A stretch of 64,000 nt of DNA. It comes from Reclinomonas americana ATCC 50394. Its lineage: Eukaryota. Of the stretch, positions 1 through 64,000 are shown one piece after another; the stretch's first letter is position 1, and each line of letters starts with the position of its first letter. The notes beneath the pieces are model-generated. The model had not been told where the DNA came from and ran no database searches. It saw only the letters and a program-made list of their open reading frames with translations. The translations under genes were made by a program, and so were the position numbers. Where the stretch lies: positions 80,340 through 144,339 of the forward strand of contig PS015016.1 of assembly GCA_048213135.1 (NCBI GenBank), read 5' to 3'.

Positions 1-174
1 CCTGCGCGCTAACGTCCTGCACACAAAGTGCGTCTTGCCTACCGAACAACAGTGCGGTACTGCGTTCTGACTGCACAGCGCCTGCAATTGCAACATGCAT
101 TGCACTTGGGTGAGAAATCGGTCTCAGATCAGCAGAATGCATGTGTCGACTGACTCTGTTGTGCCATAATAGCG

Positions 175-2502
175 CTATTCACAGTCTGCCCTTCTCTTTT
201 CCACATAGTGATACACGACGCAACATGCTATGGCATCAAGGATTCTGACGTGATCTGATAACGCCTTCAACGCCGTTTTTTCGGCCGTGAACGCGCCAAT
301 CTTCGTCCTCATCAACATGCACCTGGTGCATTCTGCACCGCCGCAGTTGAAGACACGGTGGCGATGATCAATGTCGGAGCTGACGCCTGACGACGTCAGC
401 AGTGCATCCAGCAGTGCACTGGACTCTTCCTTGGCAGTAAACAGTGNNNNNNNNNNNNNNNNNNNNCACGTGTCGACATCTCCTGACTCGCCGCCGAGAA
501 GAGTGCCGCAAGTTTCAGTGCAGAGCCAACCAACACTGATGAGCATGTGAGCCAACCAGCCTCTGGCACAAGTACTCGCAGCGCAAGTCGTTGATCAGTG
601 TGGGTGAGCGTAGCAGCACGAGAGCGCAACTGCGTGCGCATGCGCACAGTGGCGGTGGAAGTGCAGTCTGCAGTGGACCCGCCTGATTGCAGTTGAGTGT
701 CGGTGGCAGTGCCGTCCAGACGAGTTGACGTCTTCTCGTCGATGAACACGGAGCACTCATCCACCAGTCTCCCAAACGACTCGCGGATCACATCATGCGC
801 ATCGCGTCGTGGTGCACCACCACCAGCTGCCACTGTTCTTCCAGCGCCAATTGCAACGTAAACGACATCAGTCGATGATGCATGTGGTGGTGCTGCAGCA
901 GATGCGGAACGATCGCGAGGCTGCATGTGAGACGCTGACCCCAACTGCATACGATACGATGTCCACATCCTAAACAATTGGTCATAGCAATGCCGAAGGC
1001 GCATAACCTGTCTGTCATCCTCATTCCGAGTAAAAGGCGGGAGTGTCGGTGCCGTGACGCCGTCACCACTCCCACACACATCATTCTCGACTGCCACAAG
1101 ATAAGCACGTGCCCTCGTCAAGACGATGCCGTTGCAGGCGATAATACGACCTGGCGGCAGTGGCAGCGTGTCATCAGCTGCAGGTGGTGGTGAGGCCAGC
1201 CATTTTTTCTCCTCGAGCTCGACTCCGCATTCACCACCACCACCACCACCATCCGGCGNNNNNNNNNNNNNNNNNNNNGGATCCAGATGCGGAAAAGCAT
1301 CGGATGCAGTTATCGATCTGCTTCTTCACGTGCAGCAGTTCCCGCGCGATCGTCGCCGTTTCGTCACACAACGACCCGAGAGAGAATGCGTTCCTCTCGC
1401 CATCCCGCGCAAGCATCTGCAAGTGCGCCGACACGCCTCCATGCGTCACGCGCACGACACCGTTCGACAAGGTACAAGGCACGATGCTCGCCAGTGCGTC
1501 CAAGTAGCTCAACCAGCACTGCAGGTCCACCACATCCTCCTCTGGATCTGCCATACTTTTGGCGGCAAGCACCAGGGTGCTGAACTTGTTGCGCAGCTCT
1601 CGGCGCAGAAGATTGGCGAAAAGCATCAGCCTGTCAACCGCATCAACCTCCTGTCGCAATAGCTTGCAAGGCAACGAGAAGTCGTAGTCGTCGCCGCCAT
1701 TGGCCACTTCCGCCAGCAAATCTGGCAGCAAATGATGTTGTAGGCAAACAACGATACACACACTAACTGGAATCGAACACAACAAACCAGCAGGAATGAT
1801 GGCATGCAAAGGGCAATACGCGAGCGCCGCTCGCAGTGAGCGCTCCAGTCCAAGTCGTCGTACACCACCACCAGAGGCACCGGCGTGTGCTGCTGCGCCG
1901 CCGGATCCATGCTGGACGTCACCGGCCGTACACAGCTGCAGCAAATAGTCGACGAACCCAGCGGCAGTGAGATGCGCCTGCATCGACGATGGCTTTGCAA
2001 GGCGCATGTTGGTGGTCGCCACGTTTTCCATTAGCACACGGCGCTGCTGACAGGAGACGCCATCCACTGGAGACGACGACGGCGGCCGCGGCGTCCCCGA
2101 GCTGCAGTACTGTCGTGCCGTATGAACAACGACGGAGAGTATCTCAGACACCGCGTCGTCGAGTGCCTTCTCCGCTGCATGCATGCTCTCCTCCAGCGAC
2201 TCTGCATCACACGTCGCTGACCGTGACAGGTCGGCCGCCGTAGCGTGGGCAGCCCGTGCGAATTCTGGCGAGACGTACTTGGTGGCGGTCACCTGAGTTC
2301 GAATACCACATGAAGCCGCCTCACCAGCGGCGAGTGCTGCTGGCAATTCAACCAGCCACTTGTCCTCGCGGTGCTCGACATCCACAGCGGCGGCACCAGT
2401 TGCACTTGCTATCGCTTGAGAGAAGCTGGCCGCGTGGTGGTGTTGGAGCGCAGTCCGAGCGATTCGTTCCCGTCGCGCACTCATCGCGACACATCTACTC
2501 AT
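175..2502 (-). CDS. Hypothetical protein(s), probably spliced; interrupted by two N gaps
   Basis: Long minus-strand ORFs 1231-2502, 396-1121 and 175-555 with helical, protein-like composition; no family recognised. Confidence 0.4.
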
Positions 2503-2679
2503 CGCATTGGCGACTGGGACGAAGGGTGGGAGGAGAAGTCAGCGAAGAAGCAGAGTGATAACGGCGACGACAGATGGAAGACACTGTCAAGTGCGAGCAC
2601 CATGCAGTGTCATGAAGAAGCGCCAGAGAGACCACCACCAAGACAAATGCAAGCACATTCCCCACCATCGATAACAACA

Positions 2680-3180
2680 ANNNNNNNNNNNNNNNNNNNN
2701 NNCAATAACAGCAGCAGCTGCAGCAACAACAACAACAGGTACAGCAACAACAGCAACAATTGCAACAGCAAACACACCAACAACCATCCACAACAACACA
2801 ACCATGGTACCACCATCACCGACAACAACAACACCAACACTACAACCAACAGCAATAGCAAAACGACCAACAAGACAACAACAACAAAAATGAACAGACT
2901 ACAACAAGAGAAAACAACAACCGATCAAGAGTCTTAATAACAATTGTACAAGAACAACAACAGCATCAACAACAACAACAAGAGCAAACAACTACAGACC
3001 GCATCGTGGCACTGGTGTACCAACACAATGCATGTGCACCACCAAACGACGTAAACACAAACAACAATAACCATGATAGAAGAGCATGCACCCACACCGA
3101 CTGCACTGATATTCGAATGATAACACATCGTAGCACACAATGGACAGCACCAAACACCAACACCAACACCAATACAAGCA
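2680..3180. repeat. CAA/ACA-rich low-complexity tract
   Basis: Runs of caacaa/aacaac/accaac directly visible. Confidence 0.7.
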
Positions 3181-3776
3181 AGGATAGCGTTGACACACAA
3201 TCCCCATAACAGCTAGCTATAGCTGCTTCTAGTTGAAGAAGGCACAGGAGACTTGTCACTGTGTACATGTGACAACAGGAGAAGAGAATGGGAGAAGGAG
3301 TGACAGTTGTGAACTCTCTGCGCCAGTCCCCATCGATAACTCACGCACATCTGTACGCGGCAAGTTGCACCGGCCTCGACAGTGTCACCTTGTCGGCGGT
3401 GTTGGCACCTTTGTCGCCGCTGCTGCTGCTACCGCTACCGCCATCCACCGTCACGGCCACGGGCGTTCGTGTACCCGACGCCGACTCGAGCGCAGCAGCA
3501 GCTGCAGATCCGCTTGCACTGGTACCATCAACGTCCATGATGTGCTCGTCCTCACCACCACTTCCCGCAGCAGTGTAGGATGGTACTTGTTGTGCANNNN
3601 NNNNNNNNNNNNNNNNNNNNNNNNNNNNNNNNNNNNNNNNNNNNNNNNNNNNNNNNNNNNNNNNNNNNNNNNNNNNNNNNNNNNNNNNNNNNNNNNNNNN
3701 NNNNNNNNNNNNNNNNNNNNNNNNNNNNNNNNNNNNNNNNNNNNNNNNNNNNNNNNNNNNNNNNNNNNNNNNNNNC

Positions 3777-4703
3777 TTGCGACGACGACCCTGGCGGTGA
3801 CGGTCCGAGTCCACGTGGTGATGTTGACGACGATGGCTGTGGTGACGATCCCATGCTTTCACATTCGGGTGTGGATGCTGAGATTCTTGAGGGCAGTCGT
3901 GGTGGNNNNNNNNNNNNNNNNNNNNCCACCCATTGGTGCGACATACGCCTTGCAGATGCACCACATCGTCATGGGCGATGTGGTGCGAAAGGCGACTCAA
4001 CCGATCCTGCAGTCCCTCGTTAGTGACTGCGTTGCGCGGTTGTGCGTGCGCGATGCCGAAGAAAATGGCAGAAAGTCACTCGAAGAAGAACTGAAAATGA
4101 CTTTCACCACTCTTGCAACTGATACTGCGGAGTGGCTCTTGTTGTCGCCGACGGCAATGCGGATGACGACTGCATCTGATGCGCACTCCTTGGCAAACGC
4201 CGTGCTCAACGCTGTCAGCACTACAATCANNNNNNNNNNNNNNNNNNNNGACGAGCAGATGCTTGGCGAGGACCGCGTCAACCGCTACCTAAGGTCTGCA
4301 GCATCTGTTCTTGACAGTGCGCAGGCACGATTAGGTAACTTTGCTTTCTGTTAGAAGAAGCAATCCTGCAGCTGCTGCAAGCATGCGCATAATGATTACT
4401 CATCATTTTCCACCGTCACCAACACAGAATCTGCCATCGGAAGTTTCACCTACCGATGCAAGCAAAAGCTCGAAAACATGGTGGAGGAGGACAAGAAGAA
4501 GGCTGCCACCGACGACGACGGCAGCCACACCACCGCAGACACGGCTGCGAACCCCGACCCGGATGTGGAGACAGCGGCTGCGAGTGCAGAAGCTGATCGA
4601 ATCGCGGTACTCGTGGAGGATGCCGCGTCCATGCTGATGCGGGCGCAGGCAGAGGAGCCAGAGGAGTCGGACGTCAGTGTCGCTGATGAGCCTGAAGAAG
4701 ATG
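3777..4703 (+). CDS. Hypothetical protein fragment (acidic C-terminal part)
   Basis: Open frames joined by a GT-AG intron at about 4336-4427 (tta g|gtaact...acacag|aa tct); both ends fall in or near gaps. Confidence 0.4.
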
Positions 4704-4913
4704 GTGAGTCGATGCATGATATCGATTATTACTTTTCGTGTTGTTTTGCACCTCTGACACGATGNNNNNNNNNNNNNNNNNNNNGACGTCACGCCCATCA
4801 GTAGGTGGTGAGTGCCACCAGACGCCGCATCTCATCACTGAAAAACGCACACACACACACACACATAAAGGTCAGATCGCACGATACCAACAATAACAAT
4901 CATAATTACAAGC

Positions 4914-7761
4914 TCACACTAACACACCTCGCATTGTGTGACAGACTCCCGACAATGCCATAGACATATTGGCGGCCGCATTCATCACATCAAGCAATGC
5001 TGATGAAACACGGGCAAGCCGGCGCCGAAGTTGCCGAGCCAGCTCCAGTTCAGCAGCGTCGTCACCTGCCATGTCCTCCTCCGCATCCGGATCCAGTACA
5101 CGTCGTGCTTGATCTATTTCTGAGAGAAGAGTAATTGCGATGCGTGTGCATTCAGCGTCAATGTCCACGCCGGGAGGCGCTTGGCCGTAAGCATCGATGG
5201 CCTCGCATATTGCTCCATTGAGTTGGAACTCAATAGTGTCTATACATGCACAATAATGTCAGTTAGCATGCTGGTAGCGCTGTCGACAAATATAAATACG
5301 CAAAGAAGGATAGACTACAAACCATCCACCTCCTTTTGCCTTTGCTTTCGACTCTTGCCCCTCCTTTTCTTGCCATTCTTCTTGCCAGCACCACCGTCAC
5401 TCGCTGTTGCTGATTCTGTGTTGTCGAGTACGTGTGTATATTGCATGCGTCAGTCATCTTATTGACAGTTCTCACGATGTGCATGAGAGAGAGTATCCGC
5501 GCTGCAAAAATACACTCACCATCTTCGTCAGCGCTATTGCCGTTGTCTTGCTCATGGTCACCACCGCGGCCGCCGGCATCTGCGTCTGTACACGGTGCAC
5601 CGGTGGTTTCTGATCGCATCAGATATCGATATTGCAGCCAGCTGCACATCAACACGGCCCCACAGCAGCAAGTTCTCACCATGACCAATCTCGTGCGTCC
5701 CCACGCTGATACCAACAAAGGTGCCGGCATGTTCCTGAGCAGCAGCACTTCCTGCTGCTGTCTCGATCATGTCATGGTCAGCAACTGCACNNNNNNNNNN
5801 NNNNNNNNNNGGAGTGCAACTGTGGCGATAATCGCGCTTGTCGCGGCTGAAATACGTTCACGGCAATGCCCCAGGAGGTGGAAGAACGTGCAGGCATTTC
5901 GCCAGAACCCAGCAATTGTCTGCCTACTTTCGTTGGCGACGCGCGAGGCCACCACCACGTGATTGCTGGTAAACTTGTCGTGCTGCCGCAACTGTTGCGC
6001 ATGCACGCCTCCTGCAGAAGGTTGTCCGCCTGCCACAGCTGCTGGTGTTGCAGTGGGTGCGGCGACTGCCATTGGTGCTACGGTGGGTGGATCTGCTGAG
6101 CCACTAGCCACGTGCTCAGGTGCTGCAGTGGGTGGATCGGAGCCACTGGCTATGGGCCCGGGCACAGGTGCTGCAGATGATCTCGTCCGCTGTGGCGCCT
6201 CCAACAAGTTGCGCGCCTCCTGCATGCACGCAACGTTTACCCCACCCAGTGAAGAAAACAGATGTCAGACTCTTGCCAACTGACGAAAAAGAAGTCCAGA
6301 GAGACGCACATCACACCACTTCTCGAGAGCAGCAGCGTTTGTGGCGCGAGTGGCCTCGTCTGCGCCAAGAAGCTGCACGGGGATTGATTCTGCGGCATGA
6401 ACAATGCTGCGAATTTCACCCGGTCCGGTGCCAGTTGTGCCCTCTGCACCGAAGACCTCTCCCACTCGAAAGACCAAATTCACAGCTCTAAAAAAAAATG
6501 CAGGCGAGGAGTCCGGCATCCTGGCAGTCGTGGAATGCCGCTCCAGGTATTGTTACCCTCCCGCCCTTACCACCAACAACAACAGTCAATCGCAATTGCA
6601 TTCGATCATCTGCATGCAGCGACTTTCGCAAAGTCGATACGCACCGTGAGCACCAGTGGTTTATCGGTGGCACCGGCTCCGCAGTCGTCATCCTCATCTT
6701 CTTTGTCACTGCCGGAGTCGGAGTCGTCATCGCGGTCGAACTCGAAATGCGCACACAGCTGTGAATGCTCCTCGAGCTCGCTCGCAGAAGCGGCTGCTCC
6801 GACATGGCCGCCGCCACTGCTGTTGGAGACAACTGCAGCAGTCGACGATGCGTCCATCGGCTGCAGGAGTTGTATATATGGCGATCGACACAGTGTGGGC
6901 GACGCAACGTCGACAGTCAAATGGACAGGGAAATGACAACACACCGAGTGGTCGTGCCCGGTAGTAGAAACATCAGGGTGCTGGTGCTGGACGCCTCTGC
7001 CTTTTCCTCTTGTTCCTCTCCGAGTTCGTCGAGCAGGTGCAGGTGCAGGTGCATCGTGCAGACGCTGCGAGTCATCGACATCCGCCGGCTGTGGCGCATG
7101 CGCAGCACTGGCAGCAGCGGTGCTCGCCTTCTTTGCCACAGCAATGCAGCGTGAGTGTTTTCCATGAATGATGTGCCCAGCAGCCGCTGCGACATACCTT
7201 CTCGGCTTTCGGCACTGCGACTGACTTGGCACGCTTCTTACGAGTCGGAGTCTTTTCATCGGTGATCTTGATGGCAATTCCCCCACCAGCAGCTGCGCCC
7301 CTCTGCGACGCAGAACGCTCACAAGCCGCGCGTCGCACTCGCTGCAGCATATCATGGTCTCTCCGATCTTTTGATGCCGCCGAATCGTGCCCTTGGTGCC
7401 TGTTTGTTTTGTGCGCGTCACGTGAGTGAATTCGAGATTGCACGCACTGCGCACGCGCGCGCGGTGCATCTGCAGGAGCGATGGCTCACCTGCCATTGTC
7501 GGAGAATGCACGCATAGCGGGGACACTACCCGTCTCCGCCTCAGCAGCGCGCGCGACCGCTGATGCCAATGGAGGCGGAGTTTGCTGTTCACCATCCAGC
7601 AAGGCGTACAGGTTCGAAATCTCGCCATTCTTGTGCCGCCGCATAGCCTCGAATTTCAGCGTGCAGCCATCCTTTGGTTGCACTTCGACTGCTGTTGGCG
7701 GCGCACCATGCGCACCACGCACGCAGTGCTCCACAGAATGTTGACTGCAATTGCAACGCAC
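4914..7761 (-). CDS. Series of minus-strand ORF fragments; hypothetical spliced gene or degenerate element
   Basis: Co-oriented ORFs 7486-7761, 6606-7628, 6237-6449, 5767-6225, 5263-5748 and 4914-5168; no recognisable domain. Confidence 0.2.
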
Positions 7762-8333
7762 AAGAGTTGTGTGAGAACGAGAAATTGCCGTACGTGTGGC
7801 CCACCCACATGCACAGATTCAGCGCAACACGTACCTGCACTTGCCACCCGTGCGTGAGAGCTTGTCTTTCGTCCTGAGTCGCTGCACACGCACACGTTGC
7901 CACTTCACAGTTGGCAGGTTGTGTCGTCTACGTAGACGTAATCGCAGCCATGCATGATTAATTGCAGTCCCTGNNNNNNNNNNNNNNNNNNNNNNNNNNN
8001 NNNNNNNNNNNNNNNNNNNNNNNNNNNNNNNNNNNNNNNNNNNNNNNNNNNNNNNNNNNNNNNNNNNNNNNNNNNNNNNNNNNNNNNNNNNNNNNNNNNN
8101 NNNNNNNNNNNNNNNNNNNNNNNNNNNNNNNNNNNNNNNNNNNNNNNNNNNNNNNNNNNNNNNNNNNNNNNNNNNNNNNNNNNNNNNNNNNNNNNNNNNN
8201 NNNNNNNNNNNNNNNNNNNNNNNNNNNNNNNNNNNNNNNNNNNNNNNNNNNNNNNNNNNNNNNNNNNNNNNNNNNNNNNNNNNNNNNNNNNNNNNNNNNN
8301 NNNNNNNNNNNNNNNNNNNNNNNNNNNNNNNNN

Positions 8334-9807
8334 GGCGGCGGTGCCAAAGTTCTGCGGAATCGTCCACTGCAGGAAGATGTTGTTGAGGCCGTACTGCGTC
8401 ACCACCAGGTTGGTCGGCGGGCTCGGCATGACACCGGTGGAAGCCGGAGTGGTGAAGTTGATGGCAGTGCTGAACATGCACGTCACCGGGTTGGCGGTGG
8501 TGCCAGCCGTGTTGAAGGGCGAGGTCGGGAAGGCAATCGAGAACTGGGGGCGCAGCCGGCACGGAGCCGTTGTTGTCGGTGGTGGTCTGGATGGAGCCGG
8601 CCGCCGAGGCAGTGGTGTTGTTGTTCACAGTGACGCGGATCTTGGTCGTGTACTGCGTGGCAGCCACAAAGTTGTTGGCGGTGCCGCTCACAGTGAAGCC
8701 GGTGATCTGCTGGTAGAAGCCAGAGTTGTACGAGAACAGGCCGTAGAACGAAGTGGCGAGCGTGCCATTGCCAGTCGCACCGGTGGTGATGGCAGGCTGG
8801 TCAGTGTTGGCGTTGGTCACCGTGTAGGCGGCAGTCGGCGCAGCGGTGGTGTCGCCCGTGCCAAAGGTGGCCGGGTAGCTGAAGGCGACGACAAACGACG
8901 TCGAAGTGACCTGGTCCACAGAGCCAGTGTACGGAGCCACCGTGTAGCCAGTCGGCATGGCCGGCGCACCGGACGCCAGGGTCACCGTCACGGCAGTCGA
9001 GAAGGTCAGGTTGGCACCGTTGGCGCCCGGAGTGCCGCTGCCGTTGTTGTAAGCAGTCGAGATGGCGCAGCTGGTGCCAGTCAGGCCAGTGACCTTGACG
9101 AGCACGCGGTTGCGCGACGTGCCAGCGCTGCCGGCCGGGATGCCAAAGTCGGTCAGGTCGGTAGCGGTGGTGGCCACCGTTACCGCACCGGTGCCGCAGT
9201 CCGACTTGACGTACCACGACGGACCAGCGCCACCAACAAGAATCACGCCCACATTGGCCGCCACACCCTCCCACTCCACCCACGCCGAGGTCGACGTGAC
9301 GCAGCGCAGGTTGGACGACAGCGTCGGCGCCGCAGTCGACACCTTGGTGGCATCGGTGCCGCTGGTGGTCAGAGTGCCGCTCCAGGCCGTGGCCGAGCGG
9401 TTCACCTGCGACTCAGTCCACACGTTGATGGTGTAGTCCTGGCCAGTGGTGGCGTCAGCGGCGGCGAGCGTGCCGATCGTGTAGCCGCGCCACGTGCCAG
9501 ACGACACGTTGGTGGCGGTCGTGGTGGTGGGACCGTTGGTGTCGCCGATGACGAACGCGCGGTAGGCGGTGGTGCCGGTGGTGAGGTTGGTCGTCTGCTG
9601 CACAGTCAGCGAGGTGTTGATGTCCTGGAAGGTGCTNNNNNNNNNNNNNNNNNNNNGGCAGTGGCACCGACGGCAGAGTTGGTGGAGAGACCGCCCTGGT
9701 TGACAAGGTCAGTCGGCAGCTGCAACCAGATGGCCATGGTGGCCTGGGTGCTGCCAATGTAGTAGATGGCGTTGGAGCCGGCAGTGGCGGCCCACGGGCT
9801 GTTCAGG
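8334..9807 (-). CDS. Thr/Ala/Gly-rich beta-sandwich (fibronectin type III-like) surface or secreted protein, partial
   Basis: FN3-like segment PSPPTNLVVTQYGLNNIFLQWTIP; strong GC3 codon bias; one-base frame break at the G5 run 8546-8550; both ends in N gaps. Confidence 0.6.
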
Positions 9808-10261
9808 NNNNNNNNNNNNNNNNNNNNNNNNNNNNNNNNNNNNNNNNNNNNNNNNNNNNNNNNNNNNNNNNNNNNNNNNNNNNNNNNNNNNNNNNNNNNN
9901 NNNNNNNNNNNNNNNNNNNNNNNNNNNNNNNNNNNNNNNNNNNNNNNNNNNNNNNNNNNNNNNNNNNNNNNNNNNNNNNNNNNNNNNNNNNNNNNNNNNN
10001 NNNNNNNNNNNACAGCTGGAACGAGAACGCCGCACCAAGGACATGCCTGAGGAATGATGAAAGAGTGTCGACTTCGATCGCGGCCGCGAACTAGGGGTAC
10101 GGCAGCACCCCAGAAGCCAATGTTGGGAAGCACCCCGTCCCCTTCTTTTTCTGGTCGACAGTACCCCGCACCCGGTGGGCAAAAAAAAGACTGCACCCCC
10201 CCCCCCCGCTCGCGCGCGACAATGATTGTTTGTTCGCCCCCTTCTGCTTGCTCTCCGCAGA

Positions 10262-10724
10262 ATGACCAAGATCTCCACACACGTTCTCGACATCTCCCGC
10301 GGCTGCGTGGCACGCGGCATTCGCGTAGACCTCGAGCGAATGGATTCCTCTGGCGCCTCCTCTTCTTCTTCTTCCTCCACTGGTGATTTCGTGCTGGTCG
10401 GCAATGGAGTCACCGACGACGATGGTCGCGTGCGTGTGTGGAAGGGCGACAGCAGCGAGGCCGGCAGTGGTGCTGCAGGTTGCGTTTTCTTTCCCACCCC
10501 TCTGTGCATTCGTTTGTGTGTGTGTGTCGGCATTGATGACGATGCTGATAGATGGAACGACGTATCGCCTGACGTTCCACACGGGTGAGTATCTGGCGGC
10601 GTACGTGGAGCGCCCGTTCTTCCCGATTGTGCAGCTGGTGTTTGTGGTGCCGAATGGGCAGCAGCACTATCATGTGCCGCTGCTGCTGTCGCCGTTTGGA
10701 TACTCGACCTATCGGGGATCGTAG
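10262..10724 (+). CDS. uraH: 5-hydroxyisourate hydrolase (transthyretin-related protein), one intron 10479-10551
   Basis: N-terminal ISTHVLD, TDDDGR, HYHVPLLLSPFGYSTYRGS with the diagnostic C-terminal YRGS. Confidence 0.95.
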
Positions 10725-10868
10725 TGCGATGTCGCAGCGATGGTTGTTTGCTGCTGCTGTGGTGACGCGTCGAATGCAACAATTCACTGTTTTCACTTGT
10801 GTGCTTTTTGACAATGGGGATGGCGATGAGAGACTGTCTTGTGTGTTGTTTTTTCCCTTCTTGTTTGC

Positions 10869-13646
10869 TCACAGCAAGTTGCAGTCGTCTCCCTTGTCCT
10901 TGCGCCTCTGCTTCTCCAGCGCCTTCATCTCGTCCTTCGTGATCTGTGATGTGTGTCGCGCTTGTGAGTTATCGAGTGGAGGACGGGGGCTTCGAGGGCG
11001 CCGCGGGAACGCACCTGTCGACCTTCTTGTCGTGCGCGATGCTGCAGTTCGGCCAGGCGCCGCTGATGATCCTGTGAAAAGGAAGCGATGAGTGAGGGAA
11101 GGCACAGCACTCGACGCAACGGGCGCACACATACCTCCTCCGCACGCTCATCCTGCCCGCACATCAATGGCACACGCAACAGAGTGAGAAACAGGTCCTC
11201 TAAGGCAAAGCGTGTGGAAAGGTCACACAACACACACCTGTGACATGTTGCGACGACGGCGATGCTCCTGGCGCGCCTCTTGCTCCTCCTCGTACTGCAG
11301 TCGCCGTGCCAGCTCCTCGTCCGTTCTGCGTGAGAGACAGAGAGCGATAAGCAGGTGCGGAGACACAGTCGCCGACAGCCGCGCGGCGCAACTCAGGGCC
11401 AGCGGGGTATTGCGGCGGGCGATTGTAGTTGGGCTGGTGACGCGGATCCACAGCCTGCACATATGCCGATGTGGGATGCGCCGGATGCTGCGGGCCAGAG
11501 GACTGAGCGGGTGCCTGCTGCACGAACCAAGCGAGGGGTGAGTGAGACGGAGAGGCGGCACAGCGGTGTGTTCCTTGCGTTGAAACACACACCCCGTGAT
11601 GCTGCTGCAGGCTGGCCACGAATCCAGGACCACAGTACTGATTGTTACCGCTTACCTGCGCCACAGAGGAGGACGCGACTCACTTCAGCAACGCAGTCGA
11701 GCAAATATGCTCTTGCTTGAAATACGCAACATTCTCAAACAACTCCCACATGACGTCGGGCGCATCGAGGAAGCCAACATCGGTGGCCAGCAAGTACAGC
11801 CGACCGTGGAATTTGTACATGGTGCTGAAGTGATTGTTGCGGAAGAACACGGCCATTTCCGTCTGCGGCGAAAAAAATGGATGAGTGCTGAGCGGCAAGC
11901 GATGAGAGAGAGACAATGCGCACCTCTCGCACGAGGTCCTGCAGCGCGCCGAGACCCCATTGTGTCAACTGACTTGCCGAAGCCTCCAGGAAGCTGTTCA
12001 ACAGGTCGGCTTCGTACACCAACTGTTCCCTCTGCTCCTCTGTCATGCCTTGCGGCGGAGGTCCATCTGGGCACACGGGAGTTGGGCACTCATACACACA
12101 CGAACACACGCACGATGTGAAAGACGCACCATGCCGCAAACTTGACGCATTGATAACCTGCTCCACCACTTGGTTGTAGCTCTTGTCGCCAATGATGCGC
12201 TTCAGCTCTTCGTTGGTGGGATCCACCACCCATCCGTGGTACAGGTTGATGCCCATCATGTCGAACACGTCCATCTGCGACGTGTACTCAAAGTCCGACG
12301 GACTGTGCATGCCACCACCACCACAGTGAGCGATGCGAACACAAACAGACGGCGGGAGATCCAAGAACGAGGGGCGGACCTGCGGAAGCGCACATTGACG
12401 TCGAGGCCGCGGAGGAGCATGGGGAAGTGACCAATCACATCCGACAAGTGCTCCACAAAGCCCGGCTGCTCTTGTTGCTGCACGCGACATGCGATGAGAT
12501 CGAAAAAAATGAAGCAACGACCTGGAAAGATGATGGGGGCACGAACCCTTTGCGTGTGTCTGAACATGTAGTCGCCGAGTGTCTCGAGCAGTTCGCGCGC
12601 CGAAATCATCGAGATGTCGGAGTGGATGGAGATACACCGAGCCAGGAGAAGACCATTGGCTGCATAGCCGCCGTCAGCCACATCATCACAGATACATCAC
12701 GGTCATCGCAAGCCATCACTCACCCAGTGCCTGATTGTAGTCGCCGACAGAAGGAGGAAGAGAGAGGGAGTGAGCAAGAGACACAATGAGAGGGAATCAT
12801 GGAAGGCCGGCTCACTGTGACAGCACACGACACAGGTCAGTCAAGCAGCAGAACACGAGGCGGCGACCGCGCAAACGTCACTTACTGCACCGACAAAGAC
12901 GCGTGAGTGAGCAACACAATCACACCACGGACAACTTCTTGCCACTTAATCACTCACCCCAACAAAGGACACGGGCCGTTCTCATTCTGCAGCACTGCAA
13001 GAGCAACACGCAGACCGCAGTGAGCCAACCCAACAACGCACACATCGCCACACTCACAATCATCGAACACGCACCAATCGACACCGGTTGCCCGTGGAAC
13101 GAGGTCCGCTTCAGGTGGAACATACTCTCGCCTCCCGACATGGGAGCCGGCGGCGCCGCACCAGCCGCCGGCACTGCTGCGACTGGAGGCGGCGGCGGAG
13201 GCGGCAACAGCACTGCTCAACACTTTATGAGCACACACACGCAGACGGACAGACGATTCTCTCTTAACAAATACCTTGCTGCGCCTCCTGCTCGGCCACT
13301 GCGGCCGCCACCGACGCATCCTGCTCGACTTGTCGCTGCACACTGGCGGGTGACATGAGACCCGGGTGGTGTTCCCGCTGCACAGCGGCCTCTGACACAA
13401 TCACTGGTGCAGGAGGTGGCACTGGATGTGCTTCTTGTGCTGGTACTGGTGGTGCTGCTGCTGCGTGATAGACAGGAGCGGCGATCACCTCCGCAGCTGC
13501 TGTGTGTCACACAGTGAGCGCGTGTGTGTGTGAGAAATCGTTTGACAGGAACATCATCATCTTGTTTTCACGCAACGATGTGCGGCCACGACTTCTGTGG
13601 CGAACGGCGGCAACATGTCGTCATCTGCGACGACTGGATGCGACAT
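10869..13646 (-). CDS. MINDY1: MINDY-1/2 (FAM63) family deubiquitinase with MIU-like motif and C-terminal CaaX box, multi-exon
   Basis: Spliced product has QNENGPCPLLALAN (catalytic Cys), GLDVNVRF, LYHGWVVDP, FFRNNHFSTM (catalytic His), DEELARRLQ, and ends DCNLL*. Confidence 0.92.
12731..12959 (-). other. Three-layer nested spliceosomal intron (double [D1,2] stwintron)
   Basis: ttg|G G GTGAGT...GTGCAG TAAGTG...TCACAG TGAGCC...AATCAG|gca; sequential removal gives introns of 73, 71 and 85 nt and restores GPCPLL-ALAN. Confidence 0.85.
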
Positions 13647-13960
13647 TGTGTGTTTGTGTGTGCCTGCGAGTGTGTACGAAAGAGGAGAGGGGGACAAGTC
13701 GGTGAGTGCGCGCGAGAATACACAAACAAGAACATCGCGAGTTGTACTCACGTGTGACTCTGTGTGTGTGTGAGTGAGTGAGTGAGACAGGTGTATGTGG
13801 TGCCTGCGCGCTCGCTGACTGTGCACTTCGCTGCAAGAGGATTGCGAAAACGACAAAATTTCATCCTCTTGTGTAGATTTGGCGTTTTACATTCTCGCGT
13901 TTCTCTCTCTCTCTCTCTCTCCGCTTCTCTTCTCGTTGGCTTTCTCACAAGCCGTACATG

Positions 13961-15535
13961 TTACATCACGGCGCCCTCGTTGAATCGATCTTCGCAGAAA
14001 ATAAGTTGCTGCACCAGTGATAAAAAGCCGGTGTTTTCCGGTCCTGTATCAGTCAGTCAGGAAATCGGTGAGTCGATGGGATTACACAGCAGCATGTGTG
14101 GCGTGTGGCGCCGTACCGACAGCCTGCACGAGTGCGTCGGCCACTTGGTCGTCGTCGTCGGTCGACTGCAGTCTGTGCAAGACGTAAGAGAATGCAACGA
14201 TCGCATGACATGGCTCGCGAGGTAACTCTTTGAGAATGCGGTAGGCCTGGAAGAACGCATCAAAGCCAAGGTTGTCCTCGAGTAGCACGCGCAGCGCCTC
14301 AATGCGATAGCAGAGGCTGTCCTGGGGGGTGACACTCGGCAGACGCAGAGTGGCACCGTCCAGCACGAAGCGGCCGAGACCGTCGGTGGGTGGCGTATCG
14401 GCAACATCCACATCGTCGTCTTCCTCGATATCCGAGGCAGAGGCCGATGGACGGCCGGCCACAGTGGGGGCGGTGGCCACCGACGAGCTGTTGGCCGACG
14501 ACTTGGGACGAGAGGGCGCGGAGCCCCATTCTTCGTCGCTGGACTCGGTGTCCTGTTCGCTCATGCCCAGCACGCCTCGCAAACTCGCCACCATTTGCTG
14601 GTACTCCTCGTCGTCCGTGTTCAGCACCTCATCAGTGTCTGCATAACAACGCGTGTGAGCTGCGTAAAAGCAAGCATCCAACAAGGCAGGCAGCACACAC
14701 AGACCAGGTGCGCTCACAGCCTCGTCGTCGTCGGCCGCCGAGAAATCCTCATCCTCGTTGAACACATCGGCTGCAGCAGGTGCCTCCGCAGCGGCTTCAG
14801 CTGCCGCGGCTGCTGCCGCCGCCGCCAGCTTCACTCCACGCATGGACTCGGCCATCATGGCGCGCGAAAACGTCGCACCCAGGTCCAGTGGAGCCGCCGG
14901 TGCCGCCGCACTGAAGAGCCACACATGAGCGACAGTGGTTGCGCAAAAACACTCACGAANNNNNNNNNNNNNNNNNNNNAGCAGCAGCAGCAGCAGCGGT
15001 CAGTGGCGGCGGGGCAAGGAGTCTAAGAGGAAGAAGAGATGCACACGCCTTCTTGTCGTGCACATGCTTCAGCGCCAGCGTGATTTGCACAAACCAGTCG
15101 AGGATTTGCTGCACGCACAGATCCAAGTAAGCAGGCTGACATGGACGCACACACAGAGCGACAGTGACGCAACATCCTCGTCCAGCAAGGTGCCTTTCTG
15201 CGCCTGAAGTCGACCATACAGATCGCCTGTGCAAGAAGATAGGTCACACAAAGTCAAAGAGAGAGGCACGACTGGAAAAGAGAGTGACCTTTCTCTGCAA
15301 ACTCCATGGTGATGCACAGAGAACCGCCCGACTCGAAGCTCTCAATGTAGCGCACAATGTTGGGATGCCGCAGCGATGACAACACCTTGACCTCATTCAG
15401 TGCTTCCGCGCGCTGCAAATCAATCACAGAGGAAAGAGAGTGAGAGTGAGGGAATGAGACAGTGTGTGCTGAGCATGACTGCCTCTTGTTCTCACCTCCT
15501 TCTGGCTCATGCCCGAGATGTTGATTTGCTTGACT
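13961..15535 (-). CDS. NIMA-related kinase (NEK1-like), partial; subdomains I and VIb-XI fall in gaps
   Basis: VKQINISGMSQKE|RAEALNEVKVLSSLRHPNIVRYIESF...MEFAEKG|DL...ILDWFVQITLALKHVHDKK; NEK1-type C-terminus RIEALRVLLEDNLGFDAFFQAYRIL. Confidence 0.88.
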
Positions 15536-15752
15536 GTGTGTGTGTGTTGTCGAGTATGTGTGTGAGATCAATCTGTGTTTCTTTCTCTCTCTCTTTCGGT
15601 GCTTGTCCATGNNNNNNNNNNNNNNNNNNNNGTGGTGGTTACGCGAACAGAGATTGCAGCGTAGGAAAAAACAAAAAGGCAAGTGGCGTTGTTGTTGGTG
15701 CTCATTATTACGTGATTTTTTTGTTTCATAACATCGCGACGTCGTCCGTCAA

Positions 15753-18192
15753 TCATGGCGACGATGCTTCGTCGTCATCGTCCACGGCGACGGCGTGTGA
15801 GGTAATTGTGGTCGCGGTACTCGAGATTACTGCGGTGGAGGCCGATGCTCCCAGGTCGCGTTCGTATGACATGTCGCCGACGGCGCCGACCAGTCCCAGC
15901 CGATGCGCGTGCTTGCGGTTGTAGTTCCACTGTACAAGGAAGCCGATGCCGATCGCCAGTCCCCACTGTAGGATGCATGTGGCGAATGACTCGCGACTGA
16001 GTGGGTTCCACCATGGGAACTCCTCCGACAAGCAGGCCTGCGAACGCGCAAAAAAGGTGAGGCATGTGTAACACACCAGTGGGCGACATGCACTGTGTTT
16101 ACCTGCACGAGCGATGCCAAAAGGAGCACACAGCCCTCCACCGGCACGACCCAGGTGATGATAATGTCCCACCATCTGCCCACCTGTTCATGCATCTTCA
16201 GTACAGAGCACGGATGGCAATGCTGAATAAAACAGCACACACACAGACCTTGTCGTGCTCATTGATATTGATGTAGTTGGTGCGGAAGTTCTTGGCGCCG
16301 CCCTTGAGTGCCAACAATGCACACCCGAGACCGCACAGGATGAGACCATTGCCCCACACAAAGTCCTGCACGCGAAGCAATCAGGGCACAACAGCAAGGC
16401 AGCAGGCAACAGTCACACCCGTCGTCGAACCTGATTGGAGAGGTACGAGACGCTGAGGCTGGGCGGGATGGAGCCGGCCAGACAGAAGATGAGCATAAAA
16501 GTGAGCACACGCGGGCGCGGAATGCCGACCTCCGTGCCGATCTTGAGCATCAGATTCAACACCGAGATGTACGAGGTGAAGGCGGCGAAGCTGAGACCGA
16601 GGAAGAAGATGACGGCCAGCGGGCGTCCAAACGTCATCTCCGAGAAGAGTACTGGCAGGAACTGGAAGACCAGACCGGTGCCGGCGACACCACTCTCGCG
16701 CATCTGCAACACGAGCTCCTCCTGTGACAAGAAGGAAAATGAGTCGCTGGAGATCGACAGCTGTGGTGGCGACAAGGATGCGAACCCGAGTGTAGCGATC
16801 GCCCAGAATGCCCCACGTGGCACCAAAGATGGTCATGCCGGCGATCAGCGAGACGCAGTTGTTGCCGATGGGTGTGAGCGCGGCCGTTCTGTTTGATACA
16901 CAATCAAGCAAGTTAGCACAGTGCATGCAAGGCCGCACACATCAACCCAGTCCGCAACTTGGAGATGCCGTTGCGTTCCTATGGGACCGAAGAAACAAAA
17001 GTGAGTCACGGATCTTGCGAGATGAAGAACTTGCTGCCACTCACTGCATGCACAATGCACAGAGTGTCAGCACAATTTGAAGCGGCGACTCACACAGCAT
17101 GCACACATTGCTCACCATCAAAGTATGTCGCATACGACAACAGAATGCCCTGCCAACAAGAAAAAATGGTGCACGCGTCAGCATCGAGCATGTCTCCACT
17201 CGTGAAATCTACAACGACTGCGCACCCAGCCTGCCGACGTGTCAAAGCTGGTCTGTGCCAGCGCTTCCAGATATGCTGTGGGGTTCCACAAAGTGGACGG
17301 ATCGGGTCCAAACATGTAACCGAGACCGCCGCTCGCGCCCAGGAACAGACTGCGAATCCAGATGATGCACAACACCACCAGCAGTGCCGGCACCAGTGTA
17401 TAATTGACCCACTCGATCGAGGCCAGACCGCGCCAACAGCCCAGGATGGCCAGTGTCACCACAATGGCATTGAACAGGTACGGCCATGGAGTGTTCACAA
17501 AGTCGGCGAACTCGCCAGCCGCCTCCGCTGATGACGTTGGCAAGTCATTGATGATGTAGTAGAAAAAGTAGCGTACACACCACCCGTTGACCACGGCTGC
17601 GTGCGGAGGCGTGTGGTAAGCACTCCACACATCCCCATCATTTGCACAGCGAATGATGATGGTGGCGCAACAATAGTAGAGTTCGATCATTACGTTGTTG
17701 ATGACTAGGAAGACTCCGATCCAGCGGAACTTGTCGCCCAAGAAGTATGCAAACGTGCGGATCTACAGCGAGAGAAATGAGTGCGCGCTGGGTACATCAT
17801 GGCAAGCGTGATTATGCGTCAAACGCACCAAGCCTCGTCGTGCCTTGCGGCCTGCGGCGTACTCCAGTAGAATCTACCCATTCACAGAAAAGATCAACAG
17901 CCGCGTATCATCGCCACCGACGAACCGCGACAAACCAGCGGAATGGCCCAGATGAACAGGAACGTGAGCCAAATCAGCAGAAAAAACAGCGCTCCTTGCG
18001 TTCCGCTATTGCGCGCCACAATGCGTGCAAAGCGCCACACTGCACCACACACACGTCAGCGGTTCACCCCATGCTCAACACACGAGTGCACAGACGCACC
18101 ATTGCCTGTGCCGACAGCGCATCCCAACAAACTGAAGAACGTCGTAAACTTGTTGGAGAAGCGCTCCGATTTCGTCTCCTCGCTGCGCACAA
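15753..18192 (-). CDS. Sodium:neurotransmitter symporter (SLC6/NSS) family transporter, paralog 1; start in gap
   Basis: LGCAVGTGNVWRFAR, WAIPL|ILLEY, ALAQTSFDTSAGWG, GTGLVF, FFLGLSFAAFTS; many hydrophobic helices. Confidence 0.92.
16979..17116 (-). other. Two-layer nested intron ([D1,2] stwintron, also resolvable as [A2,3])
   Basis: gat|G GTGAGC...ATGCAG TGAGTG...CCATAG|gaa; internal 72 nt, external 66 nt; restores ungapped alignment with the paralog. Confidence 0.85.
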
Positions 18193-19217
18193 NNNNNNNN
18201 NNNNNNNNNNNNNNNNNNNNNNNNNNNNNNNNNNNNNNNNNNNNNNNNNNNNNNNNNNNNNNNNNNNNNNNNNNNNNNNNNNNNNNNNNNNNNNNNNNNN
18301 NNNNNNNNNNNNNNNNNNNNNNNNNNNNNNNNNNNNNNNNNNNNNNNNNNNNNNNNNNNNNNNNNNNNNNNNNNNNNNNNNNNNNNNNNNNNNNNNNNNN
18401 NNNNNNNNNNNNNNNNNNNNNNNNNNNNNNNNNNNNNNNNNNNNNNNNNNNNNNNNNNNNNNNNNNNNNNNNNNNNNNNNNNNNNNNNNNNNNNNNNNNN
18501 NNNNNNNNNNNNNNNNNNNNNNNNNNNNNNNNNNNNNNNNNNNNNNNNNNNNNNNNNNNNNNNNNNNNNNNNNNNNNNNNNNNNNNNNNNNNNNNNNNNN
18601 NNNNNNNNNNNNNNNNNNNNNNNNNNNNNNNNNNNNNNNNNNNNNNNNNNNNNNNNNNNNNNNNNNNNNNNNNNNNNNNNNNNNNNNNNNNNNNNNNNNN
18701 NNNNNNNNNNNNNNNNNNNNNNNNNNNNNNNNNNNNNNNNNNNNNNNNNNNNNNNNNNNNNNNNNNNNNNNNNNNNNNNNNNNNNNNNNNNNNNNNNNNN
18801 NNNNNNNNNNNNNNNNNNNNNNNNNNNNNNNNNNNNNNNNNNNNNNNNNNNNNNNNNNNNNNNNNNNNNNNNNNNNNNNNNNNNNNNNNNNNNNNNNNNN
18901 NNNNNNNNNNNNNNNNNNNNNNNNNNNNNNNNNNNNNCGTGTGTGTGTGTGTGGGTACGACATGTGCTGCGGAAAGACACACAGCTTCGAGTGCACACAG
19001 GAAGCAGCCACGCAACGGCGTGCGCAGACACGAGGAGCGAGAGAGGGGGAGGGGAGGGGAGGAGAGAAAGACACGCACCATTGCACCAGACGGGTTACTA
19101 GCTTTCCGGACTGGAAATTCCGCGCGTCACCCTCTTGCATTGCCGTTGCGGACAAAACAACATCGCATCGTTGTTGGAGAAGGAACGTGCCTGCGAAATC
19201 AAACAACAGCCAGTTAC

Positions 19218-22200
19218 ATGGAGGACTCGTCCAGCGACAGCAGCGGTGCTGTTGCGATGGCAATGCAGGCGTCGTCCAGCGATTACGTGCCGAGCAGCAA
19301 GTCGCACCAGCAGCGCTTGGTGGCGGCGGCGACTGCGGCGGCCGGTAAGGGCTGCGTGCCGGCCCGAACCGCCCTCGGTATGGTGTACGAGAAGGTGCAG
19401 CGGTACATCACCCGCCTGGTGCAGCTCTCCGTCACGCAGAAGGAGCTGGCGCACGCGGTGCCGCCACCGGCCCTCACTCGTGCGGTGAGCTCTCACAGCG
19501 ACAATGGGGTGTTTATTGTTGACCGGAAATCGAGAATCGCCTCATCCTGCTCTCTCTCTCTCTCTGTGCGACAGAACATGACGGCGGCTGAGGCACGCAA
19601 CATGCGAGGATCGCTCGAGTGGTACATGACGGCGCTGGCCGACGGCGGCGCGTTCGAGGAGCTGAGTCCGTCGTCGTACTCGGCTGCGACACTCTACATG
19701 GACCGGGCGACGACCAAGGTGCTCGATCGCCTGGCGCAGCTGGGGGAGGTCGATGTGGAGCAGGTACCGACGCGTGACGGGCGACGCATGACGCTGAGCG
19801 AGCTGAGCTCCGACGAAGCAGTGGCGGCGTTTGAGCGCAGAATCGATGGCCTGCTCGATCTCACGATGAAGAGCATGTGTGAGGTGGTGTGGGGCCTGAA
19901 GCGGCGATGCGCGGAGCTGGAGCGCGACATGTCCAGCATCATCGCCTCGGCGCTGCCGCAAGGCGAGCCGGCCACAATCGGACTTGAGAGGCGAGTGTCG
20001 ATCGCCGACGATCCGAACGGTCAGCGATTTGCGATATCGAAACTGCGGCAAGAGCTGATGGACAAGGACCGCGACATGGCCAAAATGACCAAGCGCATCT
20101 CGGAGCTCGAGTTCATGCTCAACTCGAAAAACACTGGCCTCAAGGCCGTGCGCACATCGCTGTACAGCCAAGTGGTGCGTATTTTCGGTGCCTTGCAATC
20201 GGACATGTATCGATGCAATACTAATCTAGGCATGCAGGTCGGCCTCAAGGAACAGTTGTACCAGGCGTGCGATCGACAGGTCGAGTTTGAGCCGGAGGTG
20301 TTCGACACATTCGACTGGATGGGTCTGGTCGAGAAGGTGACGACGCAAGTTGTCGAGGCTGCTGGTATCACCACCGGCTCCTCTGGCGCCCCGTCGGTCG
20401 CCTCCTCCGCTAGCGGTGTGAGACTGCCGGATCGAGAGGCTCTGCTGCAGAACATGCAGGCAATCAGCAACGTTGCCGAGCAGTTCTCGCGCGATCGTGC
20501 GGTCATGGCCGCCAATCACCGCAAGGAGATCGAGTCGCGTGACAGGTTTGTGGTTTTTGACAGGGTTTTTTTTCCTCTCGCCCTGTTTTTTTGCTTTTGC
20601 AGCTGACCTGGAGCTCGTGTTCTTTTCGCAGCACGATTATCGAGCTGCAGGAGCAAATGGCAGCTCTGGAGAAGGAGCTGGACAGCGCTCGCGAGGCGCT
20701 GCACAATGACGGCCAGCTGTTGTTCCAGGAGTCGAACACGTTCCTCACCGATCGTGGCAGCTCGGTGTTTAGTCTGGTGCCCCCGCCACCGGTGCCAGCC
20801 ACTGCAGCGCCGGTTTCCAGCGAGTCTGCGGTGAAGGAGCTCGAAAAGTTTCGCCGGTCTTGCACATGCGCGAGGGAGTAACGACGCCAGAGACCTCACC
20901 TCCTATTCGATGATGACAGACAACTGAAGGACATGCGCATGCACTACGCCAAGGAACGCGATGCATGGAACAAGAAGGTCGTGTCGCTGGAGGCGAAGCT
21001 CTCCGGCTTCGACAAGGAGAAGCAGTCGGAGGTGCGACGTGCCCGCGAGACCGAGTACGCCAAGCGATTCGAGGTGCAGGTGGAGGCCGAGCGCACCAAG
21101 CGCTCTCTCACCGCCGAACTCGAGGCTCTGAAGAAGGAGAAGGCGTTGGAGGAGCAGCGCTTCAGGATCGAACTGGAGTCGCTGCAGAAGCGCGTGGATG
21201 TCGATCGCCGTGCAGCGATGCTCAACTTCCGCTCCGAGTTCGACTCGCTGTTGGCCAATCACGACCGCGAGCGACAAGGTTTGCGCGCAAAGACGGATTG
21301 TTGTCGCTAGCGTACAATAGCTGACGATGGCAATTCTCATAACTCAGAGATTGAGTCAAAGCAAGAGGCGGTGATTGCTGAGCTGCGACAGACGATCTCC
21401 ACCATGCAGTCATCGGTGCGGTGTTCTCTCTCTTTCTCTCGCGTCTCTTCATGAAAGTTGCAGTCTGACCCTTGTTTTCCCGCAATAGGACGCACAATCC
21501 ATGTTGCTCGGTGTCACCGAGTCGCTGGCGGAGGGTGCCGACAATCCCAGCTCGCCCGCTGATCCGCTCAAGTCGGGCACCGATTCCAGCGCGCCATCGC
21601 GAGGCAGGAGAAGTGTGCCTGCCGTACGCATGAGCCAAGGCTCCATTTTCTCCACTGCACCACCGAGCCAGCGCACCAGCCGCTCGCACTCGCGCACGAA
21701 TTCAATCGACTCGACTGCCACCACGGAGCGACAGCCGTTGCGTCTGCCGCCCGCCTCTCGCTCTATCAAGTTCCCCGTCGCTCATTCATCCGATCCACTT
21801 TTCCCCCACAGAATGGCGGCAGCGTGGTTGGAGTACCGCCTCACTCATTTGGTGGAAAAGTACAACACACTCCGACGAGAGCACGAGGAGCTCCGTTTGG
21901 GTGTGCGACAGTTTGTCGACGACTTTGAACAGCGCGTGGCTGCGGCGACCGCAGCACAGCAGCTGAAGGACGAATCAGAGGCTGCAGCGGAGGCGGCGCA
22001 AAAGTCGCGCAATAAGAGCACGGTTCCGCGTGAGACAAAGGAGCCGACGTTGGATATGAACGACGTGTTCCCCGATGGTGCTGCCTCGGTGGAACCGTTG
22101 TTGTCGGTGCTCAGCGCACTGCGAGCGCGTGTGCTGGCGTACACGTGTGTGGGTGAGCGGTACCCTGAGGAGCCGCCAGCCACACTGGCCGCACCCGAGC

Positions 22201-23519
22201 TCCCCGCACCTCCTGGACCGCCGGCCGGTCACGGACGACGAAGCGGGCGTCGTGGAACGAATGTCTCACTGATGTTGGTGGAGGACAAGGTCTGTGTCGC
22301 ACTTGTGCACCTTGCGCTTCTCGACCGCCACAGCACTCACCCCTCCAGCTACAACAGGATTCACCAGTGGAGAGCCCACAAGAGAGTCCAGTCAACGCAG
22401 TGTCAGAACCCACGGCCCCCAAATCTAAGTTGAGTCCGCACATAACTGAATTCCCATATTCTCTCCAACTCACTCGCTTACTCTTGTACCCCCCCAGGCC
22501 TGAAGATGAGGACAAGGCGCCTCGCAAACCGCGTGTGGGACCCGATGGCGTGCCGGCGTATGCCGTCATGACACGCAGCACCAAGGTTCGCACTGCTTCC
22601 CGTGCATGTAACTGGCTGTGTGTATTGTTTGAAGTGCTCACGACCTTACGTGCTTGTCAATCAGTTGCGCACGGGTGCCGAGCAGCCGCCACCCAACACC
22701 AACACCAACATGTTCCGACTCGACACCACTGGAGCGCCAGTGGCCCGACTGGCGAGCATTGACTCGCCGCTCACCGACGACGAGTCGCAGCTTCTGTCGC
22801 GCAAGGCATCCGGTTCCAACGGACAGTCGTTGTGGCGCACTGGTTCGGACCGCGAGAGTGTGTCGGCCTTTGGTGTGGCGCAGGCCACAGTGGCGACGGC
22901 GGTGGCAGCCTCCACCTTTGCCAGTGCTGTCAATGCCAGACGGCTCCAGTCGGCCACTCCGTCGCAGAGCTCTTCCACGACTCCCACGACAACTGCGTCG
23001 ACGACGACAACGACCACAACTGTGCAGCGCAGTGTCTCGGAACCAACATCGCCGCGCTCGACACTTGTGTCGGCCATTGCAGAGATCCCCAAGTGAGTCT
23101 CATATTATCCTTGCCTGCAATGACGACGATCGTTTGGCACTCACTCCGTGCACGTGTGTGGTCTCGGCAGTGCGCTCATGTCTGCGATCAATGCCTCCAC
23201 GCGAGCGGTGCTGTTTGGACGTGGACGCAGTGGGTCATCGTCCACTGGCTCAACTCCCGTGCCGACTGCCACGATAGCGTCGGCCGCCTCACCGACCGTG
23301 ACCAGCACGAGCGACATTGTCGCCGCCGGTATGCGGGCACGTGGCTCCTCGTTCGGCAACGGCAGTGTTCTGCCTCTTGTGGGCGGTGAAAGCATCGGCA
23401 CACTGCGACGGACAAGCAACGAGCAACATCAATTGGCCGTTGTGACGATGGAGGAAGCTCCACGGCCGGCAGGGCTGCCTGCCGCCCGTTCTCGACCGAC
23501 GTCGGGAACCAGAAAATAA
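19218..23519 (+). CDS. Large coiled-coil protein with Ser/Thr/Pro-rich tail, hypothetical, multi-exon
   Basis: Exons join in frame through canonical introns (e.g. 19484-19575, 20546-20630, 22429-22497, 23093-23170); heptad-rich segments. Confidence 0.75.
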
Positions 23520-23673
23520 CTTGTGCTTTTTTCTTTTTCTCTGTCTCGTTTTCCCTGTATGTGCTGTTAATGCTGCAGTGAGGTAGCGCTATAGTGGCAG
23601 GTGGTGCCCGTAAAGTTTTGCTTGGGTTTTCTTGAAAAAAAGTCCGCTGCGTCCTCATTTCTTTCTGTACTGC

Positions 23674-26659
23674 ATGGCAGCAGCCACGGTTGAGTTGTCT
23701 CGCTCACATCGCACACCCGTTCCAGAGTGCCTCACCTGAACTCTGTGATGTGTGCAGGATGTGGAGCTGCGTGATCTGCGGCTCGCCGAGTCAAGTCGCA
23801 GTGCCGACACTGATGACACCGACGAAGTGGTGTCGCCAAGTGCAGCCGAGGACGAGCTGCTTCCACGTCGCACCGGGGACGAAGTGGAGAGAATAGAACA
23901 CGCAAGTGGCGGTGGCGATCGCAATGCGTCGTCGTCCAAGGAGTTGTGTTCAGATGTGTGTGAGTGTGCATTGTGTGGCAGGTGTTGATCGTGTGTGGTG
24001 ATGCAGACAAGCACAGCAGGCAGAGGCATCGCAGCGCTTCTCGTCCAAGTGGGCGCTCTTCTTCTCGGTGTTGGGAGTGCGTACACTGTCGATCTGTTTT
24101 GTCATGCATATGTCTGTGTGACTCAACTGGTGCGATGCAGAGTGCTGTGGGGTGAGGCCCGCATGCAGCTTGTTTCTGATCTTTCTGTCGCTCTCTCACT
24201 CGCTCGCTGTGCTCTCCTGTTTCGTCCAGCACCGGGAACTTGTGGAGGTGCGATTGTCTGTTGTGCACTCTGTTGTTCGAGCCCTGCCTGACTCGATCTG
24301 CTTTGCAGATTTCCGCGCATCGTCGCCGCCAATGGAGGCAACGGCGCGCTCTTCTGGCTCATCATCTGGAACGTCTTTCTCTTCCTCTGGGCCATTCCGT
24401 TGGTGCGGGCACACGCTTGTGACGAGACCACACTTCACACTGAAGACTCATTCTCTTGTTCTGCGCCGCAGATTCTTGTCGAATATGGTGCAGGCAGACA
24501 GTTGCGTGCCCATCGATGCAGTGATCTCGCGTGTGTTGAGCACGGCTTGACTCTTCCACACGAACTCCACAGAGCACGGAAAGGAGCAGTTCGTTGCTGG
24601 GGAATGGTGATGTGGTGCACCGTCACGCTCGATGCTCATGTCGCGTGTCACAGGTGGGCGTGTTTTCGCACTTTGTCGGCGATCGATATCGGTGGATGGG
24701 CTGGTACATTGTGCTCACCAATGTGGTGATTATGGTTCGCCGAGTTTTTTCTCTCCTCCCTCGTCGCTGGGCGATTTACCTTCATTTTTCTGGCGTAGGC
24801 CTATTACGGCACACTTACAGGTTGCTTGATGTTACCCCTCGAGGTCATCTGCGGTCACCACTCACTGTTGCACGCGCCGCAGGATGGTGCATCTACTACT
24901 CGGCCGTGTACATTTTCGTGCCGTTGCCCGAGTCGATCGACGATGCCTCCGTACAGTTCAGCAACTTTCTCGACTCACCGTGGCCCGTCGTCCTCAATCT
25001 GGTCGTGCTGCTCCTGGGTCTGCTGTGCTGCTGGAAGGGAGTCAAAACCATTGAGCTGGTACTCGCGCATCGACGTCGCTTCGTGCGCAGGAGGGAATCG
25101 ATCTCACTGCGCTGCATCGTCGCAGGTCAATCTGGTGCTCGTGCCTGTGCTGCTGCTCATCATGGTGGGCCTCACCCTCCGCACTATCTTCATGAGTGTC
25201 GACGGCATTGCGTATCTGTTCTCGCCCGATCCAAGTTGCGTCGTGCTTTGCCATGGCACGTGAATGTTGTTGTGGCGCGCGCACCGACGAGCTGTGTGGA
25301 TGTGCAGGTGTGCTGATCGATCCCAGAGCGTATTTAGAGGCGCTGGCACAAATGACGTTTGACACGTCGGCTGGAACAGTGAGTTGCAAGCGCAAGCGCA
25401 TGTGCCATCTCGTTTGCTCACCTCGCACATCCACGACCGTCGCGTAGGGTGTGCTCATGACCTACGCCACGTATTTCAACGAGCAGGACTCGGTCAGCGG
25501 GTGCGTTCATCTGTTGCTGCCACTACGTCGTCACTCATTCACTCGCTCATTCACACTCACTTACTAGGCTTTCGTGGTTGACACCAATCGGTAATAATGT
25601 GGTGTCGCTGCTGGCGGCACTGACCATGTTCTCTGCTGGCTTCGCCGTGCTCGGTCAGAATGGACTGGACCGCGCCGCGGTGATTGCCCAGATGAAGGAG
25701 AGTGGTGTGGCCGGCACCGGCCTCGTCTTTCACTTTGTGCCGCAGCTCTTCTCGCAGATGCCCTTCGGCCGCCCTATTGGTGCGCGCATGTGTGTGTGTG
25801 CGTCGCTACTAGATTGCGCACTGACCTGCATTTCCTGTGGTAGCCGTCGTGTTCTTTGTGGCACTGAGCTTCGCAGCCTTTAGTTCGTACATTGCCGGTA
25901 TCATTGTGCCGCTCAAGGTCGGCTTCGATATGGGTGTGTCGCGCGGTCGAGTAGTCTTGATTGTCGGTGCCATTCTGCTGGTCTTTTCGCTGCCGAGCTC
26001 GTTCAGTGTCTCGTTCCTGGCCAATCAGGTGCGCTTACTTGCAATGGGGCCAAGGAATGCAGCAGACGCTAACCATCCTCCTCTAGGACAACACATGGGG
26101 CGTTGGTGAGATCCTGTGTGGCATCTTTGTGGCCTGGTTGGCGGTCGGCGGACCGGGTGGTGTGCGCCAGTTCCGCGAGACTGTGATCAATGTGGCAGCG
26201 TCGGATCGCGTCGGTCGCTGGTTCGATTTCATCATTCGCTTTGTGGTGCCGATCGAGACCATCATTCTGTTTCTCGCGTACACCATTCAGGTGCGCTGCG
26301 CACCGCACCACGCTTCCTTGTGACAGTATGCTGTTATTTTTCACACTCGCCACCACAGATGGCACTGGAAGACAACTGGTGGGATCCGTGGGCTGTCGAG
26401 TCGCTGGCCACCTGCTTGATCCAGTGGATCATTGGTGAGTCTCACTTAATCTCCCGCGATCGCCCGTGTGTGTCACTCAAGAAGCGATGCATGACGGGCA
26501 GGATTCGGTGTGTGCTTTGTAGCACAGTGGATGTACTCGCGCAAGCATCCGACAAGAGCCGCCGCTCGGCACGATGCGGTGGGCAGTCTGTCGTATGAGC
26601 GCGGAACCGAGCTGCAAGACAGGAGACACGACGAAGAGGGCGATGCCAACATAACATGA
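23674..26659 (+). CDS. SLC6/NSS family transporter, paralog 2, many introns and micro-exons
   Basis: Spliced FSSKWALFFSVLG|SAVG|TGNLWR|FPR, LEALAQMTFDTSAG, TPIGNN, GVAGTGLVF; collinear with paralog 1. Confidence 0.92.
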
Positions 26660-26749
26660 CGGGATTCACATAACATAAAAAGCGAATCCCCGCGCCCTTT
26701 TTCCCTTTTCTCTCCACTTACTCATCGCAAAACAACCACAAAAAAACAT

Positions 26750-27934
26750 TCACCGCCTGCTGCCGTGCGCATTCTCATACCGCTGCAGCAGTGCCTCCGC
26801 CATCTCACGGTGGTCAAACGCAAAGTCCACTGAGTCGAGTCCTTCCCGAGTCAGCGGAATCCAGCGGTAACCCATGGCCTGCACACGCAAGTGAGCACAT
26901 GGGAACTGGCCTTGAGAGGGAAAAAAGGGACATCGGACGCAACATCGTCGCCGGGGCACAACGACACAAAGCTCCTGACCTCCACGTGGTAGCAAATGGA
27001 GACCTGCACAGCGCACCGTGAGAAAAACAATACAAGCAGTACGCACTGGCGGACAGACGCACCACATGCTTCCTCTTGTCGCGTGACGGGTGCCCGAAAA
27101 CACCGACCACAGTCGGATTGCTGCCGACCAAATTCGTCTCCTCGTGCAACTCACGCAGCACCGCATGCACCGGATCCTCGCCGTACTCCACATACCCGCC
27201 TGCGGCCAAGGGCGACAAATTTATAAGTCCCAGAGAATAAAGAGTTAGCTCCTGACTAAAAAGCACAAACACACCGGGCAATGCGAGGACTCCGCGGAAT
27301 GGATCACGTCCACGAACTATCAACAGCAACTGCGGCTCGCACGACTCGTCGTCGCCGATACGCACCACTCCCGCATCGACCTGCACACACAAACACAGGT
27401 GTCAGTCTGTGTGAGCCTTCTTTTCTCGCATTTCGCGGCGATGAGAAGTTTTCACGAAACTGTCAGCGCGGGGTTCCGGAACACGGGCTCATGTGGCGGC
27501 AGTGGCGGGTACTCGTGACGTGGTGGCAGTACGAGCACTGTCTGTGCTGGTGTCGCCACTGGTGCAGTAGCAGCAGCAGCAGTGGCGGTTGAGGTACCAT
27601 CGTCAGCAGTGGCGGCGGGAACGACCACTGGTGCAGTGGAGTCGCCTGGCGATGACGATGTGGTGCGCACTGATGATGACGATCGATCATCCTCATCGTC
27701 ATCGTCAGTGTCATCAGTGTCATCGACGACATCGTGCACGCGCAAGTCATCGTCGGCAAACGCGGCGCGCTTGCTGTGCTGCAGCATCATCTCCGAAAAT
27801 GGCATCAGTGGTGGCGGCGGCGGGGGTGTCGCGGGGGCTGCAGTTGCGATTGTCGCGGGCTGGCTGCTGGGGCCAGTGGTGGAGAGGGCCAGTGGCGGGG
27901 GGAGGACAACAACAAAGTCGGCGTCGCTCACCAT
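26750..27934 (-). CDS. Nudix hydrolase with low-complexity N-terminal extension
   Basis: NPALT|VDAGV...ALPG|GYVEYGEDPVHAVLRELHEETNL (Nudix box), RDKRKHV, GDDA, AFDH. Confidence 0.9.
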
Positions 27935-28027
27935 CAAAAGCAAAAGATGAGGTAAGGTTGACAGAAAGGTCGCGACTCGCGGTGATCGGAGTCCGACGAT
28001 TGTCTTTGTTGTTGTGTGTGTGTCGCG

Positions 28028-29027
28028 ATGCGGCTTGAGAAGTGCTACTTTTGCGGGTCCACCGTGTACCCGGGTCACGGCATGACCTTTGTGCGCAACG
28101 ACTGCAAGGTACGTGTGAGCGCGCGGCGAGAATGGCACAGACACAGACAGACACTGTTGATGGAGATCGTGTGCATGCGCGTGTGTGATACACATGCACC
28201 TGCACCGAGTTGAAGATGGCGGTGGTGGGAGGGCAGGATGGCAGGCAGCGAGTGTGTGGGCGTGCGTGTGTTGTGTGTACATGTGCACATTCACATCACC
28301 CGCCGACTCACGCACACACACTTATTTGTGGAGGAGACTCGCTTGTGCTAGCTGCTGCTGTTGGTGGGAGGTCCCTTATACATATGCCTGGCGCACAGAT
28401 TTTCCACTTTTGCCGGTCCAAGTGCCACAAGAACTTCAAGATGAAGCGCAATCCACGCAAGCTGCGCTGGACCAAGGTGTTCCGCAAGGCCGCTGGCAAG
28501 GAGTTGGCTCTTGTTGCGTCCCGCTCCCACTCTCTCGTTCCTTGTGTTCTTCAAGGGCCGCCATCTTATGCGCGCGCGCGTGTGTGTGTCAGGACACGAC
28601 ATTCGAGTTTGAGAAGCGGCGACACAGACCGGTCAAGTACAGCCGACAGTTGGTGAGCGACACGATCAAGGCGATGAAGCGTATCCAGGAGATCAGAACA
28701 CGACGCGAGCGCGCCTTTATGGAGAAGCGCTTCCGCGCGGCCGAGAAGCAGCAGAAGCGACAGACGCTGCAGGATATCGCCAAGCACGTCAACCTCATCC
28801 CGTCGCGCACACTGCGCGAGCGTGCCCGCATGCGCGTGCGCGCGCTTCTGGCCAAGCGCACAGACGCGGAGATGGCCGAGGGCGGCGCGGGTGGTGCGTC
28901 GGGAAGCGCAGCCGAAGGCGACGCTGCGGCGTTCATGGACTTTGAGAGCGACGGCGACGACGATGATGATGAGGATGAGGAGGGTGCGGATGAGGACGAT
29001 GGTGTGGAAATGGTAGAGGTTGAATGA
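28028..29027 (+). CDS. RLP24: Ribosome biogenesis protein RLP24 (RSL24D1), two introns
   Basis: [53 protein letters not shown]...[15 protein letters not shown]. Confidence 0.97.
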
Positions 29028-29109
29028 AAGCCTCTGCGATGTTGTTGTCACCGCGCGAAGATCCAAGGAATTTTCTCACGTTTTGCGAAAAAAAACTTGT
29101 GTGCGCGCA

Positions 29110-29315
29110 ATGACTTCTCACCCTCCCAACAAAGTCGTCGGCTTTGTCACGTACGTGGTCGGCCCGTGGCATCTGTGGCTCCCGGTGGTGCTCCTTGGCG
29201 CCGTACTGCACGTGTGGTCGGCAGCCACCGTGGATGATCCACTCGCGATCACCACCTTTGTCGCCTTCATGGCGCTCTATCTCTCCATGTACCTGTGGAT
29301 CCTGGCCGAGAACAG
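29110..29315 (+). CDS. First exon of a membrane protein, truncated by gap
   Basis: Two hydrophobic stretches, followed by a GTGTGT donor and an N gap. Confidence 0.45.
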
Positions 29316-29443
29316 GTGTGTGCGCGCATGTGTGTGCATGGGGAGGGNNNNNNNNNNNNNNNNNNNNNNNNNNNNNNNNNNNNNNNNNNNNNNNNNNNNN
29401 NNNCGTGTGTGTGCGCGCGTTGTGATCTCGCTGTTTTCCGCAG

Positions 29444-29812
29444 CAAACTGACATCGTGCCGCCGCTGCAGTGCCAGCAAATTCTGGAAAAGTACGAGGAC
29501 AAGTTGCTGAAGGTGCTGAAGAAGTGGACCGACACCCAGTTCATGCACCGCTTCTGTGTGGAGGTCACCGGTCTGTGCCCCGACCGGCAGATTCTAGAAA
29601 TGACGCCAGAGGAGGAGGCTCCAGCCGCCGCCGCTGCTGCTGCTGCACCAGCGGTCGACAGCAATCAGGAGCAGCAGCAGCCGCCAGAAGAGCAGCAACC
29701 ACCGTCGACTGTGGAGGCATCGGCATCAGAGACTGCTGGAGAGGAGCCAACACCTTCCGAGCAGCCAGCCTCTGAGAACAACGGCAGCAGCAGCACACAC
29801 GAGGAGTTGTGA
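29444..29812 (+). CDS. C-terminal exon of a saposin-like (Canopy-type) ER protein
   Basis: CQQILEKYEDKL...FCVEVTGLC saposin-like Cys spacing, acidic tail, C-terminal HEEL ER-retention signal. Confidence 0.65.
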   Translation, partial: QTDIVPPLQCQQILEKYEDKLLKVLKKWTDTQFMHRFCVEVTGLCPDRQILEMTPEEEAPAAAAAAAAPAVDSNQEQQQPPEEQQPPSTVEASASETAGEEPTPSEQPASENNGSSSTHEEL

Positions 29813-30182
29813 CAGCTCGCTGCATGCAGGCTCTCACATTTAGACACGGGGTGAATGAAATTATTACTTGATTGCAGAGCACCGCAGAGTTTCTCCCTCA
29901 CGCACACGCGTACACGCGTGCTTAGATTCTACACTTCTCTTCTTCTGCATACACACGCAAGTCCAAGCCTCCACTAGTCGACGATGATGGCCAGTGTCCC
30001 AAGAGCAGCTACTCGCTGTCCTCATTGCACCGCCGCCGCCACCCCCCATGCACAAGCAGAAACCAGTCGCAGCAGCAGAAGAGGGTACACACTCACACAC
30101 TCACCAACACACACGCACACATACACACAATGCCGCAAAGGAGAAAAAAACGGGTCCATCAACGCAGCAGTGGCTTGCATGC

Positions 30183-30640
30183 TTAGTGGTGGTCGCCCTG
30201 CAGCTGCTTGAGCACAAAGACCTGTCCGCAGTCAGAGCACTCGTACGGCTTGTCGGCAGACACCTTGAAGAACTTCAGAGGATCGTGCAAGCCATCTGCG
30301 AGTGTCGAGAACATAATGGGTCAGACACTCGATCTCTTTGGAGCGATAAGGAAGATGCAGCAAAAATCACCCTTGCAATCTCCAGGGCAGCCGACAATTC
30401 GCTCGCTGAAGTAGCTGTGCACCACCACCGGCTTCTCCTTGGTGCCAAAAGGACCACTGTATGCACACCGACGGAAATCAACAACAAATATGCGGACACA
30501 CACTCGCGGACGACGACACGCAACGTCAGCACGCCATCCCAGAACTCGCTTCCCTTCTCAATCTCCAGGCGGTCCTGGCCAGTAGCCTGCTCGATATCGG
30601 TCGGCTGGTGGTCAGGATCGGTGCTGGCCGGCGGGCGCGA
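30183..30640 (-). CDS. COX5B: Cytochrome c oxidase subunit 5B, 5' end uncertain
   Basis: PTDIEQATGQDRLE...GPFGTKEKPVVVHSYFSERIVGCPGDC...ECSDCGQVFVLK Zn-binding motifs. Confidence 0.9.
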
Positions 30641-30772
30641 TGCTGAGGGAATCAACGGCGGCATCAGCGTGACCGTCCAAGATGCATGCAAAGGAAGATG
30701 AATAGTACACACGAACACACACACCNNNNNNNNNNNNNNNNNNNNACGACGACGACGACGTACGACGACGAC

Positions 30773-30773
<1 letters not shown>

Positions 30774-30859
<86 letters not shown>
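30774..30859. repeat. (CA)n microsatellite
   Basis: Perfect dinucleotide run. Confidence 0.95.
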
Positions 30860-30861
<2 letters not shown>

Positions 30862-31302
30862 CCTGCGCAACGCACCAGCAGGAGATGCGATTGTGATTCG
30901 ATGAATCAGGTCCGTCGATCGGGCACCTGTAGATCAAGTGTTTTCTTGTGGGTGCGAGAGAAGATGAGCACGGTCGCCGCTGCCGAGGAGCATGTAGCAA
31001 TGGAGGCAATGTGCCCGCGTTCAGTTGCGTCCTGCTTCAGAGGAACACAGAAACACACAAGCACACACACACGCACTGTATACGTGAGTGCGTTTCTCGA
31101 GGAAAAACCGAAAACTGGTGGCAGTCCGCTCTTTTCCACCACGCGCCTTGCTCCTCCACGCACATACACGCACGCACACACAAACACACACACACACACA
31201 CACACACACATTGTGCACGACACTCTCCTTGGCACCACGTTCGCTAGCTCTCGCCGCGCACTTGATGAGAGACAACTAACGAAGAAATCGTGAACCGCAC
31301 AG

Positions 31303-34230
31303 CGCGCCCTTGCTGGCATCGCTGAGGTGCCGGTGGACCGCTCAACAGTGGTCCCTGACTTGCACGACCGTATTCAGTTCCTGCGCAAGTTGAGTCTGTC
31401 TCCCTCTCCTGATTGATACCGGGAAACGGAACGCGGCGATTGGAAACTGATATTTTTGTCGGCGCAGGTTGGTGGCCGACTTGGCCGGCGAGTTTGAACG
31501 CGAGGAGCACACATGGAGGGCCGAGTCGCTGCGATACGAGCGGCAAATCGCCGTTGCGTCTTGATGCGAGCGCAACGTGGCATACAACCGTGATTTGCTA
31601 ATATTTCAAGGCGATACGTACACAGGAATCCGCAATCCAACAGCAGAAAGTACGAGAGTTTGAGACGGCACGGCGCATGGAGATGAGACTGGAGAATGAG
31701 CGAGATCGACGAGTTGCGCACACGCTGCGGGCAGTCTCTGGATTTTATTGTCTTCTCATCGCTGGCGCGCGCAGGACCAAGCTCGCAAGATGGAGCAAAT
31801 GCGAGAGGAAGTGGAGCGCATGAAAAGCAAGTGCGACATGGACCGGCAGGCTCTTCGACTGCTGCAGCGACAGGATCGGTCTGCCGCGCTGTTGGACAAC
31901 TGTCGTACTGCAGCGCACACTGGTTTGCAATTGCGTGTTGCAGTCGTCGAATTCTTGATAGGCCTGCGTGCTAACTTTGCTCGAATGCAGCACTGCGCGA
32001 CTGGGTGAACACGCAGCTGGATGAGATGCTGGCAAATCACAAGGACCTGGTCGCCTCGGTGGCCGAAGCGGTGCGTCGCGGGATGCCGACACCTCCTTTT
32101 TTCCTCCGCCGCCCGTTTGCCTAAAAGAAACTCGCAACTTGTTCATTGCAGGCGCGCTTCTCTCGCGATACGGACTCGAGTTCGTCGGAGAGTATGGATG
32201 ATCGGCTGGAGGGATCTGGTGTTCGTTGCGTTGTCGTTGATCGCCAGTGGTGCTACGTGGAGCCTATGCGTGCTCACTGCGCACAATCGTACAGAGTCGG
32301 TGCTGCAGAAAATGCTGGTAGTGCAACACTTGATCCGCTACATCACTCACCTGGAGAAGGAGGTGAGCGACCGAGCCGAAGAACTGCGTCAAGTTCGCCA
32401 ACTGCTGTCGGCTGCTGCGGTCTGTGTGTGCCACACTCCCCGCATTCCTCTGCACTTGTGCACTGACGATACCGCGCGCGCAGCCCCTCGGTGACTTCGA
32501 GGCGCCGCCGGAGAGACCCGAGCTGATGCAGGGAGAGGCTGCGGAGCTGTACCGCAGCGCTCTGCAACAGATCTACGACACGGTGCAGCAGAGTGAGAAG
32601 CGGCGGCAGTCGATGTGTGCGGCCATCATGCCGGTCACAAAAAGCAGCGGCGCCGTGCGCGCCACGGGTCGGTTGCGTAGCAAGTCCACAGTGATCATCG
32701 AGGAGAACAATACCGAGGTCGACGACATCGAGGCCAGCTGCAATGACGACGTGGGAAAGCCAAAAACAGTCAAGCTCGACCGCATACAGTCCGCAGGCGG
32801 TGCCGTCGCACACGGCAAATCTCGGAGTGTCGACATTTCCGTGCCGGCCTCATCGCCGACGGCGGCGACAACAGCGCCGGTGGAGAATCGGCGGCGGGCG
32901 AAGCATCAGCGTCGAAAGTCACTCTGCTTTGTGCCCACCACGGCCGGCACCCGAGTCAGTTTTGACGAGGCCGACACCACCGGACGAACAACACCGCCGC
33001 CACCGACCAGGTCGGTCAGCGACAACCAGTTGCATGACGATGCCGCTCCATCGCAGCTGGCAGACAATGATCCACCACCAGCAGCGACGCAACAGCCATC
33101 ACAGCCACACGACGAGGGATTGGGCCCAGAGGACTCGTCGTCGACAATGCCACTCAGCGACGACTCCACGGACGCCTCGTCTGGCCGGACGGTGGAGGAG
33201 CGCAGCAGTGGCCGGGTCGGATCGAGTGGCTCCCGCAGCGCCAAGCTTTCACCGCCACGACTGCCCGGTGAAGCCGCTCCTGCCGTCGACGCTGCGCCGC
33301 CGTGGAAGCCACCGCCGGTTCAACTGCCGGCTCCGCCTCGCGACCGACCAGTCCTGCCACCGCTTGGTGTCTCCACGGACTTGTCGCCCTCCAGGAATCG
33401 ACTCAAGGAGGCTGCCAAGTTACTTGCACATCACACACCACTCTCTCTCTCTCTCTCTCTCCCCACTGTGTTGTCTGTGACGCTGACGCTCGCTGCGTAA
33501 CAGGTTCAACGGCACCATCATTCCAGTGCAGTTCAGTCTGCGCTCGAAGACCGGCGAAGAGATTCCCGCAGACGACATACAACCAGAGACACAGGCGGCA
33601 GCGGCGGCACTGGCGGCCGATTCAGCCGCCGCCGCTGGTTTCGGCGGCCGCGCACCACTTTCCATCTTGCCACTGTCACTCACCGATGCCGTGGTGCCGC
33701 GTCCGGAAAACATCATCTCCATTCCACCACACCAGCTGTTGTACCTGCAGCAGCAACAGCAACAGCAACAACTGCAACAGCAGCAGCGCGCTGCGGCGGA
33801 CTGGCGACTAAGTTATCGATCGCCCTCGCCGGTAATGCCGCTGTCATCTACCGCCAACAACAGCAGCAGTCTCCGCGTCAGTCACGATCGCTCGCTGTCG
33901 TTGTCGGTGCCGGCTGGCGATCGCCTCTGGTCGATGGTCCTGGAAGGCGACGATACACGCAGTCTCGCACTCTCCGCCACTTCCCTGATGGTGACAGCGA
34001 CTGGAATGGCGGAGAAAGAACAGGGAGTGGTGGTCATGGATGCGCCACGGTCGCAGCGACGGTCGACGAGCTCCCGCATCGATGCACTCGAGAGTCGATC
34101 GCGCTCACTCTCGCCCACGCCACCATCCAGTGCACACTCAGCCGCAACCCTATCACCCCCACCCAGTGCCACCTCGGGGTCGTCCACGCCACTGCCGCGC
34201 ATTGCTCGTGCGAGGCGGCAGGAGACGTAA
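31303..34230 (+). CDS. Hypothetical protein, coiled-coil N-half and disordered Ser/Pro/Gln-rich C-half; start unresolved
   Basis: Exons join in frame via GT-AG introns (donors 31389, 31553, 31712, 31923, 32071, 33419). Confidence 0.65.
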
Positions 34231-34326
34231 AGAAAAAGAGCGAGAGAGAGAGGAGAGAAAAAAGTAGTGAAAGTAACGCACTACGTGTTTGTTTCGTTTC
34301 CAGCTCTATGCGTCAGTCACCTCGTT

Positions 34327-35437
34327 TCACTCGCCTTCATCGCCCTCGCGCACACGAGACCAGTTGGGACTCGGCCGGTCGGGAGCGAGCCAATTGAAAT
34401 CCTGCACACAATCCCACTTGTTGACATGCGACTGCAGTCGACTGTCACCGGCCAGTTCGGCGATCCCCTTCCACGGACCGAACTGAAGCCGCGTACACCG
34501 TTCAATGATGGGGTTCGAGCCTGCGTGGATGTGGAAGACACAGTCGGTTGTGTCGTGGATGCGGAACTGTGCACACGATAGTATGAGAAGTGAACAGACG
34601 TGGACCTTGTTGTCAAGGCAGCAAAGTGCACCTGATGCGCTGCGATGCGGAAGGTGCACGACTGGCACGACTCCACGTACACACTGCCGCACACACCGCC
34701 GAGTTCGACGGTGCAATCGCGCAATCCAATAATGTGCGCAGCCGACGCCAGCACATGCCACTCCACCGAGGCACCCTGCAGTTCATGCAGCACCAGATCC
34801 TTGCCGGCCGGCGACGCGCCAGTCCACTCAGCCGAGCGCAGACACGAGGCAGCCGGCACCTCTGCGGCCGTCAACACCACCGCGTTGGCATTGCGCAGCG
34901 ACTCGACACTGCGCACAGCCGGCGGCGCACTCGACGAGGAAGAAGTCGAGCCTCCGCCGTCGCCAGCAGCTGAGCTCTCGGTCTTCACCACACGTCGCGA
35001 GGCAAACGAAAACTTCTTCTTCGGCACCGCCCGCTCACGCGCACCAGTCACCTCCCGCGTCAGATCCTCCAGCAGCTTCTGCACTTGCCGAGTGTCGTAC
35101 GGCGTCAGAAAATAGGCCGAGCTCGAGAACAGGTTCGACAGCGTGGCCACGCGATCCAACAAGCCCACAAACATCGACTCCTCGCCCGCACCACCAACAG
35201 TCGACAAGACCGCGCGTATCCCTGTCGATCGCCAAAGGTGAGAACAAAGACAACTCCCATTCTCTCTCTCACACACACACCCTGCGCCTCCTCCTGAATG
35301 CGAGTCAACACCACCGCCGCATTCTCCGACGGATCTGCCTTCTCCTCGCGCTCACGTCGACGCTCTTCCACCGCTCGCTGTCGTTCTTCCATGCGTTCGC
35401 GCATGCGAGCTTCAATGCCCGCCGCCGCCGCTGTCAT
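34327..35437 (-). CDS. TBCC: Tubulin-specific chaperone C
   Basis: FLTPYDTRQ, PKKKFSF, GSVYVESCQSC..IAAHQ|FRIH...PIIERC...NKWDCVQDFNWL. Confidence 0.95.
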
Positions 35438-35718
35438 GGTCGAACCCTACGATGTGCGCAAACCTCAGCACACTAACAGACACACACATATATGCACACA
35501 CACACACTATGCACACACACGCACCGCAGCAGCTTCGCTCATCGAGAAGATAAGAGTGACAACTGACGCCTGTCGATCGACTGACTGTTCTCTTGTTTCA
35601 CATCCTCTCTCTCTCTCATGTTCCTCTCGCGACTGTTGCGGTTGAGACCGGTGAGTGAGAGACTTGCGCGCGCGTGTGTGTTTGTGTGTGAGGGAAACAA
35701 TGCACCACTGACGAGAAG

Positions 35719-36808
35719 ATGCAGACTGTTGGCGCGTTGACTGCCGTGGGTGTGGCGGCCTCCACCACTGTGCTGCTGGCCAGTGGCGATGGTGAGGCAG
35801 TGTGTGTGTGCAGTGGTGTGCGTGTGTGAGCTAACGAGTGTGTGTGTGTGTGTTGCAGAGGAAAAGGATCGCGGTGCGTGTGCATGCATTGTGTGTGCGT
35901 GTGTCTGAGTGTGCTTGTCTCACGTGTGATGCAGTGGTTCGTGGTGCTGTGCGTATCGACTACATGCACATGGTGCAGTTGCAGGTGAGTGTGCACGCGC
36001 GCGCCGGTGTGACTGCGTGCATGTGCGAGCGTTGCACTCACTTCCCACACACTGCAGGATCTCAACTTTATGAATGTCGTTGCGTGCCCTCCTCCGTTCT
36101 CCCTCCATCCTTCTCCTCGTTTCTGCATGCTCACTGACGATGCTCCTTTGTGTACATTGCAGGTGCACGGTACGATACGCTTTTTCTTCTGTTCCTCCCA
36201 TCAATATCATCATTGCGATCGCGCGCAGGAGGCACAGTGTTCAAGGTCATGGACGAGGCTGCGGGTGTGGTGGCACACCGATTCGGCCGTGGCCCCATGC
36301 TCACTGTCAGCACCGACAAACTGGAGTTCAAGTCGTTTCGTCGTCACATATTGACTCGATCGCTTCATGATCACGCGCTATTCTCACGCACTCTGGTGGA
36401 ATAGTGGTGTGGTCCCCAACGATCTGATGGTGGCGCACGCACGTCTCACGTTTGCGTCGCCGCGCTCGTGCGAAGTCGAGGTCGTCGTCACGTCGGAACA
36501 CTTGTTCACGGGTGAACAGCGGTGCGAATCGCGAATGCCTTCGTCTCTCTCGCTCTCTCCCGGTTTTCGTTTACCAACAGCGCACATTTTTGTGCAGAGT
36601 TTCGAGTCGGGCATTTTTTTACTTTTCACCGCTCAGCAGCAAACTGCAGCTGCCGACGTACATACCCATCACGGAGGAGGAAAAGCAGCTGTGGGAGGAG
36701 GGACGCCAGCGATACGAGGAGAAGAAGGCGAAACGAGCGGCAGCGGCGGCCAAAGCACGCGGACAAGTGGCGGACAGTGCCACTTCTCGCCCACCACACA
36801 AAGAGTAA
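35719..36808 (+). CDS. Hotdog-fold acyl-CoA thioesterase
   Basis: Spliced DLNFMNV|VHG|GTVFKVMDEAA...SPRSCEVEVVV; includes 7-nt exon 36163-36169. Confidence 0.85.
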
Positions 36809-37136
36809 GGCATGACTGCTTGCACTGTAACACAACTGTGCGCCGTACATGACACCAGCACTAATATGTCTTATGGACTCGTCGGAAACAGCGTTTGTCC
36901 GCCAGGTGCGAACGACGGCGTTTCCGAACATCCTGCTATCGTTTCCGCTGCCGTTCCGACCTTGCGTGCACGGATGTGAGCGTGTGGGTGGGAGGCTATA
37001 GTGAACTGGCAGCACCATTTGTTACATACAGTGGTATTACGACTCCGCACGTACTTATTGCCCATATCTCCCACGGGACAACAGCAGGCGCATTTCACCA
37101 AATTTGTCGCGTTGTTTCTTTTTTTTCGTCATTGTC

Positions 37137-39279
37137 ATGAGTGGAGGCAACGTGCCACCGCCGTCTGACGACACTGGTGACGACAGTCGACACAACCCCT
37201 TCTCCTACCAGCACTACGTGTTCCTCCCGAACGACCCGTCGCCGTCACCAGGAGTGATGCAGGTGGATCATCAACAGTTCTATCCGCCTCCACAACCACC
37301 ACTACCACACCCACTGCCGCAGCCACCACAACAGCCGCTGCCGCTGCAACAGCCACCCCACATTGTGATGCCGGCGTACCAGTCTCCGTACCACCCGCAG
37401 CCACCGCCGCCGGGTAACACCGCCGTCATGTCGGTGGGTTGGCCACACGAGTCCAGTTGGACTCAAAATGGGAGCGTGTTCCCTATCCAGCAGCCGCAGC
37501 CGCCGCCGCAGTATGTGCCCCAACCGGTGAGTGACACACACGCACACGCACACACATACGCACCTCTGCAGTGGCGTGTTCTATTGGTCGCACATCACTG
37601 TGTGGCGAGTGGACAATAAGGAAACACGCCCAGAGACTCTCCTGTGCTGCACTGCACCATAGGCACACTTGCTGGTGTTGCGTGCAGCGTGGTGACACAC
37701 GAACATTAATGCAGAATACGCACACGCACACATACGGCTTAGCGCACATTCATTGCAGCTCTTTTCAATGTCGTCTCTGGTGTCATTTCTTTTGCCTCCA
37801 ACTCGACCACAAACTGATCTCGTGCATCACACCGTGTAAACAGCCTGCCCACTACGAAGCCGTGCCGTATGGACCGGCTCCTAGCCAACACAACCATTTC
37901 GCCAACCCGGGCACTGCTGGTCATGGCTTCTATGCGCTGCCGGCGGTTGGCTATGGTGAGGGAACACGCGGACATGGCGGGTCCCCCACCAACACCGCCA
38001 CCACGTGCACGACGCCAACGAGTACCATGCTGCCTCCGCCACTGCTGCCACCGCAGAGACCGCCACCGCAGCCTCTACCGTCGGCGGCAGCTGATTTCCA
38101 CCAGCCGCAGCAACATGCGCCAGTGGCACTGGCGGACGAGCATGTCCGCGGGCCGTCCGCGGCAGCCACTGGCGCCTTTAGCGGCCTCAAGAGCGAGCGC
38201 TACCCCGCTCCTTTTGCAGGTCACGGCCCTAGCGGTGGTCGTCACCAGTCGCAACCCACCTTCGCGCACCACCATCGACCGTTGCAGCATCACTCTGCAG
38301 AGGTTAGGCGCGGCGAGTTTGACTCCTCCACTGAGAGTGACCCAGCCTTCTCCACGACCATGTCGTACGCGGGTGGTGGTGGTGGTGGTGGTGGCACTAC
38401 TACTGGCAGCAGCAGTACTGGTCTTGTCGGTGGTAGTGGCGACAGTGGTGGTGGTGGTGGTGGTGGTGACCGAGATTCGGACTCTGCAGAGTCCAGCTCC
38501 CTCCAGAGTCCGACGTCGAGTACATCCTCTCGCGGCTCACGTCGTCGCGCTCGCACGACAGCCGAGGCACCGGAGGGCTGGGTCGAGCGCGCAGTCGATC
38601 TCATCAACGGGCGCTGGGTGCGAGAGTTGCCCGCACGGTTCCGCGAGTTCTTCTACTGCGGTGGCGGCAAGAAGTCCTCCAAGCGGCGCCAGCAGGATCC
38701 GCGACCACCGCTGCCACAGATGAGAAGGCCGAGTCGACGAGACGCCCTAAAGGTTCGTGTGTGTGCGTCAGACAAAGTGAGAGAGCGCGACTACTGACAA
38801 CAAGAAGAAAACGCAACTGACGATAACCACTCGCACCGCAGTACGTTAACGAGCGTCTCAACACATCAATTGGCAACGGCAGCGCCAGCTGGCTTCGTGC
38901 GCGCAAGGACGCCCGACTGGACGACAAGACCCGCAAGCATGACGTGCAGTATCTCGAGGCCGAAATGCGCCGACTGCAAGCAGAGGGTTCAATGCCGTTG
39001 GCACCACCGCTGCCACCACGCCGCCCGTCTGCCGCCGCATCCAGTCACAACTCCATGGACGACAGCAACGAGTACGACGACGACGACGATGTCAACGGTG
39101 ACGACAATGATGATGACGACGACGACGACGTGGAAGTGGATGCTGACGTCCAGATGCGACCCTTCCACGGTGAAGACGACCAGCGCTATGCGGATCACCA
39201 CCGCGCAGAGAATGGAGACGAGGAAGACGAGGAGGAAGAGGAGGAGGAAGACGATCGGGACGATGACGGATACAGATGA
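37137..39279 (+). CDS. Pro/Gln-rich, acidic-tailed protein, possible transcription regulator
   Basis: Three exons in frame; low-complexity activation-like regions flank a small basic helical segment. Confidence 0.55.
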
Positions 39280-39333
39280 GTGGTAGAAAAATAATAAGGT
39301 GTTGCGACTGTACTGCTGTGTGTCTCCCAGCGT

Positions 39334-39781
39334 CTACATGCGCTTGCTGGAACCAAAGGTGGAGGTCTTCGGGCCGTGGCGCACTGAGCGGCGTTTGGCG
39401 GGTGGGCGAGGTGGCGCTGCAACGGCCACGAGTTAGCAGATGACGCAGTTTTCACCGTTATCATCATCACATACCGGCGACAACCAGAGGCCTGGTTACT
39501 TCGGCAGCGGCCGCTGCCATTGGGGAGCCTGACACAGGTGCACGTTGCTGTGGCCGAACCTTGGTGGCAGCGATCGGTGGGAAGCGCGACGGAGTTGTCT
39601 ATACCGCTAGTAAGCGTCGGACGAAAACAGGAACGCGGACAACATGAGAGAATCAAGCACGCACGCACCAGTCGCGGTGAATCAGGCCGACTGTCGGCAA
39701 CAGGTGGCAGTTGATCACTGCCACGGCTGCCGATGCTCTGCAACTCCATTTCGTCGCCACTGGATGCAGATGGCCCTGCTG

Positions 39782-39875
<94 letters not shown>

Positions 39876-42800
39876 GCACAAAACAGAAGTGAAAAAACTG
39901 TCAGATGTACGACGCACACCATGCAGCAGTGTGCATACCGCCTGCATGTCGATCGCCGTTGTGTCGTTGGAAAAACAGGGCGTCGTCGGATCCGCGACGA
40001 GGGTGCTGCGCAGCTTCCGCCTACCAAGACGCACCATATATGGTAAGTCGAAGAAATGATTGGAAAAGATGCGAGGCGGTGTGGTAACCTGACGGTGAAC
40101 CGGCGGTGGCGGATGTGCTATTTTCTTTAGGTGCTCCAGGCGTGCGATAGGATCTGTGCGCGCGGAAGTGAGTGGTACTACACGAGCGCATACAAACACG
40201 CACATGCACACACCTTGCATTTTCTTCCGCCGCTCCTTTCCATGTGCAAAGTACGCAAAGCGTTTGTCGCGCATCATCATGGCCTCCACCACTGCGGGGT
40301 CCGAGATGTGCCTACCCCCATGGACACGCGTCGTCAATAGAGAGCAGGCACGCTTTTCGGCAAACATTCAACAAATGCGGGATGGATTACTGCATACCAT
40401 TCTTCGGCGAGTTGTTTCAGTCGCTCAGCATGCCGTGCGGCAGCCTGACTGCTCGTCTCCGACTGGAATGACTGGTCGGTGGCCCCACTCAGTGGTGTAT
40501 GCTGCGAGCGCGACGAGGGCATGCTGTGGGGCATTTGCGAAGGCATGTGCGAAGACAAGACGGGTGGTGGTGGTGGTGGTGGTTGCAGCTGATGATGGTC
40601 GGCATATGGATCGGTGCGGAGAGCGTCGGCTTGTGATGAAACATGCCACGATGGTGGCATGTTCGGGGCGGCGGCGGCGGCGGTGGCGGTGGCCAATGGT
40701 CGCGGTGGTGCGGACATGTCGTCGTCGTCGTATAGCCATCGTGGTGGTGGTGGAACGCCGGGAATGTTGAGCGAGAAGCCATCGATGGTACCCTCGGGCA
40801 TGAAGAAGCTGGAGCGTACAACACACATAGTCCGTGGTGAGGGCAACATTTGTGGAGTGTCTCATACCATAGCATGCAACACACCTTTCATCGATTTCCG
40901 CATAGTCAAAGTCATCGTCGTCTTCGTACTTGATGCCGGCGAAGCGCTTGCGCACACGATAACCCCGCCATGCTGCTTGGATAGCCACGGCGGCCATGGC
41001 ACGCAACTCCCTCCACTCGGCCAAATGCTTCTTGACCTGCGCAAGGGGTCAGTCGCGTTACAGCCTCAGCACGCTGTTGAGGCGCGCTATGCGCAACGAA
41101 TTGTCGGGTCGGGCAGGCGTGTCCCCTCCACGCGGCTTGGATGCGAATCGCGGCCTCATCCTGGGCGGGAGACGAAACGTGAGACATGCAAGTGCACGGA
41201 GAACAGTGCACGATGGATGTACATACCAGCCGTCGGCCACGCAGTTGATCCTTGTTGGCTCGCCAGAAGCGCTGAATGCGCAACGTGGCCCGTTCGCGCA
41301 CAAACGTGGCCTGTCGGTCACGATACCTGCGTTCCGCGTGGTGAGTACTTTGGGGAGTGCTATTGGCTTCCAGCGCACCACGCAACGAGGTGCAGACGGT
41401 GAAGCAGCTCTGGTGTTCGCGTGCGTCAAAATACACCTGCTGCCGCAGCTGCGTATGCAACATCTCGTGCAGCTGCTGTGCATGCTTGTGTTCCCGGTCG
41501 AGCCGAATACCGCACAGCTCCTGAGCCTGCAATTAATGGAGGAAGAGACTTGTGGTGAGAAGCAACGCGCTACTGACACCGACACGCCACGCAACATCCG
41601 CCTGTCGGTCACTGGCCAAGCGCGACAATTCACGCTTGTGTACACCGCGCAGCTGCTGTCGTTCGTGCACTTGATTCGCACTCATGTGGTCCAGAGTCGC
41701 CGCGGTCCAACCTGCGCACAAGAGTTAAGTTGCCACATGTCTTCATTGCCTGACTTGAGGTGAGGAAATACCTGCAGCTATCAACTGGGATGGAATCGCA
41801 ATGGCCACCACATCTTCCCAGCGAGCGTAACTGCGATGGAACAGCGGTCGCCGCTGCCGCAGTGCGCGGGCCACCAAATGAACACTGCGCGCCACAACAA
41901 CAATAGAGAGATAAGGAGACGCCTCACACAGTACTGTGCCCACCACCACAGAGAATCACCTCTTGGCAGAGCGTTGCAAAAACGCCGACTCGGCCGACTT
42001 GCGAGCCGACCGCGTCACCTCCTCCGTGTCGAGCTCAGTCAGGCTCGGCAGCGTGGCAATCACCAGTCGTCTGTACAAAGGATCCTCGCACACAGGATTG
42101 TCGTTCACTTGCAACTCGGCGAGGCGCGGACAGTGAGACAGTGCGGCGAGGAAGTGAAAGTCGGAAATGCGGTTAAAGCTGCGACAATATCACTCATGTG
42201 AGACACATCACCTCCAACATGTCACATAGTGCGCGTCCAATCGCAACGATAGATTGCAAGTGCGCAGCGACACACAGTTCTGCAGCGCGTCCACGCGTGA
42301 GATGGAGTTGTCGTGCAGGTGGAGCGCCGTGAGAAGCGGATGGTACGGCAGCGGCGGCGAGCGTGTCAATGCATTGCCGTTGAGCCACAGCTCACTCAAC
42401 ATCACGTTACTGCGATATCGCAACAGGTTTACGTGAGCAAGAAAAGACTAAGCAGGAGCAGGGAGGAAACAGTAAACACACAAACCGACTTAGGTCAGGG
42501 CACTCGGAGAGGCGATTCTCATACAAGATGAGCGTAAGCAGGTGGTGGTTGGAGTAGAAAATGGCGCGCTCCTGCGACAGACAATGTCAGCACACTGGTT
42601 TTCACCTAACCGGATGACATAGCAGCGCAATCAACCAGCTGCGTGAGTCCATTGCGACCGAGATCAATGTACTGCAGCTGCGGCAGGCTCTTGATCACTG
42701 TCGGATTGACGCTCTCGAGTTGATTGCGATACAGTTTGAGTGTCTTGAGCCGCAGACACTTTTCCAAGCCTGCACAAGTGACTGTCAGCGTCCATGTACC

Positions 42801-45800
42801 GCCTTGCAAACACACGGGCGTGCTGAAACACACCTTCGACTGATGTAATGCGATTGTCTTCGGCAGTGAGCGACTCCAGAGCGGCAGCGCATCCCTCGAG
42901 ACCCTGCAGGGATCGGATCTGATTGATGGACACGCGCAGGGTGCGCAAGACCCGCTGTCTCTCGAGACCACCGAGTTGAGTCAGCTTGTTATCGCTCAGT
43001 ACCAACTCCTGCACGGCGCAGTGTCAGACTCAAGTCGCTGCTGTAGTGGCACACACATCGTCGTCACCTCCAGCGCTTCAAGACGGGAGAGACCCTCAAT
43101 GCGCTGCAACTGGTTGGCGTTCAGCTCCAGCGACCGCAAATTCACAAAACTGCATGCACACACAGTGTGTGACCAACGAGTCGCAATCGGTCGGTCGCCT
43201 TGTGCACGAGTTTCATGCTCACCTGTCCAAGCCACGACCAATGGCCGTGATGTTTTCCACGTTCAACTTGACTTCGGCGACACGCTGTGGTGCCACAGTC
43301 CCGTAGTGCAACGACAACAAAAACTCCAAATCACTTTCGTCGGCGCCAGTCGACGATGCAGTCATGGGCCGTCTATTACACGGAGAAGAAAAAGTGTGAG
43401 AACGTGGTGGTGACGAGGAGCCAAGCGGCTCGGCGATCAACTGCACCCGTCATTCATCGACTCCAGCACCGACAGTGAGCGCGACGCGCCAGCAGAGCGT
43501 TCTGGAGTGCCAACAAGTGCTCCCACCGAGGCCGAGACGGCTGTCCGCAGGAACTCACGCACAACACTCTCGACCAGCGTCCTCCACTGACGCTGTCCGG
43601 TCTCCAGATTCTACCAGCATGCAACATAAGTACATGTACACACAGCAGGCGACCAGGTGCACAAAAGTACCTGCAGAGCAGCGGGGAGCACCCACGCGAT
43701 ACCACCGCGCTCGATCGACGCGCCGAACAGTGCTGCACCAGGGGTGCGCACACAACACAACAGGGGCGGACATGGTGCGCCAACTGCCAGTATTGTCGGT
43801 CGTGAGGTGCCTCGCGCTGACACGGCTCTGACCGCAGCGACTTCAACACGCCGAGCCACATGGTGCGCATGTGTTGTGGAGTCGAGCACAGGTAGAATGA
43901 GCGCAAGCCGACGACGCTCGGCCTCCGCCTCCGCCTCGGCACGCAATCGTTCAAGCTCCCGCTGTTTGGCTGCCTCGGCCCTCCTCCTCTCCTCCGCCAA
44001 GCGCGCCTCTTCCGCCTTCCGAGCCTCCTCTGCGCGCTGAGCCTCCTCGGCCTTGCGTGCTTCCTCGGCTTTGCGCGCCTCTTCGGCTTTCTTCCGCGCT
44101 GCCTCCTGCCGTTCTTGCTCCTCGCGCTCCTTTCGCTCGACCTCCTCTTGTCGCCGTCGTCGCTGCAAGTGCGCGAATACGTGTTTTGTGATTCAACACA
44201 GCACAAAGCAGTTACCGTCTCGAGAAGAAGAATACACACTGACCTCCATCTCCTCACGCAGCCGCCGCTCTTCCTCTGCACGACGTTCGCGCTCCATTCG
44301 CGCTGCCTCCTGCTTCCGTGCCTCGGCCAGCAGCCGCTCCTGCTCCAGTCGTGCGGCCTCCTCTTGCCGACAACGTTCCGCCTGCACTCTCTCTGCTCGC
44401 CACATATCCAACTCGGCCATGTACGCGCGCAGTGCCTCGACGTTACGCTGCTGCTCCTCCTCTCGCTCCATGAGGTACATCTCGCGAGATCTGCAGAGCC
44501 AACACGTCAATCAACCCCGATACTCCGCCTCCTGGTTGTGAATGCACGCATACGAAACTGTCGAAGTCGCTCCCCCTCGGCCGCATACTGCACATCCAGC
44601 TGGAGTCGCTCTATCTCTCGGAGTGCGGCCTCTTCGCGCTGGCGCTGTGCCTCCTTTTGTCGCTGCTGGCTTTCCAGCTGTGCTTGCCGATACTCTTCCT
44701 CCACCAGCTGCCGCTTCCGCTCCAATTCACGCTCCTGCTCCTCGATTTTGCGCCTCCGCTCGACCTACACACATTATCACAGACACAGAGAGGGTTGAGC
44801 GGTTGCGCCAGCGACATGTCGGTGCTGCAAAAGGGAGCAGACCTCGAATGCTTTTGCTTCCTCCTCGAGTTTTCGTCGACGCTCTTCCGCCTCACGCTCA
44901 CGACGCGCACGCTCCTCCTGCCGCTGTCGTTGACGCTGCTCTTCATGTTCCCGTGCCTCTGCTCGTCGTCTCATCTGCTCCAGCTGCAACCGCAGAGCAG
45001 GATTCGTTTCCAAATCATCGGCGTCGAGATCCATGTCAGCGGGGAGCAACGGCGAAGCCGATGATGAATGTACGAGCGAGGCCGCTGCGTTCGGCAGCAT
45101 CGTTGTCGTGATAGCAGCCAGCGACGCTGTCGATGGTCGGCTGGACTCGGCGAGAGGTGTACTCTGCAGTGACGACGGCGTGAGACACAAAGCTGCACGG
45201 CCTGTTTGCTCTTCCCACCAGCAGCACCTGTCGAAGCGAACGAGCACTCGTCGCAGCCGCTGACCGCGCACTCGCGTCGGTGGGACCGGCGGGAACACCG
45301 CCAAACACGTCAAACTCATCACTCGTGGCCGACGACGACACGTGAGTGGCGGCAGTGGGCGGCCGTGTTGATGACCACTCTGCGCGCGCACACAACAACA
45401 CCAACACTGCATGAGCCGGCGAGAGTGGGCAACATGTCAAGCGTCCCGCAGCAACGCAACCGAACGAGTCGCCAGTGGCCGGCCGACTCGGCGGTGTGGC
45501 CAGCATGCGCGGACAGACCTGGCCCAACTCATCCAACATGGACTCCACACGGCGACTGTTCTCCTCAATCCGTCGCTGCCTCTCCTCCGCCAAGCGCGCC
45601 ACCACCTGCACACTCTCGCGCTTCTGCCGCAGCTCAAACTCTGCGGCGGATCAGCAAGTCAATGACAACTCACTCTCATACACGCACGAATGACCAACGC
45701 CACCTTTCTGCACCGACTCACGCACTCGATCGCGCAGTCTCTCCATGCGATCCGGCGCATCCAAGTCAATGCCCAGCGTATACGACTCTGGCAGCACCGC

Positions 45801-46061
45801 CGACGCCTCTGAGCACATGGACTCGCCATCGTCATCATCGTCATCATGATCGCCACTACACGCGCACACATACACACACATACGTGAAGCGAGGAAGAGA
45901 AGAGTGAGAACCACCTCACCGTTTGTCGGTCACTCCCATTGAAAAAAAACAACACCCTCGTTCACTCACCGTGCTCTGGGTGGCCGTGAACTTACATTCG
46001 CCACTGCCTGTGCCATGAGCGCCTCCAGATCGTCATCATCGTCGTCACTCTCCAGCGCCAT
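39334..46061 (-). CDS. LRRIQ1: Leucine-rich repeat and IQ motif protein (LRRIQ1-like)
   Basis: E/R-rich coiled coil, SDS22-type LRRs (LRSLELNANQLQRIEGL), IQ motifs (IQAAWRGYRVRK), DDDDFDYAEID and LAEEW C-terminal motifs. Confidence 0.8.
39783..39873. repeat. (CA)n microsatellite (intronic)
   Basis: Perfect dinucleotide run. Confidence 0.95.
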
Positions 46062-46165
46062 CTGCGTCAGTGCAGGGCCGGTGTGCGCGCACGGATTGAC
46101 AGGCGTTCAGCAAAGTGTGAGTCACCGCCATCATTTGTCCACAGTTGGCGCGCGGTCTGTGAGAG

Positions 46166-47186
46166 ATGGCTTCCGGCCTCAGCGTTGCGCATATGCAGTG
46201 CGTTCTTTCTCCCCTCATGTCACTCACTCTGCGTAATGCATTGCTTTGCATGTGCAGGTCCGACTGGAATCACCACTAGGTAGACGCATTTTTGCATTGC
46301 ACCTCTCTATCTCTCTCTCTCACACACACGCACGTGCGCTCTGTTGCAGCTGTGGTGAACCGAGCGGTGGAAGAGTACAACTCGGGTGTGCCTGCCAAAC
46401 AGCAAGAGGTGGCCGCCTCAGTGTTGCGTCGCCTGGCGCTGCTCAAGAGCGGAACTGTCAATGCGCCGGTCAGTCAGCGTCCCCTGTTGTTGTTCTTATC
46501 GACTCTGAGTGCGGTGCTGTGCAACAGGATCGTGTGCACTTTGTGTCGCTGGCGCTGCTCTGTCGCCGGATTCCGGAACTGTTTCGTGAGGAGGGAGTGG
46601 CGAATGCGTTGCTGGCGTCGCTGCGACCGGGCGCCATCAAGAAGGGCTCGCCGGTGTGCATGCTGATCACGGCGCTGCTGATGAGGGCGTTTGATACGGA
46701 GCCTGAGTGGCCACTGTCGTTTGTGTCGGTCTACTTGGAGGATCTGGTTGGCCCACAGGTGCGTATGTCCTCGCCTCCCCTTTTCACGGAGGAGCAGCGT
46801 CTGAGCTGTGGAGTTGGCAGGCGTGGGCCGATCTGGAGCCATCTGCACGCTTCTGTCGCAACATTCGCACTGCATTCTGCACTCCAGAACAAGTGCTGGC
46901 CATGCAGCGGCAGCAGTTCGATCAGGTTTCGTTGCTGGTGATTGCACACTCTCAGTGTGTTTGCTGCAACTTGCTGACTTGATGCGGCGCGTCGCCAGGC
47001 GGTGCAAAGCATTGTGGTGCCGGCGTTGGCAGCCGGCGATGCAGTGAGTGCCTTGAGCAGTCCGTCAGACGTGCCGTCGGCCGTGGAGACAACAATGCTC
47101 ACCAGGGAGACGGTGGACATGTCGGGCGTGGTGCGCAGCTTTGCATCTGGCCATGGGAGAACGGGGTGTGTTTGCTGACTGTATGG

Positions 47187-47218
<32 letters not shown>

Positions 47219-50200
47219 GTACAGGTGCCCATGAGTGGCATTGTGGTGCAATCGTCGTCTGCGTCGTCGGTACCACCTCCACCTCCCACAGCGACCTTGA
47301 GTGCCGGTGTGGCCGCCGCGGCCCGACCGTCGGCTGCCGCCCTGCTTCTTCGTGGCTCGGCTCCGCCACCGTGCGTCGTTGTCAATTGTTGTTGTCGTCG
47401 TGTTGACTCTACGGCCTGACACGGCAGTGTGCGCACAGACTCGGCGAAGTGTCTCCGTTTGCCGCGGCCCTTGGTGAGTGATTTCTGTGCCATTTTTTGC
47501 TGCTGCGGATTGTTGAGCTGAGTGTTGAGGAGCAGCTTCACCAGGCGTTCGCGATCGCTTTGCGGTGGCTCGTGCTGATGGGAGCCTCACAGCCACCGTG
47601 CTGCGGCACCTCGAGGTGCGACGAATGGTGGTGGCGCTGCTGTGATCGAGTGTGATTCGCTCACCTGCGTTGTGACTTTGTGCAGAGTGCAACTCAGCGA
47701 CTGCAGCAACTCGACCGCAACGGACAACAGTTCGCACAGTACACGCAGGAGTCGAAAAACGTGTTGCGCATTCTGATGATGGCGGCACATGTGCCGCAGG
47801 CTCGTATGCAGGCCATGCCGTACTTGCCAGGTTGGTCGGCACGGCGACGCGCGAGACGAATTCACTGCTCACGTCTCCTTCGTTGCAGCCTGGTTCAACA
47901 TGCAGGCATTGTCGCGCACAGTCCGCGAGTACATGGACCGTGCGGTGGCCCTCACCACGGGTGAACACCCCAGCGACTTTGACATGCTCCAGCTCCTGCT
48001 GCAGTATGCGTTCACGAGACCAGCAGAGCAGCACCCGATTTCGCTCTCCGGTGCGTATCTACGCCTCCTCGATGTGGTTGGCTTTTGCAGCTAAATTCCC
48101 CGTGCTTCGCTCTGCAGACATGATGCTCTCGCCGCTTGCCGAAGCGTGTTCCAGGTGGGCGCATGCCCTCATCACGCGCGCGCAGCCTCTGGCGAGCTTT
48201 GGTGCGCATCGTTTCTCGCGCCATGTCGCTCTTATTTTCCCTTATACTTCCTCTTCCCTGCAGCCATGCGCTGCACTCTTCTCAATGAGCTTAATGCCGA
48301 GCGTCACCCGCTCAACATGCGCATGCTGGTCACCGTATTCCGTGAACTGCCACCTGGTTTGTGTGATGGGTAGTAGTTGAGAGAGTGCATGCAACTGCGA
48401 CGTAATCATATCTCTCGTGTCGTGCAGGCAAGGCCGAGGCCGATTTCGCCTATGTCATGCAGGAGTTGTGCGCCACTCCGTCGTTCCATGCACCGCTGGG
48501 CGAGGTACTCCTCCGCTTTGCGCAGACTCTCCATCAATACGGCGGAGGTGTGTGGCTCTCACTTCACTACGGCGGCCTGTCTGTTTCACTCCACCAACTG
48601 ACTTTTGTGCACCTCTTTAGTCTCCTTCCAACTCCGTCCCATGTGCGCTGGCCTCACGCTGCACCGCGTGGAGATGCTTACGCAGCCACCAGAAGACCGC
48701 AAGCTGTGGCTTTTCGCGCTGGCTCATTTTATCGCGTTTTTCTCGTTTTTGCGCGCCACGGCTGCCAACATCAACTGTTGCGTGCAGCACACCAAGTGTG
48801 TGCGCGTGCGTGTGGTTGGCGCTGAATCGCATCGCTCACTCATACCATGAGTGTAGGGCGGGAGTTTCGCGAGGAAGTGCTGCTCGTACAACTGGACGCA
48901 CTCAAGTGGACACACGAAGTGGTGCCACTCCACAACGCCGAACGGCATCTGACGCAATCCGAGGCTGCGATCTTGATTGCCAAACTACTTCTGTTGTGTC
49001 CGCCCTCTGCCGTCTTGATTCCAGCTGAGGTACGAGTTTGAAGTCGCACTGTCGCTTGCCAAACGTGCTGCAAACATCACGATGACAACAACAACAATTG
49101 TAGCGCTTTGGCGAGGCGGATGCTACCTTGTTCCAGAGCGCCTTTTCACAATTGCCTCTTCTGGAAGATGTGCTGATCGAGCTCATGTTTGTCACGTACG
49201 TTGCTGTCGCCGGTGCAGCTGCTGGTCTCTGCCACTGTGTTTTTAAACTTGCCTTGTTTTCGCGTAGTGTACGCAACAAGTTCCTGAGTGAGGACGACTG
49301 CCTGCAGTTCACCGAGGAGGTTCTGCTCCGCGCACTCGAGTACGAGGCTTCCACGCGTCCCACACCCGCCACTCCACCGAGACCATGCGTGTCGATGCAG
49401 AATCACTCGGTGTACTTCAAGGGCCTGTTTGAGAAGCTGCCTCGTTGCGTTCAGCATCTTGCTGTCCCCGCCAAGTGTGGCTTCTCATCGCAAGACGACA
49501 CAGTGTACAAGTTGCCGGACTTTGGCGGCGAGAAGCTCGAGCCTCCAAAGAGCGGTGGCCACATTTATCGACGTGAGGCTTATATGCGAGCGTGTCGTGT
49601 TGGTCTGCTGTGCGCAGCGGCCGACTTGGGCACTGCGGCGAGCTACTTGTGGGAACAGGTGTGTGGGCGCCCTCCCCCTCTTTCTCCATCTCTGTTCGAG
49701 CTCACCCGAAAACAGCATCACACGGTTCGTATGCTGATGGAACGGTGCATCATGAGCGACTGGGTGGTGGACGAGACGACGGCGGAGAGTTCTGTGGATG
49801 ATGAAAAGGTGCGTGTGTTGTGTGTTCCCCGTTCCGAGCTGTGGTCGCGCAGTTGATTGTCTCGTGCAGGCCATTAGCCTGTGGGGCACATATCTGGTGG
49901 AAAAGAATCGTTTGTCTCCTCTTCCCGCTCTCCGCTGCTCGTGCCAATGTCTGTCTCATTCTCCATGTCCAGACGAGCACGAGCTGGGACTCGCCGACTT
50001 TGAGGTGGTGGATCCCAGCACGTGGAGTCAGCAGGTGGTGTTTTGCAAGACGCCGTATGCATTGACACGGATCGATGCCGAGTACATGAGTAATATTGTG
50101 CGCTTGGAGGAGCGGTTGCGTCTCGGGCGTCGACTGCGAACAGTACGTGCGCCCGGTACGTATGCCGTCGTTGCTGCTTCACACACCGCCGATCGAAAGA

Positions 50201-53200
50201 GTCGATAGTCACTGTTGTTCTGTAGATTTTCTCGTGCAAGTGTTACAGGGTCAGAGTGAGAGCAAGGTTATTGTGTGGCTGGCTGCCATTATCAAGGTGT
50301 GTGTGCGACCTGTACATGTCTCTTTCATTGTGCATGCGCAACTCATTCTCGAGATGCGGACAGGACGAGCCAATGGTGCTCGACGCAGTGCCGCTTCGAT
50401 TCATTTGTCAGCTGGCCGTGCATGAACGGCTTGCTGTCGGCAGCTCGCGGTACGCATCCACCAGTCCACCAACTCCGTTGCTTCGGCAAACACGCTTGTC
50501 TCACGCGAGATATTTGTTACACAGCCGGCTCACTGATTCACTCGTGCGCGTGGTCAGTCGTCTACGCAGTCTCTTTCAGGTGTGCTGCTCTCCCGTCTTA
50601 TTTTTGCTACCCTCACTCTCTCATCGCGGTCCCTGAATCACCAGGTCCCGCCCACCGATGTGGAAAATACGGTGCTGTTGGACGAGATCATTGTCTATCT
50701 CTTCCAGGCGCTCTCGAATGGGTGCGTCGCGCACCGCAATTCTCTTGCGCTCTGGCTGTTGCTCTTGCTAACATCTCCCACAGCACGCGTTCTACGCGTC
50801 TGAACGTGAAGCTGATCATGACGCTCCTGTTCCTCTCGACTGTGTCGACCGAGAGTCTGGCTGAGAGTGCCGACATGCCACCGCCCACGCTTGATGTTGC
50901 GTCGTGTGCACACGCATGCATGCATTTTTCGTTTGGTCGTCAAGTGTCTTATGTCATGTGTACAGTGGCTGTCGGCCATGGCTCAGCACAGTGCGTGGCC
51001 TCGCGTCGGTCAAGCATGTGTGCAGCACTGCTTGGCCGCCTGTTCGGTCGAGTCGGATCGGGCCTCCTTGCAAACGCTGCTCGTGTTCGTGGTGGAGCAG
51101 CTTTCGATTTCGGATGCCGGCCCCGATGTGTGGATAGTGCGCTACTGTTTGTTAGTTGTATCAGGCAGCCGTTTCTCCATCCCTCACCCGGTTTCGTTGC
51201 TCGTACAGCTGTTCTTGACGGCGGTGTCGACAAGTTTGTGTGTCCGCCGCGAGCTTTCCCCGCAGGTCAACTCTGGCTTCTTCGCTGCCCTCATTCACCA
51301 CTTGGTCGTCAGCATTCAGTCTGGCCGTCTGCAGCTGGTGAGTGTGTCATTCGTCAGCAATGGGAGCGCATCTTCTCGGGAGAACTAAAGTACGCTCGCT
51401 TGATGCGCAGCCGGAGAGCGCGCCCGAGTCGCTACCGACGGTACACATTGGTGCTTCGGTGGTGCGACTGCCGGAGAAGGCGTGGGATGGCTTGTGTGCA
51501 GTGTTTGCTTCAGCCACCGACTCCACTGGCTTTGGCGGCACTCCTCTCCAATTCTTCACCGCTGCCGTCAGCTCGACAAACAGCCCTGCGTTCTTCAGCA
51601 TGCTGTCCCGTCGTCTTGTCGACGCTATCGACGAGCGACTTGCCGGGCTAGGTGAGTTAGTTGCAGTGCTGTCGCAACCTTGCGTGGCCTCGTCTATTGA
51701 CTCGCAAATGCGTAGCTCTGGCACATGCTCAAGCGGTCGACGTGTTGGATGCGCTGAATATGGCTCGCACTCCGCCGTTTGTGGACGCGTGCAGCAACGC
51801 GTTGCGCCAATTGGCTGGACAGCGCGACATTGTGTCGCTGCTGCTGCAGAGTGTTACCGAAGTGCGCGCGTCACCAGCAGTGCATCCGTTTATCCTGTCG
51901 CAGCTGGAGCAGTCGTCGGTCGAAGGTTCGGCAGATGTGTGTTCACCACCACGTCTTCCCTCTCTCTGTGTTTTAAGGAACGTGGGATTGTTGCGTAGCT
52001 GTGAGCACAGCAGCGAGGCTAGCCGCCGGGGAGCTGTTCGGCTCCAGCGGTCGTGTGGGCATTGCGGCTCAAGGCACCGTCGGTGTTCGGCGACGATTCA
52101 ACCTCACAAAAACTCCCAGTCGTCGTTGCGTAACGCCGCACACCGAGTCCTATGATGTAGTCCTACTTATTTGTGTGCCTCCCTTCACAGCGAGCGCCAA
52201 GGATGCGCTTCTCGAAGCGGTACGCCATTTGTCGCTGCGTGGATTCTCGCTTTTTCTCTTTCTCACTATACGTGTCCTCCGTCAGCGACGCGCCTCCTTT
52301 GCGGACGCCACCATGTTGCAGACTGGGCAGTTAACCGCGCGCACGCGACCACCGCACCACACGGCAGTGGCAAGTGCCACCGCTGCGCCAGTGCACATTT
52401 CTGCAGTGGTGGAGGAGAGCGTGCACTCGTCGGCAGCGTCCACCACGCGCCCATTCCGCATGCTGCTGCAACTCTCGGAGCAACTCATGCGAGAGCATAG
52501 CTCGTCGGCCACCGCAGCACACGTGCAAGCAGCTCTGACGCACATTGCTGAGCATGGTTGGAGGCACGCACTGCATCTGCGGAAAGTAATGTGTTGCTCA
52601 CACGGTCGCTCGCGTGCAGATGCTCTGGCCAGCTCCCCACGCCTCGTCTCCGTGCTGCTGGCGGCCATCGAACTGCTCAATCCGCATGACGTTACGGCAT
52701 CTGTTCAACGAGTACTGCCGGGTCTGGCTCGAGTTCCCGAGTTGCGACAGTTGACCTGCCTCCTGGTGCACTACATGGTGCACGCCACCAGTCCGGAGAG
52801 TGGAATCGAGCTGCTGCACCGCCTCTACGATCAACATGTTGCGTCGCGTCGCTCCGTACATTTCGTGTGCGCGATGTGCTGCTTATTCAACTCAATAGGC
52901 CTCTGGGCAACTGGTGCCGTGGGTTGTACTCGAGTTGTTGCACAACTTGATCACACGCTTCCTGTCCGAGTGCGTGATGGAGTACAAGACGAGAGCCATT
53001 GGCAGGTGCGCTTTCCACACCATTGTTTGTAACCCCCGCACTTGTATGCTGTGCGACACTGACGTGCGCACAATGTGCAGACCAAGTGCCTATGCGGCAA
53101 ACATGCTGACCCTTGTCCGACACGTGGTTCCCGCGTCGCGTGTGGATCAAGTGATTGCTTGCATTGTGCGCACGCCTTGTGTTCGCGTTCTATCCCGCGG

Positions 53201-55186
53201 ATCGCTTGCTCATTGTTTCTCATGTCTCCCGTCCGCCAGGTGAACACGGATGTGGAAGCGACTTCGTGGGATGTACTGCTGAAGGTTCTCATTACGGCAC
53301 GGACCACCACCGACCGCGTCCACGGCCATCGCGGCAGTGACGGTACGTGTGCATTCTTGTTGGCTTTTCTTGGTCGGTAAAGCCGATGAGTTGAATGTGT
53401 GTGTATGCGCGCGCGCGCTAGATGATCTGGAGTCGCGCCAAGTGTATGTCAGACGCTTGGTGGCCAGTCTGCTTCAACACGCACACGCGAGACACTTGGT
53501 ATGTTTTTTCTGTTCTTTGCATTACTCTCGTGTGCGTCTTGATGGTTTCGTGACGGGTTTCCTTCGCAGAAGAATGCCAAGGGTGCTGGTGATCACAACC
53601 TGAGGACGCTGCTGTCGTGGTTCCGCTCGAACTACACGCTAGAGACAGAGGGAGCATTGGCGGACCAGCATCTCTCAACCTCTCTTGTGCCGCACTTGCC
53701 TTCGGCTGCTACTGCGGTGTGTGTCTTGGGGCACAGGATGTAGCGTGTCAATGCCTGTTTGCTGACTTGCCGCGTGCACAGTTCGATGTGCAGGCACACC
53801 AACTGTGTCGACAGTTGGCTCAGGTGCACGAGCTGAACTCGCTCCCGTTTGCCACCCTTCGACAGCTGGCGCTGCATCACCCCGAGACGCTTCTCAGCTT
53901 CGCCCCACTGCTGCTGGCCTTCCTGCAAGTGTCACCAAACATGACGGCCGTCGAGTTCAACGAGGGCGGTCACATGCGTATCTACTTGCAGGTTCTGTAT
54001 ATCATGGTCGACTTGCGAGACACGCTGCTGGAGGTACGCGCGCTCTCGGGATTGATTCTACGTGTGGTGCCTGTGTCATTGAGTCCCGCATCATTTGTCG
54101 GTGCAGAACGAGGAAGTGCTGGTTGCAGTTCTCGACAAATTCATGGACACCGTGTCGGTGGCGCTGCACTGTTGCGTCGCAAAAGAGATAGGTACATACT
54201 CGTCTGCGGTGCTGACATTCGGCAATGGTAGCTCGAAATCGTGCAGAAATCGCCTTTGTGCCGCTGCTGAACAAGTTCTGCGAGTTCATCTGCTACGTGG
54301 CTGTGCGACGACCGCACTTGACGCGTGTCCATGCCGATCAACTGAGGTCTGCACTGCCTGTGCAGATGGCCGTCTCTCGTAATCTGAATGCCTGACTGTG
54401 TGATGTGCAGTCGACTGCGTGACTTGCTGTTGGATCAGCCGCGCATCTCCATGGCGTTCGAGTTGTGTCGCCGCAGCGCCGGAGCGTTTGATGTTGAAGC
54501 ACTGGACACTGTCACGTGGCAGCCAGATCGGTTGGAAGAGATTCAACGCACACTGCAACTCACCTCACCGGCAAGTTACGTAGCATTTCTCGCTATGACT
54601 CACACTGCACCGTGTGCTCTCCACGCTCACGTGATTTATTTTTTCATGCCATGCAGGTGACCACGAACGGTGCGAGTTGTTGGCGCAAGTGGATGCTCTC
54701 AGTATGGCGGCACCCGTGTTGCACGAGTTGATATGTCCAGTGGTGGCACCGCTGTGCCACAGCAGGCATCAGCGGACGCGTACTCTGACGTACAAGGTGC
54801 TGCGGCGCACACTCAACTTGTACCCGAGGTGAGGCGTCTCGCTGATCGAGCGTCGGTTGGAGTGCTTTCGTTCTCACCCCCCCTCTCTCTCCCTCCTCTT
54901 GTAGTTGTGCCACGATTGTCTTCCCTGCCTACCTGGCGGCATTCAAGTCCAGCCGACGTGCCGTACGAGACGACGCTCTGAGTGCAGCAGCCGATTTGTT
55001 CCCGTTCGCACAAGGTTGCGTGGTGTCGCGGCACACGTGCGTCACTTTCTCTTGCCTGTGGTTTCACCCCGCGCACACTGTGCAGAGTACTCGCGAGCGG
55101 TCGTGACCGAGTCCTTCAAGGTCGGCGACCGTGCCAACGACACAGTACGCCGCATGATATTGTCGACAATGGGCATCAAGCCATGA
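46166..55186 (+). CDS. INTS1: Integrator complex subunit 1, very intron-rich
   Basis: LLMRAFDTEPEWPLSFVSVYLEDLVGPQ|AWAD...FCRNIRTAF resembles the INTS1 N-terminal domain; LRQLALHHPETLL near the C-terminus; size fits. Confidence 0.85.
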
Positions 55187-55279
55187 CCACGGCAACAACA
55201 GTAACGATGCACACAGTCTATTGCGGGGCAGTAAAAAGATATAGAATAACACTCTCTAAGAACGGAGGAGGGGGAATGC

Positions 55280-56401
55280 TCATGAAGCCGCCTTTTGTGC
55301 ATCCTTTTCTTCCTTGTCTGCCTGCTGCTCTTTCACCATGCGCTTGATGGCCTGCCATATACACGTGAGTGCACGCATAGGGGACAGATACACACACAGC
55401 AAGCGCGTGCACGTTACCTCCGGCATGTAATTCTCATCGTGCTGCGGCGGAGAAGACGGCGCTTCAGAAAAACAGCAACACAAACGAGTAAATGCATGTC
55501 AACTCCTTCTCACCTTTGCCAAAACTTCACTGGCCTGGAAATGCCCCGGCCGGTCCATGACCCCGTCGACCACCACACTCTTTCCCTCACGGAACAGATC
55601 CGGCAGCATCCCGCTGCAACACGTCACGGTCAACAACAGTCACTTTCTCTCCTCTATCTCTTTCTGCAATCTCACCTGTACGACACCTGCGCAGCGCCAA
55701 ACGATGAATTGAGGAAAACACACCGTGGCAACAATCACACAGCAGAGCACAGCACTCACCTCGATCTCATTCTCGAGATCCGTCACCTGCACCAAGCAGC
55801 AGTGAGTGACAAGCAACCACCATCGACGCGACAAAGCACGCGAACCGTAAAGTCGATATTCATGCTCGTCGCCGAGTGCCGCACCGAGCCCTCCACGACC
55901 AGTCCACCCAAGCGGAACCGCTTCGCCTGATCGTCAGGCCGCTCCAGCGCCTAGCCGCCTTCATCAACACCAAATGCACACACACTCCTGCAGTAATACC
56001 AAGAAGCAAGTACGCGCACCTGCGTCGGCGTCAAGTAGAACGCCACGTTGTCTTCAAAGGCGTTGAGCATGAGGAAGATGCCGGTGCCGACGACTGATCG
56101 ATCAATCAGGAATGCATCACTCGTAACACACACTCTCTCTCACACACACACCAACAGACGCCGCGCCAGCGTACATGAACCGACGATTCTGGTTGCGTGA
56201 GGTCACGTTGACGGAGGCCGGTCCGCGCGGCGAAGACGCAGAGAAACTGCGCGGAGTGTGAGATGCAAATGTGCAAGTCAGATGCGTGTTTTCTTCGCAC
56301 CTCGGTGTCTTGCGTGCGCCTGGTGGTGGTGGTGGTGGTGGTGGTGGTGTTGACTGAGAGAACAGTCGCCGACCAGCGGCCCTCCACACGTGGAAGAACA
56401 T
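55280..56401 (-). CDS. ccmE: Cytochrome c maturation System I heme chaperone CcmE, nucleus-encoded, 8 introns, presequence-like N-terminus
   Basis: [68 protein letters not shown] (HxxxY heme site). Confidence 0.95.
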
Positions 56402-56630
56402 GTTGCAAGTGTTGTGACTGTGGAATTGCGGTCGACAGACGGAGTGGTGCAAGCTGCGTAGCGTGCAAGTGTGAGAATGGCTGTGCAGTTTCTGCGCAGT
56501 GACACCGTGGAGGGCGAGGAACTGGTGCGCTCACACACACGCAAAGAGAACGACTGACTCTGTTGTTGTTGTTGTTGTTGTCACTCATCTCTCTCTCGCT
56601 CTTTCGCGCGCTCTCTCTCGTGCTTGCATA

Positions 56631-56786
56631 GTTGTATTACCAGTACCCGCGTGCAGACACTGCCGAGTCGCGCATTCTGGAGAAGCTGAAGGGCGTGTTT
56701 CTGGCGGCGCGTAATGTGCACAAGGATTTCGCCAAAGATGAGGTGTGTGTGAGAGAGCATGCGAGAGAGAGAGAGAGAGAGAGAGA

Positions 56787-56859
<73 letters not shown>

Positions 56860-57624
56860 TAGTACGTAGNNNNNNNNNNNNNNNNNNNNCACCATGGAAG
56901 TATGTGGGTCGGCGTTTTTCGTGCACAACTGTCTGGTGGCACGCACCGACATCCGGTGTGAGGATTTGCACACGTTGGCCACCGTGTGCACCATCTACCA
57001 GGGTCCGTCGGCCCACCTCGACGCATTGTCCTTCGTCCTTTACGACCTGTGGGAGAGAAGGCGCAATCGGAGACGGTTGGTGTGCTTCTCGGACAGCTCG
57101 CAGAACTCGTTCATTATGCTGCGATTCCGTGGCAAAGTCCGCAAGTTGCGTGCGTTTCTTGTTCGCGGATTGCAGAAAATTGAGAGCACTCACCAGCACC
57201 GTGGGGCGACGCAGGACGGCCGAGATCGAGGACATGTTGTCGTCGTGGTTCACCAGCACGGGTCAGTCGATCATCGACATGTGTGACGGTATTCTGTTTG
57301 AGCGCAAGTGGAAGGTCTCTGTGCCGGCTGGTGGAGGTGGTGGCAGCGGCAGTGGCAGCGGTGGCGGTGGGGGAGGTGGTGGAGGAGGAGGTGGAAGCGG
57401 TGGAAGCGGATCGAGTGGCAAGGGAGCGCCAATGGCATCGCTGCCGTCGCTCTCCGAGGCGCGCGACTCGGTGGAGGTGGCGTCGCGCACGTTTGTGTGT
57501 GGCACGCCGTGCACGGATTTCTCGCCGGAGACGTTTGCACACGGCTACGTGCAGCTGGATGCCCTCTCGCGCAACCTGTACATTCCCATCGACCTGTTGC
57601 TGTCGTTGCAAGACAAGCTCGCTG
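56631..57624 (+). CDS. Hypothetical protein fragments between gaps
   Basis: Protein-like open frames with a Gly/Ser tract; splice structure not resolved. Confidence 0.4.
56762..56855. repeat. (GA)n microsatellite
   Basis: Near-perfect dinucleotide run. Confidence 0.95.
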
Positions 57625-57908
57625 GTGAGACACGCATGTGTTTCAGTACGCTTGTTTCTTCTCTTCTCTTGTGTTTTGACCCAGAGCATCTTGCAGGCGT
57701 GNNNNNNNNNNNNNNNNNNNNTTTACTTCAAAAGTGGTGCTGCTCGCGATCTCTCATTCCCTTTTGTTGCGCCGCTGCAGAATGGACATGTTCCTCCTGT
57801 AAAAGAAGTAGTAAATCATCCAACGCATGGCATAAAAGAACGTCGCACTTCGTCCCGCAGTACATCAACGGGACATCGCCGACTCAACGAGCCCTCATCG
57901 CTGCACCC

Positions 57909-60900
57909 ATGGACGATCTCCTGAAGCAGCGCCTGGAGGCAGTGCTCCACATTGCCCACCAGAAGAACTGCTCCATTGAACAGCTGTCAGCCGTACAGAA
58001 GGACTGGATCGAAGCCGGATGTGTGCAGGTGAGCTGCAGAGAGAGAGAGAAGAAGAGATACAGAGGGAGGGAGGAATGCACACCACCAGCGCACTCGGCA
58101 GAAGAACACGCAGTCGAAAAAGAGTGTGAAGCTGTCGCTCGTGCACATTCACATCAACGAGGCCATGTACGACACCGCGCTCATCCCGACTTGCGCGCCA
58201 GGTGGCCTCTCTGGAGGACGAAGCACGTGCATTGGACGCTATGGCTGAACTGCTGCTGCAGCCGTCGCTCACGCGTGTCGTGTTGGGTCAGTGTGCGCGG
58301 CCGTGGTTGCCGCTGTTGTGCGTGCGTCTGTGCTCGCGCCACCGACTGCCCTCCACTGCCGTGCTGTTGGCACTGACGGCCATTGTCCGCGATGCATCAC
58401 CATCTCGCACAGTGGAACGGTTTGCCGTCTGTGTAGGGAACCTGTGAGAGACAAGAAGAGGGAGTCCTGATTGATGATGATGATGATGATGCAGAGTTGT
58501 GTTGGACTTTTTCGAGAGCACTCCGCACGTGTCGGATCTCGTGGCACAGGCGCTTGCCGTGAATGATGTTGCGTGTGTGTCTGTTCTCTCTCTCCCTCTC
58601 TCTTCTCTACCTTCCATCTCGCTCATCGCGACACGGGCAGGAGACAAGTCTGATGGATCTGGTGACGGTGGCGCATCGGTGTGTGCAGTGGCACGCTTCG
58701 CACTTTGCCAGGCGATGGAACTGCGGTGTGTTCGTGCGACTGCTGGACCACCCAAATCCGCGTCTGCGTGTGCCTGCAGCTCGGATATGCCGTGCGTTGG
58801 GCTTTCTCAGTGCCGAGCAGCTGGTGGTCGCCACCAATCGCGACTCGGATCAGATTGACACCGCGTTTGTGGCGAGTGAGGTGGACGAAATGTTGAGTAG
58901 CTCGTATTGGCAGTTGGTGTCATGCCCTCAGGTTTCTCACGTGGTCGCACGACAGAGTGGAGCTGTCGGAATCGGTCGACAAGCTGGCCGTGTCGGAGAC
59001 GGGTGCCGACGATGCAGCCTCGTCGCAGTCGCTGCGCCAGCAGCTGGCGGTGCACATTGAGGGATCCTCGCAGCTGGTGTCTGTCGAAGGCGTTCCACTG
59101 TATCGCAAGAAGAGTGCTGCGTCGTCGGCTTCACATGCCAACAGGTGAGGTGTTTGTTGCTCGTCCTGATGGCGCACGGGAATACGGGTTGTGTGACACG
59201 ATGCGTGTTTTTGCACAGTTCATCGTTTGTGTCGACCGAGACGTCGGCGAGCAATCTGCGCATGCTGGCGCTGGCGGTGAATCGATCGAACGCAGTGTTG
59301 CTTCGCGGACCCGGTGGCTCCGGCAAGACGCTGCTGGTGGAGCACTTGGCTCATGTCACTGGCAATCATGGTGACTCACCTCCGTTTGTGTGTGCTCCCG
59401 CCAGAGTATGTGCTAACATGCACTTCAATCTATCCTTTTGTTGCGCTCAACAGACCTCATCCGCGTGAATCTTGACGACTCATTCGACGCAAAGGACCTG
59501 CTCGGCACGTACGTGTGCACGGAGACACCGGGTGAATTCAAATGGCAGCACGGTGCACTCACCAAGGTCGGTGCCTTGCACTCTTGCATTCCTTGTCATC
59601 ATTCTCTGCTCACCCTCATCGACACTGACAGGCGGCAGTGGAGGGCCGGTGGATTCTGATCGAGGACATTAATCTCGCCTCCTTCGACGTGCTCTCCATG
59701 TTGGTTCCCATTCTAGAATCGGGTGTGATGCGCATTCCCGGTAGTGATGAGGTGCACTACGCAATGAGCACGTGAGTGCGTATCGTGTTGATCCTCACCA
59801 GTGTGTGTGTTGTTTATTGTCACAGCCTGTTCCAGTTCATCAAGGCTTCACGATGTTGGCCACGGAGACGGCCGATGCGGGGCGCTTCAAGGGTCCGCTG
59901 TGGTGGTTTTCTTTTACGCAGCGCTTGTTTGTTTTGTGTGCACTCATTGCGTAAACTGTGTCGCGCAGAAATCCCCACGGACAAGTACTGGTGGCCGGTG
60001 TACGTGCAACAGATACCACCTGCTGAACTTCCCGATCTTGTCGCGCATCGTTATCCAGAAGTGCAGCTTGTAATTCCTCGTATGATTGGTGAGTGCATGC
60101 TGAGTGGAGAGGGAGAGAGAGACGTGATGTTGTTCACACAGAGTGTGTTTATTATATCTGTCTGCAGCCACGTACGAGTTGATGTGCCGCATGTCGGACA
60201 GCCGAGCGTGGAGCGTCGGCGGTCCGACGCCAGGTGACGATGGCAGTGCTGCGGCCGCAATGTCGCCGCTGCAGGGCACCGTCGCTCGCAGCATCTCGCG
60301 CACTTTTTCTTTGCGGTGCGTTCTTCCGTTCATGCTCCGCGCGCTGGCGGTTGCGGCTGCTCAGCTTAACATGCCGTGCCATGCTGCAGAGATCTGATGA
60401 AGTGGGCCAGTCGTGTGGCTCGCTTGCACATGTCGCATGGCGATGTGTCGTACGTGACAGAGGCGATGAAACAGGTGTGTGCGAGTTTGCCTCCGCCCCT
60501 CGCGCACCACAGTGCCTCTCGCTCACCAGCCGTGCAGGGTGTTTTGCTCGAGGTCATTGACTGCTTTGCCGGCATGATCAATCGATCAGAAGTGCGACAC
60601 CATCTGGCGCAGGCCGCTGGTCGCTTGTGGGATCTTGGCTCCGATCAAATCAGCTACTTGTTGTCGCAGCGCAAGCCGACGCTCTCGGTTCGTTTTTTCG
60701 ACAGTCTTCTGCATTGATTGTTTATTGGTTTGTCGACCGACCGCGTCGTGCACAGGTCGACAAGGGTCACGTACAAGTGGGTCGAGTGTTTCTGCCATCG
60801 CGCCGACCGGATGGACAGCTGTTGCCACCCTTTGCGCAGACCAAGCAGGCGTTGTTGTTGCTCGAGCGGCTGGCTGCGTGCACCTTTCTGCGTGAGCCGG

Positions 60901-63900
60901 TGCGTCTTCTCATCGCACCACGCCCTCTCACTTCATAAACATCACTCGCTCACTCCGACGTACTGCAGGTCCTGCTGACGGGCGAGACCGGCACCGGCAA
61001 AACTTCCATTGTACAGTACCTCGCGAGGCTCGTTGGAGCCAAGCTAATAGCACATAATCTTAATCAGGTAACACATGACTCGTTGTTTCCTCGCCTTCCT
61101 CGTCGGCGGTCTTGTCCTCTGAAATCATTGTCCCTCGCTTCATCGTGCAGCAAACCGACAGCNNNNNNNNNNNNNNNNNNNNTTTGCGAACCCTCACCCG
61201 CGCACTGCAGTATGCTGCTCTCTGCGTCAGCACATACGGTGTCGAGCGGGCGTTGTACGAGGGTATCTGCATGAGCTTCCTCACGCAGTTGGACGCGGCG
61301 AGCGCCACCATTCTGCTGGAGGTGATCCGACGACGCATCCTCTCTTCGTCTACGTCGGCGGCCCTGAGTCGACTGAGTCAGGCTCCGAGGTACGCGACTT
61401 GGCATCGATCCATATGCAGCTGATTCAGTTTTTCTGCGATACTCACTGTTGCTGTGCAGACCTCCGCAACCCGAAGGCTACGAGCTGTTCGAGTACTTTT
61501 GGTTGGAGCGCGGTCCGAGTGCAGTGGCCACCGAGGCCGATTTGGCGCGCTTCATCTTGACACCGTCGGTGCGCGATCGCTTGAAGAACATTGCGCGTGT
61601 CATCATGGCCAAGCGGTTCCCCATTTTGCTGCAAGTTTCGTTGTTGTCGTGGGGGTGTTGTGTCGTACTTGTGCTGAAGTCTATGTTGCATTCGCCAACC
61701 AGGGCCCCACAAGCAGTGGCAAGACCAGCATGATCGAGTACCTGGCCCGACGAACGGGCCACCACTTTGTTCGCATCAACAATCACGAAAACACCGACAT
61801 TCAGGAGTACTTTGGCCAGTATGTGTCGGATCCGACCACTGGCCACCTCGTGTTCCAGGACGGTGTGCTCGTCGAGGCAGTCAAGAAAGGGTGAGGCCGC
61901 CCGCATCGCCGTCGTCTTTTCGTACTCTACGCTCGTGTATTGACGAGCGATGCAGACACTGGCTTGTTCTGGACGAGCTCAATCTGGCGCCATCGGAGAT
62001 CCTCGAAGCGCTCAATCGGCTGCTGGATGACAATCGGGAACTGTTCATTCCCGACACGCAGGAGATTGTCCGTCCGCATCCCCAGTTCATGCTGTTTGCC
62101 ACCCAAAACCCACCAGGCTTGTACGGTGGTCGAAAGGTGTGTGGCCTGTGGAGCTTCGTTCGTTTGTGCATGTGTGGTGCTGATATTCTTGAGGCACGCA
62201 CCGCAGACTCTGTCACGAGCCTTCCGCAATCGCTTCCTGGAGATCCACGTGGATGACATCCCAACAGATGAGCTGGAGACCATCTTGCATCAGCGCTGCC
62301 TCATTCCCATGTCGTACGCCAAGAAGCTCGTGGAGGTGCGTCGTGACACGAGTAGGAGGGAGATCAGGAGCACCGTGAGGTAACATGCGGTTGTAACGTG
62401 CGCAGGTGATGAAGGAGTTGCAGAAGCGTCGCCAGGGCAGTCAGGTGTTTGCCGGACGGCATGGTTACATCACTCCGCGTGACCTGTTCCGCTGGGCCGA
62501 ACGTCGCTCTGCGTCCTACGATGCATTGGCACGCGAGGGCTACTGCATTCTGGCGGAACGGCTGCGTAAGGACGACGAGAAGGAGACTGTGAAAGTGTGT
62601 GACTGATTGTGTGTGTGACCGATGATGTAGTCTGAGCTCACCGACTCTTGTTGCCTCGTGCAGATGGTCATTGAGCAAGTGCTGCGCGTCAAGCTTGATG
62701 TCGACAAGATGTATTCGTGCGAAGACAACACCATGTTTGATGTGCTGGAGGAGAAGCTTCGATTGCATCCCAGTGGCGGTGCGTGCATCTGTCACCAGCA
62801 CACTTGTGCTTGAAGATCGGTGAGACTGAAGAAAACTTGTGTGCACTGCAGGTCTTCGCGGAATCGTGTGGACCAAGTCGATGAAGCGTCTCTTTTCGCT
62901 GGTCGGCACTTGCTTGAAACATAAGGTGTGTTCTCCGTGGTCTCTGCTTGCTTCACGCTGCAGCCGTGTATTGACATGACCGCTGCAGGAACCCGTACTG
63001 CTGGTTGGCGAAACCGGGTGCGGCAAGACCACTGTGTGCCAGCTGTACTCGATCCTGTTGGACCAGCCGCTGCACATTGTCAACTGTCACATGCACACGG
63101 AGACTGCCGATTTCCTCGGCGGGCTACGACCGGTGCGGCGGAGGGCGGCGATTGGAGCGGAACTTACCAGTGCCATTCGCTACTGTGTCGATCGGTGTGT
63201 TTGCGAGTAACCACTGAGTTTCGCTCCTTGCTTGCTTGCTCACGGTTACTGACTTCTCAGCAATGCCGCCGTGTTTGCCGACTGCGGAGTGAACTTGCCT
63301 CTTATCCACGACTCGCCTTCTGTGGACGCCACGCTGGAGGAGTTTGAGCGTTGCATGGCCAGCATCACGGAGGACATGGTGAGTGGTGTGATGTTGTAGG
63401 ACATGTTAGCACTCCTCACTGACGTACATGCAGCTGGTGTCGATTCCTGCACTGCGAACGCAGCTGGAGCACGTTCGGCGAGAGGCTGCACGCTACAAGG
63501 CTCTCTTCGCGTGGTACGATGGTCCCCTGGTGCAGGCCATGGTTCGCGGTGACATGTTGTTGGTCGACGAGATTTCCCTGGCCGAGGATGCTGTGCTGGA
63601 GCGCTTGAACAGTGTTCTCGATCCGAACCGCACAGTGCTTCTGTCGGAGAAGGGTGGCGCGGCGTTGTCAGAGGTACAGGCGCACTCGGACTTCCGCATA
63701 CTGGCCACCATGAACCCCGGCGGCGACTTTGGCAAGAAGGAGCTGTCGCCGGCGTTGCGCAGTCGCTTCACCGAAATCTACGTGCCGGCGTTTTCATTCC
63801 AGGAGGACTTTGCCGTCATCATTGCTGCTCGCCTATGCGATGTCGAGTTGGCACTCCTCGCACCGTGCATGGTGGCGTTTTTCGAGTGGTGCTGGAGTGA

Positions 63901-64000
63901 CGCTGCGCGTAATCACATTGTGTTGAGCATGCGTGACGCGGCTTCGTGGGTGGACTTTGCCAATCATGCGTTTGTGCGACTCGGCGCCACAAGACGAGAG
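57909..64000 (+). CDS. MDN1: Midasin AAA-ATPase, 5' part, runs off the window
   Basis: Successive AAA modules: GPGGSGKT, GETGTGKT, GPTSSGKTS, GETGCGKTT; LDELNLAP, FATQNPPGLYGGRK, ATMNPGGDFGKKELSPALRSRF. Confidence 0.97.

Follow-up and report, generated by a model that had tools for sequence, protein, structure and literature searches.

How is a 229-nt interruption removed from a MINDY gene without loss of the reading frame, when two spare guanines stand in front of its first canonical donor? The question is raised by a locus on the minus strand of the window (the whole 64-kb stretch of DNA analysed here), where 229 nt, read directly from the sequence, separate TTGTTG (which ends at 12960) from a 7-nt exon, GCACTGG. 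It touches on stwintrons (spliceosomal twin introns), one of the few kinds of structure in which the origin of new spliceosomal introns can be read. Stwintrons of the [D1,2] type are known in ascomycetes, including Aspergillus nidulans, Hypoxylon sp. CO27-5 and Xylaria spp. (PMC12403724, PMC9024468, PMC8469720, PMC5639578), and the parts of one of these reports used here state that almost every stwintron is of this type and that an additional G is required for each gain (PMC12403724). We consider it likely that the 229 nt are three overlapping introns, and that three consecutive splicing steps restore the frame.

Identity and integrity of the host gene

Judged by profile matches and motifs, the host gene is a MINDY-type deubiquitinase. 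The Pfam family MINDY_DUB (PF04424) was matched by the exon at 12131-12301 (E 1.3e-15) and by the open reading frame (ORF) at 11735-12673 (E 1.6e-24), and the gene carries both a QNxNGPCP-type catalytic Cys motif (VLQNENGPCPLL) and a downstream FFRNNHF His region that aligns to the homologue P0003. Since it is collinear with P0003 through FFRNNHF and free of frameshifts inside its exons, the gene appears intact. P0003, the closest MINDY relative, is a cluster from ENA/Logan material. Of the 15 top MINDY matches looked up, 8 carry a name: six were animals, one was a ‘hypothetical protein’ and one carried the eukprot prefix ‘Clim’, which we take to be the holozoan Corallochytrium; no fungus was among them. 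When 25 long ORFs of the window were compared with Pfam, MINDY, SNF, TBCC and NUDIX were the only families named, and a search of the 64 kb for Rfam families and tRNAs found none.

Anatomy of the 229-nt segment

The putative elements at this locus, in the direction of transcription, are as follows.

12960 to 12994, minus strand: MINDY exon encoding (V)LQNENGPCPLL with the catalytic Cys, ending ..CCT TTG TTG; motif common to 63 homologues
12958 to 12959, minus strand: two spare Gs, from sequence reading and path enumeration
12885 to 12957, minus strand: intron unit A, 73 nt, GTGAGT..CTCACTCAC..GTGCAG
12815 to 12884, minus strand: rest of intron unit B, TAAGT..CTGAC..TCACAG, 70 nt (71 nt with the donor G)
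12731 to 12814, minus strand: rest of intron unit C, TGAGC..CTCAC..AATCAG, 84 nt (85 nt with the donor G)
12724 to 12730, minus strand: micro-exon GCACTGG, 7 nt, Ala-Leu and the first base of Ala
12660 to 12723, minus strand: ordinary intron D, 64 nt, phase 1, GTGAGT..CTGAC..TATGCAG
12547 to 12659, minus strand: next MINDY exon, (A)NGLLLARCISIHSDISMISARELLETLGDYMFRHTQR

The upstream exon, GTGCTGCAGAATGAGAACGGCCCGTGTCCTTTGTTG, encodes VLQNENGPCPLL and has its 3' end at 12960 on the minus strand; CCAATGGTCTT.. (NGLLLARC..) lies directly 3' of intron D. Between them the complex reads G-G, then GTGAGT..GTGCAG/TAAGT..TCACAG/TGAGC..AATCAG. G12885, the last base of unit A, doubles in the primary transcript as the first G of a GTAAGT donor, and G12815 is likewise common to units B and C. 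Once unit A is excised, G12958 becomes G1 of the unit B donor, while G12959 serves either as G1 of the unit C donor or, in alternative orders, as the first base of the Ala codon. The run of Gs at 12960-12957 is four long in the assembly.

For comparison we used 12 ordinary, homology-anchored introns from the MINDY gene and from the two SLC6/SNF transporter genes of the window, SNF-1 and SNF-2 (see below). These introns measure 58-80 nt against 73, 71 and 85 nt for units A, B and C; 11 of the 12 have G at -1 and all 12 have a YAG acceptor. Each of the three units carries a CT[GC]AC (CTSAC) motif 19-40 nt before its AG. The preliminary description of the locus, in which three introns of typical length are nested on the minus strand at acceptor/donor sites overlapping by one shared G, thus agrees with the sequence in its bases, coordinates and both internal junctions, and the branch-like CTGAC that it placed in unit B has CTSAC counterparts in units A and C.

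Fit of the spliced products to the MINDY family

We then compared possible spliced products with the family. The NGPC[PA] motif occurs in 63 proteins among the best 150 of 1043 MINDY homologues, and position Cys+7 is Asn in 62 of these motif-bearing proteins, position Cys+4 Ala in 54. CPLLALAN, the three-step product, has both residues. The conserved spacing to Asn at Cys+7 means that the micro-exon GCACTGG is needed; that the three-step reading, too, requires an exon of 7 nt counts against it. Scored against a profile built from 59 MINDY homologues, the three-step product (GPCPLL-ALA-N) reached 82.1 bits, more than any of the 461 distinct in-frame alternatives, so that the match of GPCPLL-ALANGLLL to the MINDY consensus proposed earlier is also the best profile fit. 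The alternatives were derived from 7240 canonical single-level chains with no more than three introns, each GT/GC-AG and 20 nt or longer; the three-step product is absent from this set, and ordinary introns placed side by side cannot yield it.

One competitor among such chains, with introns of normal length, places them side by side around tiny exons: an intron at 12957-12881, a 4-nt exon TGAC, an intron at 12876-12731, the 7-nt exon and intron D, giving GPCPLL-GD-ALAN. This chain uses canonical GT-AG introns of 77 and 146 nt and stays in frame, and single-level alternatives that score above its product (PLLGDALA) need introns of 20-23 nt. It reaches 73.7 bits, however, against 82.1 bits for the three-step product, adds two residues to a spacing that is constant in 62 of 63 homologues, relies on an AAG acceptor where all 12 ordinary neighbours have YAG, and calls for micro-exons of 4 and 7 nt in succession. 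We regard it as very improbable, and less probable than either of the two further alternatives weighed below.

A related metagenome contig (L001, 56% identity) reads straight through the LL/A site and carries an intron that matches intron D in position and phase. L001 may be a transcript, as its 350-codon open frame suggests, and the missing intron at LL/A is therefore not evidence of absence.

A second complex in an SLC6 transporter gene

The same window holds a smaller structure of this kind in the SLC6/SNF transporter gene SNF-1, which can be read against a paralogue, SNF-2. The elements concerned are as follows.

16979 to 17116, minus strand: putative two-intron complex of SNF-1, in the same window as the MINDY gene
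16947 to 16978, minus strand: SNF-1 exon, 32 nt, ERNGISKLRTG
25448 to 25500, plus strand: SNF-2 paralogue exon GVLMTYATYFNEQDSVSG

The gene family was recognised as sodium:neurotransmitter symporter (PF00209; E 1e-06, 28.2 bits against a cut-off of 27) on the ORF at 17178-17762; a word-indexed search for homologues of the SNF ORF and of the TBCC-like ORF returned none. In SNF-1, G17116 is followed by an internal intron at 17115-17044 (72 nt, GTGAGC..CTGAC..ATGCAG) and then by TGAGTG..CTCAC..CCCATAG. By its sequence, the complex is a [D1,2]/[A2,3]-type pair of overlapping introns with a G on each side. The SNF-2 exon is uninterrupted across the site, and comparison with it indicates that the frame of the 32-nt SNF-1 exon is right only if G17116 is removed. 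In alignment to SNF-2, the two-step SNF-1 product crosses the junction with a score of 208, whereas the one-step product stops at the junction with a score of 120. At the level of sequence, the paralogue in the window, which lacks an intron at this site, confirms the required SNF-1 join.

Splicing paths and their products

To see which routes lead to these products, we enumerated in silico the canonical orders of removal for both complexes. The mature MINDY junction is reached by three orders (A>B>C, A>C>B and C>A>B), and all others leave +1, +2, +58 or +73 nt; removal of the middle unit B first is a dead end. The three successful orders give one and the same mRNA because neighbouring units have one G in common and the last acceptor is followed by a further G. 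Excision in one step between the distal sites (GTGAGT to AATCAG) is canonical in silico, yet it leaves +2 nt and homology is lost past the junction, which is the outcome already predicted in the preliminary description (two extra Gs and a frameshift after the catalytic Cys). For SNF-1, two orders reach the target and the one-step product carries +1 nt, again with loss of homology past the junction. In both genes, excision of the internal intron in silico leaves a complete external intron whose removal gives the correct frame. Only multi-step paths thus give a family-conform MINDY protein. The equality of spare Gs and junctions that had been pointed out for MINDY (2 and 2) holds for SNF-1 as well (1 and 1). 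What stands of the ordered, stepwise splicing proposed earlier is that three consecutive reactions are needed; a strict order is not, since three orders work.

In the primary transcript, three canonical introns can be seen that compete with one another, and pairing of distal sites, like removal of the middle unit first, gives a frameshifted product. Correct splicing would thus depend on kinetics. This raises an alternative in which splicing is mostly unproductive or the gene is decaying: competing sites would produce frameshifted, degraded transcripts, and the three-step route would be taken rarely or never. The small number of successful orders, with every other path leaving extra nucleotides, is consistent with this, and, in the portions of the report that we drew on, fungal [D1,2] stwintrons are occasionally mis-spliced via distal sites, one G being left behind (PMC12403724). 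Against decay, the open frame and the conservation extend through the remaining MINDY exons, catalytic Cys and FFRNNHF region included; a count of spare Gs that exactly matches the junctions is not expected in a decaying gene; and the same design recurs in SNF-1, which is well conserved relative to its paralogue. We consider this alternative improbable. Three-step splicing of the MINDY complex, which held up in all the sequence-level tests applied here, is, by comparison of sequences, a well-supported prediction.

Expectation by chance

The extent to which such arrangements arise by chance was assessed by fixing the first donor and the last 50 nt of the MINDY complex, randomising the interior and searching for multi-step canonical paths that arrive precisely at the mature junction. 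None of 5000 mononucleotide shuffles contained such a path; 5 of 5000 random segments taken from the window did (some of these five may overlap the real locus), and a cruder, dinucleotide-type shuffle gave 3 of 3000. The corresponding values for SNF-1 were 24/5000 and 38/5000, with 74/3000 for the cruder shuffle. The MINDY arrangement is more than chance.

The underlying motifs are less exceptional. The junction 8-mer YAG/TRAGY occurs at 20 sites on both strands of the window, mostly at ordinary donors after an exon ending in YA. A scan of both strands for the structural pattern found only two loci, MINDY and SNF-1, and a non-G control of the two-intron pattern matched four times, two of these being independent of both loci, against two real cases. 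Rarity of the pattern alone proves little; as the junction motif is not rare by itself and the control also matches, the weight comes from coincidence with the demand of the reading frame. Minus-strand matches at 32351-32272 and 24979-24860 were rejected as being without gene support, a [D2,3]-pattern match near 43009 as an ordinary intron in an LRR gene, and an overlapping pair at 31076 because it lies in (GT)n-rich sequence that may be non-coding. Further pattern matches were an abutting CAG/GTACGT at 7835/7834 and one near 50449.

These frequencies also bear on the simplest alternative, namely that the MINDY gene contains a single intron of ~227 nt, that the two extra Gs reflect a homopolymer assembly error or non-canonical 5' cleavage two bases upstream of GTGAGT, and that the internal junctions are coincidental. 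The draft sequence of the window does have gaps (19 runs of N, of which 13 measure exactly 20 N), and removal from GTGAGT to AATCAG is canonical in silico. An error of two bases in a four-base run would nevertheless be needed. Over ~300 codons, the exons of MINDY and of the two SNF genes show no frameshift in alignment to homologues or paralogues. The two internal junctions, each with a branch motif, would be left unexplained (0-5/5000 by chance), SNF-1 repeats the logic with one G and one junction, and 227 nt is about three times the longest of the 12 neighbouring introns. A single intron is in our view about as improbable as unproductive splicing.

Proposed mechanism and implications

We therefore return to the reading with three overlapping introns. 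The 229 nt would be made up of three linked introns of the ordinary U2 type (73, 71 and 85 nt); at each internal junction, one G would be both the last base of an AG and the first base of the next GT (..YA-G-TRAGY..). Excision of one unit would take the shared G with it, and its neighbour would borrow a G from the flank, where two are available upstream and one downstream. Three standard reactions, each pairing the nearest donor, branch site and acceptor (intron definition), would remove exactly 229 nt and join ..GGC CCG TGT CCT TTG TTG to GCA CTG G; with intron D also removed, the predicted product is GPCPLLALANGLLL, an intact MINDY-type deubiquitinase. The spliceosome probably carries out this three-step removal in vivo, the 5'-to-3' co-transcriptional order being the presumed usual route. 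The complex may have originated by stepwise intron gain at the 5' end of an existing intron, with one G added per gain.

A broader hypothesis is that the organism, possibly not an ascomycete, has recurrent intron gain at G1/U2 of existing donors, equal to insertion of a GT..AG unit and one duplicated G, so that chains of two, three or more units are common genome-wide. The idea of genome-wide stacking derives from two loci in 64 kb, and we put it forward tentatively, as possible though rather unlikely. If true, [D1,2]-type stacking would be a general eukaryotic outcome of intron gain and not a peculiarity of Xylariales or Aspergilli, and the organism would offer a natural system in which splicing order decides between functional and frameshifted mRNA. 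That the three-unit chain has two extra Gs, and the two-unit chain beside it one, agrees with a stepwise ‘one intron, one G’ rule, and the phenomenon would be extended if the host is not an ascomycete. The MINDY complex offers a small natural experiment on intron definition and on the order of splicing: three orders are predicted to give a working enzyme, the others a frameshift straight after the catalytic cysteine. As standard gene finders cannot model such loci, mis-annotated or truncated genes result, and the pattern is worth adding to annotation pipelines.

Comparison with known systems

Recursive splicing operates in long Drosophila and vertebrate introns through ratchet points (AG/GTRAGT) with zero-length exons; a ratchet point supplies the full GT, no spare G is consumed, the introns span tens of kb and stepwise removal is not frame-critical. 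The proposed MINDY route shares with it piecewise removal from the 5' end and regeneration of a 5' splice site at the junction. It differs in that neither junction (AG/TAAGT and AG/TGAGC) has a G of its own behind the AG, that the complex measures 229 nt in all, with pieces of 71-85 nt, and that the cut shifts by one base per step.

Introners, as the sections of the literature used here describe them, create new introns at previously empty positions, where a short target duplication sometimes supplies part of a splice site (PMC12403724; PMC9860276). The structures described here may resemble them as a route for new introns at empty positions, but show no terminal inverted repeats and no repeated family within the 64 kb: among units A, B, C, D and the SNF-1 units, and between these and the 64-kb window, blastn-short found only 10-19 nt matches. 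An origin from a repeat family found no support within the 64 kb.

In Lipomyces, reticulon-like genes contain [D4,5], [D6,7] and [D7,8] complex intervening sequences that are removed in two steps; the passages of the report drawn on here propose new splice sites or donor duplication as their origin and present the case as the first stwintron outside Pezizomycotina, still within Ascomycota (PMC7138796). Here, too, one U2 intron is nested within another, close to the latter's 5' end; unlike the MINDY complex, the cases described in these passages have two units only and other insertion points, in or just after the donor.

The [D1,2]/[A2,3] alternatively spliced stwintron of Trichoderma reesei dhaoS (PMC5587772) is closest to SNF-1: as far as the part of that report used here goes, in both cases the introns overlap terminally, sharing one G with an exonic G on each side, and either order gives the same mRNA. 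The dhaoS design also underlies the alternative MINDY orders (GG upstream, G downstream), whereas the MINDY complex differs in having three overlapping units, two borrowed Gs and a dead end when the middle unit leaves first.

The closest overall parallel is with fungal [D1,2] stwintrons, as portrayed in the portions of the reports cited at the outset. As in these, an internal U2 intron lies between G1 and U2 of an external donor (G12958 + GTGAGT..CTCAC..GTGCAG + TAAGT in MINDY; G17116 + GTGAGC..CTGAC..ATGCAG + TGAGT in SNF-1), removal would proceed by consecutive canonical reactions under intron definition, and distal one-step splicing leaves a G and breaks the frame. Fungal cases often occupy positions that are intron-free in homologues, as SNF-1 does relative to SNF-2. 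Differences are the branch motif (CTCAC/CTGAC here) and, compared with sister stwintrons of Xylariales, the lack of a near-terminal stem; an explanation through RNA structure or terminal stems was rejected, as folding was no better than for shuffles (z -0.96 and +0.37). While SNF-1 has exactly two units, the MINDY complex departs from the fungal twins in having three units, two internal junctions and two spare Gs. The novelty suggested in the preliminary description therefore holds in part: two-unit stwintrons are known from fungi, and we found no three-intron stwintron in the published text consulted. In the terms of this comparison, the MINDY complex would be two [D1,2] stwintrons nested in each other, the external intron of the one serving as the internal intron of the next.

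MINDY locus and host gene

All coordinates and motifs in the preliminary description of the MINDY chain, i.e., three overlapping intron units (A, B and C) in a MINDY deubiquitinase gene, proved correct when we re-read the sequence.

Layout of the MINDY locus, read from the sequence
Last base 12960, minus strand: exon GTGCTGCAGAATGAGAACGGCCCGTGTCCTTTGTTG (VLQNENGPCPLL)
G12959 and G12958, minus strand: spare Gs, directly after the exon
12957-12885, minus strand: unit A, GTGAGT..GTGCAG, 73 nt
Ending at 12815, minus strand: rest of unit B, TAAGT..TCACAG, 70 nt
Ending at 12731, minus strand: rest of unit C, TGAGC..AATCAG, 84 nt
12730-12724, minus strand: 7-nt exon GCACTGG
12723-12660, minus strand: ordinary intron D, 64 nt
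After intron D, minus strand: exon CCAATGGTCTT.., encoding (A)NGLLLARC..

The window belongs to a gapped draft: 13 of its 19 N runs are exactly 20 N long, indicating scaffolding, and homopolymer lengths are as assembled. The chain itself lies within an N-free part (10012-14959), and we consider it improbable that an assembly error, or else non-canonical cleavage, lies behind the arrangement.

Pfam MINDY_DUB matched both exon 12131-12301 (E 1.3e-15) and ORF 11735-12673 (E 1.6e-24). Searching all 1.84 billion representatives with this exon (E up to 0.001) returned 1043 relatives. Among the best 150 of these, 63 carried the motif NGPC[PA], with Asn at Cys+7 in 62 of the 63 and Ala at Cys+4 in 54; judged from sequence, the Cys and Asn codons must be separated by exactly 18 bases in the mRNA. 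Of 15 top matches looked up, 8 bore a name (six animals, one 'hypothetical protein', one eukprot entry, which we take to be a holozoan protist, and no fungi), which is weak evidence of lineage. A tblastn comparison with the nearest full-length relative, P0003, showed the gene to be collinear up to and including the FFRNNHF region; short introns are numerous and none of the exons contains a frameshift, and on these grounds the gene looks functional. We give little credence to the possibility that such a locus is mostly spliced unproductively.

Splicing products and order of removal

For the stretch from the Cys to the Asn codon, we enumerated every chain of no more than three canonical introns placed side by side (GT or GC at the 5' end, AG at the 3' end, minimum length 20 nt), and scored the products with a profile built from 59 MINDY homologues. 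The 7240 chains yielded 461 distinct in-frame products, and no such single-level chain leads to CPLLALAN, the three-step product; with 82.1 bits it outscored all 461. To produce the runners-up (79.9-75.5 bits), introns would have to be only 20-23 nt long and exons 3-4 nt. The sole alternative with normal intron lengths, PLLGDALA (with a Gly-Asp insertion), fits less well: a micro-exon route of this kind scores only 73.7 bits against 82.1, relies on AAG as its acceptor and includes an exon of just 4 nt, and we regard extra micro-exons at the site as very unlikely. One-step GT..AG removal in silico left two Gs and lost the frame, as had been stated. Removal of the chain by three-step splicing is the probable reading.

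The primary transcript displays three canonical introns simultaneously (12957-12885, 12885-12815 and 12815-12731), adjacent units having one G in common, which ends the AG of one and begins the GT of the next. Excising one unit would take the shared G along, and the neighbouring unit would then borrow a G from the flank. By exhaustive path enumeration, the mature junction can be attained in three orders. A>B>C uses up two Gs from the upstream flank; the other two, A>C>B and C>A>B, each take one G from upstream and one from downstream. The strict order first proposed, A>B>C, is thus workable but is one of three routes; 5'-to-3' removal would be the natural co-transcriptional one. Paths that start with the middle unit, or pair distal sites, gave products with +1, +2, +58 or +73 nt.

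A second complex in a transporter gene

A structural scan of both window strands (G, intron and TRNGY-intron, each with a branch motif) matched two loci only, the MINDY chain and a two-unit complex in SNF-1, an SLC6/SNF transporter gene (Pfam PF00209, E 1e-06).

17116-16979, minus strand: SNF-1 complex, ..TAC TTT GAT, G, GTGAGC..ATGCAG|TGAGTG..CCCATAG|GAACGC

The paralogue SNF-2 (plus strand) has the flanking intron positions in common with SNF-1 and is uninterrupted, i.e., intron-free, at the position of the complex (YATYFNEQDSVSG). Aligned with SNF-2, the two-step SNF-1 product continued through the junction (score 208), whereas the one-step product stopped there (score 120). Both removal orders worked in silico. 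The equality of spare Gs and internal junctions, claimed originally for MINDY, holds at both loci.

Some 6 kb separates the two genes, 15800-18190 (minus) and 24540-26300 (plus), which are oppositely oriented and have at least two intron positions in common (after DTSAG[W/T] and at ..G|); the stwintron site differs.

Resemblance to neighbouring introns and chance expectation

Twelve homology-anchored reference introns in MINDY, SNF-1 and SNF-2 were 58-80 nt long, with G at -1 in 11, a YAG end in all 12 and, in all but one, CT[GCA]A[CT] at a distance of 8-40 nt from the 3' end. Unit A measures 73 nt (CTCAC), unit B 71 nt (CTGAC) and unit C 85 nt (CTCAC), the motifs lying 19-40 nt ahead of the AG; against this set, one intron of 227 nt would stand out for its length.

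With the first donor and last 50 nt fixed, we counted canonical multi-step paths to the exact junction. For MINDY these arose in 0/5000 mononucleotide shuffles and 5/5000 random window segments, and for SNF-1 in 24/5000 and 38/5000; a cruder dinucleotide-type shuffle gave 3/3000 for MINDY and 74/3000 for SNF-1. YAG|TRAGY occurs 20 times in the window, mostly as ordinary donors, so the motif by itself is not rare, and in a non-G control the structural pattern had two independent matches. The argument therefore rests on anatomy matching the reading frame.

Matches to a loose intron pattern numbered 229 on the minus strand of the window and 203 on the plus strand. GTGAG, the most frequent donor, is the reverse complement of CTCAC, the most frequent branch motif, so that an intron read in antisense also resembles an intron.

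Other features of the window

31209-30927, minus strand: intron-like pair sharing G (..TATACAG|TGCGTG..), then G; (GT)n-rich, without recognisable coding context; may be another overlapping pair or a coincidence
7895-7745, minus strand: two intron-like units directly abutting (..GTGCAG|GTACGT..), next to a 360-N gap; may be a zero-length-exon arrangement, or merely an exon ending in CAG
43067-43009, minus strand: [D2,3]-pattern match, rejected as spurious; ordinary short intron in a leucine-rich-repeat gene (..LELNANQLQRIEGLSRLEALE | ELVLSDNKLTQLGGLE..)
34317-35351, minus strand: tubulin cofactor C-like ORF, TBCC_N and TBCC domains (Pfam)
26814-27401, minus strand: NUDIX-domain ORF (Pfam)

Most other long ORFs in the window had no Pfam match.

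Possible origin

Only the 7-nt exon separates the MINDY chain from intron D downstream. In L001, a related metagenome contig (MINDY at 56% identity), the 190-300 region retains an unspliced intron (GTACGT..GGCAAG) at the codon position and phase of intron D. Since its 350-codon frame is otherwise uninterrupted, L001 is probably a partly spliced transcript; its continuity at the LL|A site is accordingly mute on intron absence there. The units showed no similarity to each other or to the rest of the window, and neither complex folded beyond shuffles (z -0.96 and +0.37). The simplest account would be that introns were gained stepwise, each at the 5' end of one already present, with one G per event; this adds the same extra G that the insertion model of the fungal authors requires (PMC12403724).

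Comparison with known systems

We found no non-fungal stwintron in the literature searched: the primary studies retrieved are all on fungi, and the remaining papers that use the term, several of them on non-fungal subjects, do so incidentally. A Lipomyces case is presented as the first outside Pezizomycotina (PMC7138796). Wording for a three-unit stwintron is absent from the main texts of the stwintron papers searched, whose supplements could contain one. On this basis we class the MINDY chain as a putative three-unit, two-shared-G version of the [D1,2] stwintron, in which an internal intron lies between G1 and U2 of the external donor, not found in print. The chain would work like recursive splicing, yet departs from its defining AG|GT junction and its scale. 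Xylariales sister stwintrons are symmetrical and stem-bearing, whereas the window complexes, lacking unit similarity and excess folding, are unlike them. The [D1,2]/[A2,3] design, an overlapping pair sharing one G with a G on each outer flank, was demonstrated experimentally in Trichoderma reesei (PMC5587772); the SNF-1 complex has the same design and would be a further example of this kind.

Follow-up and report, generated by a model that had tools for sequence, protein, structure and literature searches.

A candidate [D1,2]/[A2,3] stwintron in an NSS/SNF transporter gene of a probably non-fungal genome

Two transporter paralogs in the window

The window, by which we mean the whole 64-kb stretch of DNA analysed here, comes from a draft assembly (19 runs of N) and contains two NSS/SNF transporter paralogs sited about 7 kb apart, together with genes for a MINDY deubiquitinase and for CcmE (Table 1). 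The frame of paralog 1 runs on the minus strand from an assembly gap at the 5′ end of the gene to a stop at 15755-15753 and keeps the NSS family motifs. The model of this gene was built by reading the sequence and was then checked by translation. Consistent with membership of the NSS/SNF family, an exon of 122 residues scored 30.4 bits against Pfam PF00209 (cut-off 27). A HMMER search with the largest exon against 1.84 billion representative proteins returned 151 homologues at E ≤ 0.001, the best with 55% identity; six transporter homologues were looked up, and they include sequences from a jakobid transcriptome, an Anaeramoeba transcriptome and a nemertean. The tblastn matches of the transporter gene were collinear with P0001 and P0003. 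In a word-indexed protein collection, neither the largest transporter exon nor a TBCC ORF found a match, and a metagenome scan for related loci gave 597 pattern matches, of which none was confirmed. A suspected anomaly in TM3 of paralog 1 (17671-17597) proved to be a plain 75-nt GTTGCG..CAG intron, and a U12-type or AT-AC reading of the TM3 region was dropped, as no such consensus is present there.

Table 1 Coordinates of the transporter genes, the two complex introns and their constituent units
Feature	Position in window	Strand	Description
NSS/SNF transporter paralog 1 (host gene)	15753..18181	minus	540 open codons once ten ordinary introns and the complex one are removed
Ordinary intron 5′ of exon 6	17150..17225	minus	76 nt; gene model
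Exon 6	17117..17149	minus	33 nt, ending ..YATYFD; gene model
Complex intervening sequence	16979..17116	minus	138 nt; from sequence reading, frame and 25-residue spacing are regained on its removal
72-nt unit, GTGAGC..CAG	17044..17115	minus	Donor 4.2 bits, acceptor 7.0 bits (34-intron matrices)
CTGAC, branch-point-like motif of the 72-nt unit	17066..17070	minus	A lies 23 nt from the AG at 17044
66-nt unit, GTGAGT..TAG	16979..17044	minus	Donor 6.8 bits, acceptor 5.1 bits (34-intron matrices)
CTCAC, branch-point-like motif of the 66-nt unit	17001..17005	minus	A lies 23 nt from the AG at 16979
Exon 7 (micro-exon)	16959..16978	minus	20 nt, encoding ERNGIS and 2 nt of K; starts with the G required by the [A2,3] path
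Ordinary intron, GTTGCG..CAG	16889..16958	minus	70 nt; position and phase as in a paralog 2 intron
NSS/SNF transporter paralog 2	24020..26659	plus	16 ordinary introns; no intron at the D|E position
Second complex intron, MINDY gene	12731..12959	minus	G G GTGAGT..CAG|TAAGT..CAG|TGAGC..CAG; candidate units of 73, 71 and 85 nt
MINDY unit 1	12957-12885	minus	73 nt; ends GTGCAG, followed by TAAGTG
MINDY unit 2	G12958 + 12884-12815	minus	71 nt; ends TCACAG, followed by TGAGCC
MINDY unit 3	G12959 + 12814-12731	minus	85 nt; ends CAATCAG

Short introns and micro-exons

The ordinary introns of this genome were characterized in four genes of the window (the two NSS paralogs, the MINDY deubiquitinase and CcmE), the models of which translate without stops and are backed exon by exon by Pfam or homologue matches. 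All 34 are GT-AG introns, 27 of them ending in CAG and 7 in TAG, and they measure 58-78 nt (mean 66.6, s.d. 5.2). Of the 34, 22 have CTVAY motifs at a distance of 14-31 nt from the 3′ end. When scored with intron matrices that, like the gene models, were self-built from these four genes, the donors of real introns range from -0.1 to about 9 bits, and the weakest real acceptor reaches 3.0 bits. Donors in this genome are degenerate: among the 34 introns, GTGCGY, GTTGCG and GTTCGN are as frequent as GTGAGT. Micro-exons of 7, 11, 11, 18, 20 and 22 nt occur in the genes around the 138-nt sequence described below, the 20-nt one directly downstream of it. The presence of such small exons in the same genes shows that pairing of splice sites here takes place across introns. 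A histogram of the distances between strong donors and acceptors was too noisy to give an intron length distribution, and a self-made gene finder (codon log-odds plus splice matrices) was dropped after it had called the exact boundaries of only 6 of 10 and 9 of 12 known introns and produced junk on the midasin region.

A 138-nt interruption with two sets of splice signals

In paralog 1, 138 nt are interposed between the codons GAT|GAA (minus strand, 17116-16979). Read in the direction of the gene, exon 6 closes with ..tac ttt gat at 17117 and is followed by a G (17116) and by GTGAGC (17115-17110). An internal junction lies where ATGCAG ends at 17044 and TGAGTG (17043-38) begins, and CCATAG forms the 3′ end at 16979, with the next exon starting gaa cgc.. 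from 16978. An earlier sequence-only reading had described this minus-strand layout, with its coordinates and its division into two units, 72 nt (internal) and 66 nt (external); all of these elements are present where that reading placed them, and the two units add up to 138 nt.

The arrangement has the form of a stwintron of the [D1,2] type, in the definition of PMC5587772. A complete internal U2 intron lies between nucleotides 1 and 2 of an external donor (G17116|GTGAGC..CTGAC..CAG|TGAGTG), and its site scores fall inside the range of the 34 real introns. Excision of this internal unit would yield an external intron of 66 nt (G17116 plus 17043-16979) that has GTGAGT as its donor, its own CTCAC motif and the TAG at 16979. 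The segment can equally be read as a stwintron of the [A2,3] type, ..GCA|GTGAGT..TAG (17044-16979)|G16978, in which a G follows the most 3′ acceptor. On that path the 66-nt unit is the internal intron and the 72-nt unit the external one, ending with A17045 and G16978. One G is thus common to both units, and each carries a CTSAC motif at the same distance from its AG (23 nt). Reading of the sequence indicates that retention of either half of the 138 nt would introduce an in-frame stop.

The lengths of the two units (72 and 66 nt) are typical of this genome, whereas one intron spanning 126, 137 or 138 nt would lie 11 to 14 s.d. off the mean. The donors are less telling. The sequence-only reading had called the GTGAGT donor perfect; excision does create it, but by the usage of this genome neither GTGAGC nor GTGAGT (4.2 and 6.8 bits) is especially strong. 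Donor strength is moreover not decisive, because the rival GTGCAT, within the 72-nt unit, scores about the same as GTGAGC (4.4 bits).

We estimated how often such an arrangement would arise by chance from dinucleotide shuffles of the interior of the 138-nt segment with both ends fixed. A split with sites above the thresholds set by the weakest real sites was contained in 926 of 20,000 shuffles (4.6%), and an internal split matching the quality of the observed one in 75 of 20,000. A strict scan for the architecture on both strands of the window returned two matches, namely the target and a false match composed of an exon and an intron of paralog 2. By blastn, the segment has no sequence-similar copies in the 64-kb window (nothing longer than 14 nt), and comparison of the 72-nt and 66-nt units revealed no clear kinship to each other. 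Folding gave no stable hairpin or symmetry (z-score 0.37; 120 of 200 shuffles fold as well), and an Rfam search of the window gave no matches.

Removal of 138 nt best fits the transporter family

In a MAFFT alignment, the stretch from the G-x-G motif of TM6 to the NN motif of TM7 is 25 residues long in 44 of 50 homologues. The six exceptions have 26 (two sequences), 24, 23, 20 and 33 residues (one each), and, judging from their alignment rows, three of the six look truncated or frameshifted in that stretch. The sample consists of those among 150 homologues listed that have both anchors and enough downstream sequence; 87 were left out because a regular expression did not find the first anchor, and 13 because they were too short. 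In paralog 2 the spacing is 25 residues, and in paralog 1 it is 25 only with the 138 nt removed. In agreement with the sequence-only reading, the resulting product aligns without gaps to paralog 2, over 18 residues, and the next intron after the D|E position sits in the same codon and phase in both paralogs.

We then scored the products of competing splice paths on a profile built from the same 50 homologues. Removal of the 138 nt gives 89.0 bits, compared with 78.8 bits for paralog 2 itself. The sequence-only reading had held that one-step splicing is out of frame. This is correct for GT17115..AG16979, which would remove 137 nt and shift the frame, but it is incomplete, because the GT/GC-AG donors at 17131, 17104, 17098 and 17095 all give in-frame products. 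These overlooked single introns add or delete residues, and their products fit the family less well than that of the 138-nt removal: 79.5 bits for an intron of 126 nt (donor 17104), 78.4 bits for 120 nt (17098), 77.2 bits for 117 nt (17095) and 69.8 bits for 153 nt (17131).

The comparison was extended to all stop-free canonical paths between 17149 and 16786 with at most four GT/GC-AG introns of at least 30 nt each. This enumeration yielded 5,124 paths with 5,091 distinct products, none of which attains 89.0 bits. The best path reaches 84.8 bits and requires GC donors of low quality and exons just a few bases long. When sites were held to at least the strength of the weakest real one, 16 paths with introns of 50-90 nt reached at most 79.5 bits, and 46 paths with introns of 40-160 nt at most 82.7 bits. 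A single canonical reaction between the outer GT and AG misses the frame, and the alternative canonical paths suit the protein family less well, with a margin for the 138-nt removal over the best contrived path of just 4.2 bits. Because both the residue spacing and the profile favour removal of the 138 nt over canonical paths, TTTGAT|GAACGC is the best-supported mRNA junction, by a margin of 4 to 10 bits that stops short of absolute exclusion.

A rival reading is that the interruption is a single GT-AG intron of 126 nt, from the donor GTGCAT at 17104 to the AG at 16979, which would leave four extra residues after ..YATYFD. Such an intron is in frame and introduces no stops, and its donor (4.0-4.4 bits) scores among the real ones and is not weaker than GTGAGC. 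However, the four residues would be added to a stretch that is 25 residues long in most of the homologues and never exceeds 26 in well-aligned rows, and the product scores 9.5 bits lower on the homologue profile. The length is well beyond the 58-78 nt of the 34 ordinary introns, and both the internal CAG|TGAGT junction and the branch motif would go unexplained. We consider this reading improbable.

A likely second complex intron in the MINDY gene

A relaxed scan (206 matches in the window) brought up a further, independent complex intron 4 kb from the first, in the gene for the MINDY deubiquitinase. There, G G GTGAGT comes directly after 12960, the last position of the exon ..LQNENGPCPLL, and the two extra Gs before the GT equal in number the internal AG|T junctions. 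Three consecutive units can be delineated (Table 1), after which come a 7-nt exon (12730-12724) and an ordinary intron of 64 nt. With the three units removed, ..CPLL and NGLLLA are separated by three residues in the product. The equivalent stretches of human MINDY-2 (6z49_A), at residues 27-38 and 42-73, are also three residues apart; each match is weak alone (E about 0.8), but the two are collinear. The rest of the gene matches Pfam MINDY_DUB at 1.6e-24, and a word-indexed search with the MINDY ORF gave one match of 175 residues that is uninformative for the N-terminus.

Among 11,320 canonical paths through this region, 269 hold both flanking exons in frame, and a single one of these gives three residues; it requires a 239-nt intron, a 5-nt exon and a GC-AG intron. 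Unit 3 is weak, with an acceptor of -2.2 bits, a branch motif 40 nt away and a length of 85 nt. The MINDY intron thus appears to be doubly nested (GGGT), which we regard as likely, not certain.

A scan for stwintrons of all types gave several further matches. Those at 11863-12019 and 25302-25448 each consist of an exon and an intron, and that at 55614-55759 consists of two introns flanking an 11-nt exon; the scan also matched 29637-29782 and 32424-32557.

Other explanations for the interruption in paralog 1

A different account of the 138 nt is that the assembly carries one surplus G at 17115/17116 and that the true intron is canonical and 137 nt long (GAT|GTGAGC..TAG|GAA). The mRNA would be the same, and the draft state of the assembly, with its 19 N runs, speaks for such an error. 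Against it, about 3.2 kb of coding sequence in the two paralogs contains no other frameshift, an intron of 137 nt would be about 13 s.d. above the mean length, and chance would have to account for the internal junction, as in 75-926 of 20,000 shuffles. We judge a surplus G to be very improbable. A one-base assembly error is also unlikely as a general explanation, because the MINDY case would demand two spurious Gs.

The correct mRNA would likewise result if the 138 nt were removed in one step with non-canonical ends, either GG..AG (17116-16979) or GT..GG (17115-16978), and occasional one-step removal has been reported for some fungal [D1,2] stwintrons (PMC9024468). Yet all 34 ordinary introns are GT-AG, the length would be an outlier, and two complete internal sets of signals are present, which makes removal of this kind highly unlikely. 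That paralog 1 is a decaying copy, or that the stretch is mis-spliced or retained with no exact removal, might be suspected from the second paralog 7 kb away, but it is scarcely credible for a gene with 540 open codons across 11 intervening sequences, its family motifs kept and its remaining splice sites all intact.

A probable [D1,2]/[A2,3] stwintron removed in two steps

Taken together, these data argue that the 138-nt segment of paralog 1 is probably a [D1,2]/[A2,3] stwintron, made up of two short U2-type introns with one G in common, which would be removed in two steps. This interpretation had been put forward in the sequence-only reading, and each of its predictions that can be tested at the level of sequence held. 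The sequence shows the layout, the frame and the fit of the product to the protein family; removal in two steps, in one order or the other, is inferred.

The [D1,2] path would start with excision of the 72-nt intron (17115-17044), joining G17116 to TGAGTG and so generating the donor GTGAGT; the resulting 66-nt intron, ending at 16979, would be excised in the second step. The [A2,3] path would start with loss of the 66-nt intron (17044-16979), upon which ..GCA together with G16978 would rebuild the CAG acceptor of the 72-nt intron. The reverse order had also been proposed to lead to the same mRNA, and G16978 does complete the acceptor of the 72-nt unit. Both paths would converge on an identical mRNA junction, and each step would be a standard reaction. 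The likely cause of removal in two steps is intron definition, by which this organism pairs splice sites over introns that are very short and almost constant in length. Such pairing across introns, to which the micro-exons point, is a requirement of the two-step model.

Relation to known nested introns

Stwintrons of the [D1,2]/[A2,3] kind have been demonstrated by RT-PCR in Helminthosporium solani and in a DHA1 antiporter gene of Trichoderma reesei, and those of Pezizomycotina have been invoked to account for intron shifts of one nucleotide (Fekete et al. 2017, PMC5587772). As described there, the Pezizomycotina stwintrons share with the present case a G before the 5′ donor, a G after the 3′ acceptor and alternative internal introns with an overlap of one G; in both, the two paths give the same mRNA through standard U2-type steps under intron definition. 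The present case differs in being predicted from sequence, in lying in an NSS transporter gene and in its host, which is probably non-fungal as judged from a nuclear CcmE. The donors of this genome are also much more degenerate than fungal ones.

A donor split after its first G is likewise described for the [D1,2] sister and symmetrical stwintrons of Hypoxylaceae and Xylariaceae (PMC9024468, PMC12403724, PMC8469720). Unlike the repeated, hairpin-forming stwintrons described from Hypoxylaceae, the 138-nt segment has neither copies in the window nor a stable fold. The complex introns of Lipomyces reticulon-like genes (PMC7138796), as reported, have several U2 units nested at the donor, a likeness that bears on the GGGT of the MINDY gene, although that lineage is fungal. 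A further parallel is offered by the ratchet points of Drosophila (bioRxiv 10.1101/006163), in which removal is also described as proceeding in steps, a 5′ splice site being regenerated at the junction by the first of them. However, those zero-nucleotide ratchet points are described as having a full AG|GT within very long introns, where one-step removal is also canonical, whereas here the junction is CAG|TGAGT without the G, each piece measures about 70 nt and canonical removal in one step breaks the frame.

The gene for CcmE offers a clue to the host. One of its exons scores 39.7 bits on PF03100, and its exons cover positions 13-45, probably 46-58, and 59-91 of that profile. An RLP24 match to solved structures did not help to place the host. 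CcmE marks System I cytochrome c maturation, and the carriers of ccm genes enumerated in PMC5174734 are jakobids, heteroloboseans, malawimonads, ciliates, plants, red algae and a few other protists, with fungi absent from the list. Because CcmE is present and fungi stand outside the ccm-carrying lineages listed, the window suggests that the host is not a fungus.

The stwintron literature that we found, supplementary species tables lying outside its scope, is all on fungi or merely cites the fungal work, and, among the papers listed, titles and the opening parts of abstracts gave no instance of nested spliceosomal introns in protist nuclear genes. The kind is thus known from fungi, and the case in paralog 1 is possibly the first outside them.

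Candidate nested introns in a genome of short introns

Complex intervening sequences account for 2 of 36 in the four genes, one of them apparently doubly nested. The sequence-only reading had concluded from two cases within 5 kb that such introns are common in this genome. Its second case is most likely the MINDY intron at 12959-12731, in which unit 3 is weak, and the word common is compatible with 2 of 36, a small sample. We tentatively raise the possibility, without leaning towards it, that nested introns removed stepwise are a regular feature of this probably non-fungal protist, brought about by a spliceosome that handles introns of about 58-85 nt only. Under that reading, longer introns would be assembled from units of typical size and removed piecewise, and the exon between units would have shrunk to zero or minus one nucleotide, as the end point of the series of 7-22-nt micro-exons.

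Stwintrons are the clearest natural evidence of splice-site pairing across introns, and they also provide a way in which introns can be gained or shifted by a single nucleotide. A stwintron in a CcmE-bearing lineage would show that the design is not peculiar to fungi. In this genome, genes of this kind will be frameshifted or cut short by gene predictors restricted to one-step GT-AG introns.

A candidate nested intron in the MINDY gene

By our reading of the sequence, an intron of the MINDY deubiquitinase gene apparently carries two levels of [D1,2] nesting, in which an internal intron lies between nucleotides 1 and 2 of the external donor. The exon end at 12960 (−) is directly followed by G G GTGAGT, and the three intron-like units of 73, 71 and 85 nt meet at the internal junctions CAG/TAAGT and CAG/TGAGC; the acceptor of unit three is weak. 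Removal of the whole intron retains the human MINDY-2 spacing of 3 residues in the product. Two more candidate YAG/TGAG junction patterns occur in the window (Table). A similar pattern at 25107–25176 (−) runs antisense to the transporter gene paralog 2 and is therefore presumably due to chance.

Ordinary introns and micro-exons

Introns were sampled from four modelled genes: MINDY (11700–12960), the NSS/SNF transporter paralogs 1 (15753–18181) and 2 (24020–26659), and CcmE (55514–55950). Ordinary introns in these genes (n = 34) fall within a very narrow length range of 58–78 nt. Their donors are degenerate, with T at +3 in about one-third (GTTGCG, GTTCGN), and G directly precedes the donor in 27 of the 34. 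Introns of typical length flank all six micro-exons, and the CcmE micro-exon is borne out by profile coordinates, as 9 + 4 residues fill 13 profile positions. Because the TM3 intron of paralog 1 keeps the reading frame and contains no stop codon, a stop-to-stop open reading frame (ORF) runs through it, and a naive gene model would add 25 residues there.

Genomic setting

The nuclear CcmE gene, with three introns (59, 73 and 62 nt), points to a protist lineage bearing System I and away from a fungus. Further genes were recognised by Pfam matches on single ORFs. Runs of N interrupt the window at 19 places and add up to 1,826 bases, most of the runs being exactly 20 bases long; the window thus belongs to a scaffolded draft assembly. 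One of these runs truncates paralog 1 at its 5′ end.

Table. Positions of features in the window
Feature	Position	Strand	Basis
Doubly nested [D1,2] intron (candidate), MINDY	12731–12959	−	Sequence reading
GGTGAGTG, YAG/TGAG, units 72–74 nt	32277–32351	−	Pattern only
GGTGAGTG, YAG/TGAG, units 72–74 nt	22269–22341	−	Pattern only
TM3 intron, 75 nt, paralog 1	17597–17671	−	
Micro-exon, 7 nt, MINDY	12724–12730	−	
Micro-exon, 11 nt, paralog 2	24141–24151	+	
Micro-exon, 11 nt, CcmE	55676–55686	−	
Micro-exon, 18 nt, paralog 2	24230–24247	+	
Micro-exon, 20 nt, paralog 1	16959–16978	−	
Micro-exon, 22 nt, paralog 2	24799–24820	+	
CcmE (System I cytochrome c maturation), nuclear	55514–55950	−	
Midasin (AAA_5, AAA_lid_7)	58500–64000	+	Pfam, single ORFs
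Tubulin cofactor C	34320–35351	−	Pfam, single ORF
RLP24	28161–29024	+	Pfam, single ORF
HIUase/transthyretin	10226–10721	+	Pfam, single ORF
NUDIX protein	26817–27401	−	Pfam, single ORF
N run (example)	18193–18937		
N run (example)	7974–8333
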